Origin: Chlorobiota bacterium
Lineage (GTDB): Bacteria; Bacteroidota; Bacteroidia; Bacteroidales; JAADJA01
Reading direction: 5' to 3'
Assembly: GCA_013151015.1 (NCBI GenBank)
Contig: JAADJA010000044.1
Location: 1,417 to 65,416, forward strand
Length of the DNA: 64,000 nucleotides
The translations under genes were made by a program, and so were the position numbers. The notes beneath the pieces were generated by a model. It was not told where the DNA came from and did not search any database. It was given only the letters and a program-made list of their open reading frames with translations. The stretch's first letter is position 1; each line of letters begins with the position of its first letter. Positions 1 through 64,000 of this stretch are shown here, piece by piece.

Positions 1-1072
1 CGGCAGCTATCAAAACTTCCCCCTCCCCCGTTTTTACCATCGAACGAATTTTCTCAGAAAACCCGGCCAAATCGGTAAGTTCATTTAATTGCGGATCGTA
101 CATTTTCACGTAACCCATTCCGGCTGTGTTCACGGCCAAAAACAGTGCATCTTCAAAAACCGGTGCATAATCCACCACCTCAAAGATAGTGAACAAGCGT
201 TGCTTTTCCTTTTCCGAATCAACGTACCAGGTAACCAGGCTTGTAGGCCCGCTATTTTTGCTCTGCATATCGCACAACAAAAATTCATTGAAACGAAAAA
301 TGCGACCCGGCTTTTCATTTTGGCCTATTTCAGCCGTGAACACTGGGTTCCCTGTTGCCGAGTAAGCTTTGATGTTAAAATAATTATTGGCCACGAACAA
401 CAAATCGCTATGGTGAAGACAATCCGCATTGTGCATCGGGAAAAACGGAATCGGTGCCAGCTCCCACTCCAATTGGTAATCCAACAAACGGTACGACCGT
501 AGGTTGAGCAATTCCGTTCCTGCAATATGCAGTTGCCCATCAGCAGAGCTTAAAGAAGAACCCGCATAATCCCCATCTATGGTAAACTTAACCACAATGC
601 TGTCTTTATCGGGAAAAAGGGCAGAAACACCGATCTGCTGTTCGGAAACCTTTGTTAAAATCACAACATCTTCCAGTTTCTTTTCAAGGATATTGACCAA
701 AACCGGTTGGTACTTATTTTTGAAATTTGTTCCATTATCTGCCACCACGAGCAAGTAATTATTGGGATTGGCGATTTCTGCCTGGCCCAATGGATATTCG
801 GTTTCCAGTTCAAACTTTGTGGAGCCCGGGTAAAAATAAAATGCTTCGCCTAAGGGCAACAATTCACTATCTACCAAAACCAATTTCACACTTTCGATGA
901 TGGATTTATCAGAAATCTGGCAATGAACGGAAATTGTATCTTCAAAACCAAACTCCTGGTTTTCGTGGGGCGAATAAAAAACAACCTCCGGGACCGTGGT
1001 TTCCTTTTTCTTGCACGAAACCGAAAAGGCCAGAATAAAAACAAATCCAATAAAAACTATTTTTTTATACAT
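1..1072 (-). CDS. Lipoprotein of unknown function (C-terminal end runs off the window start)
   Basis: Minus-strand ATG at 1072-1070. Translation MYKKIVFIGFVFILAFSVSCKKKETT gives a signal peptide plus lipobox Cys. I checked the frame by hand near the start (bases ~841-1072) and at the window edge (bases 2-60, ending ...VKTGEGEVLIAA) and found no stop; the middle was translated more loosely. It is absent from the ORF track because it has no stop inside the window. Confidence 0.6.
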   Translation of the reverse strand, partial: MYKKIVFIGFVFILAFSVSCKKKETTVPEVVFYSPHENQEFGFEDTISVHCQISDKSIIESVKLVLVDSELLPLGEAFYFYPGSTKFELETEYPLGQAEIANPNNYLLVVADNGTNFKNKYQPVLVNILEKKLEDVVILTKVSEQQIGVSALFPDKDSIVVKFTIDGDYAGSSLSSADGQLHIAGTELLNLRSYRLLDYQLEWELAPIPFFPMHNADCLHHSDLLFVANNYFNIKAYSATGNPVFTAEIGQNEKPGRIFRFNEFLLCDMQSKNSGPTSLVTWYVDSEKEKQRLFTIFEVVDYAPVFEDALFLAVNTAGMGYVKMYDPQLNELTDLAGFSEKIRSMVKTGEGEVLIAA

Positions 1073-1093
1073 TTTTCATTCCTTCGTTTCAAT

Positions 1094-1244
1094 GTAACTA
1101 ATCAGTATGGGCCAATTGTTGAAAAACTTAATAAAACTATTACCCAATTATTCCCTCTTGAGAGGGGAATCAGGGATATGTAAATTAAAAGCCAACTATT
1201 TTATTAGCTCTTTCTCCCATTTCAGTACGTTACTGATTAGTTGT
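1094..1244. repeat. Degenerate IR-bounded element with the same TIR core as the MITE at 37860-38071
   Basis: AACTAATCAGTA (1096-1107) and TACTGATTAGTT (1231-1242) form a perfect 12-bp inverted repeat. The left end reads GTAACTAATCAGTAT, identical to the 37860 element. The outer 2-3 nt of the right end are diverged and no clean TSD is present. Confidence 0.5.
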
Positions 1245-1321
1245 ATTTCGTTTATAAAATTAGCAAATAAATTCTTTGCTTTACAAGGGATTGTGTATTT
1301 TTATGCAAAAATTGTGTTGGT

Positions 1322-2029
1322 ATGCTATATAATCTGAACTTCAACAAAATCCTGTTCCTCGATATCGAAACAGTTCCGATGGTGGAAACCTATGAAAAAC
1401 TTCCCGAAAGGTTCAAAAAACTTTGGGACAAAAAAGCCGGGTACCTGAAAAAGCAAGAGGGCGACACGCCCGAAAAACTTTTTGAACGGGCCGGGATCTA
1501 TTCCGAGTTTGGAAAGATCGTTTGCATTTCCGTTGGCTTTATCAAAAACCGGGAATTCCGCGTAAAATCGTTTTATGGCGATGACGAGAAAACCCTCCTC
1601 GAAGGGTTTTCCGGCCTGTTGAACAAACATTATCACGACAGGGACAGTTTATTATGTGCACACAATGGCAAGGAATTCGACTATCCGTACATAGCCCGGC
1701 GAATGATCATCAACGGATTGCAACTTCCCAAGATATTGAACATCGCCGGCAAAAAACCCTGGGAGGTCGCCCACCTCGATACGATGGAACTCTGGAAATT
1801 CGGTGACTACAAAAGCTATACTTCCCTTGAACTTTTAGCGGCAATTTTTGGGATACCCACGCCAAAAGGGGATATTGATGGCAGTCAGGTGGCCAGTGTT
1901 TATTATAAGGACAAAGACCTGGAACGTATCTCGAAATACTGCCAACGAGATACCTTAACGGTTGCCCAGGTACTTTTAAGCTTTATGGGAAAGGCACATA
2001 TCAAGGAGGAAGATGTGGTTTATTCTTAG
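1322..2029 (+). CDS. 3'-5' exonuclease, RNase H-like fold (PolB-exonuclease-like/DnaQ-like)
   Basis: ILFLDIETVP (Exo I DxE), CAHNGKEFDYPYI (Exo II) and YCQRDT (Exo III) lie in the right order and spacing. Confidence 0.75.
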   Translation: MLYNLNFNKILFLDIETVPMVETYEKLPERFKKLWDKKAGYLKKQEGDTPEKLFERAGIYSEFGKIVCISVGFIKNREFRVKSFYGDDEKTLLEGFSGLLNKHYHDRDSLLCAHNGKEFDYPYIARRMIINGLQLPKILNIAGKKPWEVAHLDTMELWKFGDYKSYTSLELLAAIFGIPTPKGDIDGSQVASVYYKDKDLERISKYCQRDTLTVAQVLLSFMGKAHIKEEDVVYS

Positions 2030-2125
2030 GCAATGACCTTCCAGAGTCGGAACGACCTGGAAGCGTCAGGCAAGGGCCAAAAGCGACAGACAAGAGTCAG
2101 CAAACAAAAATCAACAAAAGTAATT

Positions 2126-2566
2126 ATGCGAACACCTAAACATTTTATCATTTTATACATATTCTCTTTTCTTGCATTTACCTCTTGCGAATACATTCCC
2201 AAGGGGGAAAGTTTCAAGGAAGTCAATCCGGATGTGCCGCCACCGGATATAGTCCTCGATCTGAGTTTTGAAACGGATACGTTGATGATAGAAAACCATC
2301 CGTTTACCATTGCCTATTCGGCAGATGCAGGCGACAACCTTGTTTATGCCATTTTCCTGATGGTGGGACAGGACACTTTGCAGGCCGATTACGATAGCAG
2401 TGGCCATTTCACGTTCACGCCCGGCACTTTTTATGAAGCGGGTACGCACGACCTCCAAATGGATGTGATCACAAATACCAATACGGGCAGCCTGGCCGAT
2501 GTTGCCGGTTACGAGTATCTGACTTTTGAGTATCATTGGACACTGATTATTGAAAACGCATGGTGA
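2126..2566 (+). CDS. Small lipoprotein of unknown function
   Basis: The internal ATG at 2126 gives MRTPKHFIILYIFSFLAFTSCEY, a signal peptide with lipobox. The stop overlaps the next gene's start region. Confidence 0.55.
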   Translation: MRTPKHFIILYIFSFLAFTSCEYIPKGESFKEVNPDVPPPDIVLDLSFETDTLMIENHPFTIAYSADAGDNLVYAIFLMVGQDTLQADYDSSGHFTFTPGTFYEAGTHDLQMDVITNTNTGSLADVAGYEYLTFEYHWTLIIENAW

Positions 2567-3303
2567 TGAAAAAAACCATACACATATTTATCGCCCTGGC
2601 CTTCTTCTCCATTTTTGGTTACGGACAAGATGTCCGCTTTGGGTTCCAAACGGGGATTGGCAGCTATAAAATGAAAGACCTCCATGACCTTAACAAATCC
2701 CTGGCCGCCCCTTTGCCTTCAGATGATGCAATTATCAACGACTTGCCGCCCTATGTTTATTTACAGGCAGAAGCCGGTTTGGGTTTCCTTGAAAACCGCT
2801 TTTCCATTGGATTCGTGGTATCGGCCCATTCCACGGGTTCACGGGTTTATTACAGCGATTATTCGGGCATTTACCGCTTCGACCAGAAGATTTCGGATTA
2901 CACCCTGGGCTCCATATTCAAAGCTAGGCTGTTCCGGTTCCCGAAATTCGATATTGACTCCTACACCGAATTTGGGTTTTCTACCACCACATTAACAACG
3001 GATGAGTATTTCCAGATAGGTTCCGAATTTGTGGAGAGGAAACAAACATACGATTCTTCCCCTGCATACATTGAACCCGGGATCAGGTTCAATTACCGGA
3101 TAAAAAAAATGACCCTTGGGCTCAATGCAGGATTTGCCGTGGGAATCGGGGACACGTTTACGATTATCGGAAACGAAATCGTCATCCTCACAAACCCGGT
3201 GACAAGGGAACGGATACTTGCCGATTGGAGCGGTTTCCGCTTCGGTGTTACGGCCTCATTTAAGCTTTTCACGATAGTGAGCCATCACCCGGGCAAACAA
3301 TGA
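2560..3303 (+). CDS. Putative outer-membrane beta-barrel protein
   Basis: Signal peptide MKKTIHIFIALAFFSIFGYGQ. The sequence has an alternating hydrophobic/aromatic beta-strand pattern. The start overlaps the upstream stop, and an ATGA overlap links it to the downstream gene. Confidence 0.5.
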   Translation: MVMKKTIHIFIALAFFSIFGYGQDVRFGFQTGIGSYKMKDLHDLNKSLAAPLPSDDAIINDLPPYVYLQAEAGLGFLENRFSIGFVVSAHSTGSRVYYSDYSGIYRFDQKISDYTLGSIFKARLFRFPKFDIDSYTEFGFSTTTLTTDEYFQIGSEFVERKQTYDSSPAYIEPGIRFNYRIKKMTLGLNAGFAVGIGDTFTIIGNEIVILTNPVTRERILADWSGFRFGVTASFKLFTIVSHHPGKQ

Positions 3304-3716
3304 AAAATATAAAGATTATCATATTGCCCCTCTTGATCCTCTTGGGAAGCTGCAAAATAAAACAGGATTGCATTTGCCCCAATTTACATGAACCGGTTTG
3401 TGGTGCCAATGGCAAAACCTATGAAAATGAATGTCTGGCAAAATGTGACGACATCACTTACATTTCGGGTGAATGCCCGGTTTACGGTATTGGGACAATT
3501 CAATATGAAGGGGACACAAGCCAAAACGCTTGCGGTTACTTTATCAATATCCTGAACGAAAAATACAAGCCACTGGATTTGGCCCCTCAATTTCAGGTGG
3601 ACGAACTACTTGTTAGCCTTAAATACAGAAAGCTAAACGAATATTACATTTGTGATAACCCTTACGGCAATTACCGGAAGATTGAGATATTGGAGATTGA
3701 TGCGATCGTGCCATAA
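3300..3716 (+). CDS. Kazal-type protease-inhibitor-domain lipoprotein
   Basis: Lipobox LLGSC is followed by CICPNLHEPVCGANGKTYENECLAKCDDITYISGEC. This fits the Kazal signature PVCG-x-x-G-x-TY-x-N-x-C-x3-C...G-x-C. Confidence 0.75.
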   Translation: MKNIKIIILPLLILLGSCKIKQDCICPNLHEPVCGANGKTYENECLAKCDDITYISGECPVYGIGTIQYEGDTSQNACGYFINILNEKYKPLDLAPQFQVDELLVSLKYRKLNEYYICDNPYGNYRKIEILEIDAIVP

Positions 3717-3734
3717 TCCAAATGGCCACCATTA

Positions 3735-4469
3735 CCCGTTGGTGTTGTCACCAACGGGAATCCTCAAACCACATGCAGAAAGCGTCCACGCTTGTTAAAA
3801 TAGCACATTCATCCGATGACTTCGGGTCACCCACATGGAACAAGCGTCCACGCTTGTGATATCCCATATTCATCCGATGACTTCGAGTCATCGGATGAAT
3901 AAGTTACCGTTCAAGTTGGTGACAACACCAACATGGGGCAGGGGTTAATCATCATGTGGAGTGCACAATTAGCGTGGACGCTAATTGCATTTATATCTAA
4001 GCAGGAATCATGACTGCCGCCCGTTGGTGCTGTCACCAACGGGAATCCATAAACCACATGCAGAAAGCGTCCACGCTTGTTAAAATAGCACATTCATCCG
4101 ATGACTTCGGGTCACCCACATGGAACAAGTGTCCACGCTTGTGAGATTGCATATTCATCCGATGACTTCGCGTCACCCATATGGAACAAGCGTCCACGCT
4201 TGTGATATCCCATATTCATCCGATGACTTCGAGTCATCGGATGAATATGTTACCGTTCAAGTTGGTGACAACACCGATATGGGGCAGGGCTTAACCATCA
4301 TGTGGAGTGCACAATTAGCGTGGACGCTAATTGCATATAAATCTAAGCAGGAATCATGACTGCCGCCCGTTGGTGTTGTCACCAACGGGAATCCATAAAC
4401 CATATGCAGCAAGCGTCCACGCTTGTGAAAACAGCACATTCATCCGATGACTTCGAGTCATCGGATGAG
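3735..4469. repeat. Mosaic array of palindromic (REP-like) modules, about 2.5 composite units
   Basis: Hairpin A is cccGTTGGTGttgtCACCAACggg (starting at 3735, ~4020 and ~4366). Hairpin B is GTTGGTGacaaCACCAAC (core starting at 3915 and 4261). A small hairpin AAGCGtccaCGCTT occurs, and its inverse sits inside GCAATTAGCGtggaCGCTAATTGC. A 13-bp-stem hairpin TTCATCCGATGACttcgaGTCATCGGATGAA occurs as three full copies (~3889, ~4215, ~4439) plus three half copies. Confidence 0.9.
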
Positions 4470-4482
4470 TAAGCATGAAAAC

Positions 4483-5820
4483 TTATTGCATACCCAATTT
4501 ACGGAACCTTATCAATTCATATCCCAAAAACCCATACAACAATAGATATTCCCCACCCACCAGCCACATACTTTCCTTAAAACCGCTATTCCCATAGGCA
4601 TAATAGGAAAGCATGACGAGCAAGCTCCACAAAACCACAAAACGGTAATGGGTAAAAACAGAAATGATCAAAGGCAGGGCTATATACCAGGGATGTACCG
4701 TGGTGGAGAAGAAATAATAAACCGAAATGGCCATCAACATGGAAACCATCATTTGCCTGGGCCGCTCGTTCTTTGGAATAAATGTCAGGAGTAAAATTAC
4801 AATCAATGAGGCAAGGCCGAGAATAGGCCCGAGTTTCTGGATGATGTTCCAACCTTTCAGGTGGAAACCGATTTCACGGAACAAATAATAAAAACTCGCA
4901 TTGAACTCAAACTTCCGAAAGTAGAGGTCGATGCTCGACATGAAATTTTCGACCAGATCCATACTGAGAAAAGGGAGGAAAAGAAGGATAGAAACCATGC
5001 CCACGATCAGGTAATACTTTATGCTGTTCCATTGCCCCAGTTTTTTCATAAAGAAAGGGAGGAACAATAAAGGGATGAGTTTTACCGAAGCTGACAGGGC
5101 CAACATCACTGCCGATAATTTTTGTTTTTCCCTCAGGAGCAAATAAAGGGAAAATACGAGAAAGAAAACCGTTAGCCCTTCAAAGTGCAGGTTTCCCGTC
5201 ATTTCAATAATAATGAAGGGGTTTAAAGTATAAAGTAAAATATTGGATTGGGGCAGATCCAATCGTTTCAGGATTTTGCGGGCATAAAAAAAAGTCCCCA
5301 GATCCGACAGGACAAGGATGATACGCATCATAACAACACTTCCCAGGATACTTTCAGGAAACAGAAAGGCCGGCAGCAAAAAAACAAACTGGTTCACCGG
5401 TGGGTAACAGGTATAATTCCCCGGCGATATGCTCCCCTGTCCTTTCAGTAACTCCGCAGCATCGCTTCCCACACGGGCCATATCCACTGTTCCCACAAAG
5501 TCTTTCGGCAAAACGAGATAGGGGTTGATCCCCAAAACCGACATCCGCCCATCCCAGATAAAGCGGTAAAAATCGTTGGAAAGGGCCGGAAGGGCAAACA
5601 GGAAAATCAGGCGGAGGACAAAGGCAATTTTTAACGAAAACCCAAGATCGGATTCATTCTTTACCTTCTGATAATAAAACATGAAAGCAGCAAATAGAAC
5701 CGCATACAGGCTTATCATGCGAACAAAGTCCTCCCTCACCGTAAAATAGGCAAACACAAAATACACGGGAACAGATACCGCAAGGAAAGCGTAATTTGTT
5801 TTATTTTGTTTATTGGACAT
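4483..5820 (-). CDS. Polytopic membrane protein, putative GT-C-fold (DUF2029/PMT_2-like) glycosyltransferase
   Basis: 445 aa with about 11 predicted TM segments. An acidic/aromatic loop NDFYRFIWDG follows the early TM segments. It lies downstream of two GT2 genes on the same strand. Confidence 0.55.
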   Translation of the reverse strand: MSNKQNKTNYAFLAVSVPVYFVFAYFTVREDFVRMISLYAVLFAAFMFYYQKVKNESDLGFSLKIAFVLRLIFLFALPALSNDFYRFIWDGRMSVLGINPYLVLPKDFVGTVDMARVGSDAAELLKGQGSISPGNYTCYPPVNQFVFLLPAFLFPESILGSVVMMRIILVLSDLGTFFYARKILKRLDLPQSNILLYTLNPFIIIEMTGNLHFEGLTVFFLVFSLYLLLREKQKLSAVMLALSASVKLIPLLFLPFFMKKLGQWNSIKYYLIVGMVSILLFLPFLSMDLVENFMSSIDLYFRKFEFNASFYYLFREIGFHLKGWNIIQKLGPILGLASLIVILLLTFIPKNERPRQMMVSMLMAISVYYFFSTTVHPWYIALPLIISVFTHYRFVVLWSLLVMLSYYAYGNSGFKESMWLVGGEYLLLYGFLGYELIRFRKLGMQ

Positions 5821-5997
5821 TGTAGATTTTAACAGAATGGCAAAAATAGCATATTGAATTAATCTGGGGACTCATGCTTTCATTAGTTCTTAAAAAAACC
5901 CCACGGAGTGGTTGAACAAAAATAACCATAGGTACAACCTGTGGAATATATAAGCAATCGAAAAATAACCCCGAAGGAGTTGATCATGTTTACAAAA

Positions 5998-7485
5998 TCA
6001 ATTCACCTGCCGAACAGATAACCAAAACACAAACCCAAAGCCACCGAACAGCATCACATGAAAAGGAAGGAGGCCAAATTCTTTCAGGAAAAAGGCACTG
6101 ATGATCCCGCCAAGGAAGTACAACGACAGCAGGCCCTCCATGACCGTAACGATGCTCAGGTTGTTCACAAGGTATTTATTGCCCTTCCATTTATCAGTGT
6201 TTTCCACAATATTGAATTTTGGTGTCCGGATGAAAGATGTTTTTTTACCAAGGTAACCTTCCATCACTGCCACTGAATTGTGCAAGGACATTCCCATGGA
6301 CGTGGATAAAAACAAGATGAATTCCCTGGAAAATTTCATAATCCTTTTGAAAAGGTTTTTCTCTGGATTTTGGTATGAGACCCAGTAAAAGGTCATCAAC
6401 ATGGCGGTACAGATTAAAAACAGGCTGCTTATATTGAAAGCCAGGTCAAATTCAGGGGAGGATTTTTTAATGAACAAAATCGGGATACTAAGGAATGCCG
6501 TGGTAAAAACGCATAAGAATATGGCAGAGTTGAACAAATGGAAAATCCCGTGCAATTTATCCTTAAAGGAAGTCTGTTTACTATGGATAATCCGGGACCT
6601 CATCTTCACAAAATTCTCCGCACCTCCTTTTGTCCACCTGAATTGTTGGTTTTTCAAAGCGCTCATCACTACGGGCAATTCTGCCGGAGTCACCACATTT
6701 TCGACAAACTTAAATTTCCAGCCTTTCAATTGGGCGCGGTAGCTCAGGTCAAGGTCTTCGGTAATGGTATCATGTTCCCAGCCCCCGGCATCAATTATGC
6801 ACTGTTTGCGCCAAACGCCCGCCGTTCCATTGAAATTAATGAAATGACCTCCGGCATTTCTCCCCAATTGCTCCACCGAAAAATGGGCATCAAGCCCAAA
6901 AGCCTGTAACTTGGTCAGCAAGGAATAATCCTTATTGATATGCCCCCATTTGGTTTGGACAACACCGATTTTTTCATTTTCGAAATAAGGGATTGTTTTT
7001 AACAGGAAATCTTTTTGAGGAACGAAATCGGCATCAAAAATGGCAATGAATTCACCCTTCGCCCTTTCCATTCCATATTCAAGGGCACCGGCCTTAAACC
7101 CGACCCTGTCCTTTCGTCGGATCACTTTAATGTCGATCCCTTTGGCCGCAGCCTCTTTAACCTTTGTTTCCGTGATTTCCACACTTTCATCCGTGGAATC
7201 GTCCAACACCTGTATTTCAAGTTTTTCATTGGGATAATCAAACCCGCTCACCTGGTCAATCAAGCGCTCCACAACATAAAGTTCGTTGTACAACGGAAGC
7301 TGGACGGTCACATAGGGCACTTTGTCCGGATCGTTCACATCCAATTCCAGGGTATCTGTTTTCAGCCTTTCTTTATGTGCTTTCCGGTATTTCACTACGA
7401 GGGACATTTGCATCAGGCTATACACAAAAATCAACAGCAAAGCCAAACCATAAATACTCAATATTGTTATCTCCAATGTCTCCAC
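5998..7485 (-). CDS. Processive family-2 glycosyltransferase (cellulose-synthase/CslA-like)
   Basis: Motifs DDSTD, FDADF, TEDLDLS and QQFRWTKGG (QxxRW) are present, with an N-terminal TM segment and C-terminal TM segments. Confidence 0.85.
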   Translation of the reverse strand: METLEITILSIYGLALLLIFVYSLMQMSLVVKYRKAHKERLKTDTLELDVNDPDKVPYVTVQLPLYNELYVVERLIDQVSGFDYPNEKLEIQVLDDSTDESVEITETKVKEAAAKGIDIKVIRRKDRVGFKAGALEYGMERAKGEFIAIFDADFVPQKDFLLKTIPYFENEKIGVVQTKWGHINKDYSLLTKLQAFGLDAHFSVEQLGRNAGGHFINFNGTAGVWRKQCIIDAGGWEHDTITEDLDLSYRAQLKGWKFKFVENVVTPAELPVVMSALKNQQFRWTKGGAENFVKMRSRIIHSKQTSFKDKLHGIFHLFNSAIFLCVFTTAFLSIPILFIKKSSPEFDLAFNISSLFLICTAMLMTFYWVSYQNPEKNLFKRIMKFSREFILFLSTSMGMSLHNSVAVMEGYLGKKTSFIRTPKFNIVENTDKWKGNKYLVNNLSIVTVMEGLLSLYFLGGIISAFFLKEFGLLPFHVMLFGGFGFVFWLSVRQVN

Positions 7486-7487
7486 AA

Positions 7488-8174
7488 TTATAGATATTTA
7501 AAAATTGCCAAAATTATTTTCACCCCTGCAAAAATAGTCCCTTTTACCGTGCCTGATACTTTTGATTTCCCAATCCGTTTCCGGTAGGTAACGGGGGTTT
7601 CCGTTGTTTTCATCCCAAGCTTTGCAGCCTTTATTTGCATCTCAATGGTCCAGCCATAAGTTTTATCTTCCATGTTAAGTTCAAGGAGTTTATCGAACTT
7701 GATTGCCCTGAATGGCCCTAAGTCCGTGTATTTGACCCCATAAAAAATCCGCATTAAGCGTGTGGCCAGCCAATTCCCAAAAACCTGTGGCGGTGTCATG
7801 GAACCGGGTTCTTTTTCCCCAAGTGCCCTTGACCCGATCACCATATCAATCCCTTCTTCGGCAATTGGCCTAACAACTTCGGCCAATTCCTCGGGATGAT
7901 CGGAATAATCGGCATCCATAAAAACAATGATATCCGGTTTTTTTTTCTTTTGGGAACAATGGGCAATCCCTTTCAAACAGGCATACCCGTAACCTAATCG
8001 GGATTCGTGGAAAACAGTTGCCCCTGCTTTCACTGCATTTATTGAGGTTTCATCCGATGAATTATTGTTTACGACAATTACCTCACGGACCAATTCCATA
8101 GGAATATCTTCAATCACTTTGCCCACCGAGCATTGCTCGTTATATGCAGGGATAATTACGTCAATGATCGCCAT
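7488..8174 (-). CDS. Family-2 glycosyltransferase, polyprenyl-phosphate sugar synthase-like (DPM1/GtrB-like)
   Basis: IDVIIPAYNE, VVNNNSSDET and FMDADYSD are present. I chose the start at 8174 (MAIIDV...), which sits 2 nt after the upstream gene's stop at 8176. The ORF-track start at 8261 would overlap that gene. Confidence 0.8.
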   Translation of the reverse strand: MAIIDVIIPAYNEQCSVGKVIEDIPMELVREVIVVNNNSSDETSINAVKAGATVFHESRLGYGYACLKGIAHCSQKKKKPDIIVFMDADYSDHPEELAEVVRPIAEEGIDMVIGSRALGEKEPGSMTPPQVFGNWLATRLMRIFYGVKYTDLGPFRAIKFDKLLELNMEDKTYGWTIEMQIKAAKLGMKTTETPVTYRKRIGKSKVSGTVKGTIFAGVKIILAIFKYL

Positions 8175-8175
8175 A

Positions 8176-8928
8176 CTAATATTCATAAACCTGTGAAAGT
8201 TCCCCTCTTTCGTCAAAAAACTTCCAGGTATATTTCCTGGCCCCTTGCTCATAAATACCACAACTGTACTTCACCCCGTTCTTATAGTGAATCCAGAACC
8301 CCTCATAGAGATTATCGTAATAATAGCCCTCGGCAATCAAATTCCCCACTGAATCGTATTCCTTCCACCAGTCAAATTTTTTATCCGCTGAATAATTCCC
8401 TTCTGCACGGATGTTCCCATTTAAACAAAACATCCTCCAAAAACCTTCCCGTTTTCCATCCTCATATTGGCCAATGGACATCAAAGTCCCATCATCACTA
8501 TATTCCTTCCACCATCCTTGTTTTTTGTTATTGTCAAAAATACCATCCTTCATCAAGTTGCCATTGTGATAATAGTATTTCCAATGAGCTTCCTTTTTGC
8601 CGTTTACGAAAAAGCCTTCGGTAATCAAATTCCCTTCTTCATCATATTCCTTCCACCAATCCTGCAATTCATTGTTCACAAAATTGCCTTCGTTTTTCAA
8701 CTTCCCGTTTTCATGATAGAATTTCCAGAAACCTGTTTTGACCCCATCCAACATCCATCCCTCTTCAACCAGGATTCCTTTTTCCGATTTCTTTTTGACA
8801 TAAGCCTTTTCCCCCTTTTTGGGGACATCATCGCCAATAGCCCTAAACGGAACCACAATAGCAATACTTACCAAGGTCAAAAATGTCAATATTAAAAACT
8901 TCTTGTTCATTACGTAATAATTTATCAA
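8176..8928 (-). CDS. MORN-variant repeat protein (YwqK-like), exported
   Basis: About eight repeats of G-x-W-K-x-Y-x-x-x-G-x-L-x-x-E-G-x-(F/Y) follow an N-terminal signal-like segment. Confidence 0.75.
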   Translation of the reverse strand: MINYYVMNKKFLILTFLTLVSIAIVVPFRAIGDDVPKKGEKAYVKKKSEKGILVEEGWMLDGVKTGFWKFYHENGKLKNEGNFVNNELQDWWKEYDEEGNLITEGFFVNGKKEAHWKYYYHNGNLMKDGIFDNNKKQGWWKEYSDDGTLMSIGQYEDGKREGFWRMFCLNGNIRAEGNYSADKKFDWWKEYDSVGNLIAEGYYYDNLYEGFWIHYKNGVKYSCGIYEQGARKYTWKFFDERGELSQVYEY

Positions 8929-9279
8929 TTGAGCCAGGGTTTGGCTTTATACCAATGCGATACAGCTCTGCAAAACTTCCGGCGGTCTGTTGCCGCCCGT
9001 CCACCAGCCAAAGTGAAGTGGCGTACAGGCCACCTTGTTTTGGAAGGCGGGCGCATAACCACTACCAAAAAACTTTGGCTTCGCAAATCTTTTATGTATC
9101 AGTATAAGTCAAGCCCTGAAGAATACAAATAGTCAATTCAAATGCCAAATCATTTTTAAAACCATGAATTAACCTAAAACCCATAAAACTATCTATTTAC
9201 AAATCAATTTTCAAAAGACCACAATTTCTGTCCATCACCTGTTCCCAATATTTCAGGATTTTTTCAAGCAGGTGTGACA

Positions 9280-11100
9280 TTATGCGCTCTCTTTCCCCAA
9301 CCGGATTCCCCTTACTTTAACCACTCCGTCATTACCAAGCAAACCAGGGCCATTGAGCCTTCCTTTTTCGCTTTTGTTCTCCAATTTCAAAACGCCCCTT
9401 GGGCAAACTGCGGCACAAACCCCGCACCCCACACAGGAAGCCCTTGCAAAATCCTGCCCACGCTGGGCATACCATCTCACATCGATTCCCATTTCGCAAT
9501 AGGTGGAACAATTTCCACAGGAAATACATTGTCCTCCATTTGTTGTGATCCTGAAACGCGATTTAAAACGCTGGATAATTCCCATATAAGCGGCAAGCGG
9601 ACAACCAAAACGGCACCAAATCCGATTTCCCATCAAAGGATAGAAGCCCGTTCCAACAACCCCTGAAAAAATAGAGCTTATGAGGAAGCCATAGATTTTA
9701 CGCATTTGATAGGAATCGATCCCCAACAAAACGCTTTTTCCGGTAAAGAAAGTATAAAGCACCCAAGAGGTCATCACAACGACGAAGACCAAAACCGCAT
9801 AGATCAGATACCTTTCGATTTTCCAGGCGATTATTTTCTTACTCGATAGTTGCCTGAACGGGTCACCGGCGGTTTCGGCCAATCCGCCACAACCGCACAC
9901 CCAGGAGCAATACCATCTTTTCCCCACAAAATAGGTGAGCACAGGTACGGCAATTACAATCAAGGCAATACTCCAAACCAACATCATCATTCCCAATGCA
10001 CCGGAATTTAGGTAAGAATTAATCCGCCATTCGAAAAAGAAACTGTAATCCAGTGGCCAGATATTCTTTAAATCAACTTCCGGGAGATTGAGGGCAAATA
10101 AAATCTGCGGCATCATGAATGCGATTATCAACTGAAAAAACATGACCGAAAATGTACGGATACGCTGATACTTATTATGGCGGTATTTGCTCAGGAAACG
10201 CAATCCCATAACCAAAACAGCAAAGGTGTACAAAAACCCGTAGAGGAACCACTGACTGGCTTCCCGGCCAAAAAGGCCCACACTTGCCACTTCCGAAATG
10301 GAAACCCATTCCACAATGTAAACCGGGAAAAAATACAGGACGATGTAAAATAATATGAGGAAAGAGCCCATCAAAATCCCAATAATGCCCTGACTGTTGA
10401 GCGAGGTTTTGAAAATACGGTTGTGCTTGATGCCCGGCAATCCGTCCCAAAACTTTGGGAGGATAAATATCATGGCCCCTATGAAAGCAAGGATGAAAGT
10501 GAGGGCAAAAAACAATCCTGTATTGTTTGAGACCAAACCTGTCCCGGCTTTTTTGGTTAACACGAACAAAAGATTCCCTATCGCATAATCATCAAATGCT
10601 TTTGTATATTGAATGTTGTTGTTGAAACCGGTCAGCGAGTTTTTCAGGTCATTTTTCAAATCCTCTGCAGATTGGTATTTGCGGTCGGCTATCCAGCCCG
10701 TAAAATCATTGATCCCTTTCGCTTTGTATTGACCTGCCCCATCGTTTTCGGGAAACACCTTTTCAGCAAAAGCCGTCGAATATTTTATTTTCCCTGAGGC
10801 GGACGATAGTTTCACCAAGGCATCAATATCCCGATCCGATATTTTGTATTTATTGACAATTGAAGCATTTGCCACGGACAAGGCTTGTTTCAATTCATCC
10901 ACAAACTCCAATTTGGAAGAAATTGTTTTTCCCTCAAATCCCTTAGAAGCCTCTTTTAGTGCTTCTGTTTTAACATCACCCAAACCTGCATCATCAATCA
11001 ATTTGTTGGTGAGCTTGTAATCGTTCAAAAAAAGGCTGGCAATAAATATTGTGAACGCCGTGAGGGTTATCCCGATCCCTATGTTATATATTGTTTTCAT
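9280..11100 (-). CDS. Membrane-bound polyferredoxin-like 4Fe-4S protein
   Basis: CSWVCGCGG, CRFGCP, CISCGNCSTYCEMG and CVGCGVCAAVCPRG are present, with multiple TM helices. I prefer the start at 11100 (MKTIYNIGIG...). Confidence 0.8.
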   Translation of the reverse strand: MKTIYNIGIGITLTAFTIFIASLFLNDYKLTNKLIDDAGLGDVKTEALKEASKGFEGKTISSKLEFVDELKQALSVANASIVNKYKISDRDIDALVKLSSASGKIKYSTAFAEKVFPENDGAGQYKAKGINDFTGWIADRKYQSAEDLKNDLKNSLTGFNNNIQYTKAFDDYAIGNLLFVLTKKAGTGLVSNNTGLFFALTFILAFIGAMIFILPKFWDGLPGIKHNRIFKTSLNSQGIIGILMGSFLILFYIVLYFFPVYIVEWVSISEVASVGLFGREASQWFLYGFLYTFAVLVMGLRFLSKYRHNKYQRIRTFSVMFFQLIIAFMMPQILFALNLPEVDLKNIWPLDYSFFFEWRINSYLNSGALGMMMLVWSIALIVIAVPVLTYFVGKRWYCSWVCGCGGLAETAGDPFRQLSSKKIIAWKIERYLIYAVLVFVVVMTSWVLYTFFTGKSVLLGIDSYQMRKIYGFLISSIFSGVVGTGFYPLMGNRIWCRFGCPLAAYMGIIQRFKSRFRITTNGGQCISCGNCSTYCEMGIDVRWYAQRGQDFARASCVGCGVCAAVCPRGVLKLENKSEKGRLNGPGLLGNDGVVKVRGIRLGKESA

Positions 11101-11209
11101 TTTATAAATATTGAACCATAAAAGGCATAAAAGGAAAAATGATTGCACCACCTCGATCAATCCCAAATATTTTAAATGCCAATCATGGGTTTTTAAATTT
11201 GTGAAATAA

Positions 11210-12493
11210 TTAGAATGCTATTTGCTTGTTAAATTTCCCTTTGATTTCCGTTTCGTAACTTTTGTAAAATTCCGGGTCAAAATTCGCTTCCGTAAGCTCT
11301 TCGACCACCGCTTTCACGTGCTTCTTTTCTTTTATCCATTTTTCCATCACCCCATGCCTCAACCTAATGCCAAACACATTACAGCCTTTCAGGAACTTTT
11401 CCTTTTTATCGAATACAAGCTTTAGGCACTTTCTTCCCGTTTCATCTTCCCAATAAAAATCCCGTTCGTCTTCCTTCAAATTTGCCCAGACCCATCCGTA
11501 AGTCTGATATTCGATTTCGAGGAACTTGGCGGAATTGAACCAGATACCGGGTTGGTATTTCAATTTATCTTTACAAATTGTATAAGCAAGTGTTTCCCCC
11601 ATCATCCGCCCGGTGTACCAAACCTGTTCCACGGGTCTTCTTTCGCCCGGAGGTGTTTTGTGTTGGGCACAATCGCCAATGGCATAAACATCGGGCACAT
11701 TGGTCTCGCAATATTCATTGATCAAAATCCCTCTTGCCGTTTCGATTCCCGAATCCTCCAGGAAATCAATATTAGGGCTCACCCCGGCGGTCAGGCCCAC
11801 AAACCCGCATTCAATTTCATCACCTTTGCTTGTTACCACAGATTTGACCCGCCCATTGGAATCCGGCACAATTTCCTTTAACTCTGTTTCCAAACGGAGG
11901 TCGATATGGTTTTCCCGGATATGCCTTGTAATCAATGCCGATTCCTCGGCAGGTAGTATATTGTTCCAAAAACTTGTTTCGCGTACGAGGAAAGTTACAT
12001 CAATATCCCGTGAGTGCAACATCTCCGCCAACTCGATCCCGATCAGACCTCCACCAACGATCACCCCTCGCTTAATGTCTTTTGTGTATTTTTCGATATC
12101 TTGTAAATCAGGGTAACTGTACATTCCCGAAACGCCATCCATATCCTGGCCGGGCCATCCGAATTTATTGGATTTGGAACCCACCGCAAGGATGAGGACA
12201 TCATAGCCAACAGCTTTTCCATCCGACAAAACCAATTCTTTTTTGGCTATGTCAACCTTGTCCACTTTTGCATTCATCAAGTCGATGCGGTTTTTCTTCC
12301 AGAAATGATCTTCATAAGGCTTTGTGTGCTCATATTCCATGTGACCCATATAAATGTACATGAGTGCCGTGCGCGAAAAGAAATGCTCAGTCTCGGATGA
12401 AATTACCGTGATTTTGTATTGGCTCATTTTTCGGATTTCCCGGGCCGCCGTAATCCCTGAGATACCGTTTCCAAGAATAACAATATTTTTCAT
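11210..12493 (-). CDS. NAD(P)/FAD-dependent pyridine nucleotide-disulfide-type oxidoreductase
   Basis: The N-terminal Rossmann motif is IVILGNGISGITAA and the second dinucleotide motif is VIVGGGLIGIELAE. AIGDCA lies near the C-terminal part. Confidence 0.85.
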   Translation of the reverse strand: MKNIVILGNGISGITAAREIRKMSQYKITVISSETEHFFSRTALMYIYMGHMEYEHTKPYEDHFWKKNRIDLMNAKVDKVDIAKKELVLSDGKAVGYDVLILAVGSKSNKFGWPGQDMDGVSGMYSYPDLQDIEKYTKDIKRGVIVGGGLIGIELAEMLHSRDIDVTFLVRETSFWNNILPAEESALITRHIRENHIDLRLETELKEIVPDSNGRVKSVVTSKGDEIECGFVGLTAGVSPNIDFLEDSGIETARGILINEYCETNVPDVYAIGDCAQHKTPPGERRPVEQVWYTGRMMGETLAYTICKDKLKYQPGIWFNSAKFLEIEYQTYGWVWANLKEDERDFYWEDETGRKCLKLVFDKKEKFLKGCNVFGIRLRHGVMEKWIKEKKHVKAVVEELTEANFDPEFYKSYETEIKGKFNKQIAF

Positions 12494-12706
12494 TTTCCTA
12501 TGGATTATATAATACTATAACTCTATGTCGCAAAAAACAATCATCCCTTACTCATTAAGAACACCCCATGAAACATGATAAATGATATGAGAGTTTTTCT
12601 TCTGGTTTTCTGAATCTTACAAAGATAAAAGAATTGAAGAATCTTAGATGGTTTTTTTGCAAATATCAAATTGATTCACAAGATATCGGGAATTGATGGA
12701 TTACAG

Positions 12707-13367
12707 CTTGCCGTGGATGTTGGGGATAATGCCAACACCCCGACTGCCGCCTGTTGGTGTTGTCACCAATGGGAATAATTTCATGGCTTTCCAACAACTA
12801 CCGAAACCGTGCATGTTGGTGATAATACCAACATGGGGCATGGATAACGCCAACAACCCCGACTGCAGCCCGTTGGTGTTGTCACCAACGGGAATAATTT
12901 CATGGCTTTCCAACAGCTATCGAAACCGTGCATGTTGGTGACAACACCAACATGGGGCATGGATAACGACAACACCCTGACTGCCGCCCGTTGGTGTTGT
13001 CACCAATGGGAATAATTTCATGCTTTCCAACAACTACTGAAAACGTGCATGTTGGTGACAACACCAACATGGGGCATGGATAACGCCAACACCCCGACTG
13101 CCGCCCGTTGGTGTTGTCACCAATGGGAATAGTTTCACGGCTTGCCAACAACTATCGAAACCGTGCATGTTGGTGACAACACCAACAAGGAGCATGGATA
13201 ACGCCAATACCCCGACTGCAGCCCGTTGGTGTTGTCACCAACGGGAATAATTTCATGCTTTCCAACAACTACTGAAAACGTGCATGTTGGTGACAACACC
13301 GACATGGGGCATGGATAACGCCAATACCCCGACTGCAGCCCGTTGGTGTTGTCACCAACGGGAATAA
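12707..13367. repeat. REP doublet array (left of the RAYT): six units with a ~118-bp period
   Basis: The hairpin A core GTTGGTGTTGTCACCAA starts at 12753, 12872, 12990, 13108, 13225 and 13342. The inverse hairpin B (catGTTGGTGacaaCACCAACatg) lies between successive A copies. Confidence 0.95.
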
Positions 13368-13377
13368 ACCAAATCAA

Positions 13378-13899
13378 TCAAAATATATCTTCGTAATAAT
13401 GTGTAATAAATCCCCAATCATCAATATTCAGGATATAATACTTTGCTGAAGAATACTTATAATCCTCCGGATGTTCAATTAAATGCCATTTTTCTTGTAA
13501 AGGGTTCAAATGAATATAATCCAATTTTTGTTCAAATACCCTTCTGTTGTACATTTTCTTGTTCTGGGAACCACGTTGCCAAAACTGATATTGCCTGTCG
13601 GATCCATTCTTTTTAAACTGATTAAGCATATGGGGATTGGTATCCAGCAAATCAAATTTGATTTGTTGGGAGGTGAACTTAAGAAAATCACGCTGCACAT
13701 TTCGAAGTAGATTTCCTTCTCTCATCCTCAATAACACATGGACGTGATTTGGCATTATTACGAACCCATACAAATATATCCGTTTATTGACAACCATAAA
13801 CTCCAAGGAATCAACAACTATCTTTTTGTAACTATCTTTGGATAAAAGATGTTTCCAATCAACGATTGTCGCAGTAAAAAAAAGGATAAAGTCTTCCAT
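13378..13899 (-). CDS. REP-associated tyrosine transposase (RAYT; IS200/IS605-like Y1 HUH transposase fold)
   Basis: 173 aa. The HUH motif is MPNHVHVLL and the catalytic Tyr motif is LDYIHLNPLQ. There are no IS ends, and REP arrays flank it on both sides. Confidence 0.85.
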   Translation of the reverse strand: MEDFILFFTATIVDWKHLLSKDSYKKIVVDSLEFMVVNKRIYLYGFVIMPNHVHVLLRMREGNLLRNVQRDFLKFTSQQIKFDLLDTNPHMLNQFKKNGSDRQYQFWQRGSQNKKMYNRRVFEQKLDYIHLNPLQEKWHLIEHPEDYKYSSAKYYILNIDDWGFITHYYEDIF

Positions 13900-13904
13900 A
13901 CAGG

Positions 13905-13912
13905 CAAATATA
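13905..13912 (-). promoter_or_regulatory. Bacteroidota -7 box TAtaTTTG just upstream of the RAYT start (near-leaderless)
   Basis: The plus strand reads CAAATATA at 13905-13912, which is TATATTTG on the minus strand. Only 5 nt separate it from the ATG at 13899. Confidence 0.4.
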
Positions 13913-13960
13913 GATATTTTTAATTGTTGTTCATTTTGATAATATTATCAAAACGGGACG

Positions 13961-14536
13961 ACTTGTTTCTTGCCACAGCCCAACACCCCGACTGCCGCCC
14001 GTTGGTGTTGTCACCAATGGGAATAATTTCACGGCTTGCCAACAATTGACAGAACCGTATATGTTGGTGACAACACCAACATGGGGCATGGATAATGCCA
14101 ACACCCCGACTGCCGCCTGTTGGTGTTGTCACCAATGGGAATAATTTCATGGCTTGCCAACAACTATCGAAACCGTGCATGTTGGTGACAACACCAACAT
14201 GGGGCATGGATAACGACAACACCACAACTGCTGCCCGTTGGTGTTGTCACCAATGGGAATAATTTCATGGCTTTCCAACAGCTATCGAAACCGTGCATGT
14301 TGGTGACAACACCAACATGGGGCATGGATAACGCCAACACCACAACTGCTGCCCGTTGGTGTTGTCACCAATGGGAATAGTTTCACGGCTTGCCAACAAC
14401 TGCCAAAACCGTTGTTTTTTGCCACAGCCCAATACCCCGACTGCCGCCCGTAAGTGTTGTCACCAACGGGAATAGTTTCACGGCTTGCCAACAACTATCG
14501 AAACCGTGCATGTTGGTGACAACACCAACATGGGGC
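13961..14536. repeat. REP doublet array (right of the RAYT): four full units plus one degenerate unit, same orientation as the left array
   Basis: Hairpin A cores start at 14001, 14119, 14237 and 14355, an exact 118-bp period. A degenerate copy lies at about 14450. Hairpin B copies lie at about 14061, 14179, 14297 and 14509. Confidence 0.95.
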
Positions 14537-14633
14537 AATGTGAAAAAACTTCAAATCAACGATAAAACCAGTTCTGTTTTGTATTTTGACGAATATAAAT
14601 TAAAGGCGGTAAAAAGGTAAAATCAAAGCCCAA

Positions 14634-16706
14634 TTATTTAAAACAATACCGCTTCATTACATGGTAGGCCTCTTCGATGCCCATTTCTCCTGCCCGGCTC
14701 AGGTTGGAGCAACCGGTGGAATTCAGTTTCATAAAAAGGAGCAGTAAGCCTTTATTGTAATAGGCTTCTGCAAAATCATCCTTCAAACCGATGGCTTTTG
14801 AAAAATCATTGATGGCACCCCAGTAGTCGCTCATCAAAGACCGCACATAGCCTTTGTTGAAATAGACAAAATAAAAATCAGGATCGAGGGAAATGACTTT
14901 GTTGAAATCCTGTATAATTTGGTTGTACTCCTTTTCAATTGAAGCCGAGTCAATCTGTTGATGTGCAATGGACAGATCCCTTGAAGCATCGAACACGTAT
15001 TCCATACCATTGTTTGAGGTGATGAGCTCCGTAAGTTTGAAACGTGTATTTGCCCGGCAAAACCAGGCCATCACATGTTGTGGATCTAAACGGATGGCTT
15101 CGTCAAAATAATTCAAAGCACTCCGGTAATCCCTTGTCTGGGCCAACAGCAATCCTTTTTGATAGTAATTTGAAGCCTCCCCGGGTTTTTCGATTATCGA
15201 TCGGTCCAGCGCATCCATTTCGACCCTAACCATGTTTTCATCCAATTTTGGCTCCTCCTCCGTAAGATTGATTATGGGTACAGAATAGCCTTTTTTATCA
15301 AACGTATCGTACATTTTTATCCCCGACAGATCGGAAGCGAAAAGCACGGCATGAAAAACCGTCTTCAATTCAATGTCCACAAACTGATTTTGGATTTTCC
15401 CATCAGAAGCATCCTTATCATAAAACTCACCACTAAATGCCAGCAATTTTTTCAGGTACATCGTCTGTTCAAGGCTCAGGCTGTCATTGTTAAAATTAAA
15501 CTCGTTGATCCCATAGGCCATTTTATAATCTTTTTCCGCCCCTTTAAAATCGCCCAATTGCTTCTTCACTTGCGAACGCTCATAAAACGCATCCGCAAAC
15601 TCGGGATAAATCCCTATGGCTTTATTATAATCGGCAATCGCGCCTTTCAGGTTTCCGGTGGAGGCTTTTAATTGCCCTCGGAACAAATATACCGCGATAT
15701 TCTCCGGGTTCAGTGCCAAAACCTTGTCCAAATCGGAAATAGCCCCTTTCGTGTCGTCCGTCCCAATTTTCAAAATTGCCCTGTTGTAATAGGCAAATGA
15801 ATTGTAAGGTGACATTTTCAGCACTTTGTTCAAATCCTTAAAAGCCCCAATCGTATCATGGATTTCAATCCGTGCCAGGGCGCGGTTCATATATGACTGG
15901 GTCTCCAGCGAATCGAGGGAAATGGCATGGTTGAAATCGACAAGGGCAGAATCGGGCTGCTCCAGCTCCATCCTTGCGCTGCCCCTTTGCAAATATCCAT
16001 CCGGGTTGAACCGGTTCTTTTCAACAGCTGTATTGAAATCCTTCAAGGCCTCCTCAAACTCCTTCAATCCTTTCCTTGCCATGCCCCGGATAATAAAGAG
16101 GTCTTCACTTGAAAACTTTAACTTCAATGCCTTATTGCAATCATCTATGGCTTTTTGATATTCCTTTAGGAAAAGGTAGGTGCGGGCCCGGTTTATCAGG
16201 ATGTAGGCATTCTTTTTATCGCGCTCAACGGCCAGTTTATAATCTTCGAGCGCGCCCCCAAAATTGTATTGCTGGCTACGGACAATCGCCCGGTAATGAT
16301 AGCTTTCGGCATAATAGGGGTCGAATTCGATGGACATGGTGAAATCATATTCGGCGCCCACATAATCGCCCAGGGAATATTTGGTAATCCCACGCAAAAA
16401 ATAGGCCTCATAGGATGTGGGGTGCATATAAACGGCCAGGTTAAAATCTTCCAAGGCTTTTATCAAATTATTCTCCTTTAAATCCTTACGGCCAATTTCG
16501 ATGTAATTCCCGACCCGTTGGGCTTGAAGCTTAAACATCGTCAGCCATATGAGGAGCGATAAGGAAAAAATAACCCGGGATTGTATTTTTATTCGGGATT
16601 GCTTCAAAAAGAGGAGTTTATATAAAGTTCGTTTATCATTGCTATCGAAGGGAACGCAAATCCCAATAATAATCGTTATCGGATTGCACGTCCGAAAGAG
16701 CTGCAT
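14634..16706 (-). CDS. Tetratricopeptide (TPR) repeat protein, exported
   Basis: Many A-x3-(F/Y)-x2-A-(I/L)-x3-P type TPR units occur throughout. The start is uncertain. A TTG at 16607 would give MKQSRIKIQSRVIFSLSLLIWLTMFKLQA, a cleaner signal peptide. Confidence 0.75.
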   Translation of the reverse strand: MQLFRTCNPITIIIGICVPFDSNDKRTLYKLLFLKQSRIKIQSRVIFSLSLLIWLTMFKLQAQRVGNYIEIGRKDLKENNLIKALEDFNLAVYMHPTSYEAYFLRGITKYSLGDYVGAEYDFTMSIEFDPYYAESYHYRAIVRSQQYNFGGALEDYKLAVERDKKNAYILINRARTYLFLKEYQKAIDDCNKALKLKFSSEDLFIIRGMARKGLKEFEEALKDFNTAVEKNRFNPDGYLQRGSARMELEQPDSALVDFNHAISLDSLETQSYMNRALARIEIHDTIGAFKDLNKVLKMSPYNSFAYYNRAILKIGTDDTKGAISDLDKVLALNPENIAVYLFRGQLKASTGNLKGAIADYNKAIGIYPEFADAFYERSQVKKQLGDFKGAEKDYKMAYGINEFNFNNDSLSLEQTMYLKKLLAFSGEFYDKDASDGKIQNQFVDIELKTVFHAVLFASDLSGIKMYDTFDKKGYSVPIINLTEEEPKLDENMVRVEMDALDRSIIEKPGEASNYYQKGLLLAQTRDYRSALNYFDEAIRLDPQHVMAWFCRANTRFKLTELITSNNGMEYVFDASRDLSIAHQQIDSASIEKEYNQIIQDFNKVISLDPDFYFVYFNKGYVRSLMSDYWGAINDFSKAIGLKDDFAEAYYNKGLLLLFMKLNSTGCSNLSRAGEMGIEEAYHVMKRYCFK

Positions 16707-16847
16707 TCTTAAAGTGGGCCTTCGTTTTCTTGCGCTTGCAAAAATAAGATTATTTGTCAGGCCGTTAAGCCAATGTCCCGAAAAACGGGTTGTTTTAACA
16801 AGTATTATGATTTATCGAAGAGGCCCACCGGAATCAAGCCCTCATAT

Positions 16848-18920
16848 CTATTCAGGATATTCAATCCGTAAATGATAAATGTTCATCAGCTTTTTCTTGA
16901 ATACTTTTTTAATGGTTTTGATATCGCGAAAGGTAATATCGGCATTATCAAACTGTCTGGATTCGATTTGTTTGTTGATGATATTTTCGACCAGCTTATT
17001 GATGGAATCCTCATCGGGGACTTTAAGTGTCCGGGAAGCGGCTTCCACCGCATCTGCCATCATCAGCACGGCGGTCTCTTTAGAAAAGGGTTCAGGCCCG
17101 GGATAGGTATAAATGCTTTCGTCAACCTCCTCATCAATATTATCCCTTTTGGCAAGCATATAAAAATACTCTGCCCGCCGGGTTCCATGGTGTGTTCTTA
17201 TGAAATCGATAATCTGCTCCGGGAGCTTCAGTTTTTTGGCCTTTTCAACACCTCCGACAATATGGTCGATGATAACGGCAGCACTCTCTTCATAGGTCAA
17301 TTCGTCGTGCGGGTTGACGCCCGTGCTTTGGTTCTCGATAAAATACAAAGGATCCCTCGTTTTGCCAATATCGTGGTACATGGCGCCCGTTCTCACCAAC
17401 AAGGGGTTTCCGCCTATGGCATAAGTGGCCGCTTCGGCAAGGTTGGCCATTTGCATGGAATGTTGAAAAGTCCCGGGGGCCTTCAACGAAAGCTCGCGCA
17501 GTATTTTGTTATTGGTATTGGAAAGCTCAAGCAGGGTAACATTTGTAATCAAACCAAAAACCTTTTCGAAAATAAAAATAATGGGATAGGAAAAGAGCGT
17601 TAGCACGGCACTTCCGCCAAACAACAAAAAGTAATTCAGTTTCAGCTCCTGAACGCTCCCTTCTTCAATGAGGTTCATTCCCGTATAAATCACCGAATAG
17701 GAAATAAAAATCATAAGGGACGTAAAAAAGAATTGCGACCTCCGCTCCAATTTCACAATGCTGAGGATAGTGATAATGCCGGTGAACAACTGGAGAAATA
17801 TATATTCAAAACTATTTGGGACAAGGGAACCGGTGAGGATAATAACGATTAAATGCACAAACAGGGCAAGCCGTGTATCATAGAAAACACTTATGATTAT
17901 TGGGACAATGCAAACCGGGATAAGGTAAACATATGCTGGGTTGAACTTCACCGTTAACTCGGTAACGAGGACCATAAAGAGGATCACCATCAGGATCAGG
18001 ACCAGGTTTTTCCCTTCGGCATAAACATTTGTCCTGAAAAACAAAATGAACAGCAGCAAAGCCACAAGGGCCACGGCCATCAGGATAATCTGCCCGATCA
18101 TTATGCCGATGGTTTTTGCGGAACCCCCGAGATTGGCCTCATAATCCTTTCGCAAGGATTCCAGCACCTGGAACTTTGCAGGCGTTATCAGTTCGCCTTT
18201 CGAAATGATCCGCTCGCCACTTTGCACCATTCCGCGTGTAAGGGAAACGCCATTGAGCAATGTTTTTTTCTCGTTTTCGGTTGTTTCAGGATCGAAACGG
18301 ATGTTCTGGAAAAGGGAATTCTCAAGTAGCCCTTTTAACATATCGTCTTCAAGTCCTTCGGTGGAATTTAAAAAAGAATGGATAAACGAATCGGCTGAGC
18401 GGATGGTGAAAAATTCACCGAGGTTTCGCTCGCTTACAACATTATTAATGATTACATTTACAATTGTTTCGCCCGGCTTACCTTCCAATTGGGGCGTCAA
18501 TTCGATAATCCCCTTTTGCATAATGCTATCGAAAACCTTCAGACAAACCCGTAGGTTATCTTCCTTTTTCTTTTCAAATCTTCTTTTATCCCCCTTTTCG
18601 GAACTCCATTTCGAATTAAAGTCCTGTATGAGCTTTTCCCTTTTGACCTTTACCAACTCAAGGTCATTCCTGAAATAGGGCTTTAATTGTTTCAAAACGG
18701 CCTCTTCCTCCTCTGCTATTTCTTCTGCCGATTTTAAAACCGCAAAGTCAAAGGGGGCGATAAGGTCTTGGTGCATCCAGGGTTTCCCCTTCCTGAACTC
18801 ATATTTGAACCTTCCTTCCTTTGGGAAAATCAGTACCAACAACACAACCGTAACCACAAACAATGATATCTTGGAAATATCGGCGTAATGGTTTCGCAGG
18901 TTGGATAAAAATTTTTTCAT
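16848..18920 (-). CDS. pgpH: 7TM receptor with intracellular HD phosphohydrolase domain (PgpH-type, cyclic-di-AMP phosphodiesterase family)
   Basis: An N-terminal extracellular domain is followed by a 7-TM block and then an HD domain with MYHDIGK and IRTHHG. Confidence 0.8.
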   Translation of the reverse strand: MKKFLSNLRNHYADISKISLFVVTVVLLVLIFPKEGRFKYEFRKGKPWMHQDLIAPFDFAVLKSAEEIAEEEEAVLKQLKPYFRNDLELVKVKREKLIQDFNSKWSSEKGDKRRFEKKKEDNLRVCLKVFDSIMQKGIIELTPQLEGKPGETIVNVIINNVVSERNLGEFFTIRSADSFIHSFLNSTEGLEDDMLKGLLENSLFQNIRFDPETTENEKKTLLNGVSLTRGMVQSGERIISKGELITPAKFQVLESLRKDYEANLGGSAKTIGIMIGQIILMAVALVALLLFILFFRTNVYAEGKNLVLILMVILFMVLVTELTVKFNPAYVYLIPVCIVPIIISVFYDTRLALFVHLIVIILTGSLVPNSFEYIFLQLFTGIITILSIVKLERRSQFFFTSLMIFISYSVIYTGMNLIEEGSVQELKLNYFLLFGGSAVLTLFSYPIIFIFEKVFGLITNVTLLELSNTNNKILRELSLKAPGTFQHSMQMANLAEAATYAIGGNPLLVRTGAMYHDIGKTRDPLYFIENQSTGVNPHDELTYEESAAVIIDHIVGGVEKAKKLKLPEQIIDFIRTHHGTRRAEYFYMLAKRDNIDEEVDESIYTYPGPEPFSKETAVLMMADAVEAASRTLKVPDEDSINKLVENIINKQIESRQFDNADITFRDIKTIKKVFKKKLMNIYHLRIEYPE

Positions 18921-19045
18921 GTAATATCTTGTTTAGACAAAATTACTCTTTTTTCGGACTTAGATCAGGATTTGGTTCTACGGATTGCAAAAGAAAACAA
19001 TGGTAGCATTTCGACAGGCTCAATGTGACCAAAGTTTTCCGCATC

Positions 19046-19864
19046 TTATTTACCAACACTCCCCGACATTTTATATTTCAAGCCCTCATATCCGGTCAGG
19101 TAAGCTTTTACCGAACCCACGACCACTTTTGCTTCCACCATCAAAGGAATGCGGTTTTTATCATCGATCAACCACACAATCAATTCCTCATCCCCTTTGA
19201 AAATAGTCCCGGCCACCAATTTCACACTTAGCTTTTCGCAGGAATAAACTTTTCCGTTCCTGTTTTTTATCTCCTCCTTTCCCCAATAAATAAGTGACAA
19301 GGTAAAAAGCTCTCCATCGATAATGAAGTTCACGGGAAACCCATCCCCTTCTTTCGCTTCGCCAAAATCGAAATTCCGCACATAATAAATTGCCGAAAGC
19401 ACATCAAAGGTACAGGGTGCGGCTTTTACCGTATCCAACCTTAGCGGTTTGTCCTTATGCAAAACGGAAGAGAATATCCGCCCATCAAGCTGAAACCCAT
19501 AGTTGTTCTTCACCCAATAGCCCCCTTCCGAGGTTTCCCTCTGAAAGGAAATGGGTTGAAAGGTTTTCAGGTCGCACCAACTTTTAAAATGGTCGTCCAC
19601 CTTAAAAAACCAATTGTAAAAACTATAACTGCTCCCTGCACTCTCAAAGTAATAGGTATTGGAACCCCTGAAATCCACCGTATCGACTTTAAAACGAACC
19701 TCACCAGCATCCACCCAAACAATCCCCCAGTTGTAGGCCACTTCGTAAGTAATTGTTTCGCCGGGGGAAAAAGCGGCTTCACCATTAACACATTGCGCAC
19801 CCACAAGTTTCACAAGGGAAACCAACAGGATCAAAAGGATGATATTCAGAGCTGTTTTTAGCAC
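19046..19864 (-). CDS. DUF3108-like exported protein
   Basis: A signal peptide is present and GETITYEVAYNWGIVWVDAGEVRFKV is typical of DUF3108. The family assignment is from memory. Confidence 0.5.
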   Translation of the reverse strand: MLKTALNIILLILLVSLVKLVGAQCVNGEAAFSPGETITYEVAYNWGIVWVDAGEVRFKVDTVDFRGSNTYYFESAGSSYSFYNWFFKVDDHFKSWCDLKTFQPISFQRETSEGGYWVKNNYGFQLDGRIFSSVLHKDKPLRLDTVKAAPCTFDVLSAIYYVRNFDFGEAKEGDGFPVNFIIDGELFTLSLIYWGKEEIKNRNGKVYSCEKLSVKLVAGTIFKGDEELIVWLIDDKNRIPLMVEAKVVVGSVKAYLTGYEGLKYKMSGSVGK

Positions 19865-19909
19865 AACAATTTTTTATGCAAAGTAAAGGAAATATTAAAA
19901 GAAGTTTAT

Positions 19910-19917
19910 TACTTTTG
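19910..19917 (+). promoter_or_regulatory. -7 box TActTTTG for tRNA-Met
   Basis: TACTTTTG lies 17 nt upstream of the first base of the tRNA. Confidence 0.5.
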
Positions 19918-19933
19918 CCGACCTTGAAATTAT

Positions 19934-20010
19934 GGCGAGGTAGCTCAGTTGGTTAGAGCGTCGGATTCATAACCCGGAGGTCTCGAGTTCAATTCTCGAT
20001 CTCGCTACCA
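19934..20010 (+). tRNA. tRNA with CAU anticodon (Met; a lysidine-modified Ile2 cannot be excluded)
   Basis: The cloverleaf reads GGCGAGG-TA-GCTC-AGTTGGTTAG-AGC-G-TCGGA-TTCATAA-CCCGG-AGGTC-TCGAG-TTCAATT-CTCGA-TCTCGCT-A-CCA. CCA is encoded. Confidence 0.9.
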
Positions 20011-20013
20011 AAA

Positions 20014-20035
20014 CCCCGAAGAATCGGGGTTTTTT
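20014..20035 (+). terminator. Rho-independent terminator after tRNA-Met
   Basis: CCCCGA-agaa-TCGGGG is followed by TTTTTT. Confidence 0.8.
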
Positions 20036-20075
20036 GTTTTTAAAAATGGATATTGTATGGCAAGGATGACCGTAG

Positions 20076-20657
20076 CTATATTTGTTCGTTTTCCTCAGGA
20101 AAAGGCTTCACGTGCCCCCAATTCTCACCTCGTTTTATCCTTGTCACTTGCATTTCGCTAATGCGAAACAATTTTGCTATCTTGGATTGAACGACCCCTC
20201 TTTCCAACATTGATTTCAAGAGACTGATGTCCGATTCGTTCAATTTACTGTTCTTTTGTATCCGCTTACGTTTTAAAGCAATGTCCTTTTGCTTTTCAAG
20301 CTCACGGTGTTTTTCCGTTAAGGATTCCCTTGTGTGCCATTCAAGATTGGACACGTGGTTGTTCAACAGTTTCCCGTCCAAATGTGTAACAAAAACATGT
20401 TTGTCGGTTGGTTTTGGGATCCATACCTGCGCCACCAATTTGTGGACATAAGTGCGCAAATGGCCTTTGTTCGTGGTTACCTGAACCATTTTAAAGCCAT
20501 TTATCACTGAACATTTCAGTATTTGGCCATCTTTCTTATTATAGGCAAATGATTTTACCCGTCCGTAATTGCTTACTTGATAACGGCTATTTGTATCAGG
20601 TACAATTTTCCATTCCTCGTCTTCCAATTTTCTCAACTTGCGTGGTACGACAATCAT
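20076..20657 (-). CDS. NUMOD4 + HNH_3 homing-endonuclease-like protein with a C-terminal HTH
   Basis: EEWKIVPDTNSRYQVSNYGRVKS is a NUMOD4 motif. VHKLVAQVWIP...THLDGKLLNNHVSNLEW is an HNH_3 motif. SKIAKLFRISEMQVTRIKRG is an HTH. Confidence 0.8.
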   Translation of the reverse strand: MIVVPRKLRKLEDEEWKIVPDTNSRYQVSNYGRVKSFAYNKKDGQILKCSVINGFKMVQVTTNKGHLRTYVHKLVAQVWIPKPTDKHVFVTHLDGKLLNNHVSNLEWHTRESLTEKHRELEKQKDIALKRKRIQKNSKLNESDISLLKSMLERGVVQSKIAKLFRISEMQVTRIKRGENWGHVKPFPEENEQI

Positions 20658-20724
20658 ATAAACTATTTTTTAATAAAACAAAAGGCACCAATCTTAAATA
20701 TGTTCATTTTGTCATCAAACTATT

Positions 20725-21864
20725 TTAAAGAATTTCCTCAATGCTTTCCTTGTAAACAACTCCCCTCTCCTTTAAACCCTTCAACATAAACGCTACACAT
20801 TCGGGTTGACGGCCAATAAACTCAGGGGCAGAAACCCCTTTTCTTTTATAAAGCCCCTTCATCAGCATCCGCAAGGCCATAGTTGCGGTGTAACCCGTTG
20901 TACGGGCCATGGAATGCACTTTTGTTTTGGGGTCGTAGGAATCCAGGAGGTCGTAAGTATGGCGCAGTCGCTTATTGCCTTTGATGCCTTCCACGATTAT
21001 CTTCATAATGGTGATGTCCTCCTCCCCTTCCTGCAATTTCCATTTGGGGAAAAGTAGTTTTGCCGTAAAATCCAAGGGTTTCACCATTGCGCCGTTCACC
21101 TCAATTTCCTCCCGGTTGAAAAACCCGGTCTCCCTGAAAATCCGCATAATTTCGATATGGCCGGGAAAGCGCAAGGTTTTTTCGATCATATTGGGTGCAT
21201 CTATGGTCGTTGCAAGACTGCGCAATCCGTCGCTGTTAAAAGCCTCTAAAGTACCGACCCCTTCAAAGTCGAGCAACTCGGGTTCCGAAAGCGCGGGCTT
21301 GATGACCTCTTTTCCGTTTTCGATATATCTTGCCGGACGGGTATATTCCTCGATTACGTCCACGGGCGAAAAGACCGCTTTGTACTCATAGGGCCATGTC
21401 CGCACTTTGGGAAGCCCGCCCACATAAATCACGGCTTTTTCGGTTTTGTCGAGAAGATGATCGGCATAACCCACCAGCAAATTGCTCATTCCCGGTGCCA
21501 CACCGATGTCGGAGATCACGCACACATCATTTTCAATTGCCAGCTCGTGCAGTTCAAACATATCCTCCGGAAAAAAGGCAATGTCCACAACGTTCTTTTT
21601 TGCTTCGATCAGAGCCTTCAATGTCTTGAATCCCATAAACCCGGGAACGGCATTTATCACGTAATCGAAACCGGCCACCAATTCGCCCAGCTTTTCCGTT
21701 TCCGATAAATCCGTTTGAATGGTTTGTACCGGAACACGTTTTGAGATTTGCGCCAGGACACCACTGTTGATATCGGCCACGCTTATTTCCAAATTTTTGT
21801 CTTTGGCAAGGTCCATGGCCATCGGGCCGCCCACTAAGCCACATCCAAGAACTATTACTTTCAT
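20725..21864 (-). CDS. Saccharopine dehydrogenase-family NAD(P)-dependent oxidoreductase
   Basis: MKVIVLGCGLVGGPMAMDLA is a Rossmann motif. The length and the C-terminal domain pattern fit the family. Confidence 0.75.
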   Translation of the reverse strand: MKVIVLGCGLVGGPMAMDLAKDKNLEISVADINSGVLAQISKRVPVQTIQTDLSETEKLGELVAGFDYVINAVPGFMGFKTLKALIEAKKNVVDIAFFPEDMFELHELAIENDVCVISDIGVAPGMSNLLVGYADHLLDKTEKAVIYVGGLPKVRTWPYEYKAVFSPVDVIEEYTRPARYIENGKEVIKPALSEPELLDFEGVGTLEAFNSDGLRSLATTIDAPNMIEKTLRFPGHIEIMRIFRETGFFNREEIEVNGAMVKPLDFTAKLLFPKWKLQEGEEDITIMKIIVEGIKGNKRLRHTYDLLDSYDPKTKVHSMARTTGYTATMALRMLMKGLYKRKGVSAPEFIGRQPECVAFMLKGLKERGVVYKESIEEIL

Positions 21865-22751
21865 ATCAATTGTTTTGATTTAATCTGTGACAAATATAAA
21901 CCAAAAACAATCAGCAAAATCCCAAAGATTTTATGAAGGCTGAAAAATTCGGACAGGATCAGGAAGGAAAAGATAGCGGTAAAAACAGGGATCAGGTTTG
22001 AAAAGACATTGGTGCGGCCAATGCCAATTTCGCGTGTGGAGATGGTGAAAAACACAAAGGCCAGCGAGGAACAAAAAATGGCCAGCGACAAAAGGGAAAC
22101 CACAAGCGTAAAGTCGGGCTTAACGGTGATGAATTCCTGGAAATCAAAAATCAGGAAGAAAGGGAGAAAATAAAGTGCGCCCAGCAAATTCTGGAAAGCG
22201 ATAATAAAATAGGCCGAATAGCGATGGCTCAACTTTTTCAGGAATATCATATAAACAATGGCCGAGACCACCGCAAAAAACAAAAACAAAATCCCGGTCG
22301 GCGAAGCACTGAACGAAAGGTCTTTGTTCAATATCATGACCATCACCCCAAAAAATGAAATAAACAGGCCCAGGATATTCGTCCGGCTCATTTTCTCACC
22401 CAATACCAGAAAGGCTGCGAGAGGCGTAAACAAAGGGATGGTAGCGATAATAGCAGAAGTTATTGAGGAAGAAGTGAGTTTCAGGCCGTAACTTTCACCG
22501 ATGAAATAAAAAAAAGGGTTGAACAGGGCCGACAAAAGGAACAACTTCAAGTCGCCCTTTTTGATTTTCTCCATTTTTCCCAAAAACCAAATCCATGCGA
22601 AAAGCAATATGGCCGAAATCAGTAAACGCAGGAAAACAGTGGTTACAGGTGAATAATACCGGAATACGATGGAAGTAAGGATAAATGAAGAACCCCAAAA
22701 GAGCATCGCCAGAACAGCAATGATGTATATGTATAATCTTTTTGATTTCAA
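21861..22751 (-). CDS. DMT-superfamily (EamA-like) transporter
   Basis: Ten predicted TM helices form two EamA-like halves. A 4-bp overlap links it to the downstream gene. Confidence 0.8.
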   Translation of the reverse strand: MKSKRLYIYIIAVLAMLFWGSSFILTSIVFRYYSPVTTVFLRLLISAILLFAWIWFLGKMEKIKKGDLKLFLLSALFNPFFYFIGESYGLKLTSSSITSAIIATIPLFTPLAAFLVLGEKMSRTNILGLFISFFGVMVMILNKDLSFSASPTGILFLFFAVVSAIVYMIFLKKLSHRYSAYFIIAFQNLLGALYFLPFFLIFDFQEFITVKPDFTLVVSLLSLAIFCSSLAFVFFTISTREIGIGRTNVFSNLIPVFTAIFSFLILSEFFSLHKIFGILLIVFGLYLSQIKSKQLI

Positions 22752-22780
22752 CAGATGATTGCATTCGGAATGAACACTAC

Positions 22781-23524
22781 CTACGACCTTCCCTCCTCGT
22801 TCAACAATTTCGTGCTGTGCTTCAAAGTGCGCAGGACAAGGGTAATCACAATGGCCCCAAGCAAGACATAGGAAGATTTCCTGTATATGTCGAATTCGCC
22901 TGTGGTAAAGTAATAGCGCAAATGGTCAACAAAGGCAAAGCTCAAAACGGTGGCCAGAAATCCCGAATACTCGCGCCGCAAAACCGAAACCATGGAAAAT
23001 GGCACCACGTTCTTTTTGTAAGCCTTAAAACAGGGGATAAAAGCCGGAACGCCCTCTGACCATTTCATATACACATCCCCAAACTTCCTTTCGAGGTAAC
23101 GCTCCTCGGCAAACATGATCCTTTCGTAATACAGCCAAAACGCAAGTGAAACAATGATGACGAAATATATGTTGAAGGTGAAAACCACGATCCCGATCCA
23201 CATCAGGAAATTCCCTAGGTAAAGTGGATGGCGTACCGTGGAATAAATCCCGGTGGAGTTCAGCGATTCGGCAACCTGCTCCTTTGTGTTCCTTCCCGAA
23301 GTCCCTTTGGGAGTTGTCCCAATGGAGATGGCCCTTACGATAAAACCCAAGACGCTCAGGAATATGGCAAAACCCGTAAGCACCTGATATGGCAGTTCGG
23401 CCAAAACCGGGTAAGGCGTAAAATAAATAACGGGGACCACAATCAAATAAAGGATCACGGGGATATGTCCACGATTCCTGAACAGGTAATTCCCGCTTTT
23501 TTCAAATGAGTTTACTAATGCCAT
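22781..23524 (-). CDS. Isoprenylcysteine carboxyl methyltransferase (ICMT)/PEMT-family membrane methyltransferase
   Basis: GIYSTVRHPLYLGNFLMWIG is present. I chose the start at 23524 (MALVNSF...) because a TAATTTTG -7 box at 23554-23561 (minus) lies downstream of the longer ORF's ATG. Confidence 0.75.
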   Translation of the reverse strand: MALVNSFEKSGNYLFRNRGHIPVILYLIVVPVIYFTPYPVLAELPYQVLTGFAIFLSVLGFIVRAISIGTTPKGTSGRNTKEQVAESLNSTGIYSTVRHPLYLGNFLMWIGIVVFTFNIYFVIIVSLAFWLYYERIMFAEERYLERKFGDVYMKWSEGVPAFIPCFKAYKKNVVPFSMVSVLRREYSGFLATVLSFAFVDHLRYYFTTGEFDIYRKSSYVLLGAIVITLVLRTLKHSTKLLNEEGRS

Positions 23525-23553
23525 AACTGGAAAATATTTATAGAAATTTGAAA

Positions 23554-23561
23554 CAAAATTA
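23554..23561 (-). promoter_or_regulatory. -7 box TAatTTTG for the ICMT-family gene
   Basis: The plus strand reads CAAAATTA. The box is 29 nt upstream of the ATG at 23524. Confidence 0.45.
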
Positions 23562-23903
23562 GATATTAAATATAAAAGGGAGTACAACTAAATTAAGGGA
23601 GCATAAAAAAAACAAGATGAAAACCAATTGGAAAATGCTTGAATGCTTCAATACGGGAACGCAAGAATGAATATTTTTAAACCACAAATAGCATACTATC
23701 AAATATTTACGCATCTTTTACTGTTCAAAAAACCCTGGATTAAACAAATGATTCAACACTCATGATTTCGCATAAATAACCAAAAATTATTTTCACCAAT
23801 AAAAAAAGCGTTAAACATAAAATAACGAAAAAAGATTTCAGGGATGCCCATTTTTTCCCTTCTTTTGTAAAAACAGAATAAACGAATAACGACTAAATAT
23901 CCC

Positions 23904-24656
23904 ATGAAGAACAGGATCCCGATTTTAAATGTAGAGGTTGACAATATATGCAAGCAGGATTTTTTGGCCGAATTCAAAGAGGGTGTCCTCATTACGCCCA
24001 ATGTGGACCACCTGATGAAACTGCAGAAGGACAAGGAATTCTATGATATCTATAAAAAGGCCGATTATGTTACCGTTGACAGCAAAATCGTTTTCCTTGC
24101 GCTTAAATTCCTCGGAACACCGGTAAAGGAAGTAATCACCGGTTCCGATTTCTTCCCCTCTTTCTACAATTACCACAAAGACAATAAAGATATAAAGATT
24201 TTCCTTTTGGGGGCGATGGAAGGTGTGGCCGACAAAGCCATGGCCTACATCAATAAAAAAATTGGGAGGGGAATAGTAGTTGGCGCACATTCGCCCAGCT
24301 TCGGTTTTGAGAAAAACGAAGAGGAGTGCAAAAAAATACTCGACATCATCAATGCCACCGATGCCAATGTGCTGGTGGTGGGTGTGGGTGCCCCTAAACA
24401 GGAAAAATGGATTTACAAATACAAGGACCGACTCCACCATATCAAAATACACCTTGCCATCGGGGCCACCATCGACTTTGAAGCGGGCAATATCCGCCGC
24501 GCCCCGAAAGTGCTTCAGATGGTTGCCATGGAATGGCTCTACCGCCTCTGGAAAGAACCCAAACGGATGTGGCGAAGGTACATCATCGAAGATATGCCTT
24601 TCTTTAACCTTATCTTTAAACAAAAAAGGGGAAAGTACAGGAATCCTTTTGGGTAA
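23904..24656 (+). CDS. WecB/TagA/CpsF-family glycosyltransferase
   Basis: IFLLGAMEGVADKA, VGVGAPKQEKWI, GATIDFEAGNIRRAP and EWLYRLWKEPKRMWRRY are present. Confidence 0.85.
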   Translation: MKNRIPILNVEVDNICKQDFLAEFKEGVLITPNVDHLMKLQKDKEFYDIYKKADYVTVDSKIVFLALKFLGTPVKEVITGSDFFPSFYNYHKDNKDIKIFLLGAMEGVADKAMAYINKKIGRGIVVGAHSPSFGFEKNEEECKKILDIINATDANVLVVGVGAPKQEKWIYKYKDRLHHIKIHLAIGATIDFEAGNIRRAPKVLQMVAMEWLYRLWKEPKRMWRRYIIEDMPFFNLIFKQKRGKYRNPFG

Positions 24657-24831
24657 TTACACTGAAGGAAATCAGGTTTGCCAGCCTTTATCGGCAGACA
24701 GGTAAATTTTCAAGGGTCGGTTTCGTCCATATAAAAACAAACATTTCCGTATATTGCCCATAAACACAAGCTGGGAGATGAACCCATTTATTTTATTTTT
24801 TCAGGTTAAATTAACACAATAGAATCTTTCC

Positions 24832-24839
24832 TATTTTTG
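24832..24839 (+). promoter_or_regulatory. -7 box TAttTTTG
   Basis: TATTTTTG lies 19 nt upstream of the ATG at 24858. It overlaps the ORF-track start at 24837, which argues against that start. Confidence 0.5.
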
Positions 24840-24857
24840 CAAAATATTTTAGGTTAT

Positions 24858-26309
24858 ATGGTTTTCACAATAAAATTCAGCAGGAATATTTTTAGGGCAA
24901 GGGACATCCTTCTGCTTTTCCTGGTTTTCGGCATGTCGTCCGGTTTGTTCGCCCAGGAACGATCCAAAATAAAAATCAGGATAAAGGGGGCACAGGACAG
25001 CGTTCTTTACCTGGCCCATTATTATGGCGACAAGACCTATCTTGACGATACGGCATACATTTCAAAAAAAGGGGATTTCATTTTTGAAAACGATTCCCTT
25101 TTGCCCGAAGGGATGTACATCGTGGCCGGACAGGAGAACAATAGGTATTTTGAATTCATCATGGACAAAGCCCAAAACTTTTCCATTGAAACCAATAAAA
25201 AGGATATTCCCGAAGGACTAAAATTCAAAGGTTCTGAAATCAACAATCTCTTTTACGATTACGTTCGGATCAACGCAAAAAACCATAGGGAGATGAAACG
25301 ATTGTCCGACAGGAAAAAGGGCCTTGGTGATGGAAACGATTCCATCCAAATCCTGAATGAAAAGATCACCGGACTAAATACCGAATTGGAAAACTACAAA
25401 CAGGGTTTTATCGAGACCCATCCCGAAAGTTTTATTTCAGCAATGTTCAAAGCAATGTTGGAACCGGGTGTTGACAGTATTCCCATTCTGGAAAATGGCC
25501 GTGAAGATTCCATTTATGCCTATAACTATTACAAACAACATTATTGGGACAATTTTGATGTTTCGGACGACCGACTGCTCCGCACCCCATTGTTCCACAA
25601 CAAGCTGGAAAAATATTTCACGAAAGTCTTGTACCAAACACCTGACACCATTATTAAGGAAGCCGATATCTTCATCAACAAAACCCGGCCAAACAAAGAG
25701 ACCTTTAAATACACGGTGTGGTATCTCACTTTTAAGTTCGAGACTTCAAACATAATGGGCTTTGATGAAATTTTTGTCCATATGACCGATAATTATTATG
25801 CCACGGGCGAGGCTTTCTGGGCAGATTCATCGGTGGTGAAAAGCATTGTAAAACATGCCGATGCGCTCCGTCCCGTCCTTATCGGGAACAAGGCGCCCAA
25901 CCTGATCTTGCTGGACACCAACAGTTCCTTTACATCTTTGTACGGCATTGATGCCGATTACACCATTGTCTTTTTTTATGAATATGGTTGCGGGCATTGC
26001 AAAAAAGAAATCACGGCAATGAAAACATGGGAACAAAAAACCGATCTGGATTTCAAAATATTTGCTGTTTGTACCGACACAAACCTTGTTGCCTGGAAAA
26101 AATTCATCCGTGAAAAGGGGATGAACTGGGTAAACGTGAACGGGACCCGAAGCGTGACACAGGACTACCATGACCTTTACAATATCCAGATGACCCCTTC
26201 CCTATTCCTTTTGGACAGAAAGAAAAAAATCATTGCCAAACGATTGAAGACGGAACAACTTGAACCTTTCCTCCAGAATTATGAAAAGAGAAGGCAACTA
26301 AAAGAGTAA
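24858..26309 (+). CDS. Thioredoxin-fold (TlpA/redoxin-like) exported protein with an N-terminal domain of unknown function
   Basis: A signal-like N-terminus is present. FFYEYGCGHCKKE is the CxxC motif in the C-terminal roughly 150 aa. Confidence 0.7.
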   Translation: MVFTIKFSRNIFRARDILLLFLVFGMSSGLFAQERSKIKIRIKGAQDSVLYLAHYYGDKTYLDDTAYISKKGDFIFENDSLLPEGMYIVAGQENNRYFEFIMDKAQNFSIETNKKDIPEGLKFKGSEINNLFYDYVRINAKNHREMKRLSDRKKGLGDGNDSIQILNEKITGLNTELENYKQGFIETHPESFISAMFKAMLEPGVDSIPILENGREDSIYAYNYYKQHYWDNFDVSDDRLLRTPLFHNKLEKYFTKVLYQTPDTIIKEADIFINKTRPNKETFKYTVWYLTFKFETSNIMGFDEIFVHMTDNYYATGEAFWADSSVVKSIVKHADALRPVLIGNKAPNLILLDTNSSFTSLYGIDADYTIVFFYEYGCGHCKKEITAMKTWEQKTDLDFKIFAVCTDTNLVAWKKFIREKGMNWVNVNGTRSVTQDYHDLYNIQMTPSLFLLDRKKKIIAKRLKTEQLEPFLQNYEKRRQLKE

Positions 26310-26401
26310 TCCAACCGTCTGGATTATCGGAGATTTCCCATAACAATTTTTGTTTTTTGACGTATATAGTCGAAACATTGGAATTAGATAGAGAATTAGC
26401 G

Positions 26402-29400
26402 ATGAGCAAATATTTGAAAAACACTATAAAAAACCCTGTTCTGTTTATAATTGCCCTGGCCGTTTCCATGATCTGGGGACAAGCTGCCAATGCACAGGTA
26501 ACAGCGGATTTCACCTATGACCAATCCTGTCTTGACTTTCAGTTCACGGATGCTTCCACGGCAACCATAGGCACGATCAACGACTGGAGCTGGGATTTTG
26601 GGGACGGCAATAGTTCCACCTTGCAAAGCCCTATGCACACCTATGCGGGAGACGGTACTTATCCGGTTACGCTCACGGTGACCACCGATAATTTTGATTC
26701 CGATACCTATACGCAAGATGTCTATATCACGACACCCGTGGCCGTTTTCACCTACAGTCAATTTTGCGATTCACTTGAATTTATTGATGCTTCCACACCC
26801 ATTGGTGAAATAACAGCCTGGAGTTGGGATTTCGGGGATGGGGCTTCTTCCACAATTCAAAATGCAACCCACACCTATTCGGCGCCCGGAGACTATTTAG
26901 TTTCCCTTACCGTTACCCATAATACCGGTTGTATAAGTATTGCCGAAACACAAACCATCAGTATTGCCCCGACAGCAATGTTCAGCTTTAATCAAAACTG
27001 TGACTTTTTCACCTTTAATGATGAATCAACGCCTTTGGGCGATATAACGGACTGGAGTTGGGATTTTGGCGATGGTGGTTCTTCCATCGATCAAAACCCG
27101 ACTTATACCTATTTGATACCCGGAGAATATACTGTTTCGCTCGTTGTCACCAATAGTTCAGGCTGTACCGATTCCACCGCTCAACAAGTTAGTATTGTCC
27201 CGACAGCGGCATTTAGCTATGCACAGGTTTGCAATGTTTTCAACTTCACCGATGAGTCAACGCCATCCGGTGAAATAACAGTTTATGATTGGGACTTTGG
27301 TGATGGTATTGGATTTTCAAATCTTCAAAACCCAACTTATGATTATCCAAATACAGGGGTTTATACCGTTACCCTTACGGTTACACATACTTCGGGATGT
27401 TTGGATAGCACGTCCCAGGATGTTTTGATTTCGAAACCGGATGCTGATTTTACCTTCGTACAGTTTTGTGATTCATTGGAATTTACCGATGCTTCATCAT
27501 CTTCGGCAGGAATAGAATTCTGGAATTGGGAATTTGGTGATGGAAATACTTCCACAGACCAAAACCCAACCCATACCTATACAGTGCCAGGGGATTATAC
27601 AATTTCACTTTCGATTACCGATTCGTTGGGTTGCAGTCACAGTAAACAGGAATTCATCAATACCTATCCAACGGAAGTTGGTTTTGAATACGATTTGGGA
27701 TGTTTAAACCGGGTTTCAACGTTTATTGACACTTCAACTACAAATATCATATCCGGGTCATGGAACATCGATGGTATCACATTTCCTTATCAACCTTCAA
27801 TCCAATATACATTTACCACATCGGGTATACATACGGTAATCCTCAGTGTAACAAACGATATTAATTGTTCGGACACCCATCAGGAGGACATTGAAATTTT
27901 TGTCCCTCCCATTGCTGCCTTCAGCGTACAATTGTTTTGTGCATCGGATACAACGGTTTTCCTGAACGAAACAGATACACAAAATGTGGAGGTACAATCC
28001 TGGCTCTGGGACTTTAACGACCCGAGCAGCCCAGACCCGACTTCTGGTTTGTATGAGCCCAATCACTCATTTACGAATCCCGGGCCCTATGACGTAAAAC
28101 TTATTGTTGAAAATATTTATGGATGTGTCGATTCGATAATCCAAACCATTTTCATCGATTCCCTGCCCGAACCCGCATATACTTATGTGGAATACGCTTC
28201 CGAAGGGCAGTTGGCCACCTTTATTGATGAATCCCAGGCACACGGCTCCTTTATAATCAACAAGTATTGGGATTGGGGGGATGGCTCAGCGCCCGGCATC
28301 AATGTGAACCCCGTTACACACATTTACGATCCGGGCGGGGCATATCAACTTTGCCTTGGGGTTACGGATTTAAATGGCTGTACGGATACAATTTGTCAAG
28401 AAATCGTAATAGCAAAAAAACCACTTGCGGATTTCACCTATACAGCAGGTGGCATAACGGCCTATTTTGTAGATGCAACCACAATCGACACATTGACCGG
28501 GGCCAAAGAATGGTTATGGACATTTGGGGACGACCTTGGGACATCCATTGTAGCCAACCCATCATTTATTTTCCCGGCTCAAGGGTTTTACGATGTCAAT
28601 ATTATGGTCACCGACTCCCTCGATGCCGTACACGACACGACAAAGAACATTTATGTCGGAAACGCCCTGATTGCCGATTATATTACCGATGAAGATATTT
28701 GTTACGGCGATACCAGTGTGATCTTCGACAATTCATACAGCCCTGTTGGAGACACTATCCTAAGCTGGCATTGGAATTTTGGAGATGGGCACGACACCAC
28801 CTATTATGAAAAAGCAAGCGTCCTGAAACACTTTTATGAAATTGGTGAATATCCGCTTCAACTAATCATCACGGCAATTCACAATGGATCGGATGCAATT
28901 GATTCGATTAACCGGAATATTTTTGTCCACCCCAATCCCATTGCTTTTTTTGATAGTGTTGGGGTTTGCAAAGGGGACATAGCTTACTTTTATGACCTGT
29001 CCGACAGTTTTGGGGATACCCTATCGAGTTGGCTATGGGACTTGGGCGACGGCACAATAAAAACAGAACAAAACCCCGTCCACAATTATCAAAAAGACAG
29101 TACATACAGGGTAAGCTTGGTAGTAACCACTGAATATGGATGTACCGATACAATGTACCAGAATGCACACGTTACCTATGCACCGGAGGTTACCTTTACC
29201 GTTGAGAATGCCTGTATTGATTCACCGGCCAAATTTGTACCTTTATATAGTTCGGGGACTTATGTTACCGAATGGCTTTGGGATTTTGGCGACCCAAACA
29301 ACGACACCACTTCAACGGAAGAATCGCCCACACATGTTTATACTTATTTTACGCTCTATGACGTATCGGTTACCGCCTCCTCCTTTGGTTGCCCAAAAAC

Positions 29401-29992
29401 CACGGATAAAACAATTTTAATATATCCTATCCCCTACTCTGATTTTAATATGACACCGAACTATGGGGGCTCGCAGGGAAAGGTGATGTTTGAGAACGGC
29501 TCTATCTACGCAGAAAATTATTTATGGGATTTTGGCAATGGGCAGACTTCGAGTGTTGAAAACCCAATTGAAGTTTACGAAGACGATAGCACATACCTTA
29601 TCACGCTCATTTCTTACAACGAATACGGATGTTCCGATACCAGCCGAATGGAGTATTATTTGTTTTTCAAAGGATTGTATTTCCCAACGGCCTTTTCGCC
29701 CAACAACACAAACCAAGAGGTAAGCCTTTTTACGCCCAAAGGGGTGAACCTGGCAAAATACCATGTCCAGGTATTTGATATGCGCGGGAACCAGGTTTGG
29801 GAATCCGAAGCCATTGACGATGCCGGCAGGCCCACCGAAAGCTGGGACGGCTACTACGAAGGGCGGTTGATGCCCCAAGGGCTATACTTATGGCGAGCCA
29901 CCGCTACTTTTATCGATGGGACGGTATGGCAAGGGACAACGCTTCAAAACGAAGAGCCCCAGTTACAGGGGACGGTTACGCTTATCAGGTAA
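26402..29992 (+). CDS. Multi-PKD-domain surface protein with a T9SS type B (gliding-motility-associated) C-terminal domain
   Basis: Thirteen repeats are marked by W-x-W-D-F-G-D-G-like motifs. The C-terminus reads FPTAFSPNN...VFDMRGNQVWES...WDGYYEG...GLYLWRA. I prefer the start at 26402 (MSKYLKN...). Confidence 0.85.
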   Translation: MSKYLKNTIKNPVLFIIALAVSMIWGQAANAQVTADFTYDQSCLDFQFTDASTATIGTINDWSWDFGDGNSSTLQSPMHTYAGDGTYPVTLTVTTDNFDSDTYTQDVYITTPVAVFTYSQFCDSLEFIDASTPIGEITAWSWDFGDGASSTIQNATHTYSAPGDYLVSLTVTHNTGCISIAETQTISIAPTAMFSFNQNCDFFTFNDESTPLGDITDWSWDFGDGGSSIDQNPTYTYLIPGEYTVSLVVTNSSGCTDSTAQQVSIVPTAAFSYAQVCNVFNFTDESTPSGEITVYDWDFGDGIGFSNLQNPTYDYPNTGVYTVTLTVTHTSGCLDSTSQDVLISKPDADFTFVQFCDSLEFTDASSSSAGIEFWNWEFGDGNTSTDQNPTHTYTVPGDYTISLSITDSLGCSHSKQEFINTYPTEVGFEYDLGCLNRVSTFIDTSTTNIISGSWNIDGITFPYQPSIQYTFTTSGIHTVILSVTNDINCSDTHQEDIEIFVPPIAAFSVQLFCASDTTVFLNETDTQNVEVQSWLWDFNDPSSPDPTSGLYEPNHSFTNPGPYDVKLIVENIYGCVDSIIQTIFIDSLPEPAYTYVEYASEGQLATFIDESQAHGSFIINKYWDWGDGSAPGINVNPVTHIYDPGGAYQLCLGVTDLNGCTDTICQEIVIAKKPLADFTYTAGGITAYFVDATTIDTLTGAKEWLWTFGDDLGTSIVANPSFIFPAQGFYDVNIMVTDSLDAVHDTTKNIYVGNALIADYITDEDICYGDTSVIFDNSYSPVGDTILSWHWNFGDGHDTTYYEKASVLKHFYEIGEYPLQLIITAIHNGSDAIDSINRNIFVHPNPIAFFDSVGVCKGDIAYFYDLSDSFGDTLSSWLWDLGDGTIKTEQNPVHNYQKDSTYRVSLVVTTEYGCTDTMYQNAHVTYAPEVTFTVENACIDSPAKFVPLYSSGTYVTEWLWDFGDPNNDTTSTEESPTHVYTYFTLYDVSVTASSFGCPKTTDKTILIYPIPYSDFNMTPNYGGSQGKVMFENGSIYAENYLWDFGNGQTSSVENPIEVYEDDSTYLITLISYNEYGCSDTSRMEYYLFFKGLYFPTAFSPNNTNQEVSLFTPKGVNLAKYHVQVFDMRGNQVWESEAIDDAGRPTESWDGYYEGRLMPQGLYLWRATATFIDGTVWQGTTLQNEEPQLQGTVTLIR

Positions 29993-30055
29993 TCCCAACC
30001 TGAATAAATCAGAAATAAAATACTAAATACTCGAAACAAATAAAAAAAGAGGGTA

Positions 30056-31024
30056 TCAATTTGAGATCAGCCCAACAGCGATCCTTTCCCCCATTTTCAC
30101 TTCCGTTTCCAAATGGTTTTGGGTATTTTCCAAAAGGTCTTCGTCGATATGGACTTTCCCATTTTCGAAAAGCAGGACAACCGTGGAACCACCGAATTTA
30201 AAATATCCCTTCTCCTCCCCTTTTATTGCCTGTGTTCCATTATATGTCTGCACGATGCTGCCGACCATGGTGGCCCCCACTTCGGCCATGACCACATCAC
30301 CAAACCGCTTTGTTGAAACCAGGACATACTCCCGCTTGTTTTCACAAAATATCTCAATTCTTTTCCGCAAAGCAATTGGGTTGACCGAATAATAATCCCC
30401 ATCAATAATGGTAGGAAATGAGACATTGCCGTCAACGGGAAAATGGAACCGGTGGTAATCCACGGGGCAAAGCCTTAAAACCACAAGGCCCCCGTGCAAA
30501 TATTTTTGTGCCAAAATACTGTCGGCAAGAAACCGGGGCACATTGAACTTTGAGCCTTTCACGATAAAATCCTCCTTGCCCACATCGGCATAAGCCATGA
30601 TTTTCCCATCCCCGGGAGAGACCAAAACGTTTGGGTCCATGTTGACAGGCCTTGCCCCGCGCTTCAGCTTTCTCGTAAAAAAATCATTGAAGGAAGCAAA
30701 TTCGGTTTTTTGGGCAATGCCCAGGTCAATTCCATACTCCTCAACAAATCCCGGGATTTTTTCCGCCGACCTTTCCTCGTCCATCATCCCGCCATACCAG
30801 GAAGAAATGAACTTGCGCTTCACCATTGCCCATAGGCTGATTTCGCCAACAGGGTTGTTGTACAGCCAGACCAGCCACTTTTCACCGGCCACTTTCTCGG
30901 TTTTTAATTCCCCACTCGAACGTTCAATATATTGGATCGGGGTATTTTCACCTGATGGGTAAAGGGCCAACCCGATAAATATCACAACAAGTGAAATTAT
31001 TATGTGGCGTTTTTTGATTTTCAC
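30056..31024 (-). CDS. psd: Phosphatidylserine decarboxylase proenzyme
   Basis: An N-terminal TM segment is present. FHFPVDG and the self-cleavage motif FKFGGSTVV (G-S-T) are present. Confidence 0.85.
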   Translation of the reverse strand: MKIKKRHIIISLVVIFIGLALYPSGENTPIQYIERSSGELKTEKVAGEKWLVWLYNNPVGEISLWAMVKRKFISSWYGGMMDEERSAEKIPGFVEEYGIDLGIAQKTEFASFNDFFTRKLKRGARPVNMDPNVLVSPGDGKIMAYADVGKEDFIVKGSKFNVPRFLADSILAQKYLHGGLVVLRLCPVDYHRFHFPVDGNVSFPTIIDGDYYSVNPIALRKRIEIFCENKREYVLVSTKRFGDVVMAEVGATMVGSIVQTYNGTQAIKGEEKGYFKFGGSTVVLLFENGKVHIDEDLLENTQNHLETEVKMGERIAVGLISN

Positions 31025-31266
31025 AATGTAAAATTAACAATAATAATATCCTTTTGAACAATAGAGGGGATTTTATTGTATCATTCAAAATGCTTTTCAA
31101 GAAATGAAACGTCCATGATTGGCATTAAACGCACACCTGAATGCAGCAGCACTACGATGGGCAGGCCCGGGGGAATGATTATAATAAAGCCGATAATGCG
31201 CTAATTGTTATTGGCGCATTAGTGGCGATATTCATGCGAAACGAGCTATTGGGAAAATCAAAACCG

Positions 31267-31821
31267 ATGAAAACATACATAGCAGTCCTTAGGGGAATAA
31301 ATGTGAGCGGCCAAAAGATTATCAAAATGGCCGAGCTAAGGGAACACTTGCAGCAACTGGATATTGAAAACACCCAAACCTATATCCAAAGCGGCAATAT
31401 TATTTTCAATACTAAAATAGATAACCCCCGGTCGCTGGAAACAAATATCAAAAATCTCATCTTTGAAAAGTGGGGGTTTGACGTCCCTGTGATTGTCCGG
31501 GAATTAGATGATCTTCGGAAAATCAAAACAGATAACCCATTCAATAAAAACCAGGACATTGACCCTGCAAGACTATCCGTTGTTTTTTTGTCGAACGAAC
31601 CGGATATGGAACTCATTATGGGATTATCGGCATTCAGGGATCCTATTGATACATTTGAAATCAAAGGGAGGGAAATCTATTTACATTGCCCCAACGGGTT
31701 TGGGCGCAGCAAACTCACCACGAACTTTTTTGAAAGAAAACTGAAAGTAATCTGTACTGCCCGAAACCTAAAAACCCTGAATAGACTGATAGAAATTGGG
31801 GAGAAGGTCAAGGGAAATTAG
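31267..31821 (+). CDS. DUF1697-family protein
   Basis: MKTYIAVLRGINVSGQKIIKMAELRE is the hallmark N-terminus. The 42-codon upstream extension in the ORF track looks non-coding. Confidence 0.7.
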   Translation: MKTYIAVLRGINVSGQKIIKMAELREHLQQLDIENTQTYIQSGNIIFNTKIDNPRSLETNIKNLIFEKWGFDVPVIVRELDDLRKIKTDNPFNKNQDIDPARLSVVFLSNEPDMELIMGLSAFRDPIDTFEIKGREIYLHCPNGFGRSKLTTNFFERKLKVICTARNLKTLNRLIEIGEKVKGN

Positions 31822-31863
31822 TTGATGATGGTTGGTATCTGGTTGATGGTCGCTGGCCGCTGG

Positions 31864-32895
31864 TCAAAACTTCAAGCCAAAACTCGCATAAACAAAAGGG
31901 AGCGATTCGACGGAATAATATCGGAAATTGATAGATGTGGTAAAGGTTTTCACCGGTTCATATTGAAACCCCACAATGTAATAATCAACATACTTGTTCT
32001 CAGTGGCCAAAACCCTGTAGAGATGATCGAAACGCCCAAGGAACACAATTTTCCCGTTGAGCGTCCACGAACCATAAACCGAAATCCCATGGTATTCATC
32101 CCCATGTTTAAAAGCATAATTGCTTATGTAATTGTATTCGGCGCCCAACCTGTACTTTTCGATTTTATAACCCGCAAAGGCCGATATGGTTACCTTGTCC
32201 GAAACGTCAAGCCCTGTATCGGAAGCCGGCTCATAAGCGGTATAAAGTTTCAGTGTGATTTTTTCAATGGGGTTGAACTGGATATTATTGGAGAACAAAA
32301 ATTTGCTGTTCATGTCCTGGTAGCGAAAGGGGCCTTCGCCGTTCACAACCGAAAACTGGTTCAGGAATTTCTTACCATATCGAAAATCGAGCTGTGCACC
32401 AAAATCGGCCGGCATCCCCATCCGAAATTTCTCCTGCATGGTGACATCCACATAGCGGAAGCCCCAAAACCTATCCTGGAAAGTAAGATATTGGGTGCTC
32501 AGCAATTGCCCGACCCGAAAAGTAAAAAAGTCATTGACCCTCCATTTGATTTCGGCCATTTTCAAATAAGAAGTGTATTTGCTCCCCTCGAAATAAAAAA
32601 AATCGGGCTTGTTCCCGGCCGAGTCTGCCTCCCCATAAAAATGAGTCGTCCGTGTAACATCGTACATAATGATCCCGCTCAATTCATCGGAGAAAGTGTG
32701 TTTGTAGCCAATGATCCCCTGGTTGAACCGAAATGATGCCCGGGGCTTGAAAGTGTCTTTCATGCCATATTGGAAGTCGGTGAAGATTTGGGCAAAAATA
32801 TAGGATTTTTCATCTTTTTCAACTTTCAACGAAGAACTTTGGGAGAAAGCAAAAAACGGCAACACTGCCAACAAAAAACTTATTCGTCGTGTCAT
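31864..32895 (-). CDS. Outer-membrane porin-like beta-barrel
   Basis: The signal peptide is MTRRISFLLAVLPFFAFSQ. The beta-strand periodicity is aromatic-rich and the C-terminus ...ASFGLKF ends in Phe. Confidence 0.6.
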   Translation of the reverse strand: MTRRISFLLAVLPFFAFSQSSSLKVEKDEKSYIFAQIFTDFQYGMKDTFKPRASFRFNQGIIGYKHTFSDELSGIIMYDVTRTTHFYGEADSAGNKPDFFYFEGSKYTSYLKMAEIKWRVNDFFTFRVGQLLSTQYLTFQDRFWGFRYVDVTMQEKFRMGMPADFGAQLDFRYGKKFLNQFSVVNGEGPFRYQDMNSKFLFSNNIQFNPIEKITLKLYTAYEPASDTGLDVSDKVTISAFAGYKIEKYRLGAEYNYISNYAFKHGDEYHGISVYGSWTLNGKIVFLGRFDHLYRVLATENKYVDYYIVGFQYEPVKTFTTSINFRYYSVESLPFVYASFGLKF

Positions 32896-33065
32896 TCATC
32901 TTTTTTTAAGGGTCGGGGCAAAATTATGTTTTTAACCGAAATATTTTAAAAAACACAGGAAAATCTTTCAAAATAACTATCTTTGAAAACAAAACTTTTA
33001 ACATTTAACATTGGATAAAAATCAACTGAAACATCATAATAAAAAAAACCCTAAATAAATACAAG

Positions 33066-34382
33066 ATGGAAAATACACCTATAAATTACGAAACAGTAAA
33101 GAGCAAAATAGAAGAGAGTGGATTGAAAAGCGTTGGCAAAGCGAGCATCCGTGAGATAAAAAAACTCATTGACGCCATCGAAAAAGCAACCGGCGAAAAA
33201 TTCATCCGTATGGAAATGGGCATTCCCGGACTTCCGCCAACACAAATAGGAGTGGAAGCCGAAATAGAGGCCCTACAACGTGGGGTTGCAGCCATTTATC
33301 CCGACATTTTTGGGGTTGCCCCTTTGAAAGAGGAAATCTCCCGTTTTATTAAACTCTTCCTCGGTATTGATGTGAGCCCCGAAGGTTGCATCCCCACCGT
33401 GGGTTCGATGCAAGGTGGTTTTGCCGCTTTTATGACCATCAACCGTATGCACAAAGACAGGGAAGGGACACTCTTCCTAGACCCCGGATTTCCGGTGCAC
33501 AAACAACAATTAAAAGTACTTGGGCAGGAATATATGTCGTTTGACGTATATGATTACCGGGGCGAAAAATTGCGGGACAAATTGGAGTCGTTCCTTAAAA
33601 CCGGAAAGGTTTCATCCATATTATATTCCAATCCCAACAACCCTTCATGGATTTGTTTTACCGAAACCGAATTGAAGATCATTGGGGAACTGGCCACCAA
33701 ATACGATGTGATCGTACTTGAAGACCTGGCCTATTTTGGAATGGATTTCAGGAACGATGTTTCCATACCCGGCGAGCCACCATACCAGCCATCGGTCGCA
33801 AAATATACCGACAACTGGATATTGTTCATTTCCAGTTCCAAGGTCTTCAGCTATGCCGGCCAGCGAATCGGGATGATGGTGCTTTCCAACAAATTGTTCA
33901 ATACCCACGCCCCTGACCTCCTGCGTTATTACAACACCGACAATGTGGGCTACACCATGATTTTCGGTGCGCTATACCCATTGAGTTCCGGCACATCGCA
34001 TTCGGCACAATACGCACTCCTTGCCATGCTGAAAGCAGTAAACGACCGCACGATAAGCCTCACGGCGCCCGTGAAGGAATATGGCGAAAAAGCGGCCATT
34101 ATGAAAAAGATGTTCACCGGAAATGGATTCGACATTGTTTACGACAAGGACGAAGACAACCCCATTGCAGATGGTTTCTATTTCACGTTTTCCTATCCCG
34201 GTTTTTCCGGTGTCGATCTTTTGAACGAATTGATCTATTACGGTATCAGTGCCATTTCGCTTGCCATTACCGGAAGCGAGAGGCTCGAAGGCATTAGGGC
34301 TTGCGTTTCCCTTGTGAAACGGGAACAGTTCCCCGATCTGGAATACAGGTTGAAGAAATTCCATGAGGACCATCCGGTTTAA
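33066..34382 (+). CDS. PLP-dependent aminotransferase (class I/II fold)
   Basis: NPNNPS, VLEDLAYF and SSSKVFSYAGQRIG (the PLP lysine) are present. Confidence 0.85.
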   Translation: MENTPINYETVKSKIEESGLKSVGKASIREIKKLIDAIEKATGEKFIRMEMGIPGLPPTQIGVEAEIEALQRGVAAIYPDIFGVAPLKEEISRFIKLFLGIDVSPEGCIPTVGSMQGGFAAFMTINRMHKDREGTLFLDPGFPVHKQQLKVLGQEYMSFDVYDYRGEKLRDKLESFLKTGKVSSILYSNPNNPSWICFTETELKIIGELATKYDVIVLEDLAYFGMDFRNDVSIPGEPPYQPSVAKYTDNWILFISSSKVFSYAGQRIGMMVLSNKLFNTHAPDLLRYYNTDNVGYTMIFGALYPLSSGTSHSAQYALLAMLKAVNDRTISLTAPVKEYGEKAAIMKKMFTGNGFDIVYDKDEDNPIADGFYFTFSYPGFSGVDLLNELIYYGISAISLAITGSERLEGIRACVSLVKREQFPDLEYRLKKFHEDHPV

Positions 34383-34426
34383 TTAGCCAATTGGAAGTCA
34401 TTTTATTCACAATAAAGCAAATTTAA

Positions 34427-34729
34427 ATGATTGCAAGGATTTGGTATGGAACAACCAGGTTGGAAGGTTATGAGGAATACACAGGATTTATGAAATCCAG
34501 GGCAATTCCAGATTACAAAAAGACCAAGGGTTTCATCAAATTGATTTTCTTGAGGAACACTAAAGACAACATCGGGCATTTTACACTGATTACTTTTTGG
34601 GAGAACATCCAGGCAATTGAGAATTTTGCAGGTGAGGATTTTGAAAAAGCCAAATACTATCGGGAAGACGAAAAGTATTTACTTGAATTTGAAGAAAAAG
34701 TAACCCACTATGAAGTCTTTGCAGAATAA
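34427..34729 (+). CDS. Small ABM-like (dimeric alpha/beta barrel) protein
   Basis: 100 aa. The pattern IARIWYG...FTLITFWENIQAIENFAG resembles an antibiotic-biosynthesis-monooxygenase-type fold. The assignment is tentative. Confidence 0.45.
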   Translation: MIARIWYGTTRLEGYEEYTGFMKSRAIPDYKKTKGFIKLIFLRNTKDNIGHFTLITFWENIQAIENFAGEDFEKAKYYREDEKYLLEFEEKVTHYEVFAE

Positions 34730-34749
34730 ATACCAATAAATTGACAACA

Positions 34750-36405
34750 ATGAAAAAAACTTTCCCCTTAATACTCGCCTTGCTGTTATCCGTAAATATA
34801 TCGGCAAAACAAGTAAGCAAACAAGATGCAAAACAACTGGCCCGGAATTTCTTTTGGGAAAAATCGGGAAGGGCTTTCAATGAAATAGTTTTTGAAAAAG
34901 AAACCGTTCAATTCAAAGATGCCATTCCTGTTTATTATGTCTTCGGCCTCAACAAAGGTTTTATCATTATTTCTGCCGATGATGCTGTTTTCCCGGTTTT
35001 GGGCTATTCGTTTAATGGGGATTTCCAAACGGAAGACTTACCTGACAACATAAAACTTTGGATGGGGAGTTACGCAGATCAAATAGATTATGCAATCCAG
35101 AACGGGAACAAGGCAAAAAAATCCGTGGCGGGGGTTTGGGCAAAATACCTTTCGAAAAGTTTTTCCCCCGAAAAAGAAATCAAAGAGGTAAGGCCTTTGC
35201 TTTATACCAATTGGAGCCAGGGCTGCTATTACAATTCGGAATTCCCGGAAACTGAAAACGAAAACCTTTGCTATCACGCCTACACCGGCTGTGTGGCCAC
35301 GGCCATGGCCGAGATCATGAAGTTCCACAACTATCCCAAAAGCGGTACGGGTTCACATGGTTACGAATCTTCCTATGGCTGGCTGGAAGTTGATTTTGAA
35401 AACACCTTTTACGATTGGGCCAACATGAAATACAACCTACAGGACGAAAACCCTCCGGTTGCCGAGCTTATTTATCATTGTGCGGTCAGCATTAACACCC
35501 AATTTGTTCCCGGAGGTTCGGGCGCATACGACATTGATGTGCGTGATGCCCTCGTGGATTATTTCGGTTACGAAGAAGGGGCACAGTTTATTTGGCGTGA
35601 TTCTTATTTTGGCGATTGGGGAGGAATGTTGCGGGATGAACTAAACAATGGGAGACCCGTGCTTTACGGTGCCGTTGCCCAGGTCAAGGACTATTTCGGG
35701 CATACACTGGTTTGTGACGGCTATCAGGACTCAACGTTTTTCCATTTCAACTGGGGATGGGACGGCGCTTACAATGGATATTATTACTTGGATTCTTTAA
35801 CGGCCAATAGCTACGAATTCAACCTTTTCCATGATGTCATTATCGGGATCTGGCCCGATATTGGGGATTCATACATCATTCAGGCCCCGGAAAATATCAG
35901 CGCATCCATCGAATTGAATACGGTGGAATTGCTTTGGGACGAAGCCACTGAAGGGACACTTGAAAAGCTGGGCTATAATGTTTTCAGGGATGGACAAATC
36001 GTGAACGAAGCAATTGTCACGGATACTTTTTATGTGGATATGGATGTACCTTCGGGAGAGCACAACTACAAAATCAGTACGGTTTATATTGGCGATGAAG
36101 CTTTATCGGAAAATTCAGTTTTCGTACAGGGTGTGGGGATAGCTGAACAAGGATCGAGGGAATTTCCATTTGTGGTTTCACCAAATCCCGCCACGGATTA
36201 TCTTGTAATTTCAGGCAAATCAGGAACCGATAAAATTTCCGCTGTAAAACTTCTTGATTTATCGGGAAAGGAAATAAAACAATGGGACATTGGATTTCAA
36301 CCTGCTCCCATCCAACTGAAGCTACCGGAAGTAGAAGGTATGTTTTTACTGCAAATAATTAATGGCAGGGAATCTTATTCCTCAAAATTGATAATTGGGA
36401 AGTAA
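34750..36405 (+). CDS. C10-family cysteine peptidase (streptopain-like) with a T9SS type A C-terminal sorting domain
   Basis: An inhibitor-like propeptide is followed by the catalytic Cys context YTGCVATAMAEIMKFH. The C-terminus VSPNPATDYLVISGK...SKLIIGK fits a type A sorting domain. The start at 34750 gives MKKTFPLILALLL. Confidence 0.85.
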   Translation: MKKTFPLILALLLSVNISAKQVSKQDAKQLARNFFWEKSGRAFNEIVFEKETVQFKDAIPVYYVFGLNKGFIIISADDAVFPVLGYSFNGDFQTEDLPDNIKLWMGSYADQIDYAIQNGNKAKKSVAGVWAKYLSKSFSPEKEIKEVRPLLYTNWSQGCYYNSEFPETENENLCYHAYTGCVATAMAEIMKFHNYPKSGTGSHGYESSYGWLEVDFENTFYDWANMKYNLQDENPPVAELIYHCAVSINTQFVPGGSGAYDIDVRDALVDYFGYEEGAQFIWRDSYFGDWGGMLRDELNNGRPVLYGAVAQVKDYFGHTLVCDGYQDSTFFHFNWGWDGAYNGYYYLDSLTANSYEFNLFHDVIIGIWPDIGDSYIIQAPENISASIELNTVELLWDEATEGTLEKLGYNVFRDGQIVNEAIVTDTFYVDMDVPSGEHNYKISTVYIGDEALSENSVFVQGVGIAEQGSREFPFVVSPNPATDYLVISGKSGTDKISAVKLLDLSGKEIKQWDIGFQPAPIQLKLPEVEGMFLLQIINGRESYSSKLIIGK

Positions 36406-36436
36406 ACCCATCTCAACGCAAAGGGTTTAAGAAATC

Positions 36437-36622
36437 CTAATTATAGATGAATTTGCTCTTGATATCGTCCCATTTGATATACTGTGCATCCCTGTTCCTT
36501 GCAATAAAATCAAGGTACTTTTCTGCCCTCTCGGGGTTTGTCTCCAACAATTTTTCGTAAACCTTTTTCTTCCCTTTGTGCTTTTTGATGATTGTAAGTG
36601 CTTTTTGTTCTTTATTGCTCAT
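36437..36622 (-). CDS. Small Lys-rich hypothetical protein (61 aa)
   Basis: This is an ORF only. It has no recognisable motif, though the composition is plausible. Confidence 0.3.
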   Translation of the reverse strand: MSNKEQKALTIIKKHKGKKKVYEKLLETNPERAEKYLDFIARNRDAQYIKWDDIKSKFIYN

Positions 36623-36845
36623 AACTCAATTTTTTTTATGTTTTTAAGACAGCAAGAATTGAAATAGGTTGTCTTAAAAATACTGTTTTTTTACTTGAAA
36701 TAAGCTTTCTATTTCTAAAAAATCCGTAAGGATTTTAATTAGTGTCAATTAGGTAAACGGATTAGTTGCAAAAATATTCACTTGTTACTTCGATATAAAA
36801 TCCGTGCTAATTAGTGGTTCTTTTTTATTTGTTTGCGGATTTACG

Positions 36846-37847
36846 TTATTCTTCAAAATATTCAAAGGCATCAATGATATCCAGGTAAACACCATCAAAA
36901 CCGCTGTCGATTATTTTCTTCAAATAGCTATCGTTGTTCCCAAAGATTATCTGCTGCCATTCGGGTTCCCAATATTTCACTTTGAAGTTCCCCGCCCAAT
37001 CAGGGTTTTCTCCAGCCAGCCATGCTGGTGGATTTGATGACCATTCAGCACGCCAATAATATCTATAATCTTCTGCTTCGCCAATGCTCATGTAGGAAAT
37101 GAGCAATCGCCTTCCGCCATTTTCTTTTTGATGGAGTTGTTCAATTTCACCGGAAGTAAAAATTTCATCATTGAAAAAACAGTCCATTATCAACAGATCG
37201 TAATCCGTTGCCTTAACAGCATCAACGAATTCCTGTTTGGTGGCAAAACCGGAGGGATTTATTAAATACAAAAAATTGCTGACCTCGTCCAAAATTGAAA
37301 CAGAATCGCTGTTCAAGCCAGAGATTTGTGCCGGGAAATCAGGGATATTGTCCAACTCCCGGTGATCAGCGGCAAAAGATGTATATCCCAAATTACCATT
37401 CTGTGAATAGGAATCCGTCATTTTGTTTTCATCAGAACAATAATCAGTAACCAGAATCTTCACCCCATTTCCTTTTGCCTGATTAAGAAAGGATGAAATA
37501 TAATCCGTTGTTTCAGAAGGCGTAGCTTCATTGTCGTTCTCGTATCCATAAAACAAATCTTCCTGACCAATACCATCAATGGCATCAAGGTAATCCATTT
37601 GCGCATTGCCATTTGGTTCACCGTTTGCACTTACCAGCTCCACCCCATTTTGGGGAATCACATAAAAACCAGGCTTAATGGATTTCGACCAGGAACTGAT
37701 CCCTTGCACAAAACCACGCATTTTTTGTTTGTATTCCAAAGAAACCTCGGGTCTGGGTTCGTCTTCCCCTTCCGTATTTGAACAAGAGTATAACATAGGA
37801 AAACACAGGATGGCGGTAATAAAAAGCAATTGGATTTTTTTCATCAT
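36846..37847 (-). CDS. GH114-like putative endo-alpha-1,4-polygalactosaminidase lipoprotein
   Basis: MMKKIQLLFITAILCFPMLYSC is a lipobox signal. The C-terminal WEPEWQQII...GFDGVYLDIIDAFEYF is typical of the GH114/TM1410 family. Confidence 0.7.
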   Translation of the reverse strand: MMKKIQLLFITAILCFPMLYSCSNTEGEDEPRPEVSLEYKQKMRGFVQGISSWSKSIKPGFYVIPQNGVELVSANGEPNGNAQMDYLDAIDGIGQEDLFYGYENDNEATPSETTDYISSFLNQAKGNGVKILVTDYCSDENKMTDSYSQNGNLGYTSFAADHRELDNIPDFPAQISGLNSDSVSILDEVSNFLYLINPSGFATKQEFVDAVKATDYDLLIMDCFFNDEIFTSGEIEQLHQKENGGRRLLISYMSIGEAEDYRYYWRAEWSSNPPAWLAGENPDWAGNFKVKYWEPEWQQIIFGNNDSYLKKIIDSGFDGVYLDIIDAFEYFEE

Positions 37848-37859
37848 TATTATTTTATC

Positions 37860-38071
37860 GTAACTAATCAGTATAATTAATATTTGGAGTATCAGCAATT
37901 TATAATAAACCACAATGGACACAAAGAAATGCACAATGGACACAAAGCCTTAAAACTCATTATGATAGCCTTTGCGTTCTTAGTGGAAGCCCTTGAGCCC
38001 TTTGTGGTAATATTTATTATTCTATTAAATATCAAACTGTTAAACAATTTGATTTGATACTGATTAGTTAC
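37860..38071. mobile_element. 212-bp MITE with 15-bp perfect TIRs and an 8-bp target-site duplication
   Basis: The TIRs are GTAACTAATCAGTAT (37860-37874) and ATACTGATTAGTTAC (38057-38071). The direct repeat ATTTTATC occurs at 37852-37859 and 38072-38079. There is no ORF inside. The interior contains a tandem CACAATGGACACAAAG x2. Confidence 0.85.
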
Positions 38072-38099
38072 ATTTTATCAAGCACAAACGATAAAAACA

Positions 38100-38107
38100 C
38101 AAAATTA
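38100..38107 (-). promoter_or_regulatory. -7 box TAatTTTG, probable ancestral promoter of the GH114-like gene, now displaced by the MITE
   Basis: The plus strand reads CAAAATTA. If the MITE and one TSD copy are removed, the box lies about 32 nt from the ATG at 37847. Confidence 0.4.
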
Positions 38108-38271
38108 TTTTTTCAAGGAATCCATTATCCTTTATCTTTGTGGGCAAGGAGCATTTGGGGGAAGAATAGGCAATAAACAAACTGCAATAATTCACAAATA
38201 TTATTTCTGGCTTTCACCAAAAAGTTTTAACCTTTAACACATAACTTTTTAACTCATAACCTAATAACGCA

Positions 38272-39435
38272 ATGGCAAAGATCCTCATAATCGACGACGA
38301 AAGAAGTATCCGCAACACTTTAAAAGATATCCTGGGATACGAAAAATATAAAGTGGACGAAGCGGAAAATGGATTGGACGGTGTCGATAAAATCAGGAAC
38401 AACAAATATGATGCGATCCTCTGTGATATTAAAATGCCGCAAATGGACGGGATCGAAGTGCTGGAAAAAGCGATGATCCTGACCGATGCGCCTGTCATTA
38501 TGATTTCGGGGCACGGGAATATCGAAACCGCCGTAGAGGCCATCAAAAAAGGGGCTTTTGATTTTATTGCCAAACCCCTTGACCTGAACCGCCTCCTTAT
38601 CACAATCCGCAATGCGCTGGACAAATCCAATTTGATTTCGGAAACCAAGAAGCTGAAAAAGCAGGTGAGCAAGAATTGGGAAATGATCGGCGAATCGGAA
38701 GCCCTGAACAGCATTAGGGATATGATCGACAGGGTTGCCCCCACCGATGCCAGGGTTCTGATAACGGGCGAAAACGGTACGGGCAAGGAATTGGTTGCCC
38801 GTCAGCTTTTCGAGAAAAGCAAGCGCTCCCATGCCCCATTCATCGAGGTGAACTGTGCCGCCATCCCTTCCGAATTGATCGAAAGCCAATTGTTCGGCCA
38901 TGAGAAAGGTTCATTTACCTCGGCCATAAAAATGCGCAAGGGCGATTTTGAACAAGCCCATGGTGGAACCATCTTCCTGGACGAAATTGGTGACATGAGC
39001 CTTTCGGCCCAGGCAAAAGTTTTAAGGGCCTTGCAGGAAAACAAAATCACAAGGGTGGGCGGCGAAAAAGACATTGCCGTTGACGTTAGGGTGTTGGCGG
39101 CCACCAACAAAAACCTGAAAGAACTGATCGCAAGCGGCAAGTTCAGGGAAGACCTTTACCACCGCTTGAGCGTTATCCTTATCCACGTGCCGGCCCTTCG
39201 CGAACGAAAAGACGATATCCCCATCCTTACGGAACATTTCATGCAACAAACCTGTGAAAACAACGGGAAACCGGTTTTGCCCTTTGAGGAGAAAGCCATC
39301 GAACAACTTAAAGAGATGCCCTGGACGGGAAATATCCGTGAACTGCGCAATGTGGTGGAACGGCTTGCCATCCTTTGCGACAACCAAATTACCGGGGAGG
39401 ATGTCGAAAAATTTGTGCAACCGTTGAACTATTAG
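38272..39435 (+). CDS. Sigma54-dependent response regulator (receiver + AAA+ domain) lacking a C-terminal HTH
   Basis: The receiver domain has ILIIDDE...DIKMP. The AAA+ domain has GENGTGKE (Walker A), GSFTSA (the GAFTGA equivalent) and IFLDEIGD (Walker B). The protein ends about 10 aa after the AAA+ domain. Confidence 0.85.
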   Translation: MAKILIIDDERSIRNTLKDILGYEKYKVDEAENGLDGVDKIRNNKYDAILCDIKMPQMDGIEVLEKAMILTDAPVIMISGHGNIETAVEAIKKGAFDFIAKPLDLNRLLITIRNALDKSNLISETKKLKKQVSKNWEMIGESEALNSIRDMIDRVAPTDARVLITGENGTGKELVARQLFEKSKRSHAPFIEVNCAAIPSELIESQLFGHEKGSFTSAIKMRKGDFEQAHGGTIFLDEIGDMSLSAQAKVLRALQENKITRVGGEKDIAVDVRVLAATNKNLKELIASGKFREDLYHRLSVILIHVPALRERKDDIPILTEHFMQQTCENNGKPVLPFEEKAIEQLKEMPWTGNIRELRNVVERLAILCDNQITGEDVEKFVQPLNY

Positions 39436-39862
39436 GCAATTGATTCATTAGGATAATCCTAATTTTATGGAAGACACCCTAAACTATTCCGGTATCCTTC
39501 CGACTCTTACGCTAAAGCTTCAGCCACAGCGCAAACCTAAAGGAAGGCATTGGCACGAAGTGTGGAATCCAAAAAAAAGAAAGACCACTGTTCAAATTCC
39601 GGCAATTATAACAAAACCGACCTTAAAAGAAGTCAAAGCAATGCACGGCAGCCATATCCGTATTGGGATGCCTCACGCAAGCACAGAAGGCCAAACCCAA
39701 GGGTTCGACATGACAGCTTCTTTGTTTTTTGAAAATGTGTTCATTGTTCATCGCCATATCCCATCCCCCTTATTATTAAAAACACAAACAAAGAACAGTG
39801 TTCAAAATTATTTTCAATGTTTTCTTTTTTTTGGAAAATGAATACTTTAATTCTTTTATTCG

Positions 39863-39870
39863 TATTTTTG
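39863..39870 (+). promoter_or_regulatory. -7 box TAttTTTG upstream of ssrA
   Basis: TATTTTTG lies 72 nt upstream of the mature tmRNA 5' end, which implies a processed precursor. Confidence 0.35.
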
Positions 39871-39941
39871 CACCCCTTTTAACGTTCTTTCTTTTAGAGA
39901 AAAAGATTATAGTATTCAAATGCTACTACCTTAATAAAACC

Positions 39942-40338
39942 GGGGCTGACCGGATTTGACAGCAAGGACAGTGGATTTGTAAGCATGCCGGGCCATGGGA
40001 TACGCTCGTTAAAAATTTTCCCACAACTATAATTGGCGATTCTAATTACGCTCTTGCTGCGTAACCGAAGTTTAGTAGGTTAGGCTTAATTCCAGCTCCA
40101 GGAGCCGGAACGAGACATCCCGCGGGCGGATCTGTCTGATTCCAACCTGATCACGGGGTGCTGACAATTTCAGACTGGCCGGGTGAACGCTCCGCTCATT
40201 TCGGCGAGATAAAGGAGATAAGGTTTTGATTTGGGTGACTGTTCCCGGGCAATATTCGAAAATCAATAACAGTATAAGCATGTAGAAAGCACTTTTGCTG
40301 CTTGTTTGGACGAGGGTTCGACTCCCTCCAGCTCCACC
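39942..40338 (+). ncRNA. ssrA: tmRNA (SsrA)
   Basis: The 5' end is GGGGCTGACCGGATTTGAC. The 3' tRNA-like end is GGACGAGGGTTCGACTCCCTCCAGCTCCACC. The tag reading frame at 40035-40064 is GGC GAT TCT AAT TAC GCT CTT GCT GCG TAA, giving GDSNYALAA*. Confidence 0.95.
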
Positions 40339-40447
40339 TTCGCCCGCCGTAGCCTTGGCGCAGGCGGGCTTCGCCCTCTCCTACACAGAGTACGGCGGGC
40401 TACGGCGGACACTGTCCACCTGATAATACTAACATATTTGCCTGTTT

Positions 40448-40687
40448 ATGTTTTATTATGTGTATATACTTCAATGTAATGACCTATCTTATTATACCGG
40501 GTGCACACAAAACCTTGATGAAAGATTGGCTGCCCATAATAAAGGATTGGTAAAATCGACAAAGGAGAAGTTACCAGTAAATATTATCACATATACCGCT
40601 TTTACGAATAAATCCAAGGCCTTTCGATTTGAAAAATACTTAAAATCAGGTTCTGGAAGGGCATTTGCACAAAAAAGATTAAGATAA
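40448..40687 (+). CDS. GIY-YIG mini-nuclease (UPF0213/URI-domain-only), copy 1
   Basis: 79 aa. The motifs are YVYIL...YYTGCT...RLAAHN...FEKYLKSGSG. Confidence 0.85.
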   Translation: MFYYVYILQCNDLSYYTGCTQNLDERLAAHNKGLVKSTKEKLPVNIITYTAFTNKSKAFRFEKYLKSGSGRAFAQKRLR

Positions 40688-40790
40688 ACATAGCCTTGGC
40701 GCAGGCGGGCTTCGCCCTATCCTGCACTAAATACGGCAGGCTACGGCGGACGCTGTCCACCTGATAACACTAAAGTATTTATCCCTGTTT

Positions 40791-41030
40791 ATGTTTTATT
40801 GTGTGTATATTCTTCAATGCAATGACCTATCTTATTATACCGGTTGTACCGAAAATCTGACAAAAAGGTTGGCTGCCCATAACAAAGGATTGGTAAAATC
40901 GACAAAGGACAAACTACCTGTTAAGATTATCACATATACAGCTTTCACGGATAAATCCAAAGCCTTTCGGTTTGAAAAATACCTAAAATCAGGTTCCGGT
41001 AGGGCATTTGCACAAAAAAGGTTAAGATAA
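40791..41030 (+). CDS. GIY-YIG mini-nuclease, copy 2 (72/79 aa identical to copy 1)
   Basis: It has the same motifs as copy 1. Its start lies 343 bp after the start of copy 1. Confidence 0.85.
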   Translation: MFYCVYILQCNDLSYYTGCTENLTKRLAAHNKGLVKSTKDKLPVKIITYTAFTDKSKAFRFEKYLKSGSGRAFAQKRLR

Positions 41031-41147
41031 ACGAAGCTTTAGCGAAGTAGGGCTTCGCCCTTTCACTAAAGCTTCTTCGGGTTTCAGTGGACACCATCCA
41101 CTAACTGGCTTTATAAAAAAACAAATTTACTCCCAACAACCAAACCT

Positions 41148-41486
41148 ATGCACTTCGTTTACATCTTAAAATGCTCAGATAAAACATTTTGTACTGGATG
41201 CACATGTAATCTATATGAAAGATTATCAAGGCACAACAAAGGACAAGTCCACTATACAAAAGACAAACTTCCCTTTGAGCTCATCACCTATATAGCATTT
41301 TCAGAAAAACACAAAGCATATCAATTTGAAAAGTATTTGAAATACGGATCTGGGATCGCATTCAGGAATAAAAAGGCTAATTTAGTTTTTACTTACGTAT
41401 CAACACCTCCGTTGCACCATACCCAAACTCTTTCATGGAAGCATCCCTTGAACTCACGTTATTATAATCTTTCAGGATTTCCTTAA
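41148..41486 (+). CDS. GIY-YIG mini-nuclease, diverged copy 3, with a roughly 30-aa read-through tail
   Basis: FVYILKC...FCTGCT...RLSRHN...FEKYLKYGSG. There is no stop at the position where the paralogs end. The ORF continues 98 nt antisense into the 3' end of the convergent Smr gene. Confidence 0.65.
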   Translation: MHFVYILKCSDKTFCTGCTCNLYERLSRHNKGQVHYTKDKLPFELITYIAFSEKHKAYQFEKYLKYGSGIAFRNKKANLVFTYVSTPPLHHTQTLSWKHPLNSRYYNLSGFP

Positions 41487-42462
41487 TAGCCGTCTTTAAC
41501 ACGCCCGTCCCAACTCCGTGGATGAAAGTGACCTTTGACAGATTATTGGCAATGGCACTATCAAGGCATTTTGTGAAATAGTTAATTTGGACACGAAGCA
41601 TTTCACTGTTCTCCATATTTTGATGGTTATCCACCAATTCATAGATATGCAAATCCACTACTGCCTCATGCGGACTGGTTTTATGCTCTTCGATAATGTG
41701 TTTTGGCTTTACCTCTTTGGCTATCTTAACCTCGGGTTCGGTTTGCTTTTTTTCCGTACCTGACCGGAGCAATGAGGCTTGTGCCGAAAGCGGCAACAAG
41801 GAAACCACAATTGCTTTCCCTTCCATTAACGATGAATTTTTATAACTTCCCTCGGTATAGAAACGTGCCGGCTTCACACGGAACTCCGCACTCCCCGGAC
41901 TTAGAATTTTCGTGTCTTCTTCTTTTTGATACAATACCTGTACAACGCCCCGGCACCATTTTTCGATTTCGTCCCTTTCAATGGATTCGATCAACAGCAT
42001 GGATTCTGGTGTAACCGAACCATAATCGAAGCCTGAAAAGCCCCCTTTTTCTTCCTCCCTAATAAAGCTGTACAAAATATCATATTCAGTATGGTTAACA
42101 AGATAAAGATCGACCATGCCCGTTATCAGCCACTTCTGATCGTGCGGTACATAGGCCAAAAAAATGCCTTTTTCCAAAATCCCCTGCCCACCAATGTTCA
42201 TCAAAGGGATGTTCCTTGAATCACTCTCATATTCCTGCTTGGGTTGTTCAGGGGCCTCAACTATTACCTCCTCATCAAATGCGCTCTTGAAAGACCCGGG
42301 CAAAGAACCTGTTTCCACTTTCATCAGTTCGCTGATAACAACAGGTATCTCAAAACCATCCTCGATCCGAACATTGACAAGCGAGGGACTCAAAATCTTA
42401 CTTACCACACCTCCCCCACTTTCATTTAAAAACACAACCCTATCTCCTATATTGAATTTCAT
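41389..42462 (-). CDS. Smr-domain protein (DUF2027-like N-terminus + C-terminal Smr/MutS2-type nuclease domain)
   Basis: The C-terminus VVDLHIYEL...VTFIHGVGTGVLKTAI fits the Smr LDLHG/HGxG pattern. Confidence 0.75.
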   Translation of the reverse strand: MKFNIGDRVVFLNESGGGVVSKILSPSLVNVRIEDGFEIPVVISELMKVETGSLPGSFKSAFDEEVIVEAPEQPKQEYESDSRNIPLMNIGGQGILEKGIFLAYVPHDQKWLITGMVDLYLVNHTEYDILYSFIREEEKGGFSGFDYGSVTPESMLLIESIERDEIEKWCRGVVQVLYQKEEDTKILSPGSAEFRVKPARFYTEGSYKNSSLMEGKAIVVSLLPLSAQASLLRSGTEKKQTEPEVKIAKEVKPKHIIEEHKTSPHEAVVDLHIYELVDNHQNMENSEMLRVQINYFTKCLDSAIANNLSKVTFIHGVGTGVLKTAIKEILKDYNNVSSRDASMKEFGYGATEVLIRK

Positions 42463-42628
42463 ATCTCATTTTTTTTGCAAAATTAAGCTTTTTTGCAATG
42501 GTTAATTACCGGACTTTATCCGTGCATTCGTAAATAAAACCACCCAAACTTTTGTCAGTGCTTTCACCCACAAAATTTGGATAATCCCATTGGCGGCAAT
42601 ACTAACTTGAGGTAAGAAATACCGTTTT

Positions 42629-42717
42629 CATGTTGGTGACAATACCCATATGGGGTAAGGCAACAATCAGTTGAGTGGAAATTACTTCGCAAGTTGGTGA
42701 AAACACCAACTCGAAGC
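42629..42717. repeat. Two REP-family hairpins (one degenerate, one extended)
   Basis: catGTTGGTGacaatACCcAtATg lies at about 42629. CTTCGcaAGTTGGTGaaaaCACCAACTCGAAG lies at about 42685-42717, immediately 3' of the stop of the minus-strand gene 42728-44533. Confidence 0.75.
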
Positions 42718-42727
42718 AAGAAAAGGA

Positions 42728-44533
42728 TTATTCGAACATCCATGACAACGCAATTACGCCAGCCCCGGTATGCGTTCCCAGCACAGGGGAAGCCCCGCTG
42801 ATAAATTCAGGCTTCAGTCCTGTAAGCTCTTCCATTTGCTTAGCTATACTTGTGGCCCCTTCAAGGTTCTTTGCATGTGAAATGGCATAACCCCAAACTT
42901 TCTTCCCCTTGATCATTTTCTTCACCTCGTCCATCAACATTTTCATGCTTTGCTTTTGGGATTTTGGTTTCCCGAACAGTTCGGTTTTCCCTTCTTTGTT
43001 CACAACAACAATGGGTTGAACACCAAGCAATTTCCCAAAGAAACCTTTAACGGCACTTACACGTCCCCCCTTGATCATATACTTCAGGGTTTTCGTGCTT
43101 GCCAATAAATACGTCTTTGATATCCATTCATCCATTTTCGCCGTGATATCTTCGTAGGACTTCCCATTTTCAATTTCCTTGGCAGCCCTCAAAACCTGTA
43201 AGCCCAAACCACTGGCAAGTTTTTTCGAACTAAAAACACTTACTTCTTTATTGTTCCTTTCAGAAATAAGGTGACCGGCTTTACGGCTTGTGTTCCAAGT
43301 CCCGCTAAGTTTATCACTTATATGGATACCCAAGATGTTTTTATAATGCGAAGAAAGGTAATCGTATTTGTTGGTGAAGTCTTTATATGTTGGCTGCGAC
43401 GTTGAAGGATAATAATCCGAAGATTCCAGTAAATCATAGAATTCATCCGGTGTGATTGTTACCGAATCAAGGTAGAAATCCTTTTCAAAATGAACAGAAA
43501 GTGGCACAACATGAATTTGATATTTTTCGATCAACTCCCGGGGGATATCAGATGTTGAATCCGTAATAATGGCAGTTTCCCATTTCCGATGGTTCACGAT
43601 CTGGTTTTGCATCAACATATCGTCCACCTTTTTGTAGGTGATATTTCCTACATCCTTTATCTTATAAAAAAGTTTGGCGGGTTCATCGGTGTGGATATGC
43701 AACCTCAGTTTCTTCGGGGAACCGGCAATAACCTGTGAATCCCCAAACCCCTCCATGGCCTTGCTCAACTTATCCTTGTTTTCTTTGACAGGGTTATCAA
43801 AAGTTATCAAAGCTTCGGTGCAATAACGAAAAGTAATTTCGGCTTCATCATGGAACACATCTTCCAACTCCTGCACCTTCATTACGTTTCTTGTGGAGAC
43901 AAGCCTTTTTAGCTGGCCATGCTTGAAAAAGTCGATCATCCCTTCCAGGAAAAGGACAAAGCCTTTGCCACCGGCATCCACCACATTGGCTTTTGCCAAT
44001 ACTTCCAATTGCTTTGGGGTATCGCGAAGGGCCTGCCTCGCCCTTTCGGTTGACCTTGAAATAAGTTGGTTAAAATCCTTTATTTTATCTTTCAGGGAAT
44101 AAACCGAATCTGCCCAATCGCGCATCACTGTTATCATGGTGCCCTCAACAGGGTTTGCAATTGCTTCATATGCATAACGAACAGCCTTCCTGACAATTAT
44201 CGCAAACTTTTCAATGGTAAGGTCTTTCTCATTCTCAATCTCATTGCTGAAACCGTAAAGGAATTGCGCAAAAATAATCCCCGAATTCCCCCTTGCACCT
44301 ACCAAAGCGGCGTCTGCCAATGCAATAGCAGTGACTTGTATATTATCAGTGGGAATAACCGTATCAATAATCGAACGCATTGTCGAGGCCAGATTGGTTC
44401 CCGTATCTCCGTCAGGAACTGGAAATACGTTAATCTTATTCATTTCCTTATGATTTTCAAATATTCGTTGGGCTCCGGCGATGAAACTATAATAGAATCT
44501 TTTGCCGTCCAATTCTTCGGTTGAGAATTTCAC
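42728..44533 (-). CDS. Dak2-domain / DegV-domain fusion protein (FakA-like kinase module + FakB-like fatty-acid-binding module)
   Basis: The N-terminus has PVPDGDTGTNL (DhaL/Dak2). The C-terminal roughly 285 aa begin TAIITDSTSDIPRE...IHVVPLSV (DegV). Confidence 0.8.
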   Translation of the reverse strand: MKFSTEELDGKRFYYSFIAGAQRIFENHKEMNKINVFPVPDGDTGTNLASTMRSIIDTVIPTDNIQVTAIALADAALVGARGNSGIIFAQFLYGFSNEIENEKDLTIEKFAIIVRKAVRYAYEAIANPVEGTMITVMRDWADSVYSLKDKIKDFNQLISRSTERARQALRDTPKQLEVLAKANVVDAGGKGFVLFLEGMIDFFKHGQLKRLVSTRNVMKVQELEDVFHDEAEITFRYCTEALITFDNPVKENKDKLSKAMEGFGDSQVIAGSPKKLRLHIHTDEPAKLFYKIKDVGNITYKKVDDMLMQNQIVNHRKWETAIITDSTSDIPRELIEKYQIHVVPLSVHFEKDFYLDSVTITPDEFYDLLESSDYYPSTSQPTYKDFTNKYDYLSSHYKNILGIHISDKLSGTWNTSRKAGHLISERNNKEVSVFSSKKLASGLGLQVLRAAKEIENGKSYEDITAKMDEWISKTYLLASTKTLKYMIKGGRVSAVKGFFGKLLGVQPIVVVNKEGKTELFGKPKSQKQSMKMLMDEVKKMIKGKKVWGYAISHAKNLEGATSIAKQMEELTGLKPEFISGASPVLGTHTGAGVIALSWMFE

Positions 44534-44728
44534 GATAGTAAGTTTTTGTTTAGAACGATTCTAAATTTTATGCAAAGGTATGCAAAAAAACCAAGATGGT
44601 TTTGCGACTTACTAACAGTCATACGATGAATTTGTTTTCAATGATTGTCCAAACCGGTGAATTCCAACTGCAAGCAATCAAGATGGGATTTTAAATCCGG
44701 CAGTTCTTAATTATTGTTAAAATGAAGC

Positions 44729-44760
44729 AAAAAAAAGAGGCGGCTACAAGTGGCCACCCC
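44729..44760 (-). terminator. Rho-independent terminator of the beta-barrel gene
   Basis: The minus-strand RNA is GGGGUGGC-CACUUGUA-GCCGCCUC followed by U8. Confidence 0.7.
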
Positions 44761-44787
44761 TGATAATTATGTATGAGAGTCTTTTTT

Positions 44788-45531
44788 TTAGAAGGAATAA
44801 GAAACGCCCAACAACAATGAGATTGTATTTGTTTTAATATCTTCCAGTTGCCCTTCAGGGATATCGATAGTCTTCTCTTTAAGTTCCCCGATATTTGAGA
44901 ACCCCATTGCATACCTGAGGTTTGCATAAGCCCTCCAGGGACTTCTCCTGCCTCCAAAAGGCATACTTGCACCTCCTCCAATAATAAAACCATAGTCAAA
45001 TCCCGAATATTCATCCCGGTATTTTCTTTTATCGGTTGCGGTGTTATGATCATCGTCACGCCATTTTTCCCCGTTGATCGTTAGACCTGATAAGGCCGCG
45101 GCATAAAAACCGGCTTCGCCAAAATACTGCAATGCCTTGGGATCGCCAAATGTAAATTTGGCCAAAACCGGGATCGTCATGTATGTTGAGACCTGCTTTG
45201 CCCCGGTATCGGTATATATCGGGCTGCCTATACTATCCGAATAAAACAGATAATCCGTAGTAGCGCCTTTTTGTTCCAATGCAAATTCAACCTGGACAGA
45301 AATTATTTTCCCAAAATCGGAGGTAATCAAGTCTTCCAGGGAATAATTGGCAAACCCACCAATATTGTACCCCACGATCATGGAACTGTTCTGTATGGAT
45401 TTTCCCGAAAGGTTGGCAAAATTTGCACCGATACGGCCACCGGCTGTAATTTGGGCAAAAGATACAATTGTTATTCCCGTGAGGAACAGTGTAATTAAAA
45501 CAGCTTTGAGATTTTTTAAATGAGTCATCAC
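44788..45531 (-). CDS. Outer-membrane beta-barrel (porin-family/OmpA-barrel-like) protein
   Basis: The signal peptide ends ...IVSFAQ. Aromatic residues end the beta strands and the C-terminus is ...LLGVSYSF. Confidence 0.6.
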   Translation of the reverse strand: MMTHLKNLKAVLITLFLTGITIVSFAQITAGGRIGANFANLSGKSIQNSSMIVGYNIGGFANYSLEDLITSDFGKIISVQVEFALEQKGATTDYLFYSDSIGSPIYTDTGAKQVSTYMTIPVLAKFTFGDPKALQYFGEAGFYAAALSGLTINGEKWRDDDHNTATDKRKYRDEYSGFDYGFIIGGGASMPFGGRRSPWRAYANLRYAMGFSNIGELKEKTIDIPEGQLEDIKTNTISLLLGVSYSF

Positions 45532-45709
45532 TTTTTTTTATAAAATTACAATAATTATTTCATTTCAATATTTCACCTGAAAAAAAAACCAAACAATCAG
45601 GCAATTGTGCGATGCTATTTTATACCAACATTTATTTAAATTGTTTCAAATGTTTTTAATTTATTTTCAACTGAAAATACGAACCAAGGGCTGAAATATC
45701 ATCCGGAAT

Positions 45710-45738
45710 AAAAAAAAGCCGGTATTCCCAATACCGGC
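45710..45738 (-). terminator. Rho-independent terminator of clpB
   Basis: The minus-strand RNA is GCCGGUAUU-GGG-AAUACCGGC followed by U8, 30 nt after the stop. Confidence 0.8.
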
Positions 45739-45768
45739 ATATTACTATTCATATTATCTAAAGGGGAC

Positions 45769-48360
45769 TTAGCTGTTCACAAAATGCAACTTGCCATTCT
45801 CTACCTCCACCCTTATTTCTGACTCTTTGCTGATTTTGTCAGCAAGGATCATTTTGGACAGATTGTTCAACAAACCCCTTTGGACAACCCTCTTGATCGG
45901 CCTTGCCCCAAACTGTGGGTCAAAACCTTCTTTGGCAATCAATTCAATGGCAGCTTCCGAGAAATCGATTTTTATCTGGCCCTTGGCCAACATACGTTTC
46001 ACGTTCTCCAGCTGCAAACGGGCAATCCCTTTTATTTCATCCATATCAAGGGGTTTGAACATGATGATTTCATCTATCCTGTTCAGGAACTCGGGGCGGA
46101 TAGTCGCTTTCAACAAAGTAAATATCTCTTTCCTTGTTTTCTCGTACACTTCGTCCATCTCCTCCTCGTTTGCTTTTTCCATATTTTGCTGGATAATGCT
46201 CGAGCCCACATTGGAAGTCATGATAATAATGGTATTCTTGAAATCCACGTTACGCCCTTTATTATCCGTCAACCGTCCATCGTCCAAAACCTGCAACAGG
46301 ATATTGAAAACATCGGGATGAGCTTTTTCGATTTCATCGAGCAAGACAACGGAATACGGTTTCCGCCTGACTGCTTCGGTCAACTGTCCGCTCTCGTCAT
46401 AACCCACATATCCCGGAGGGGCGCCAATGAGTCGCGAAACAGAGTGGCGCTCCTGGTATTCCGACATATCGATCCGTATCATCGAGTTTTCATCATCGAA
46501 AAGGAATTCGGCAAGTGCCTTGGCCAGTTCTGTTTTCCCCACGCCCGTTGTCCCCAGGAAAATAAACGAGCCGATGGGCCGCTGTGCGTCCTGCAAACCT
46601 GCCCTGCTCCTGCGGATGGCATCCGAAACGGCTTCGATGGCTTCATTTTGCCCCACGACCCTCTTGTGCAGTTCATCTTCGAGGTTCAGCAGTTTTTCAC
46701 GCTCGCTTTGCAACATACGGCTTACCGGAATCCCTGTCCAACGTGAGACAACCTCGGCAATTTCCTCGGCATCCACTTCCTCGTTTATCAAGGGAGAATC
46801 CGACTGGGCTTCGGCAAGCTTAGCTTTTAAGCCTTCGATTTCCTCTGATAAATGGGTGATTTTCCCATACCGTATCTCCGCCACTTTGCCAAGATCACCG
46901 TCACGTTCTGCCTGTTCCGCTTCGATCTTGAAAGATTCGATTTCCTTTTTCTTTTGCTGTATCTTGTCAACGATTTCCTTTTCGGCCTGCCATTTGGCCC
47001 TCAGGTCTGTTCGGGCATCGTTCAGGTTTGCGATTTCTTCATTCAAGACCTGGAGCTTTGTTTTGTCTTTCTCGCGTTTTATGGCTTCCCGTTCGATTTC
47101 CATTTGCTTTATCCTTCTTTCAAGGGTCTCCAGTTCCTCGGGCACCGAATTGATTTCCAATTTCAACTTGGCGGCGGCTTCATCAATCAAGTCAATTGCT
47201 TTATCGGGCAAAAACCGATCGCTGATGTAGCGCTGCGACAGTTCCACGGCCGAAATAATGGCTTCGTCTTTTATCCTCACTTTATGGTGTGTTTCATAGC
47301 GTTCCTTCAGCCCCCTCAAAATTGAAATGGCAGAAAGGGTGTCGGGTTCGTTCACCATAACGATCTGGAAACGCCTCTCCAGGGCTTTGTCTTTCTCAAA
47401 GTACTTTTGGTATTCTTTCAATGTTGTTGCCCCGATTGCACGCAACTCGCCCCTTGCCAGGGCAGGTTTCAGGATATTGGCGGCATCCATGGCCCCTTCA
47501 CTCTTCCCTGCACCAACGAGCGTATGGATTTCATCGATAAACATGATGATTTCCCCATCGGAATTGATTACCTCTTTTACAACGCTTTTCAACCTTTCCT
47601 CAAATTCGCCTTTATACTTTGCCCCTGCAATAAGGGAACCCATGTCCAATGAATAGATAATCTTTGATTTCAGGTTTTCGGGCACGTCGCCGTTGATTAT
47701 CCGGTGTGCCATGCCTTCAACAATCGCCGTTTTCCCTACGCCTGGCTCTCCTATTAGGATAGGGTTGTTTTTTGTCCGTCGCGACAATATTTGCAAGATC
47801 CGGCGAATTTCTTCATCGCGGCCAATGACCGGATCCAGTTTTCCGGTCCTTGCCAGTTCGTTCAGGTTTTTTGCATAACGGTTCAATGAATTGAAGGTAT
47901 CCTCAGCCGATTGGCTGTCAACCGTTGAGCCCTGCCTCAATTGCTTAATTGCGGCCAACAAAGACTTTTCGGTCATTCCATTGTCCTTTAAAAGCTTTGC
48001 GGCCGTATCTTTCCCGGCCAGGATACCAAGCAGGATATGCTCGACCGAAACAAATTGATCGTTAAAATCTTTTAAATAACCGCTTGCTTTTTGCAATGCA
48101 GCATTTGCTTCACGCGAAAGGAAATGCTCCCCACCTGAAACTTTCGGAAGTGATTCGATTATCTTGTCAATTGCTTTATCCAAAATCACTGTGTTTACAT
48201 CCAGTTTTTTCAGCAAATAGGGAATCACATTTTCGTCCACTTGCATGATCCCTTTCAATATGTGAATGCTCTCGATAGACTGATTGCTGTTCCCTGAAGC
48301 AATTTCCTGGGCCTTTTGAATGGCCTCCTGCGATTTTATCGTGAAATTATTTAAGTTCAT
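45769..48360 (-). CDS. clpB: ATP-dependent chaperone ClpB
   Basis: 863 aa with two AAA+ modules ([10 protein letters not shown] and [12 protein letters not shown]), a long coiled-coil middle domain and a Clp N-domain. Confidence 0.95.
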
Positions 48361-48651
48361 ATCTTTTTGTTTTTAAGTTCGTAATAATTTTTTCACGCCA
48401 CGCCCAATTAACCTGCCAATTGATTGTTGATAAAACAAATCAGAAATTTTGACATTTTCTAATCAAAAAGATGACTTTATGTCTTGAAAGTAAGATATTT
48501 ACACAATCATATCAGACACTTTTTCAGGTTATGGGACAATTTTTTTTTCACATTTAAAACCGACATCGAAATTTTAATCATCTTTGCACGTTAATTCGTT
48601 TTGAAAACCCTTTGATTATTCACAATATAAGTGTCTCTGTTCAACAAACAT

Positions 48652-49998
48652 ATGAGAAACATTTTTTTTACAGTATTGTTACTGGCCACAAGTGTTCAGG
48701 TTTTTGGACAAGGGGACATGCTACCGGATAATATCAATTCATGCCGGGCAGATAGTGTTTTGATTTCAGTAAACCCAATCTATGATTCTTATATTTGGAA
48801 CACAGGGGATACAACAAGTTCAACCTGGGCATTTACTTCCGGGGATTACTGGATTGAAACAAATATAGGGGATACCTTGTTTTATACGGACAATACTCTT
48901 TTAACAATCGTTGACGTAAGCATCCTCCAATCCGACACCAGCATTGCCTGTGGCGATACCATTCTGATCAGCATTGATGATTCCTATTTTGATTGCCTTT
49001 GGGTACCGGGGGACACACTCACGGATTCCCTTCACGTTTTCCCGCGCAACAATACGACCTATTACGCAAATGTGACCGATCCCAATTCAACGGACAATTT
49101 CTGTACCGATAGCATCGAAGTGGAAGTAACCCCAATTATTGTATTGGACACCCTTATCCAAAATACCATGGGATGCCCCGGTGAAAACAAAGCAAGCCTG
49201 GAATTACAGGTCTCAGGTGGTTTTGCACCGCCTTATGTCTATGAGTACTCTGAAGGAATTGCCGATTACGATGATCCGAACATGGTGATAAAGGTCAAAG
49301 ACGGTGAATTTCAATATGTGGTTACCGATACCCTGGGCTGTACATTAAAAGGTGATTACAATGTAAAGGCCTATGGTATCCCGGAAGTGGAATTGGTTAC
49401 CGATCCGGCAGATACGATATACCGGCAAAGACCATATATAAATTTCACATATGAAAATAAGACATATGATTCGTTGGGAACAGATACATTTTTCATCAAC
49501 ACTTTTTCCTGGGACTTTGGCGATGGGGGAACTTCTTTTGTCAGCCCTGTAAACCACACCTATTCAGACGAAGGGACTTACTCCGTTGTTTTTTCTTTTG
49601 ATACTTATTATGGCTGTAAAGCCGAAGATAGTATTACAATTGTTGTAAAGCCTGTAAAATTCAAGATACCGAGTGCCTTTACCCCCAATGGGGACGGGAT
49701 AAACGAAAAATTTATCATTACTTATGATACGGGCAGCGAAAGCGATGGAGGTAATGACCCTGCATACAAGTTTGGCGAAAATGATGACCCTATCAATATC
49801 AATGATTTTTACAATTCCAATACACTTATTATATTTAACCGCTGGGGGCAAAAAGTATATGAAATGGCCAATTACACGAATGATTGGGATGGCGACAATC
49901 TTGTGGACGGGACCTATTTCTACATATTGGTTTGTGAGGGCGAACATGGAAAGGACGTGTTCAAAGGCTCGGTGCAAATTGTAACAGGGGGAAGATAA
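48652..49998 (+). CDS. Secreted protein with a PKD-like domain and a T9SS type B (gliding-motility-associated) C-terminal domain
   Basis: FSWDFGDGGTS is present. The C-terminus reads PSAFTPNGDGINEKF...FNRWGQKVYE...WDG...DGTYFYIL. I prefer the ATG at 48652 over the GTG at 48631. Confidence 0.8.
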   Translation: MRNIFFTVLLLATSVQVFGQGDMLPDNINSCRADSVLISVNPIYDSYIWNTGDTTSSTWAFTSGDYWIETNIGDTLFYTDNTLLTIVDVSILQSDTSIACGDTILISIDDSYFDCLWVPGDTLTDSLHVFPRNNTTYYANVTDPNSTDNFCTDSIEVEVTPIIVLDTLIQNTMGCPGENKASLELQVSGGFAPPYVYEYSEGIADYDDPNMVIKVKDGEFQYVVTDTLGCTLKGDYNVKAYGIPEVELVTDPADTIYRQRPYINFTYENKTYDSLGTDTFFINTFSWDFGDGGTSFVSPVNHTYSDEGTYSVVFSFDTYYGCKAEDSITIVVKPVKFKIPSAFTPNGDGINEKFIITYDTGSESDGGNDPAYKFGENDDPININDFYNSNTLIIFNRWGQKVYEMANYTNDWDGDNLVDGTYFYILVCEGEHGKDVFKGSVQIVTGGR

Positions 49999-50137
49999 AC
50001 GAACAATTTCTTTTTTGCTCCTTTCATTTATTTAATTAATTTTGCCCGTTGTATCCCCCCAATTGGGAAGATGAAATACTAAAAACCAAAACCAAGGGCT
50101 TAAATTTTCAATTTAGTTCTTAAACCAATTATTTGTT

Positions 50138-51559
50138 ATGATGTATCTATGGAAAAACATTCTGCTGAAATTATTATTTGTTTTGTTACTTGGTAATTTC
50201 ATAGTAACACCTGCTAAAAGCCAAACCCTAAAAATCCTGCCCATAGGAAATTCCATCACACAGCTTGACAACCAGCATTACAGTTACCGCTATAAGCTCT
50301 GGAAAAAACTAATTGATGATGGGGTTGATTTTGATTTCGTGGGTTCCATGACCGATCACTATAATTGTGGAACGCCAACTTTTCCAGACTATAACGGACA
50401 TACATTTGACACAGGCCATGAAGGCCATTGGGGCTGGCGGTGCGATGAGATTATCAATGGGGGAAACTCCAGCAATTGTAAGGGAACGGGGCATTTATCA
50501 ACATGGCTTGGCAGTTACACGCCCGACATTGCCCTCATCCATCTTGGCACGAACGACATGGTACAAGGGCAATCTGTCTCCGGGACAATCAATGAACTAA
50601 AGGACATTATAAATATTTTGAGAGCTGATAACCCCAACGTGATCATCCTCCTTGCAAAACTAATTCCTGCCAATGAATCTTTATATCCCACCTGGGCTTC
50701 GAGGATTCCTTTGTTAAATGCCGAAATCCCTTCAATAGCCACGGATATGCAGGATGAAAATTCCCCAATTGTCATTGTTGACCAGTTTTCAGGCTTTGAC
50801 CCAACAACCGATACGTTCGATGGCGTTCACACCAATTCCCTGGGAGAAGAAAAAATGGCCCAGAAATGGTTCGATGCCATTCAAAGTGCAGTGGGAAGCG
50901 GCTTTGGCCTCAACATCAAAACCTATCTCGAAGGGCCTTATAACGGATCTGAAATGAACACAAGCCTTATGGCGGATATTCCGCTACAGCAACCATTTAA
51001 CAGTGAACCCTGGAATTATGCCGGCACCGAAACCCTGGGATCCCTTCCCCCCAATATTGTTGACTGGGTTTTGATGGATATCCGGGATGCCACTGATGCT
51101 GCTTCAGCCACAGAATCGACACGGCTGGAACGAAAGGCTGCCCTATTGCTCTCCAATGGCTCGGTTGTGGATATGGATGGGGTTTCGGATATCACGTTCA
51201 ATTCTTCGGTTACCAACCAATTGTTTGTGGTTGTCCATCACCAAAACCACCTCCCTGTTTTATCGGCAAACCCGCTAATTGAAAATAACGGGACATACGC
51301 TTATGATTTCACCACAGCAGTAAACCAGGCTTATGGAAATTCACAAAGCAACCTGGGCAACGGGGTTTTTGGGATGGTTGCCGGCGATTTTAATGCCGAT
51401 GGTGTAATTGACTCCAATGATATTTCGATTGACTGGAACCTTCAGGCTGGCATGAACGGGTATTATCAGTCAGATGCGAACTTGAATTCCAATGTGGACA
51501 ATTCGGACAAAAACATATTCTGGCACAATAACCAGGGATTATCTTCGGCACTTCCATAA
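50138..51559 (+). CDS. SGNH/GDSL-family hydrolase with a C-terminal dockerin-like repeat region
   Basis: Block I is ILPIGNSIT, block III is GTND and block V is DGVHTN. The C-terminal GDFNADGVIDSNDI...DANLNSNVDNSD resembles Ca-binding dockerin repeats. Confidence 0.7.
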   Translation: MMYLWKNILLKLLFVLLLGNFIVTPAKSQTLKILPIGNSITQLDNQHYSYRYKLWKKLIDDGVDFDFVGSMTDHYNCGTPTFPDYNGHTFDTGHEGHWGWRCDEIINGGNSSNCKGTGHLSTWLGSYTPDIALIHLGTNDMVQGQSVSGTINELKDIINILRADNPNVIILLAKLIPANESLYPTWASRIPLLNAEIPSIATDMQDENSPIVIVDQFSGFDPTTDTFDGVHTNSLGEEKMAQKWFDAIQSAVGSGFGLNIKTYLEGPYNGSEMNTSLMADIPLQQPFNSEPWNYAGTETLGSLPPNIVDWVLMDIRDATDAASATESTRLERKAALLLSNGSVVDMDGVSDITFNSSVTNQLFVVVHHQNHLPVLSANPLIENNGTYAYDFTTAVNQAYGNSQSNLGNGVFGMVAGDFNADGVIDSNDISIDWNLQAGMNGYYQSDANLNSNVDNSDKNIFWHNNQGLSSALP

Positions 51560-51573
51560 TATAGCTATTTCGT

Positions 51574-52239
51574 TTAATCCCTCTCTCCAAAGATAGCACT
51601 CCCCACCCTTATCATCGTACTTCCTTCCTCAATCGCGATTTCATAATCACCCGACATCCCCATCGAAATTTCCTTAAAACTTTCCTGTTCGGCAAAAAAA
51701 CTTGATTTCAAGTTTGTGAAAATATCTTTCAGGTTCCTGAATTCGTTTCTGACAATTGCTGTATCCGAAGTATAAGTTGCCATACCCATGACACCACATA
51801 TCCGGATGTTTTTCAATTCCCCAAATTCCTTTAAATCCAAAATACCAGAAACCTCTTCAAGGTCAAATCCAAATTTTGTTGATTCGGTTGCAATATGGAA
51901 TTGGAACAAACAATTAATCACCCTGTCATTTCTTATTGCTTGCTTATTGATTTCCTTCAGCAACTTAAAACTATCGATACCATGGATAAGCGAAACAAAT
52001 GGCGCAATGTATTTCACCTTGTTGGATTGCATATGGCCGATAAAATGCCATTCGATATCCTTAGGCAGTTCCGAATATTTCCGGCTTAGCTCCTGGGCCT
52101 TGTTCTCCCCAAAAACACGAAACCCGGTATCATAAGCTTCAAGGATGTCCTCATTGGGTTTGGTTTTTGAAACCGCTACCAACTTAACACTTGGAGGTAT
52201 GTTCCCTAATAATTCCGATAAATTTCCTGCAATATCCAT
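51574..52239 (-). CDS. yggS: YggS-family PLP-binding (PLP homeostasis) protein
   Basis: LVAVSKTKP contains the PLP lysine. The 221-aa length and the C-terminal IRVGSAIFG fit the family. Confidence 0.9.
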   Translation of the reverse strand: MDIAGNLSELLGNIPPSVKLVAVSKTKPNEDILEAYDTGFRVFGENKAQELSRKYSELPKDIEWHFIGHMQSNKVKYIAPFVSLIHGIDSFKLLKEINKQAIRNDRVINCLFQFHIATESTKFGFDLEEVSGILDLKEFGELKNIRICGVMGMATYTSDTAIVRNEFRNLKDIFTNLKSSFFAEQESFKEISMGMSGDYEIAIEEGSTMIRVGSAIFGERD

Positions 52240-52323
52240 AACAAATTATTGACACACAAAACTACAAAAGAAGTAGCACATTAAAAAAACAATAAAATAA
52301 ATTTGTTCAAATGATAATTTTTA

Positions 52324-52331
52324 TACTTTTG
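52324..52331 (+). promoter_or_regulatory. -7 box TActTTTG upstream of the tRNA-Ser/tRNA-Pro pair
   Basis: TACTTTTG lies 69 nt upstream of tRNA-Ser. Confidence 0.4.
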
Positions 52332-52399
52332 CACCTCCCAAAAGGGAAGCAGGTTCTTTGAAGATATTATTTCAAAATTAATTCACATTTAGAACACCC

Positions 52400-52489
<90 letters not shown>

Positions 52490-52562
52490 ACTTATCCTCC
52501 GAAGCCCAATGGGCATAGGTGGATTGGAATTTGTTTTTTGATTTATCGGGATTTATTATATT

Positions 52563-52637
52563 CGGGGTATAGCGTAGTCCGGTTAGCGCGCCTGCTTTGG
52601 GAGCAGGAGGTCGGGTGTTCGAATCACCCTACCCCGA
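52563..52637 (+). tRNA. tRNA-Pro (UGG)
   Basis: CGGGGTA pairs with TACCCCG in the acceptor stem. The anticodon stem-loop is CCTGC-TTTGGGA-GCAGG and the T-arm is GGGTG-TTCGAAT-CACCC. Confidence 0.9.
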
Positions 52638-52646
52638 CAAACAAAA

Positions 52647-52675
52647 GCCCGCATCTTTTTGATGTGGGCTTTTTT
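52647..52675 (+). terminator. Rho-independent terminator after tRNA-Pro
   Basis: GCCCGCATC-ttttt-GATGTGGGC (9 bp, one G.U pair) is followed by a T-run. Confidence 0.8.
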
Positions 52676-52770
52676 GTTTCAATACACCTCCCATTAACAA
52701 TTTCCTGTTAAAAACCCCGTTCAAATTAAAGTTGGTTTACATATGGATGTAAGCTACTTTTGTATTCCAA

Positions 52771-53793
52771 ATGAATATATCGAACATGAAGAATCATTTC
52801 CTACTTATCCTGTTTGTTGTAGCGCTGAAATCCTTTGCCTCTGTCCCTGAAAAAAAGGATTCAAGCCCTGATGGCATATACAAACCCGACTTTTCGCTTG
52901 ACACTGCTTTGGTAAACGACTCGACCCGTGTTTGGTTCATGGGCGCCAATGGCAATTTTAACCTGAACCAGGTGAGTTTTACCAATTGGGCCGAAGGGGG
53001 TGAAAGTACGCTGGCCGGAAATGTGTTCGGGGTTTTCAAGGCCACGTATTTAAAAAAGAAATTCAAGGCGGACAACTATTTGCTGATGGCATATGGAATT
53101 ACCTGGAACGGTGAACAGGGCGTTAGAAAAACTGATGACAAAATCGAGGTCGGGACTGCGGTGGGTTACGAAGTTTTTGAAAATTGGTACTATTCCCTGA
53201 TCGCAAATCTCAAATCACAGTTTTCGAATGGCTATAAGTACCCCGATGACAGCACATTGGTCTCCACCTTTCTGGCACCGGCCAATTTCCTGCTCTCATT
53301 GGGAATGGAATACAAACCCAATAAGTTTACTTCTGTTTTCATCTCCCCGGCAAGCGGAAAATTCATTTTTGTGGCCAACCAGGAGCTTGCCAACAAAGGT
53401 GCTTTTGGCGTGACCCCCGCTGTGAGGGATTCCCTTGGGAACGTATTGATTCCCGGTTCGGATTACAAAGCAAAATTCGGGTTTAACTTTATCTTGAACT
53501 ATCACAAGGATATCATTAAAAACGTAAACCTTTCTTCCAAACTGAACCTCCATAACAATTATATGGACGAAAACAGTGATAACCGATGGAACGTGGATGT
53601 GGATTGGGAAACAGCTTTCAATTTCAAGATAAACAGCTTTCTGTCCTCCATGATCTATATGCACTTTTTGTATGACCATGACATTAAAATCCCACAATAT
53701 GAAAAAGTTGATGGGATAAAAACCCAGGTAGGTTCCGGCCCCCGTTTGCAGATGAAACAAAATTTCGGGATCGGGGTTTCCATCAAGGTATAA
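52771..53793 (+). CDS. DUF3078-like outer-membrane beta-barrel protein
   Basis: A signal peptide is present and NLNQVSFTNWAEGGES is typical of DUF3078. The family assignment is from memory. Confidence 0.5.
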   Translation: MNISNMKNHFLLILFVVALKSFASVPEKKDSSPDGIYKPDFSLDTALVNDSTRVWFMGANGNFNLNQVSFTNWAEGGESTLAGNVFGVFKATYLKKKFKADNYLLMAYGITWNGEQGVRKTDDKIEVGTAVGYEVFENWYYSLIANLKSQFSNGYKYPDDSTLVSTFLAPANFLLSLGMEYKPNKFTSVFISPASGKFIFVANQELANKGAFGVTPAVRDSLGNVLIPGSDYKAKFGFNFILNYHKDIIKNVNLSSKLNLHNNYMDENSDNRWNVDVDWETAFNFKINSFLSSMIYMHFLYDHDIKIPQYEKVDGIKTQVGSGPRLQMKQNFGIGVSIKV

Positions 53794-53866
53794 TTTCCAT
53801 TGGGACACCCATATCCCTTTTCAACCCTGATTGCGCTTTATATAGGTTTTACTTTCAATAATAACG

Positions 53867-54613
53867 ATGGACATGAACGAAATTAAGGAAGCGGCAAAAG
53901 TCATCAAAGAATCCAACTACACCTTTGCTTTCACGGGTGCGGGCATTTCTGTCGAAAGTGGCATCCCTCCTTTCCGGGGCGAAAATGGCATTTGGGGAAA
54001 ATACGACCCAAAGGTTTTGGAGTTGGGGTTTTTCCATCAATCCCCGGAAGAATCATGGAAGGTGATAAGGGAAATCTTTTATGCGTATTTCGGGAAATCG
54101 CTTCCCAACAAATCCCATTTCACATTGGCGGAAATGGAAGAAAAAAACCTGCTACAATGCATCGTGACACAAAATATCGACAACCTGCACCAGGAAGCCG
54201 GAAGCCGGATAGTCCATGAATTTCACGGGAACATGAAAAAGCTTTTGTGCACAAAATGTGGAAAGCATCATGATGTCATGAAAATAAACCTGGAAAGACT
54301 TCCACCCCAATGTGAAAATTGCAAAAGTTTATTGAAACCCGATTTTATCTTTTTTGGCGAAGGGATCCCTCCCGGTGCTTACAAAAAATCGATGGAAGCA
54401 GCCCAAAAAGCGGAAGTGGTTTTGGTGATTGGCACAACGGGCGAAGTGATGCCGGCAGCACAAATTCCGTATATTGCCAAACAAAACGGGGCAAAAGTAA
54501 TCGAGGTAAACACAAAGCCATCCAATTACACGGCTTCCTTAACGGATATTTACCTCGAAGGAAAAGCAACGGAAGTGATGGGGGAATTGTTGGATGCAAT
54601 AAAAAGGGAATAA
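53867..54613 (+). CDS. cobB: NAD-dependent protein deacylase (Sir2 family)
   Basis: FTGAGISVESGIPPFRG, QNIDNLH and the Zn ribbon CTKCGK...CENC are present. Confidence 0.9.
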   Translation: MDMNEIKEAAKVIKESNYTFAFTGAGISVESGIPPFRGENGIWGKYDPKVLELGFFHQSPEESWKVIREIFYAYFGKSLPNKSHFTLAEMEEKNLLQCIVTQNIDNLHQEAGSRIVHEFHGNMKKLLCTKCGKHHDVMKINLERLPPQCENCKSLLKPDFIFFGEGIPPGAYKKSMEAAQKAEVVLVIGTTGEVMPAAQIPYIAKQNGAKVIEVNTKPSNYTASLTDIYLEGKATEVMGELLDAIKRE

Positions 54614-54717
54614 GTATGCAATAAGCGTCCATGCTTATTTGTGGGATGAACAATCGCAAGTGCGGATGCTTGCCACATATTGGCACATAGAGGGTATGAA
54701 ATAAAGGATTTCGACAC

Positions 54718-57018
54718 ATGGTACATTATAAAAAATATTGCTTGAACCTGCTGATGCTGGTGCTTCTTGTTGTTTCGCAAACCGTTCACGGCCAATTGCT
54801 TTTCAAGAACCATCAAAACTCCAAAAGCCCGGTGGTTGTAAAAGATGAAACGAAAAAAACCTTTGCTTTCCCATGGGCCGGGGGAATGAATTCCTGCCAG
54901 TTCAATGAAATCGACCTCGACCTCGACGGCACAAAAGACCTGATGGTGTTCGACCGGAACGGCAACCGTATTATGACTTTCCTTAATGGTGGCACGGCCG
55001 GACAGGTGGATTACACATATGCCCCGGAGTATGCCCAAAAATTCCCCGGGTTATTCGATTGGGTAATCCTGGCCGATTACAATATGGACGGCAAGAACGA
55101 CATCTTCACTTACTCTCCGGGATGGGCCGGAATGAAAGTCTATAAAAACACATCCGGCCCGGAACTTGAATTCACGGTGGAAGTGGAACCATTTTTAACA
55201 TCCCTTCAAGGCGGCGGTTATGTGAATATCCTCGTGACCTATGCCGATTACCCCGGGATTTCGGACATTGACAATGATGGCGACCTCGATATCCTTGTTT
55301 TCTGGGGCTTGGGTTCTTTTGTGGAAATGCACAAGAATATGTCCATGGAAAAATACGGCATTGCCGACTCCCTGGATTTTGAAGAAACCACTTCCTGTTG
55401 GGGCCATTTTGCCGAAAATGACGAATCCAACGAAATCTATCTTGATACCTGCAACAACATTAAACAAATGCAGGACAATAAAACAAACAGGCACACCGGC
55501 TCCACATTTCTTTTACTGGATTTGGACAATGATGCCGACAAAGACCTGCTGCTTGGTGATGTGGATTATCCCAACCTTGTGGAATTGATAAACGGGGGCG
55601 ATACAGATGAAGCCCATATGACCAGTTACGACACGCTTTTCCCGGTTTATGACAAACCCCTCAAGCTTTTTTCGATGCCGGCCGGTATGTATATCGACAT
55701 TGATAATGACGAAGTGAAGGATTTGATTGTTTCGCCCTTTGATCCAAGCACCATTACTTCCAGGAATAAAAGAAGTGTCCAATTGTATCGAAATGAAGGG
55801 GCCAATGAGTTTCCCGATTTCGCCTTTGCACAAAATGATTTTTTGCAGGAGGACATGATCGATGTGGGTTCCGGCTCATGCCCTTTGCTGTTCGATTACA
55901 ACAATGACGGATTGCAGGATTTGTTCATTTCCAATTTCGGCTATTATATGTACTCCTATTATCAGGCAGGGGCGTTTCTGAAATCGGTCTATTGGTCGAA
56001 TGTTGCCCTGTTTAAAAATACGGGAACTCAATCTGAACCTGAGTTTACCCGAATTACCGATAATTTCGCCGACCTTCATTCAGAGCATCTTCGTGGACTT
56101 TATCCTACCTTTGGGGATTTGGATAATGATGGTGATACGGATATGTTGGCCGGACAGGAAGACGGCAGTTTACTATTTCTTGAAAATGTTGCAACAAATC
56201 CTGACACGATGCTGTTTGCTTCTCCGGTCTTTAATTATCAGGACATTGACGTTGGCCAGTTCAGTGCCCCGCAATTAATTGACCTGAACCAGGATAATTT
56301 GCCCGATCTTGCCATTGGCAAACAGGATGGGCGAATCAGTTATTATGAAAACCAAGGGACACTTTCAAGCCCACAGTTCATCTGGATAAGCGATTATATG
56401 GGAAGCGTAAATGTTACGGATTCCACGCTTTCCTACACCGGTTATAGCACACCCCGGTTTTTCAGGAACAACGAAAACCAATTGGAGTTGTTGGTGGGCT
56501 CCGAAGACGGGAAGGTTTTTTACTATAAAAACATTGAAGGAAACCTAACAGGAAATTTCACCGAATCCGATTCCCTTTATTTGCTTGTTGGCAATGGTGT
56601 TTTTGAAATGGACATGGGGATGCGGTCGGCAGCGGCAATTTCAGATATGGACAATGATGGTTGGCAAGACTTGATTACCGGCAACTACTCCGGTGGATTG
56701 AATTACTTTTCAGGTTCAGCATTTCCCGGGGTCAATGCCTTGAACAAAACGAATAAAAACAATTTCAATATTACTGTTTTCCCAAATCCTGTATCGGATA
56801 TACTAAATGTGCAGGTTTCAGGCTTTGATGAAAACGATAAAATAAAAATCGAAGTATCAGATATTTTTGGGCGACTTGAATTCTCAATTTTATCAAATGG
56901 AGAGTCAACTTTTAAAATTCAAATGCAAGATTTCCGTCAAGGAATTTATTTCCTAAAAGTATCATCTTTTGAAAACCCTGAAATAGGAGCCTATCAAAAG
57001 ATTGTTGTTTCAAGATAA
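54718..57018 (+). CDS. FG-GAP/VCBS-repeat protein with a T9SS type A C-terminal sorting domain
   Basis: Repeated D-x-D/N-x-D-G-x-x-D motifs occur (DIDNDGDLD, DLDNDGDTD, DMDNDGWQD). The C-terminus is VFPNPVSDILNVQV...YFLKV. Confidence 0.8.
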   Translation: MVHYKKYCLNLLMLVLLVVSQTVHGQLLFKNHQNSKSPVVVKDETKKTFAFPWAGGMNSCQFNEIDLDLDGTKDLMVFDRNGNRIMTFLNGGTAGQVDYTYAPEYAQKFPGLFDWVILADYNMDGKNDIFTYSPGWAGMKVYKNTSGPELEFTVEVEPFLTSLQGGGYVNILVTYADYPGISDIDNDGDLDILVFWGLGSFVEMHKNMSMEKYGIADSLDFEETTSCWGHFAENDESNEIYLDTCNNIKQMQDNKTNRHTGSTFLLLDLDNDADKDLLLGDVDYPNLVELINGGDTDEAHMTSYDTLFPVYDKPLKLFSMPAGMYIDIDNDEVKDLIVSPFDPSTITSRNKRSVQLYRNEGANEFPDFAFAQNDFLQEDMIDVGSGSCPLLFDYNNDGLQDLFISNFGYYMYSYYQAGAFLKSVYWSNVALFKNTGTQSEPEFTRITDNFADLHSEHLRGLYPTFGDLDNDGDTDMLAGQEDGSLLFLENVATNPDTMLFASPVFNYQDIDVGQFSAPQLIDLNQDNLPDLAIGKQDGRISYYENQGTLSSPQFIWISDYMGSVNVTDSTLSYTGYSTPRFFRNNENQLELLVGSEDGKVFYYKNIEGNLTGNFTESDSLYLLVGNGVFEMDMGMRSAAAISDMDNDGWQDLITGNYSGGLNYFSGSAFPGVNALNKTNKNNFNITVFPNPVSDILNVQVSGFDENDKIKIEVSDIFGRLEFSILSNGESTFKIQMQDFRQGIYFLKVSSFENPEIGAYQKIVVSR

Positions 57019-57061
57019 AAGATAAGTGCAAAACCATTTTATAGCTCAATTCAAACATGCA

Positions 57062-57130
57062 AAACTTATATTTCCTTTTATGCAGTTTATGGTTCAAATA
57101 CCCTAATTTTGCACCATCGAATTCAATCAA
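57062..57130 (+). repeat. 69-bp direct repeat, copy 1 (contains the -7 box TAATTTTG at 57104-57111)
   Basis: AAACTTATAT(T/G)TCCTTTTATG(CAG/TCT)TTTATGGTTCAAATACCCTAATTTTGCACCATCGAATTCAATCAA. The last 47 nt are identical to copy 2. Confidence 0.9.
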
Positions 57131-57231
57131 TACCTTAACATCTGACTTTGGCAATGGGCGAGGCAACTTCTTTGGCATGTCTTTAAAAAAAATGGAAATA
57201 TGAGGTGTGCGCCAATGCCCGCTTCCCCCAC

Positions 57232-57300
57232 AAACTTATATGTCCTTTTATGTCTTTTATGGTTCAAATACCCTAATTTTGCACCATCGAATTCAATCAA
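57232..57300 (+). repeat. 69-bp direct repeat, copy 2 (-7 box at 57274-57281, 49 nt upstream of the ATG at 57330)
   Basis: It has the same length as copy 1, differs at 4 positions and starts exactly 170 bp after copy 1. Confidence 0.9.
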
Positions 57301-57329
57301 ATAAATAAAAAATTCCAATTCAATATATT

Positions 57330-59108
57330 ATGTCAGGAAAAACTTTCGTAGAAAAAATATTTGGTGCACAAACCGGGAACATCGTTTTCAAAAAGCCCGA
57401 CATCATCCTCACACACGATAACACAGCAAGTATCTCTAAAACTTTTGCCAAAATGGGCGGGGCCAAAATCCCAAACCCGGATCAATTGCTTATCGTCCTC
57501 GACCATAACGCACCTCCGACCAATGCCAAACTGGCCAACGATTACCAATACATCCGTGATTTTGTGAAAGAAAACAAGATCACAAAATTCCATGATGCCG
57601 GAAAAGGGATCTGCCATCAGATAATGGCCGATTATGCAAAACCGGGTATGGTGATCGTGGGCAGCGACAGCCATACCTGTACTGCCGGGGCTTTCAATGC
57701 CTTTGCTGCTGGGATCGACCGAACAGAAGCCGCCGGTTTATGGAAGCAGGGCGAAACCTGGTTCCGTGTCCCAGAGTCCATAAAAATCACCTTACACGGA
57801 AAACTGAACCCACATGTTTACGCAAAAGACCTTTCCCTGTGGATAATCGGGATGATCGGTTCAAGCGGCGCCGATTACAAATCCATCGAATACCATGGAG
57901 ATGGGGTAAAAACCCTGACCATCTCACAACGGATGACCATTGCCAACCTTGCTTCTGAAATGGGAGCCAAGAATGCCGTGTTCCCCGCCGATGAACTGAC
58001 ATGGGAACATATCGGTGAAAAGGCGGAAGGGGTTTGGGCCGATGAAGGTGCAACCTATTCAAAGGAAATAGAAATTGACCTTGGTGAATTGTTCCCGCTT
58101 GTCGCCGAGCCTCATCACGTTGATAACGTAAGGCCGCTTTCGCAAGTAACCGGGATAAAAATCCATGAAGCCATGGTAGGAACCTGTACCAATGGCCGTT
58201 TGGAAGACCTCGAAGCCGCTGCCCATGTACTGGAAGGCAAAACAGTTCATCCCGATGTGCAGATGGTAATCGTGCCGGCCTCGCGGAAAATTTACATGGA
58301 AGCCATGGAAAAAGGGATCATCAGGATACTGATGGAGTCCGGGGCCAATGTCCTCTCAAGTTCCTGTGGCCCATGCCTGGGAACAGGACAAGGAATCCCG
58401 GCAGATGGCTACAATGTGATTTCCACGGCCAATCGGAACTTCAAAGGCCGGATGGGGAACAAAAACGCCAATATCTATCTGGCTTCCCCGGCTGCCGTTG
58501 CACATGCCGCCATTGCTGGCGAGATTACAGATGTACGTGGAAATATTCCGGGTGAACAATATCCTTTTACCATTGAAGAAAGCGGGACCGTTGACATAAA
58601 ATCCGGTGATGACAGATACGAAGACGGGACCTGGAATTATGCCGATGCCGACAATTTGAACACCGACCAGATGTTTGCCGGAAACCTCACCTATGCCGTT
58701 TTGAGTTCCGAGCCGGAAAAAATCATGCCCCACCTTTTCAAGGGCTTCGACGAAAGTTTCTCTAACAGGGTAAGCAAAGACGATGTGATTATGGCCGGGG
58801 CCAATTTTGGTTGTGGCAGTTCACGCGAACATCCTGCCGTGGCCCTTTCCCATGCAGGGGTAAAAGCCGTTATCTGCAAATCGGTAAACCGGATTTTTTA
58901 CCGTTCTTCCGTAAACCAGGGACTTCCTATCATCATCCTTCCCGAAGCCGTGGATGCCTATAAAAAAGGCGACAAGGTGAAAGTTGACCTGCCCAATGGC
59001 ATTGTAAGCGTGGGTGGTAAAGAATTCAACTTTGCCCCTTTGCCCGAAAAGCTGATGGGCATTTTTGAGGCGAAAGGCTTGGTGAATTACATTAAGGAGA
59101 TGGCGTAA
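57330..59108 (+). CDS. Aconitase-superfamily dehydratase, fused LeuC/HacA-like large and LeuD/HacB-like small (swivel) domains
   Basis: GSDSHTCTAGA, SSSCGPCLGTG and NRNFKGRMG are the Fe-S ligands and active-site motifs. The C-terminal roughly 170 aa contain GANFGCGSSREH, the small-subunit motif. Confidence 0.85.
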   Translation: MSGKTFVEKIFGAQTGNIVFKKPDIILTHDNTASISKTFAKMGGAKIPNPDQLLIVLDHNAPPTNAKLANDYQYIRDFVKENKITKFHDAGKGICHQIMADYAKPGMVIVGSDSHTCTAGAFNAFAAGIDRTEAAGLWKQGETWFRVPESIKITLHGKLNPHVYAKDLSLWIIGMIGSSGADYKSIEYHGDGVKTLTISQRMTIANLASEMGAKNAVFPADELTWEHIGEKAEGVWADEGATYSKEIEIDLGELFPLVAEPHHVDNVRPLSQVTGIKIHEAMVGTCTNGRLEDLEAAAHVLEGKTVHPDVQMVIVPASRKIYMEAMEKGIIRILMESGANVLSSSCGPCLGTGQGIPADGYNVISTANRNFKGRMGNKNANIYLASPAAVAHAAIAGEITDVRGNIPGEQYPFTIEESGTVDIKSGDDRYEDGTWNYADADNLNTDQMFAGNLTYAVLSSEPEKIMPHLFKGFDESFSNRVSKDDVIMAGANFGCGSSREHPAVALSHAGVKAVICKSVNRIFYRSSVNQGLPIIILPEAVDAYKKGDKVKVDLPNGIVSVGGKEFNFAPLPEKLMGIFEAKGLVNYIKEMA

Positions 59109-59251
59109 AGTATAGATTTTCTTGTCAGTAATTCTAAAAACATGAGGATTTAAAAATCATTTATGCAACTTGTTTGTTCGTATTTGCGTCTAATGGAAAA
59201 TTTTCGGGAAAAACAATTTCCTGAAACACCTAAACCTGCAATAAATTGAAA

Positions 59252-59428
59252 TTGTCAAAAGTTAAACGAATGATTTATAAAAACTTGAGAAACAATTACC
59301 TTAAACTCCACTCTTGAGAGGGTAAAAAGGCCTACTCGCCATGAAATACTTTGGCAGGCGAGGGTGAGCCATAGAAAGCCCAATCATTTTTCCAGTTTTT
59401 TATGATGACAACAATTAACTTTTGACAA
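59252..59428. repeat. 14-bp perfect inverted repeat bounding a 149-bp intergenic segment
   Basis: The arms are TTGTCAAAAGTTAA (59252-59265) and TTAACTTTTGACAA (59415-59428). No flanking TSD is present. A GC-rich inner hairpin CTCGCC-n16-GGCGAG is present. Confidence 0.7.
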
Positions 59429-59473
59429 GATCGTTTAGAAAAATCAGGTTTACGATAATCACATAATCCGTTT

Positions 59474-60817
59474 ATGAAAAAAATCCTTTACGTACTTTTC
59501 GGGATCGGCCTTTTGGTTTTGATACATTCGGTTTTGGAGGACATATTCCCGAAAAGCGTGGGGCGCCTACCGGTATTTGTCGCCCTGTTCCTTTTTGATC
59601 TTTACCTTTTCCTTTCCTATTGGCCCACCATAAAGAAATGGCGGAAAAGCCTGGCAACATTGGTTACGCTGCTATATTGGTCACCGGCCATCATGGTTTT
59701 GGGGATACTTGTGGGCTCGCTCATCCATCCTTTTATGGAATGGAACAGGGCTTTCAGGAGTTACCTTGTGGGGATGGTCATCATTAGTTATTTTGCAAAG
59801 CTGGCTCCCATTCTGTTTTTAATGATCGCCGATATAATCAGGCTGATAAGATATATTTCAATTCCAAAAACCAAACGGAAAGAAAAACCATTGGGCAGAA
59901 AAATGCCCCGTAGTGAGTTCCTGAAAAAAAGCGGGCTTGTTGTTGGCGGAATGATGTTCAGCAGCCTACTTTGGGGAATGGTGAAATGGGTCTATGATTT
60001 CAGGGTATGGAGGGAATGGCTTAGCTTGCCCGATTTGCCGGCTTCTTTTTCGGGCTTTAAGATTGTCCAGTTTTCAGATATCCACCTTGGCAATTGGGTA
60101 ATGAAACATGAGCTGGAAGAGGCCATTGACGTTATGAATGACCTGGACCCCGACATCATTGTTTTCACGGGCGACCTTGTAAATTACAAAACCGATGAGG
60201 CCATTGAGTTTACCGATATCTTCAGGAAACTAAAAGCGAAGCAAGGTATTTATGCCATCCTTGGAAACCACGATTACGGTGATTACACACATTGGCCAAC
60301 AAGAAAAGCCAAAGAGGAAAACATGCGGCAACTGTACGATTTTTATAATGGCCTTGGTTGGAAACTATTGCGCAATGAAAATGTGGAGCTTACAAAAGGG
60401 GATGACAGAATCGCCCTTCTTGGGGTCGAGAACTGGGGCTCCATGAAACGTTTCCCCAAATATGGGGACCTTCGCAAAGCGGTTACCGGTGTGGAAGATG
60501 TCCCCGTGAAAATTCTGCTTTCCCACGACCCGACCCATTGGCAATACAAAATTTCCGATTTTGAACACACCATCAATCTTACCCTTGCCGGGCACACACA
60601 TGGCGGCCAGTTTGGCTTTGAGTTCCCCGGAATGCGCTGGAGCCCGGTACAATATGCTTATCGTTACTGGGCCGGGATGTACCAAAAGAAAAACACAAAA
60701 ACCGGGGGCAAACAGCATTTATATGTCAACCGTGGGATCGGCACCATCGGCTATCCGGGCCGTGTTGGCATCCGCCCCGAAATTACCCTCATCGAGCTTC
60801 AGTCAGAGCCGGTTTAG
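59474..60817 (+). CDS. Membrane-anchored metallophosphoesterase (YkuE-like)
   Basis: About five N-terminal TM helices are followed by FSDIHLG, TGDLV, GNHD and GHTHGGQ. Confidence 0.85.
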   Translation: MKKILYVLFGIGLLVLIHSVLEDIFPKSVGRLPVFVALFLFDLYLFLSYWPTIKKWRKSLATLVTLLYWSPAIMVLGILVGSLIHPFMEWNRAFRSYLVGMVIISYFAKLAPILFLMIADIIRLIRYISIPKTKRKEKPLGRKMPRSEFLKKSGLVVGGMMFSSLLWGMVKWVYDFRVWREWLSLPDLPASFSGFKIVQFSDIHLGNWVMKHELEEAIDVMNDLDPDIIVFTGDLVNYKTDEAIEFTDIFRKLKAKQGIYAILGNHDYGDYTHWPTRKAKEENMRQLYDFYNGLGWKLLRNENVELTKGDDRIALLGVENWGSMKRFPKYGDLRKAVTGVEDVPVKILLSHDPTHWQYKISDFEHTINLTLAGHTHGGQFGFEFPGMRWSPVQYAYRYWAGMYQKKNTKTGGKQHLYVNRGIGTIGYPGRVGIRPEITLIELQSEPV

Positions 60818-61067
60818 TTTTCACAACTATTTTTATTTTTGAAGTGAACCAATAGCATGGTATTGCTGTTTATTTCCTGAAATTGGATCATTGTCATTTT
60901 TATTTTAATTTGGGATTGAGGCGAGACAACCATCAGACCATAAATTTGGACTTATGTTTATAACAAAACGAAACCAACCAAAAATGAACGAAACATATCA
61001 AGGAGAAAATAACACAAGGCCACAATAAGTTAATTCTTATTAGCGAATTAGCGGCGATATAACAAAT

Positions 61068-61877
61068 ATGAACAAGCTAATCAGGAAAACTAAACACATG
61101 AAGAAAAACCTTTTAATATTGATGGTTTTGGTTCTGGGGACAACCTTGGCATTCAATGCCTGTAAAAAAACCGATGATGTCCCTATTGACCCCGTAAACA
61201 AAGATGCAACGGTTTTATTTACATTGAACCACAATGTAAATGGGGAACAACTTGTTTTTGACAGCATCCAATACCAAAATGCCAGCGGGAACGATTACAG
61301 CGTGGCCACTTTAAAATATTTTGTTTCCAATATCACTTTCCACAGCACAAATGGAAGCAGTTTTGTGATTGACGGTGAGCATTATGTGGATGCTGCCGAT
61401 CCAAGCACATTAAATTATTCACCAAATGTAAAAATCCCCGAAGGCGAATACTCTTCCATCTCCTTTATTTTCGGTTTGGATACCCTTAAAAATAAAAACG
61501 GAAGGTATCTCAATCCTCCGGAAAGCAATATGGAATGGCCACCAGCCATGGGACAAGGTTATCATTATATGAAACTGGAAGGAAAGATAGATTCGGCAGG
61601 GACAATAAAAAACTTCCAGGCACATACCGGGCAATCCATGGGCAATCCTTATTTTATTGAAGTTGACCTGCCCAACTCAGGTTTTACGGCTGAAGGGGGG
61701 ACTTTTGAAATTATGCTCAAAATGGACATCGGCAAATGGTGGGAAACTCCCAACCAGATCGACTTGAATTTTATGACCTCAATGATGGGAAACCAGATGC
61801 TTCAACAAAAGTTGCACGAAAACGGCAACGATGTTTTTTCAATTGAGATTACGCCCATCCTAACAATCACAGACTGA
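61068..61877 (+). CDS. MbnP-like periplasmic lipoprotein (putative copper-binding partner of the downstream di-haem enzyme)
   Basis: A lipobox AFNAC is present and the start may be at 61098. Size, sequence pattern (LKYFVSNITF...) and the 1-nt junction with a di-haem peroxidase gene fit MbnP/MbnH pairs. The family call is from memory. Confidence 0.5.
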   Translation: MNKLIRKTKHMKKNLLILMVLVLGTTLAFNACKKTDDVPIDPVNKDATVLFTLNHNVNGEQLVFDSIQYQNASGNDYSVATLKYFVSNITFHSTNGSSFVIDGEHYVDAADPSTLNYSPNVKIPEGEYSSISFIFGLDTLKNKNGRYLNPPESNMEWPPAMGQGYHYMKLEGKIDSAGTIKNFQAHTGQSMGNPYFIEVDLPNSGFTAEGGTFEIMLKMDIGKWWETPNQIDLNFMTSMMGNQMLQQKLHENGNDVFSIEITPILTITD

Positions 61878-62950
61878 TGAAAACTTTTTTCAAGCTCCTT
61901 TTATTTTTCGTTTTTGGGTTATTGGTTCTTATTGCCTGTAAAAAAGATACGGCAAAAGAAGAACCCTCTGGGGAAGTGTTCGACCCAACACCTTATGAAA
62001 TAATAAAACCAACAGGGTTTCCCGATATAATTATCCCGGATGACAACCCCATGACAGTCGAAGGTGTTCAATTGGGGAGAATGTTGTATTACGATAAAAT
62101 ACTTTCGGGCGACAATACACAATCCTGTGCTTCTTGCCATGCCCCTGAATTTTCGTTTACCGATAACGGCAAGCAATTCAGCGAAGGGATTGATGGCAGC
62201 ATTGGAAACCGTAATTCCCCATCGGTAATAAATACGGCATGGATGCCTTCCTTTTTTTGGGACGGAAGGGCTGCAACGGTCGAAGACCAGGCTTTGGGTC
62301 CCGTACCAAATCCGGTCGAAATGAATTTGCCCTGGCCCGAGGCCATGCAAAAACTCAATGCACATCCCGATTACCCGGATTTGTTTTTCAAGGCATTTGG
62401 GACACGGGAAATTGATTCGATGCTCGTGGCAAAAGCAATCGCACAGTTTGAGCGGACGATGATTTCAAGTAATTCGAAATGGGACAGGTACCTAAGAAAT
62501 GAGGCAGTGCTCACACAGGCAGAATCACAGGGCTTTGAAATTTTCTTCTCGGAAATTGGGGACTGTTTTCATTGCCATACCACAATTTTGTTCACTGACA
62601 ATTTATTTCATAATAATGGAATGGACGCTGCATTTACCGATTTGGGCCTGGGCGAAATTAGTGGGAACGCAAACGATATTGGCAAGTTCAAAACACCAAC
62701 TTTAAGAAACATTGAGTTTACGGCCCCTTTTATGCACGATGGCCGTTTTGAAACAATAGAAGATGTGGTCGATTTTTATAGCGAAGGGGTTGTTTGGTCG
62801 GAAACCATCGACCCGCTCATGAAAAAAGTGGGCCAGGGGGGATTACACCTTACGGACGATCAAAAGGAAAACCTGATTGCCTTTTTGAAAACACTAACGG
62901 ACGAAAGCTATATCGAAAACCCGGATTTTTCTGATCCGTTTGAAGAATAG
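61877..62950 (+). CDS. Di-haem cytochrome c peroxidase family protein (MauG/MbnH-like)
   Basis: Two CxxCH haem motifs (CASCH, CFHCH) are present. The motifs PSVINTAW...FWDGRA, FKTPTLRN and PFMHDG are also present. Confidence 0.85.
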   Translation: MKTFFKLLLFFVFGLLVLIACKKDTAKEEPSGEVFDPTPYEIIKPTGFPDIIIPDDNPMTVEGVQLGRMLYYDKILSGDNTQSCASCHAPEFSFTDNGKQFSEGIDGSIGNRNSPSVINTAWMPSFFWDGRAATVEDQALGPVPNPVEMNLPWPEAMQKLNAHPDYPDLFFKAFGTREIDSMLVAKAIAQFERTMISSNSKWDRYLRNEAVLTQAESQGFEIFFSEIGDCFHCHTTILFTDNLFHNNGMDAAFTDLGLGEISGNANDIGKFKTPTLRNIEFTAPFMHDGRFETIEDVVDFYSEGVVWSETIDPLMKKVGQGGLHLTDDQKENLIAFLKTLTDESYIENPDFSDPFEE

Positions 62951-62995
62951 AATGCTTGGTATTTATCATGTTTGCAATATTATTATCTTTGTAAG

Positions 62996-63319
62996 ATGAA
63001 TGTAATCGAACAAAATTTAGGACAAATCAAGAAATTGTGCGATAAGCACAAAGTCGGGAATATGTATGTTTTTGGGTCAGTTGTGACCAAGGATTTTAAT
63101 AAAGAAAGCGATATTGATTTCCTTGTTCGGTTTGCAGATGTTGATTTATACGATTACTTCGACAATCTCCTTGGGTTAAAAAACAATCTGGAAAAACTGT
63201 TTGGCCGAAAGGTTGATATTTTGGAGGAACAAGCTTTGAAGAACCCTTATCTGAAAAAAACAATTGACAACAGCAAAGTATTAATTTATGGAAGGGAAAC
63301 ACCTGAAATGGTTGTATGA
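62996..63319 (+). CDS. mntA: MntA-like nucleotidyltransferase antitoxin (type VII TA)
   Basis: YVFGSVVTKDFNKESDIDFLV is the minimal NTase G-S...D-x-D motif. Confidence 0.8.
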   Translation: MNVIEQNLGQIKKLCDKHKVGNMYVFGSVVTKDFNKESDIDFLVRFADVDLYDYFDNLLGLKNNLEKLFGRKVDILEEQALKNPYLKKTIDNSKVLIYGRETPEMVV

Positions 63320-63632
63320 CATAAAAATTGCCATTGTTGAAATTGAAGGGTTTTTAGAAGAAAACGGAAAAACCTTTGAAACTTACAAAAGCAATCTTTT
63401 ACTGAAAAAAGGTATTGAACGAAACCTTGAAATTATTGGTGAAGCAGTAAACCGGATCAGTAGGGAGTTCCCCGAAATTAAAATTGAAAATGCCGGGAGT
63501 ATAATCGGTCTAAGGAATTTCATCATCCACTCTTATGATAATATCACCGATGAAACAATCTGGGCAATTATCCTCAATCATTTACCAAAACTGAAAACAA
63601 ATGTTTTGGAACTCTTAGGGGAAAGCCGATAG
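63288..63632 (+). CDS. hepT: HepT-like (DUF86, HEPN) RNase toxin
   Basis: RNFIIHSY is the R-x4-H HEPN motif. It overlaps the upstream NTase gene by 32 nt. Confidence 0.8.
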   Translation: MEGKHLKWLYDIKIAIVEIEGFLEENGKTFETYKSNLLLKKGIERNLEIIGEAVNRISREFPEIKIENAGSIIGLRNFIIHSYDNITDETIWAIILNHLPKLKTNVLELLGESR

Positions 63633-63715
63633 CTGCAATTCCACACTTTTACCCAATGGATTAGATCAATGGTCCATTTGGGATTTTACTCGAAAATGAA
63701 CTAACGAATACTAAA

Positions 63716-64000
63716 ATGAAACATTATAATATACCGGCAATCGCCCTATTTATTTCACTTACAAGCATATTTAACCCTATCTTTCCCCAATTACAATTCG
63801 TCCGGTACGACACCATTCCGGTGGAGATTTCAGGGGAAACAATATCGCTTCCGTGGGCCGGCGGTTTCAACAGCCCTCAGTTCTCCTCCATTGATTTAAA
63901 TGGCGATGGCCTGAAAGATTTGGTAGCCTTTGAAAGGGATTGGTTTGGAGCCGTGAAAACTTTTATCAACAAGGGGGCGCCCGGCGAAGTGGATTACGAA
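63716..64000 (+). CDS. FG-GAP/VCBS-type protein, N-terminal fragment (runs off the window end); paralog of 54718-57018
   Basis: A signal peptide is present. SLPWAGGFNSPQFSSIDLNGDGLKDLVAFERD...INKGAPGEVDY parallels [31 protein letters not shown]...LNGGTAGQVDY of the upstream gene. Confidence 0.75.
   Translation, partial: MKHYNIPAIALFISLTSIFNPIFPQLQFVRYDTIPVEISGETISLPWAGGFNSPQFSSIDLNGDGLKDLVAFERDWFGAVKTFINKGAPGEVDYE

Follow-up and report, generated by a model that had tools for sequence, protein, structure and literature searches.

A RAYT/TnpA_REP gene between two tandem arrays of inverted REP hairpins

The RAYT gene and its product

The window, i.e., the whole 64-kb stretch of DNA that was analysed, carries on its minus strand an intact gene (13378..13899) for a 173-amino acid protein, which the NCBIfam and Foldseek matches assign to the RAYT / TnpA_REP type. 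The protein has the HUH motif and the single catalytic tyrosine of a Y1 transposase fold: HUH is NHVH (residues 51-54), W107-Q108 follows, and Tyr128 lies within DYIHLNP. Among 63 homologs, H52, H54 and Y128 are invariant. The ORF matched the NCBIfam model NF047646 (REP_Tyr_transpos) with E = 1.8e-22 and 79.8 bits, just below the cut-off of 80, and Pfam PF01797 (Y1_Tnp) with 18.5 against a threshold of 23, again just below. With the single sequence, a phmmer search of the PDB gave a weak match (E = 0.06), whereas a profile built from the 63 homologs hit 4ER8 (TnpA_REP) with E = 1.2e-5, in an alignment that spans both the HUH and the Tyr regions. The AF2 model was of high confidence (pLDDT 94, pTM 0.89), and its first-ranked Foldseek match was 4er8_A, the E. 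coli TnpA_REP (E = 1.7e-7, TM 0.64/0.67), followed by the IS200/IS605 TnpA structures (ISDra2, IS608 and IS200 transposases). Several close homologs carry the JGI or NCBI name RayT or REP-associated tyrosine transposase, and all named homologs are from Bacteroidota. Judged by its homologs, the host is a member of Bacteroidota, probably of Bacteroidales; a look-up of the exact protein gave no record. The NCBIfam match, the 4ER8 profile match and the 4ER8 fold match identify the ORF as a RAYT, in line with the sequence-only reading, which had noted the NHVHVL and DYIHLNP motifs.

One copy of the gene is present in the window, and no tnpB was found among the window ORFs. No IS ends were detected, in agreement with the sequence-only reading, and RAYT does not behave like an insertion sequence: at dS values as high as 1.3, relatives still have it at the same locus. 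Relative to its two syntenic relatives the gene has a dN/dS of 0.077 and 0.088 (dS of 0.49 and 1.32), values that indicate strong purifying selection. By these comparisons RAYT appears to be a gene that is single-copy in the window, vertically inherited, and does not transpose as a unit.

The arrays flanking RAYT

On both sides the gene is bracketed by tandem repeats. Tandem Repeats Finder (TRF) reported a left array at 12724-13367 (period 117, 5.5 copies, 91% matches) and a right array at 13980-14412 (period 118, 3.7 copies, 92% matches). The 18-nt core of the repeat, GTTGGTGTTGTCACCAAC, occurs 27 times in the window at ≤3 mismatches, where shuffled sequences predict 0.07 copies; 20 copies lie around RAYT and 7 at two further intergenic loci. 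A-type cores (plus strand) start at 12753, 12872, 12990, 13107, 13225 and 13342 in the left array, and at 14001, 14119, 14237 and 14355 in the right array, with a degenerate copy at 14450. All A cores but those at 13342 and 14355 are followed, 61-62 nt on, by a B-type core (minus strand). The positions read from the sequence alone were accurate for the right array, where a degenerate unit had also been noted, and for the left array with one correction (13107 rather than 13108); the proposed ~118-bp period holds for the right array, whereas in the left array the units vary between 117 and 119 bp. The spacing of about 60 bp proposed for the inverted, BIME-like A(+)/B(-) doublets agrees with the 61-62 nt measured.

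The left array, which lies downstream of the RAYT stop codon, covers 12715..13367 (plus strand; delimited by TRF, repeat families D1-D4 and the unit identity matrix) and comprises 5.5 units of 117-119 bp with 11 hairpins (6 A and 5 B), all located by the 18-nt core search. Its A hairpins, on the plus strand, are at 12750..12773 (cctGTTGGTGttgtCACCAATggg), 12869..12892 (with a perfect 10-bp stem; ssDNA fold of -12.7 kcal/mol, z = -5.5), 12987..13010 and 13104..13127 (both the CACCAAT variant), 13222..13245 and 13339..13362. The B hairpins, on the minus strand, are at 12812..12835 (GTTGGTATTATCACCAAC, diverged in loop and stem), 12931..12954 (perfect, catGTTGGTG..CACCAACatg; ssDNA fold of -10.6 kcal/mol), 13048..13071, 13166..13189 (with a damaged outer stem, ctt/atg) and 13283..13306 (the GTCGGTG variant). 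The last element is thus an A hairpin, ~15 bp from the RAYT stop codon, and the relatives' contigs show that its position is kept in the relatives with 92% and 79% identity.

The right array, upstream of the start codon, spans 13963..14540 (plus strand; TRF, families D2-D4 and the unit identity matrix) and has 9 hairpins, arranged as three full 118-bp units, one unit without B (14355) and a terminal doublet (14450/14512). A junction motif of family D2, ttgtttcttgccacagcccaacaccccgactgccgccc (13955..14000, plus strand), leads from the RAYT upstream region into the first A hairpin. This hairpin (13998..14021, plus strand) is the one closest to the start codon, 101 bp off, and holds the same position in the syntenic contig L117. 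Further A hairpins follow on the plus strand at 14116..14139, 14234..14257 and 14352..14375, the last belonging to the truncated unit, as also seen in the unit identity matrix; the B hairpins of the full units, on the minus strand, are at 14060..14083, 14178..14201 and 14296..14319. A second copy of the junction motif, ttgttttttgccacagcccaataccccgactgccgccc (14408..14449, plus strand), introduces the terminal doublet, which consists of a degenerate A hairpin (14447..14470, plus strand; GTAAGTG, 2 stem mismatches) and the outermost B hairpin (14509..14532, minus strand), which is separated from the TPR gene's stop codon by 100 bp. The two family D2 copies (13963-14088 and 14412-14537) are 90% identical. 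Homology of the left array stops ~10 bp short of the RAYT stop codon, and that of the right array begins ~65-70 bp from the start codon, close to the ~10 and ~60 bp that had been estimated.

Whole units, spacers included, are 84-97% identical to one another, and left-array units are 94-95% identical to right-array units. Since the similarity extends over entire units, the arrays are the product of block duplication, and the alignments indicate growth by duplication of whole units, as the sequence-only reading had proposed. Units 12990 and 13225 are 97% identical despite lying two units apart, which argues for a 235-bp block duplication. An Rfam scan of the window gave no family for the arrays; its matches were a tmRNA and three tRNAs elsewhere.

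All four hairpin loci of the window are intergenic. The second REP locus (3735..4469, plus strand; TRF, core search and repeat families) lies between convergent genes and is a composite array with a 346-bp period, in which five REP hairpins (3738-4386; 3 A and 2 B) alternate with two other families, X (AGCG-TCCA-CGCT, in both orientations) and Y (CATCCGATGACTTCGAGTCATCGGATG). L128, a syntenic contig, carries no more than 2 REPs and 1 X at this locus. The third REP locus (42629..42721, minus strand; core search) consists of two diverged copies in the same orientation, which start 61 nt apart at 42632 and 42693 (span 42632-42710). The recurrence of the hairpins at 3735-4469 and 42629-42717, which makes four loci, had been noted beforehand and stands, but the first of these two loci is not built as an array of the unit that flanks RAYT and the second is not an inverted doublet.

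Hairpin anatomy, dispersal and linkage to RAYT

The inner stem and loop of the REP hairpin are GTTGGTG-TTGT-CACCAAC, present in two inverted copies per 117-119 bp unit. In 233 unique copies, the next three stem positions outwards were paired in 97, 96 and 85% of cases, compared with 83, 66 and 42% in shuffles, and pairing at the fourth outer position was 15%. The loop is TTGT in 222/259 hairpin copies, and the 5′ GCC tag is conserved to 65% (G), 82% (C) and 76% (C). This pattern indicates that the outer 3-bp stem covaries and that the 5′ GCC tag is unpaired.

The hairpin family was found in more than 100 other genomes among the matches listed; within these matches the core is common to Bacteroidota and is met with in Ignavibacteriota and Chlorobiota as well. 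Stop-free runs of 150 codons or more account for 81% of the bases and for just 14% of the hairpin copies. In the other genomes, 42 of the 62 adjacent pairs were inverted doublets with the tags outside, at a median spacing of 66 nt. The window arrays, in which an A(+)-B(-) pair 61-62 nt apart is repeated every 117-119 bp, have the doublet structure of BIMEs and REPINs.

In 15/15 independent loci from other organisms (17 contigs), the hairpin lies next to the RAYT ortholog (48-92% identity). The distance between hairpin and RAYT is ~15-100 bp, and hairpins are on both sides where both flanks are present; contigs L121 and L122 show the upstream copy only. In the window as in other genomes, REP hairpins thus adjoin the gene on its flanks and are scattered through extragenic DNA besides, as expected of a RAYT. 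Most relatives show the arrangement REP>, RAYT, <REP; in the window and in L117, the REP closest to the gene on its upstream side points the other way. REP clusters adjoining RAYT are larger than those elsewhere (median 3.5 vs 1; Mann-Whitney p = 7e-7), and the 20-copy cluster of the window is the biggest of the 162 REP clusters seen, 146 of which have no RAYT.

In the syntenic relatives L117 and L129 (RAYT 92% and 79% identical) the order TPR gene, RAYT, oxidoreductase is kept. They carry 2-3 REPs per side vs 9 and 11 in the window, with the proviso that the low-copy relatives come from short-read assemblies, which can collapse tandem repeats. Because the two syntenic relatives hold only 2-3 hairpins per side, the comparison points to a lineage-specific expansion of the arrays at a fixed locus. 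A metagenome scan for the window-specific hairpin variants returned 7 single matches, two of which proved to be syntenic relatives. In public metagenome assemblies, most RAYT homologs are on contigs of 1-2 kb, a practical cost to the study of such loci; the repeats probably break short-read assemblies and leave the homologs on contigs of this size.

Interpretation and rival explanations

We read the locus as a REPtron, in which a domesticated, single-copy, vertically inherited RAYT of subclass 2.6 / Group 5 lies amid its cognate REP hairpins, and assign this reading a probability of about 0.87. Those refuting conditions of the sequence-only reading that were checked turned out in its favour. 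The REP is composed of an unpaired 5′ GCC tag, a freely varying 3-bp outer stem, the invariant 7-bp GTTGGTG/CACCAAC stem and the TTGT loop. Two such REPs, inverted, with their tags outside and ~62 nt apart (A to B), form the basic doublet, comparable to a BIME or a REPIN, and in this lineage the 118-bp doublet unit was amplified in tandem on both sides of RAYT in blocks of one or two units. For hairpin binding, cleavage and the addition of units we reason by analogy with E. coli TnpA_REP. RAYT may bind the folded hairpin on single-stranded DNA, e.g., on the lagging-strand template, and would recognise the inner stem and loop together with the 5′ tag. RAYT could then cut and rejoin nearby ssDNA via a 5′-phosphotyrosine intermediate, a reaction that might both carry doublets in trans to intergenic sites elsewhere and add units locally. 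Copy number may change further by ordinary slippage or when the 118-bp direct repeats recombine unequally.

An explanation that we consider plausible, though we lean against it, is that the arrays grew without RAYT, the 118-bp units being multiplied solely by replication slippage or unequal homologous recombination. The hairpins would then be kept for a host use (e.g., protection of transcript 3′ ends, termination or binding of nucleoid proteins), and RAYT would merely reside in a REP-rich spot. The duplication of whole units with their spacers and the 235-bp higher-order period are what slippage or unequal crossing-over yields, the variants shared by the left and right arrays (94-95%) are consistent with recombinational homogenisation, and the loci are all intergenic, several of them right behind gene 3′ ends. 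However, this explanation does not predict larger REP clusters beside RAYT. Furthermore, E. coli TnpA_REP cleaves and recombines BIMEs in vitro, and explicit models of unit addition exist (PMC3333891). A role of the hairpins as classical intrinsic terminators was rejected, since no T run follows them. Growth independent of RAYT touches the amplification step alone and is compatible with a REPtron.

It is very improbable that the gene and hairpins are an autonomous IS200/IS605-type element that moves as a unit, with the hairpins as its subterminal ends. Such an element would account for the hairpins near both gene ends, for a Y1 HUH fold common to the IS200/IS605 TnpA proteins (ISDra2, IS608 and IS200 follow 4ER8 in the fold search) and for the genomic context that differs among relatives at 61-74% identity. 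Yet the gene is single-copy in the window, its chromosomal position is kept at dS 0.49 and 1.32 under what appears to be strong purifying selection, and the hairpins far outnumber the gene and mostly occur without it (146/162 clusters). In addition, TnpA_REP and not an IS transposase is the closest match in sequence as well as in fold, tnpB is absent, and the hairpins on the two sides are identical, where an IS would have distinct left and right ends. We consider it even less probable that the arrays are not REPs at all, but an assembly artefact, a protein-coding repeat or a CRISPR-like array. The period is regular and short ORFs (up to 101 aa) overlap the arrays; against this, the units differ at 3-16% of positions, variable spacers are absent, Rfam gives no family for the region, and the same hairpins recur in more than 100 other genomes among the matches listed. 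A coding repeat was rejected, because with a unit length that varies between 117 and 119 bp the reading frame is not kept and the ORFs switch frame.

The REPtron reading can be extended, tentatively, to a broader proposal that we regard as rather unlikely as it stands: one RAYT clade and a near-invariant 18-nt hairpin, in which GTTGGTG-TTGT-CACCAAC is fixed, the 3-bp outer stem free and the tag GCC, might be co-inherited across Bacteroidota, and perhaps Ignavibacteriota and Chlorobiota, with RAYT acting preferentially in cis such that the largest arrays lie beside the gene. If true, the co-inherited pair would show the deepest sequence conservation of any RAYT-REP pair recorded, and under a cis preference the 20-copy array of the window would be an extreme, recently expanded case. 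Neither co-inheritance across the phylum nor a cis preference is stated in the literature searched.

The locus is a real and tidy example of an already described system, not a new kind. It is a clean, strongly amplified case of a little-studied Bacteroidota RAYT subclass, and should be annotated as a RAYT gene with flanking REP arrays, not as an IS or as hypothetical small ORFs. The hairpin is short, perfect and easily synthesised, and covariation marks its fixed parts (tag, inner stem and loop) and its free part (the outer 3 bp), which provides a ready design for assays of binding and cleavage. The syntenic comparison suggests that array copy number changes fast at a fixed locus and could be used as a strain marker.

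Comparison with known systems

RAYT subclass 2.6 (Quentin et al. 2018), which is Group 5 of Bertels et al. 2017, is described as Bacteroidetes-specific, with non-GTAG flanking hairpins (PMC6006769, PMC5581495). As published, its members have NH[LIV]H, WQ and YIH[QN]NP motifs, a mean length of 179 aa and no C-terminal HTH domain (PMC6006769). The protein of the window, with 173 aa, matches NHVH, WQ and YIHxNP, its host belongs to Bacteroidota, its REPs lack a GT[AG]G tag, and the flanking hairpins are also found elsewhere in the genome. By motifs, length, host phylum and REP type it is assigned to subclass 2.6 / Group 5. In the Tyr motif it differs from the published consensus (L in place of Q/N), but RAYT homologs have N, L, R, H, A or Q after YIH, so that L is a within-family variant. 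A further difference is the amplification of the flanking REPs, which number 20, stand in regular 118-bp units and far exceed those of any relative seen. Y[IV]HLNP is also found in subclass 2.1, the TIRYT group; this assignment was rejected, the members of that group being ~238 aa long with a C-terminal HTH domain and no REPs.

A REP of this type is on record: Table S1 of Quentin et al. 2018 gives GCCGTTGTTGGTGTTATCACCAACAACC beside the Runella slithyformis RAYT AEI49282.1 (PMC6006769). Tag, inner stem and stem length are as in the window, and one loop base differs; the outer stem is gtt/aac rather than ccc/ggg or cat/atg, and in the window the GCC tag is one base further from the stem. A full-text literature search for the hairpin 18-mer found no paper, the supplementary table of PMC6006769 being the only record. 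The suggestion that tight RAYT-array systems in Bacteroidota are not well described was thus overstated, since subclass 2.6 / Group 5 has been published (PMC6006769, PMC5581495).

In E. coli, variation in the number of BIME units per REPtron is established. The K-12 REPtron (tnpA_REP/yafM with BIMEs, and BIME-2 arrays; Ton-Hoang et al. 2012) resembles the locus in combining a single-copy domesticated Y1 transposase, fixed at one locus, with variable inverted REP doublets whose copy number differs between strains. In both the hairpin has an asymmetric 5′ tag, and the fold of the window protein matches 4ER8. The two enzymes share ~15% sequence identity and belong to different subclasses (2.2 in E. 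coli, 2.6 here). The E. coli REP has a GTAG tag instead of GCC, and the stem in the window is short, perfect and 10 bp long and lacks the bulge on which the E. coli enzyme depends. The window doublets also differ from E. coli BIMEs in their linker of ~44 nt and their 118-bp unit.

IS200/IS605 elements (IS608, ISDra2) share the Y1 HUH catalytic fold and the DNA hairpins near the gene ends with the locus. They differ from it in that the window locus is immobile as a unit and kept in position, with a gene that is single-copy in the window, no tnpB, and hairpins that are identical on both sides and dispersed independently.

In the REPINs of Pseudomonas fluorescens (Bertels and Rainey 2011), the replicating doublet reportedly consists of two inverted REPs. 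The units of the window are likewise two inverted REPs, the tag-outside doublet is the commonest in other genomes, and a whole unit can fold as one long hairpin, the core of A being the exact reverse complement of that of B. Unlike in REPINs, each REP of the window folds on its own into a strong hairpin, a longer spacer separates the two, and the RAYT belongs to another group.

A conserved RAYT gene between two REP arrays

The window locus holds a Y1 HUH protein of the TnpA_REP type that is conserved and under selection. Its ORF (13378-13899, minus strand), the one intact ORF in the 12.5-14.8 kb region, codes for 173 aa with the motifs NHVHVL and DYIHLNP. Pfam Y1_Tnp scored it at 18.5 bits, below threshold, and NCBIfam NF047646, "REP-associated tyrosine transposase" (RAYT), matched over the full length (E=1.8e-22; 79.8 bits, 0.2 under the curated cut-off). 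A search recovered 981 homologs; the named ones were Bacteroidota in every case (Bacteroidales MAGs, Pontibacter, Rufibacter, Mucilaginibacter, Xanthocytophaga), and many already carry the RayT label. Residues H52, H54, W107 and Y128 were invariant in an alignment of 63 homologs, and the corresponding profile matched E. coli TnpA_REP (4ER8; E=1.2e-5) over both the HUH and the Tyr regions. The AlphaFold model was confident (pLDDT 94, pTM 0.89), and its best PDB match was 4er8_A (E=1.7e-7, TM 0.64/0.67), with the ISDra2, IS200 and IS608 transposases next. The gene is under strong purifying selection, with dN/dS values of 0.077 and 0.088 in comparisons with relatives that are 92% and 79% identical, respectively.

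On the minus strand, 6 nt separate TATATTTG (13900-13925) from the RAYT start codon downstream of it, and the sequence is kept in the 92%-identical relative (L117, 480-504). It fits the Bacteroidetes -7 promoter consensus, TAnnTTTG; no matching -33 TTTG appeared at the customary distance. If TATATTTG is a -7 element, the RAYT mRNA would be nearly leaderless.

The 18-nt REP core GTTGGTGTTGTCACCAAC has 27 copies in the window (≤3 mismatches) versus 0.07 in shuffles: 11 in the left array (12753-13359), 9 in the right array (14001-14529), 5 in a composite locus (3738-4386) and 2 at a third locus (42632, 42693). Every REP locus is intergenic, and the neighbours of the main locus, both on the minus strand, are genes for a pyridine-nucleotide-disulphide oxidoreductase (11210-12493) and a TPR protein (14634-16706). 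Tandem Repeats Finder gave a period of 117 for the left array (12724-13367; 5.5 copies, 91% matches), where a 235-bp period scored better, and of 118 for the right array (13980-14412; 3.7 copies, 92% matches). The hairpins alternate between A (plus strand, cccGTTGGTGttgtCACCAA[C/T]ggg) and B (catGTTGGTGttgtCACCAACatg, read on the minus strand), with 61-62 nt from A to B and 56-57 nt from B to A. As ssDNA, A is predicted to fold with -12.7 kcal/mol (z = -5.5) and B with -10.6 kcal/mol, and a whole unit could form either two hairpins or a single long A:B hairpin. Seven of the 11 A-type copies (12753-14372) end in CACCAAT in place of CACCAAC, so that the outermost pair of the conserved 7-bp stem becomes a G-T mismatch, and no B-type copy within the RAYT-flanking arrays has this ending. 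These A copies may be a subfamily, or may reflect a functional asymmetry akin to the stem mismatch required by the E. coli enzyme.

The sequence-only reading had reported a 173-aa ORF, two arrays and A/B alternation, all of which were found, and was right to interpret the locus as a RAYT amid REP doublet arrays. Three points were amended. The A hairpin placed at 13108 is at 13107; the hairpin does recur at 42.6 kb, as two diverged copies, in direct orientation rather than as an inverted pair; and 3735-4469, taken for a recurrence of the plain hairpins, is a composite array that also contains two other hairpin families.

One of these, the conserved family AGCG-TCCA-CGCT, is interleaved with the GTTGGTG hairpin at 3769-4460 and has a single further window copy at 54624-54635. 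Its outer stem covaries (ca/tg, gtg/cac, aata/tatt, caatt/aattg). It occurs in several Mucilaginibacter genomes, partly in 31-bp tandem runs (25 matches in ~1 Mb). The fetched loci with copies are L006 (2586-2690), L031 (5866-5933), L042 (2737-2780), L067 (5174-5221) and L128 (1040). Given its likeness to the TCC-loop REPs tabulated for other RAYTs of subclass 2.6, this family may be the REP cognate to a second RAYT outside the window. The other family, CATCCGATGACTTCGAGTCATCGGATG with shorter variants GATGACTTCGGGTCAC, has six copies, within the window only in the composite array (3813-3890, 4098-4236, 4444-4460), and was found in none of 131 fetched loci.

Other repeats were also observed. 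The tmRNA gene (39942-40339; Rfam, 145 bits) is directly followed by two tandem 343-bp units (Tandem Repeats Finder, 40350-41061, 86% matches), each with GC-rich hairpins and a ~77-aa ORF for a small GIY-YIG nuclease (Pfam, E=5e-15); a third GIY-YIG-like ORF apparently begins near 41150 (region 39942-41200). A 1211-aa ORF (26357-29992) has an internal 234-bp periodicity, the repeats starting with TGGGATTTTGGGGAYGG, which codes for the PKD-like domain motif WDFGDG. In the gap between ORFs 54718-57018 and 57330-59108, at 57062-57300, is a pair of 69-nt direct repeats (94% identical, 170 nt apart).

A tagged hairpin that accompanies the gene

A structured, tagged hairpin always accompanies the RAYT and is dispersed in extragenic DNA. 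When one genome per species was scanned, the REP hairpin was found in at least 116 stretches, against roughly 9 expected by chance (a rough estimate). Among the matches listed, nearly all stretches were from Bacteroidota (many Mucilaginibacter species, Dyadobacter, Runella, Roseivirga, Ekhidna, Reichenbachiella, Marinoscillum, Nibribacter, Chitinophagaceae, Saprospiraceae, Bacteroidales), with some Ignavibacteriota and Chlorobiota; a few Bacteroidales MAG matches look like conserved coding sequence and not REPs, because their flanks are not complementary. With the window RAYT as query, tblastn detected orthologs (48-53% identity) in seven of the 8-kb REP-bearing chunks. Together with loci from look-ups of closer homologs these made up 15 independent loci (17 contigs), and in all 15 the same hairpin lay ~15-100 bp from the RAYT, most commonly as REP>, RAYT, <REP with the tags outside.

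Most of the best 120 of the 981 homologs are on contigs only ~0.6-2.5 kb long, which suggests that short-read metagenome assemblies routinely break at the flanking REP arrays. If true, this would hide the RAYT-REP system in MAGs.

The anatomy of the hairpin was derived from 233 unique copies. Outside the 7-bp core, the next three base pairs form in 97%, 96% and 85% of copies, versus 83%, 66% and 42% in shuffles, through diverse triplets (gtt/aac, ctt/aag, ttt/aaa, ccc/ggg, cat/atg, gct/agc and others), and at the fourth position only 15% of copies pair. On the 5′ side an unpaired GCC is conserved (G 65%, C 82%, C 76%), and nothing corresponds to it on the 3′ side. These features make the element an asymmetric, tagged 10-bp hairpin; GTAG-tagged REPs have the same build, but the tag here is GCC. 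The loop is TTGT in 222/259 copies, with TTTT and TTAT minor. In other genomes, stop-free stretches of ≥150 codons cover 81% of the DNA yet hold only 14% of the REP copies, and 42 of 62 neighbouring pairs ≤200 nt apart are inverted with tags outside (median spacing 66 nt), so that the window A-to-B pair (62 nt) is the standard doublet of the family.

Growth of the arrays

Whole doublet units have been amplified at a fixed locus. Compared together with their spacers, complete units show 84-97% identity. Units 12990 and 13225 share 97% identity though two units apart; this agrees with the 235-bp higher-order period and indicates that a two-unit block was duplicated in the left array. Adjacent units 14119 and 14237 are also 97% identical. 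Left-array unit 12872 is 94-95% identical to units of the right array, and the two arrays therefore share history or exchange sequence. A 40-nt junction motif abutting the RAYT upstream region (13955-14000) recurs at 14408-14449, ahead of the outermost doublet, and is another duplication scar.

Of all tests, comparing the locus with relatives told most about how the arrays arose. Contig L117, whose RAYT is 92% identical, aligns with the TPR gene end, the RAYT plus the hairpins closest to it, and the unique sequence immediately to the left of the left array. Upstream of the RAYT this contig carries only 2 hairpins, in 240 bp, where the window has 9 in 735 bp; downstream there are 2-3 in 264 bp, compared with 11 in 685 bp in the window. 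In L129 (RAYT 79% identical) the order is TPR gene end, 3 REPs, RAYT, 3 REPs, oxidoreductase gene. At L128, syntenic with the GT87 gene at 4483-5820, 2 REPs and one AGCG-TCCA-CGCT hairpin stand in place of the 735-bp composite array. The RAYT gene and the REP loci are thus both old and fixed, and the long arrays expanded recently in the window lineage, with the reservation that tandem repeats can be collapsed in short-read assemblies.

For E. coli TnpA_REP, cleavage and rejoining have been proposed to spread BIMEs in trans and to add BIME units locally (PMC3333891). By analogy, the window RAYT would bind REPs folded in ssDNA by means of the hairpin and its 5′ tag, cleave ssDNA at nearby sites with a 5′-phosphotyrosine link, and rejoin the strands; BIME-type doublets would thereby spread in trans and units be added locally. 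More speculatively, the conserved GCC ahead of the stem recalls the CC|T context in which the E. coli enzyme cleaves. The same arrays could arise without the enzyme, by slippage or by unequal recombination between the 118-bp direct repeats. In all fetched sequence, a sample biased by the fetching, REP clusters touching a RAYT are larger than those elsewhere (median 3.5 vs 1, Mann-Whitney p=7e-7), and the 20-copy cluster of the window is the largest of 162; the larger clusters beside RAYT genes lean towards a contribution of the enzyme.

Comparison with known RAYT systems

RAYT subclass 2.6 (Bertels Group 5), defined by Quentin et al. 2018 (PMC6006769), has NH[LIV]H, WQ and YIH[QN]NP; its members average 179 aa and come mostly from Bacteroidetes. 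A full-text literature search, of incomplete coverage, did not find the 18-mer REP core in paper text, and the searchable literature does not state that the hairpin core is invariant throughout the phylum and its outer stem covaries, and gives neither the GCC tag nor the size and regularity of the window array. Table S1 of Quentin et al. 2018 gives the REP of Runella slithyformis AEI49282.1 as TGATGCCGTTGTTGGTGTTATCACCAACAACC, with the same tag and stem as the window REP and a near-identical loop. Group 5 has been tied to flanking 16-mers of moderate abundance (31 occurrences; Bertels et al. 2017). The window locus fits Quentin et al. 2018, Bertels et al. 2017, Di Nocera et al. and Ton-Hoang et al.; it is an unusually amplified example of an already known kind, to a specialist a good specimen and not a surprise.

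Follow-up and report, generated by a model that had tools for sequence, protein, structure and literature searches.

The stretch of DNA analysed here, 64 kb long and referred to below as the window, carries on its forward strand a tmRNA gene (ssrA) at 39942-40338 (ARAGORN, tag GDSNYALAA; Rfam RF00023, 145.5 bits). ARAGORN and Rfam agree on its extent (39942-40338/9), and its 3' end reads ...CAGCTCCACC. Directly 3' of this gene and on the same strand lie three cassettes, each made up of a GC-rich structured leader and a GIY-YIG-only ORF of 78-79 aa. The first comprises leader 1 in its complete form (40339-40447; defined by sequence, inverted repeats, RNA and DNA folds, a family alignment and pair counts) and ORF 1 (79 aa, 40448-40687; Pfam PF01541, E 2.9e-15). 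The second consists of leader 2 (40688-40790; sequence, the direct repeats D1/D2 and a match at 40736-40761, 33.3 bits, to the covariance model R1 introduced below) and ORF 2 (79 aa, 40791-41030), and the third of leader 3, which belongs to a diverged lineage (41031-41147; sequence, inverted repeats, RNA fold), and ORF 3 (112 aa as assembled, 41148-41486). A preliminary description of this DNA had proposed three tandem cassettes at the ssrA 3' end, and their coordinates, GIY-YIG-only ORFs and leaders all hold, as does the cassette period of 343 bp: the starts of ORFs 1 and 2 are 343 nt apart, and 72 of their 79 residues are identical. Between the tmRNA and a convergent Smr/DUF2027 gene we found these three GIY-YIG ORFs and no others. 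A tyrosine or serine integrase is absent from the ORFs of the array region, and the flanks are ordinary host genes that are also found in a related genome, in agreement with the reported lack of an integrase. We regard the observation as confirmed, real and beyond chance. In metatranscriptome contigs, coverage was of the conserved tmRNA only.

The leaders have a GC content of 0.70, compared with 0.33 for the ORFs and 0.43 for the window. Each of them contains a single copy of the shared core GGGCTTCGCCCT, and the 64 kb window has no copy besides these three; 0.17 would be expected from shuffled sequence, and none of 100 shuffles reached three occurrences, which bears out the conserved leader core described earlier. 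Leader 1 opens with the junction TTC (40339-40341), followed by hairpin A with its 5' arm GCCCGCCGTA (40342-40351), a proximal 3' arm GGCGGGC (40363-40369), a mini-hairpin GGGC-TTC-GCCC (40366-40376) and a distal 3' arm TACGGCGGGC (40391-40400). The trinucleotide TAC (40401-40403) then precedes hairpin B, GGCGGAC-ACT-GTCCACC (40404-40420; R1 match at 40395-40420, 36.9 bits), and an AT-rich spacer runs from there to the ATG. Leader 2 starts inside hairpin A (TAAAC/ATAGCC) and does not contain the 5' arm of this hairpin because the repeat unit begins within it; its hairpin B is GGCGGAC-GCT-GTCCACC (40745-40761). Leader 3 also starts inside hairpin A (TAAAC/GAAGC) and contains a stem GAAGCTTTAG/CTAAAGCTTC (41033-41042 and 41066-41075) with the core at 41050-41061, followed by a hairpin B of the form AGTGGA-CACCA-TCCACT (41086-41102); its predicted RNA fold has an energy of -30.9 kcal/mol (z = -6.3). 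The second short hairpin that had been noted in each leader is thus present in all three. The proposed outer stem fared less evenly: it is found in copy 1 as CCGCCGTAGCC/GGCTACGGCGG (40344-40354 and 40398-40408) and in copy 3 as given above, but copy 2 retains only 5 bp (TAGCC/GGCTA). Moreover, the copy 1 pairing exists, but the long-range stem that is conserved across the family is GCCCGCCGTA with TACGGCGGGC, one register off. We rejected a terminator/antiterminator attenuator as a model for the leader, given that the distal arm lies downstream of the proximal hairpin and cannot pre-empt it during transcription.

The three ORFs match Pfam GIY-YIG only (E 3e-15, 5e-15 and 6e-12), and NCBIfam, PHROGs and PADLOC hold no family for them. 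The domain spans residues 3-70 of the 78-79 aa proteins, so the whole protein is a catalytic domain, and neither Pfam nor AlphaFold2 indicates a DNA-binding or recognition domain. Y6, Y16, R26, H30 and E62 are invariant or nearly so among 24 sequences. An AlphaFold2 model of ORF 1 (pLDDT 96) was matched by Foldseek to the UPF0213 proteins 1zg2 and 1ywl and to the Slx1 nuclease domain (TM 0.69-0.72), and a PDB sequence search returned 1zg2 (E 1.9e-15, 39% identity) and 1ywl (E 1.8e-8), with no Ssn entry among its matches. As judged from sequence and modelled fold, the protein is a minimal stand-alone GIY-YIG domain of the Slx1/UPF0213 kind. The unusual length of ORF 3 stems from one extra A in an A-run at 41370, which is absent from most of the contig depth in the source-like run X1 (104/144) and from all of it in X3; without the extra A, the ORF has a normal 78 aa (41148-41385) and ends in NKRLI followed by the stop codon. 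The third copy is more diverged, as had been claimed, ORF 3 being 58% identical to ORF 1, and it is 73% identical to a tmRNA-linked copy in another locus (L067). In the protein tree, target RNA genes are interspersed and ORF 3 is closer to copies from other genomes than to its own neighbours; these sequence relationships support the view that the array is a mix of two protein lineages.

To place the window in a wider context, the protein family comprises ~2,500 clusters at 50% identity, with hosts in Bacteroidota and Patescibacteria. A same-strand tRNA or tmRNA gene lies no more than 700 nt upstream of 67 of 90 ORF copies, with a median gap of 137 nt, and the remaining copies include six tandem followers and five at contig edges. 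Counted over assessable loci, a tRNA or tmRNA is found 42-663 nt upstream on the same strand in 67 of 79, and the suspected enrichment next to such genes is therefore real. The partners of these 67 are tRNA-Ser (28), tmRNA (23), tRNA-Val (5), tRNA-Pro (4), tRNA-Met (2) and five other types once each; four of the tmRNA genes detected by Rfam were overlooked by ARAGORN. Among tRNAs from the same loci that have no downstream GIY gene, 27 of 29 do not carry the TTCGC trailer, so the module belongs to the cassette and not to tRNA genes generally; the other tRNAs in the 64 kb window likewise have ordinary trailers. A search of 2.9 million viral contigs gave only two distant matches (40-43% identity), which makes a phage vector unlikely, and plasmid tblastn matches (Sphingomonas, Legionella, Cupriavidus and Bacillus yazA) proved to be UPF0213-like genes in housekeeping contexts. 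Our literature search on GIY-YIG proteins with tmRNA or tRNA, or on UPF0213/YhbQ/COG2827, found no account of such an arrangement, and this family of mini GIY-YIG cassettes has apparently not been described so far.

Across the family, the leaders follow a common plan in which the tail NCC is followed by TTC, hairpin A, TWC and hairpin B. The trinucleotides ahead of the two hairpins are near-invariant in the family alignment, and the loop of B is free to vary. Helices A and B are 86% paired, compared with 35-45% when the partner is slid, although part of this percentage is built in for hairpin B, which was chosen for being a hairpin, a reservation that applies neither to helix A nor to the tail rule described below. 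Compensatory changes on both sides occur in 9 of 14 pairs, and none of 500 shuffles matches the observed values. For searches with hairpin B, a loose regular expression allowing G-U pairs and one mismatch was too noisy, and we used the covariance model R1 instead. This model has 108 matches across the 453 kb of GIY loci, of which 100 share the strand of the ORF, and about 69 of 83 sources have a match upstream of the ORF; the 783 kb of control tmRNA loci contain three, two of which fall within the single GIY-positive control. The leader is thus conserved far beyond this locus and shows covariation, as the reading in the preliminary description requires. Hairpin modules flank the ORF on both sides in a minority of loci, and A-B units without an ORF exist (L019).

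The most specific property of the leaders concerns hairpin B, whose 3' arm copies the last ~6 nt, or tail, of the upstream tRNA or tmRNA, a correspondence that none of 10,000 permutations equalled. This arm reads TCCACC behind tmRNA and tRNA-Arg, TCCGCC behind tRNA-Ser, CCCACC behind tRNA-Val, -Met and -Tyr, and CCCGAC behind tRNA-Pro. The tail in turn pairs with the 5' arm of hairpin B at 86%, with compensatory changes at five of seven positions. In the window, the tail copied by hairpin B is TCCACC, the last bases of the tmRNA. That leader and tmRNA share this hexamer had been noted with the caution that it might be coincidental; because the B 3' arm tracks the upstream tail, the match is not due to chance and is an instance of a family-wide rule. 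Two explanations of hairpin B were tried and discarded: its 3' arm cannot be a target-site duplication of an ORF-containing unit, as B lies upstream of the ORF, and if B were the site at which a circular form crosses over, the order would be tRNA-ORF-A-B, contrary to what the loci show.

Downstream of the ORF, at least eight loci (L004, L013, L021, L045, L049, L051, L054 and L060) have direct repeats of 11-22 nt of the tRNA/tmRNA 3' end that span T-loop to tail; no direct repeat of the tmRNA 3' end is present after ORF 3 in the window. The distribution of the cassette is patchy: among 118 tmRNA genes with identical 24-nt 3' ends, only one is occupied. tmRNA ends without a cassette were seen in runs X2-X4, and cassette number differs between related strains, so that the variability anticipated for this locus exists. 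In three tRNA operons (L022, L055 and L069), the next tRNA starts 4-9 nt past the stop codon of the cassette. Partner tRNAs change within host clades in the protein tree, and the tRNA-Val group in Flavobacteriaceae forms a coherent clade that looks vertically inherited. dN/dS values of 0.08-0.18 indicate purifying selection. For ORFs 1 and 2, dN/dS is 0.08 and dS is 0.62; this contradicts the idea that the two copies arose by recent serial insertion, both being under purifying selection. Insertion after a tRNA-like end within the array is likewise not supported, since the unit junctions fall inside hairpin A. Old and conserved copies, together with lineages that look vertically inherited, are as compatible with a gene that has been domesticated or is useful to its host as with an actively selfish one.

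The explanation that we prefer, with a confidence only a little above even, is that these are members of a widespread family of accessory cassettes of ~350-450 bp at tRNA/tmRNA 3' ends, in which the hairpins are recognition modules of the nuclease and nicking drives recombination. Each cassette has two parts. The first consists of nested GC-rich palindromes on the sense strand, A after TTC and B after TWC; with respect to the final ~6 nt of the neighbouring tRNA or tmRNA, the 5' arm of B is complementary and its 3' arm identical. The second is a 78-aa stand-alone GIY-YIG nuclease of the Slx1/UPF0213 type. By analogy with the Ssn family, the nuclease may bind and cut the leader hairpins with single-stranded DNA as the probable substrate, which would make them its own ssDNA recognition modules. 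Nicking at the hairpins would then lead to recombination that places the cassette 3' of a tRNA gene and in doing so duplicates the tRNA 3' end as direct repeats, that retargets it to other tRNAs, and that builds or shrinks tandem arrays with junctions inside hairpin A. The nuclease may itself move the cassette in this way. To our knowledge, GIY-YIG enzymes possess no strand-transfer chemistry and hydrolyse DNA without joining it, so any movement of the cassette must use host repair. Expression of the cassette would most likely depend on read-through from the promoter of the tmRNA or tRNA gene, with which it is probably co-transcribed.

A bolder form of this model, which we consider unlikely, treats the cassette as a self-retargeting, DNA-guided homing unit of less than 450 bp with the 5' arm of hairpin B as its built-in guide. 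When the strand of the tRNA or tmRNA gene is single-stranded, the arm would pair in trans with its universal-type 3' tail (the acceptor end plus NCC), and the resulting duplex would equal the one within hairpin B itself, in cis. The nuclease of 78 aa would then nick at a constant distance upstream, within the T-loop region, the point from which the duplicated tRNA fragments run; host repair would copy the cassette in, and point changes in the guide would direct it to a different tRNA. Such a unit would be the natural counterpart of the 'programmable' cleavage of split hairpins by SsnA in vitro.

Alternatively, the leader could act as RNA: it would be a cis-acting element in a co-transcript of tRNA or tmRNA and mRNA, with the cassette borrowing the strong promoter of the RNA gene, hairpin A serving as a leaky terminator or processing signal and hairpin B as a 5' stabiliser or translation-control hairpin of the nuclease mRNA. 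The cassette does lie on the strand of the RNA gene and close behind it, the array in the window shows no promoter-like signal above chance and no terminator-like site was seen between the tmRNA and the array end, and the cassette fills the entire spacer in the three tRNA operons mentioned above. Many long forms have a terminator-like T-run after the proximal arm of A, hairpin B lies 7-60 nt ahead of the ATG in many loci, and the leader RNA folds are stable. However, a function at the RNA level gives no reason for the arms of B to track the upstream tRNA tail, and it leaves unexplained the tRNA 3' fragments repeated after the ORF, the ORF-less A-B units and the array junctions inside hairpin A. 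Neither do the leaders match any Rfam 15 family at gathering thresholds or at E up to 10; the best leader match, CRISPR-DR28, scores 28 bits, under the cut-off of 35, and the tmRNA alone passes. We consider a purely cis-regulatory RNA, which the preliminary description had offered as its alternative, unlikely.

We are somewhat more sceptical of a domesticated host factor that has its function at RNA-gene loci or in the metabolism of tRNA/RNA, with co-regulation as the reason for its position and the hairpins as regulatory or binding sites; it could protect or repair heavily transcribed RNA genes or, like SsnA, restrict incoming ssDNA. The old tandem paralogues under strong purifying selection, the 22 residues that are invariant across phyla and the vertical appearance of the Flavobacteriaceae tRNA-Val clade would suit a host function. 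Fusions of prokaryotic Slx1-like domains to a TrmH-like tRNA methyltransferase are on record (PMC1564403), a Sphingomonas homologue overlaps an RNA methyltransferase gene, and SsnA has been put forward as a domesticated element with a modulating effect on transformation (PMC11893778). Against this stand the very patchy distribution, with its single occupied gene among 118 tmRNA genes of the same 3' end, the switching of partner tRNAs within host clades, the tRNA 3' direct repeats, solo A-B units and variable copy number, and a search of a defence-system library that gave no match. Finally, tRNA/tmRNA 3' ends are classic island integration sites, the T-loop-to-tail repeats resemble attL/attR and slippage could yield tandem copies, but passive remnants of integrase-borne islands, multiplied by unequal crossing-over and with a nuclease that has no role, are very improbable: roughly 80 inspected loci have host genes as flanks and no adjoining integrase or island gene, the same 350-450 bp unit is under purifying selection in two phyla, the tail-matched internal hairpin is foreign to att sites, and the family is almost absent from the viral contigs.

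If recognition and nicking of the hairpins by the nuclease do underlie these cassettes, they would rank among the smallest bacterial units, accessory or mobile, that are known to encode a protein, and a nuclease without a DNA-binding domain would gain its target specificity from nucleic-acid structure and base pairing. They would also represent a new type of occupant at the long-known tRNA/tmRNA integration hotspot, one that does not need an integrase, and would widen the range of the recently found Ssn-type ssDNA nucleases to include Bacteroidota and the candidate phyla radiation, where their genomic target would be a defined one. From the tail rule follow directly testable substrate predictions for many natural nuclease-hairpin pairs, which is relevant to programmable ssDNA cutting tools, and thousands of entries annotated as 'GIY-YIG nuclease family protein' could be labelled, together with their upstream hairpins, as one unit.

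Several known systems share individual features with the cassettes. An integron array has an IntI integrase, attI, attC and unrelated cargo; the present array lacks an integrase, and its cassettes all encode members of one gene family. Integrase islands likewise insert at tRNA/tmRNA 3' ends with direct repeats of the tRNA 3' end, but they encode an integrase and measure kilobases as opposed to less than 0.5 kb, and the tail-matching internal hairpin is particular to the cassettes. The TnpA proteins of IS200/IS605 and the REP/RAYT systems are small nucleases with flanking hairpins that are recognised as ssDNA, and in IS608 a short internal guide selects the target by base-pairing with it. Unlike the cassette nuclease, however, these are HUH Y1 transposases with a covalent intermediate, and they are not known to be tRNA-linked. 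The Seg homing endonucleases of T4-like phages are similarly encoded between genes and not in an intron, and SegB, which lies among tRNA genes, reportedly promotes its own inheritance and segmental amplification. Seg proteins are phage-borne, have ~200 aa or more, a DNA-binding domain and no structured leader, whereas the cassette family is chromosomal and its protein has no recognition domain for a long target; as with homing endonucleases, presence and absence are polymorphic at a conserved target (one of 118 tmRNA genes occupied). The best match in sequence and fold is UPF0213/YhbQ/YazA (1zg2, 1ywl; E 2e-15, TM 0.6-0.7), and neither these nor the cassette proteins have the C-terminal Asn of the UvrC/I-TevI lineage. 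UPF0213 genes differ in being usually single-copy and in housekeeping neighbourhoods; we know of no tRNA-tail hairpins or arrays among these functionally uncharacterised proteins.

Of known systems, the one nearest to the cassettes is the Ssn family (SsnA of Neisseria meningitidis; CDD cd10448) with its NTS/SRM hairpin repeats. Single-domain GIY-YIG proteins of the SsnA type are encoded between hairpin repeats, and their cleavage is restricted to ssDNA and takes place upstream of the hairpin; the three nt ahead of the palindrome are critical, whereas the loop can be dispensed with and cleavage persists when the hairpin is split (PMC11893778). The cassette hairpins differ in that they occur nowhere but in the cassette and at tRNA/tmRNA 3' ends, with no further copies in the 64 kb window, and that one of them copies the tail of the neighbouring RNA gene; in addition, the cassettes form tandem arrays, and their hosts are Bacteroidota and Patescibacteria. 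The published Ssn-related motif (SRM; HGTCWY..YYVSBRH..WNVSBRG..RNCYNB), written as a regular expression that finds all NTS variants, has no match on either strand in 444 kb of GIY loci, and the Ssn paper mentions tRNA or tmRNA nowhere (PMC11893778); the linkage and the tail-matching hairpin are unreported for Ssn. Clade placement aside, the two have several features in common. The cassette protein falls within the size limit for Ssn (a single-domain GIY-YIG protein of 150 aa or less), both have single-domain proteins of under 100 aa with no DNA-binding domain, and in both, if the cassettes are allowed their own motif, directional GC-rich hairpin repeats stand beside the gene on its own strand with a conserved short sequence upstream and a variable loop. 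The NTS-ssnA-NTS layout has itself been compared with the organisation of an IS or of REP/RAYT (Chenal et al. 2025, PMC11893778).

The tmRNA gene of the window (39942-40338, called by ARAGORN and Rfam) ends in ...CAGCTCCACC, and at the very next base begins a GC-rich stretch (GC 0.70 vs 0.43 for the window) behind which lies an AT-rich ORF of 79 aa (ORF1, 40448-40687). A second unit follows 343 nt further on, its ORF (ORF2, 40791-41030) sharing 72 of 79 residues with ORF1, and the ORF of a diverged third unit (ORF3) starts at 41148; a Pfam GIY-YIG domain is the sole match for each of the three. Each leader holds one copy of the 12-mer GGGCTTCGCCCT, and these three are its only occurrences in the 64 kb, where 0.17 are expected. 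These cassettes, each a GC-rich hairpin leader with a small GIY-YIG ORF, are real, and the preliminary description read them largely correctly. A check of the sequence located the stems and second hairpins that it listed at the coordinates given. In leader 2 the outer stem is without its 5' portion, since the start of the repeat unit falls within the hairpin; in addition, the long-range pairing conserved throughout the family joins 40342-40351 to 40391-40400, one register off the outer stem first proposed.

The 112-aa length of ORF3 as assembled is due to one extra A at 41370 and is not the typical form. In contigs from public sequencing runs that contain the window sequence, this base is missing from 104 of 144 contig depth in the source-like run X1 and from 100% of the depth in run X3; without it, ORF3 has 78 aa, ends NKRLI* as in the family consensus and stops 3 nt short of a convergent Smr/DUF2027 gene. 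The underlying A-run at the end of ORF3 (41367-41376) is polymorphic in length, so that the product is either 78 aa (NKRLI*) or 112 aa long, and at 112 aa its ORF overlaps the convergent gene; a long form of 113 aa is also found in the relative GCA_024278155.1. The gene that bounds the array (41389-42462, minus strand) encodes a DUF2027 and Smr-domain protein, Smr being a nicking-endonuclease domain as in MutS2. The related genome has the same neighbor, and its adjacency to the array is probably a coincidence.

Alignment of RNA-gene/cassette junctions reveals a common leader plan, which runs from the last bases of the RNA gene, its tail (...NCC), through TTC, hairpin A and T(T/A)C to hairpin B, the palindrome nearer the ORF. 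The arms of hairpin A begin GCYC and end GRGC, the rest of the stem varying in sequence, and in hairpin B a 7-bp stem carries a 3-nt loop whose sequence is free to vary. The entire plan fits in 39 nt in Patescibacteria, as two adjoining hairpins, and in Bacteroidota hairpin A has an extra proximal 3' arm, often then a T-run, plus an AT-rich spacer. Across a 31-locus alignment, helices A and B are 86% paired versus 35-45% with the partner slid, a level that is partly built in for hairpin B, which was picked as a hairpin, and not for helix A, which was not selected in this way. Nine of the 14 pairs show changes on both sides, and 0 of 500 shuffles reach the observed values. Moreover, a covariance model built on hairpin B and its 5' flank matched the 453 kb of GIY loci 108 times, and in 100 cases the match was on the ORF strand; in 783 kb of control tmRNA loci it matched 3 times, 2 of these within the sole cassette-bearing control. 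Leader conservation and covariation thus reach beyond this locus, and no Rfam family matches the leader. When the tail is included, the pairings tail:B-5' and A-5':A-3'' form one long interrupted hairpin in the lowest-energy fold, the alternative being the local hairpin B. Two loci, L002 (about 2330-2460) and L041 (about 1100-1290), have short B-like units in tandem between RNA gene and ORF, the L002 unit ...tttctttggacgcagtccaccttcacgtaaag... occurring three times; the hairpin module can therefore amplify by itself. Separately, a tRNA-Ser gene of the window (52400-52489) is followed, 6 nt on, by the hairpin CCTCC-GAAGCCC-AAT-GGGCATA-GGTGG (52490-52530), whose loop signature CCGAAGC...GCRTAGG resembles hairpin A and which has no TTC junction, hairpin B or ORF.

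The small GIY-YIG ORFs are enriched directly behind tRNA and tmRNA genes. Among the best 80 of more than 562 loci, taken from one-genome-per-species contigs of Bacteroidota, Patescibacteria/Saccharibacteria and a few MAGs labelled Gammaproteobacteria, 67 of 90 ORF copies have a same-strand tRNA or tmRNA gene at most 700 nt upstream (median gap 137 nt). The others comprise 6 tandem followers, 5 copies at contig edges and 12 without a called RNA gene; in several of these 12, a piece of a tRNA or tmRNA 3' end still adjoins the leader. Partner genes are tRNA-Ser (28), tmRNA (23), Val (5), Pro (4), Met (2) and, once each, Arg, SeC, Trp, Tyr and Glu. Ordinary trailers are found on 27 of 29 tRNAs without a GIY gene behind them in the sampled loci, as on the three other tRNAs of the window, and a cassette is present at 1 of 118 metagenomic tmRNA genes having the window's 24-nt 3' end. 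RNA genes thus do not generally carry the cassette, a sporadic accessory located at the RNA gene 3' end when present.

Hairpin B copies, in its 3' arm, the final ~6 nt of the RNA gene upstream of it: TCCACC behind tmRNA and tRNA-Arg, TCCGCC behind tRNA-Ser, CCCACC behind Val, Met and Tyr, CCCGAC behind Pro and GCTGC behind Glu. The suffix matched between this arm and the tail averages 4.97 nt versus 2.82 ± 0.28 when permuted (0 of 10,000 permutations reach the observed value), and among 7 positions the 5' arm complements the tail at 6, and 5 vary on both sides. In L023 and L047, a single genome has a tmRNA-linked and a tRNA-Ser-linked copy separated by 1.2 kb, and each copy has its own matching hairpin B. 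The TCCACC match, for which chance had been allowed, is therefore a family rule. At 8 of the 12 loci whose B 3' arm terminates in NCC, an A comes next (alignment A2, column 63), giving what reads as a full NCCA end; in the same alignment the upstream RNA gene itself always has NCC followed by T at the cassette junction, and most empty tmRNA genes of the window type encode only the first C.

At least 8 loci have a second tRNA or tmRNA 3'-end copy 30-110 nt after the ORF, spanning T-loop to tail and 11-22 nt long, the repeat in L013 extending to 63 nt with the terminator included. At a tRNA-Val gene in L019 (4572-4682), a complete A-B leader without a GIY-YIG ORF is bounded by GCCCAC repeats and directly precedes a terminator-like hairpin, apparently the native terminator; the unit may have lost its ORF or be non-autonomous. 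At several loci, A/B modules flank the ORF on both sides or partial extra units are present. All arrays examined (the window, its relative L081, the five-copy L035, L042 and L085) have their unit junctions within hairpin A, in its 5' arm or loop, both junctions of the window separating TAAAC from RWAGC. That the leader acts purely at the RNA level seems unlikely to us, as this would leave both the tail rule and the repeats unexplained. ORF-less units of about 90 nt, one or two directly after tmRNA, also occur in 9 of 120 Bacteroidales-type metagenomic tmRNA loci (L120, L129, L130, L124, L134, L152, L157, L181 and L108). They start with TTCG in several (L120, L130) and elsewhere with, for example, TAGCG or GATG, and all have hairpins inside, with 18 nt of the tmRNA 3' end (GACTCCCTCCAGCTCCAC) copied at their end; they are a second type of small insertion at ssrA that duplicates the tail.

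The protein tree intermixes tmRNA-, Val-, Pro-, Arg- and Ser-linked copies within Bacteroidota, and Patescibacteria copies are mostly behind tRNA-Ser. ORF3 shares 73% identity with a tmRNA-linked copy of another genome (L067) versus 58% with ORF1, and the nearest relatives of ORF1 and ORF2 are in L001 and L003, so the window array joins two lineages. In the related assembly GCA_024278155.1 (locus L082), the flanking genes match those of the window and at least two cassettes are present, with contig breaks inside the array. Contigs of X1 include a low-depth form fusing leader 1 to leader 3, as well as a 1,917-nt contig (record 4, depth 40; window 41314-41572) that matches the end of ORF3 exactly, continues into about 1.5 kb absent from the window and then into a version of 41334-41572 that has diverged to about 87% identity. 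More cassettes, or a different insertion between ORF3 and the Smr gene, may be present in a co-occurring strain. Counter to recent activity, copies 1 and 2 are old, and a Flavobacteriaceae tRNA-Val group looks vertically inherited.

The ORFs fall in a tightly conserved 78-aa family with 22 invariant positions across 24 diverse members; a word-indexed search returned 2,192 matches and an exhaustive profile search 2,490 clusters at 50% identity (E up to 1e-10), and the finding extends to thousands of loci. Among solved structures, the UPF0213 proteins BH0048 (E 2e-15) and EF2693 come closest, then the Slx1 nuclease domain, on which an AlphaFold2 model (pLDDT 96) superposes with a TM of about 0.7. 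The protein is a bare catalytic domain with no space for a DNA-binding module. Between copies 1 and 2, dS is 0.62, dN 0.047 and dN/dS 0.08, and dN/dS against a related genome is 0.09-0.18; the high dS with low dN indicates old paralogues, both maintained by selection. Purifying selection is what a domesticated host factor would experience, a reading that the patchy distribution renders improbable, and passive island remnants are very improbable, with no integrase anywhere in the loci inspected.

We believe, with moderate confidence, that a single scheme joins these features. We infer that the hairpins would serve as the nuclease's own recognition modules, bound and cut as single-stranded DNA, and that nicking there would feed host recombination, leading to insertion, retargeting, duplication and deletion of cassettes behind RNA genes. 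Expression would come by read-through from the promoter of the RNA gene; the window array has no terminator and no promoter above chance. It is conceivable, if doubtful, that the 5' arm of hairpin B is a guide; by pairing with the tail of a tRNA gene that has no cassette, it would assemble the recognition duplex in trans, which would account for the tail rule and for the T-loop start of the duplicated fragments.

Finally, a linkage of GIY-YIG genes to tRNA or tmRNA 3' ends is not described in the literature that we searched, the nearest known system being the Ssn family (Chenal et al., 2025; PMC11893778). Its member SsnA, 94 aa long, is a single-domain GIY-YIG protein encoded between directional hairpin repeats (NTS); it binds and cuts only single-stranded DNA, upstream of the hairpin, with the three bases before the palindrome mattering most and the loop dispensable, and still cuts a hairpin split over two oligonucleotides. 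Its authors compared NTS-ssnA-NTS to an insertion sequence or a REP/RAYT pair (PMC11893778). Similar to Ssn, the cassettes combine a small single-domain protein with directional hairpins, and the loop of free sequence and the TTC/TWC trinucleotide, which is near-invariant ahead of each hairpin, recall the SsnA preferences. In contrast to Ssn, they have a tRNA/tmRNA location, a tail-matching hairpin, arrays and other host phyla, and the published Ssn-related motif has 0 matches in 444 kb of GIY loci. A survey of the superfamily in 2006 (PMC1564403) described prokaryotic Slx1-like proteins as the minimal form of the GIY-YIG domain and one fusion to a TrmH-like tRNA methyltransferase, which leaves room for a role in RNA metabolism. 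A Sphingomonas parapaucimobilis plasmid (L205, 1501-2549) carries a 106-aa UPF0213-like GIY-YIG gene with a 4-nt overlap with the start of an RNA methyltransferase gene, echoing that fusion. We classify the cassettes as an Ssn-like mini GIY-YIG nuclease with hairpin modules, the likeness lying in size, single domain and hairpins and the protein sequence being nearest to UPF0213, and their coupling to tRNA/tmRNA 3' ends and target-matching hairpin are apparently distinctive, unreported features.
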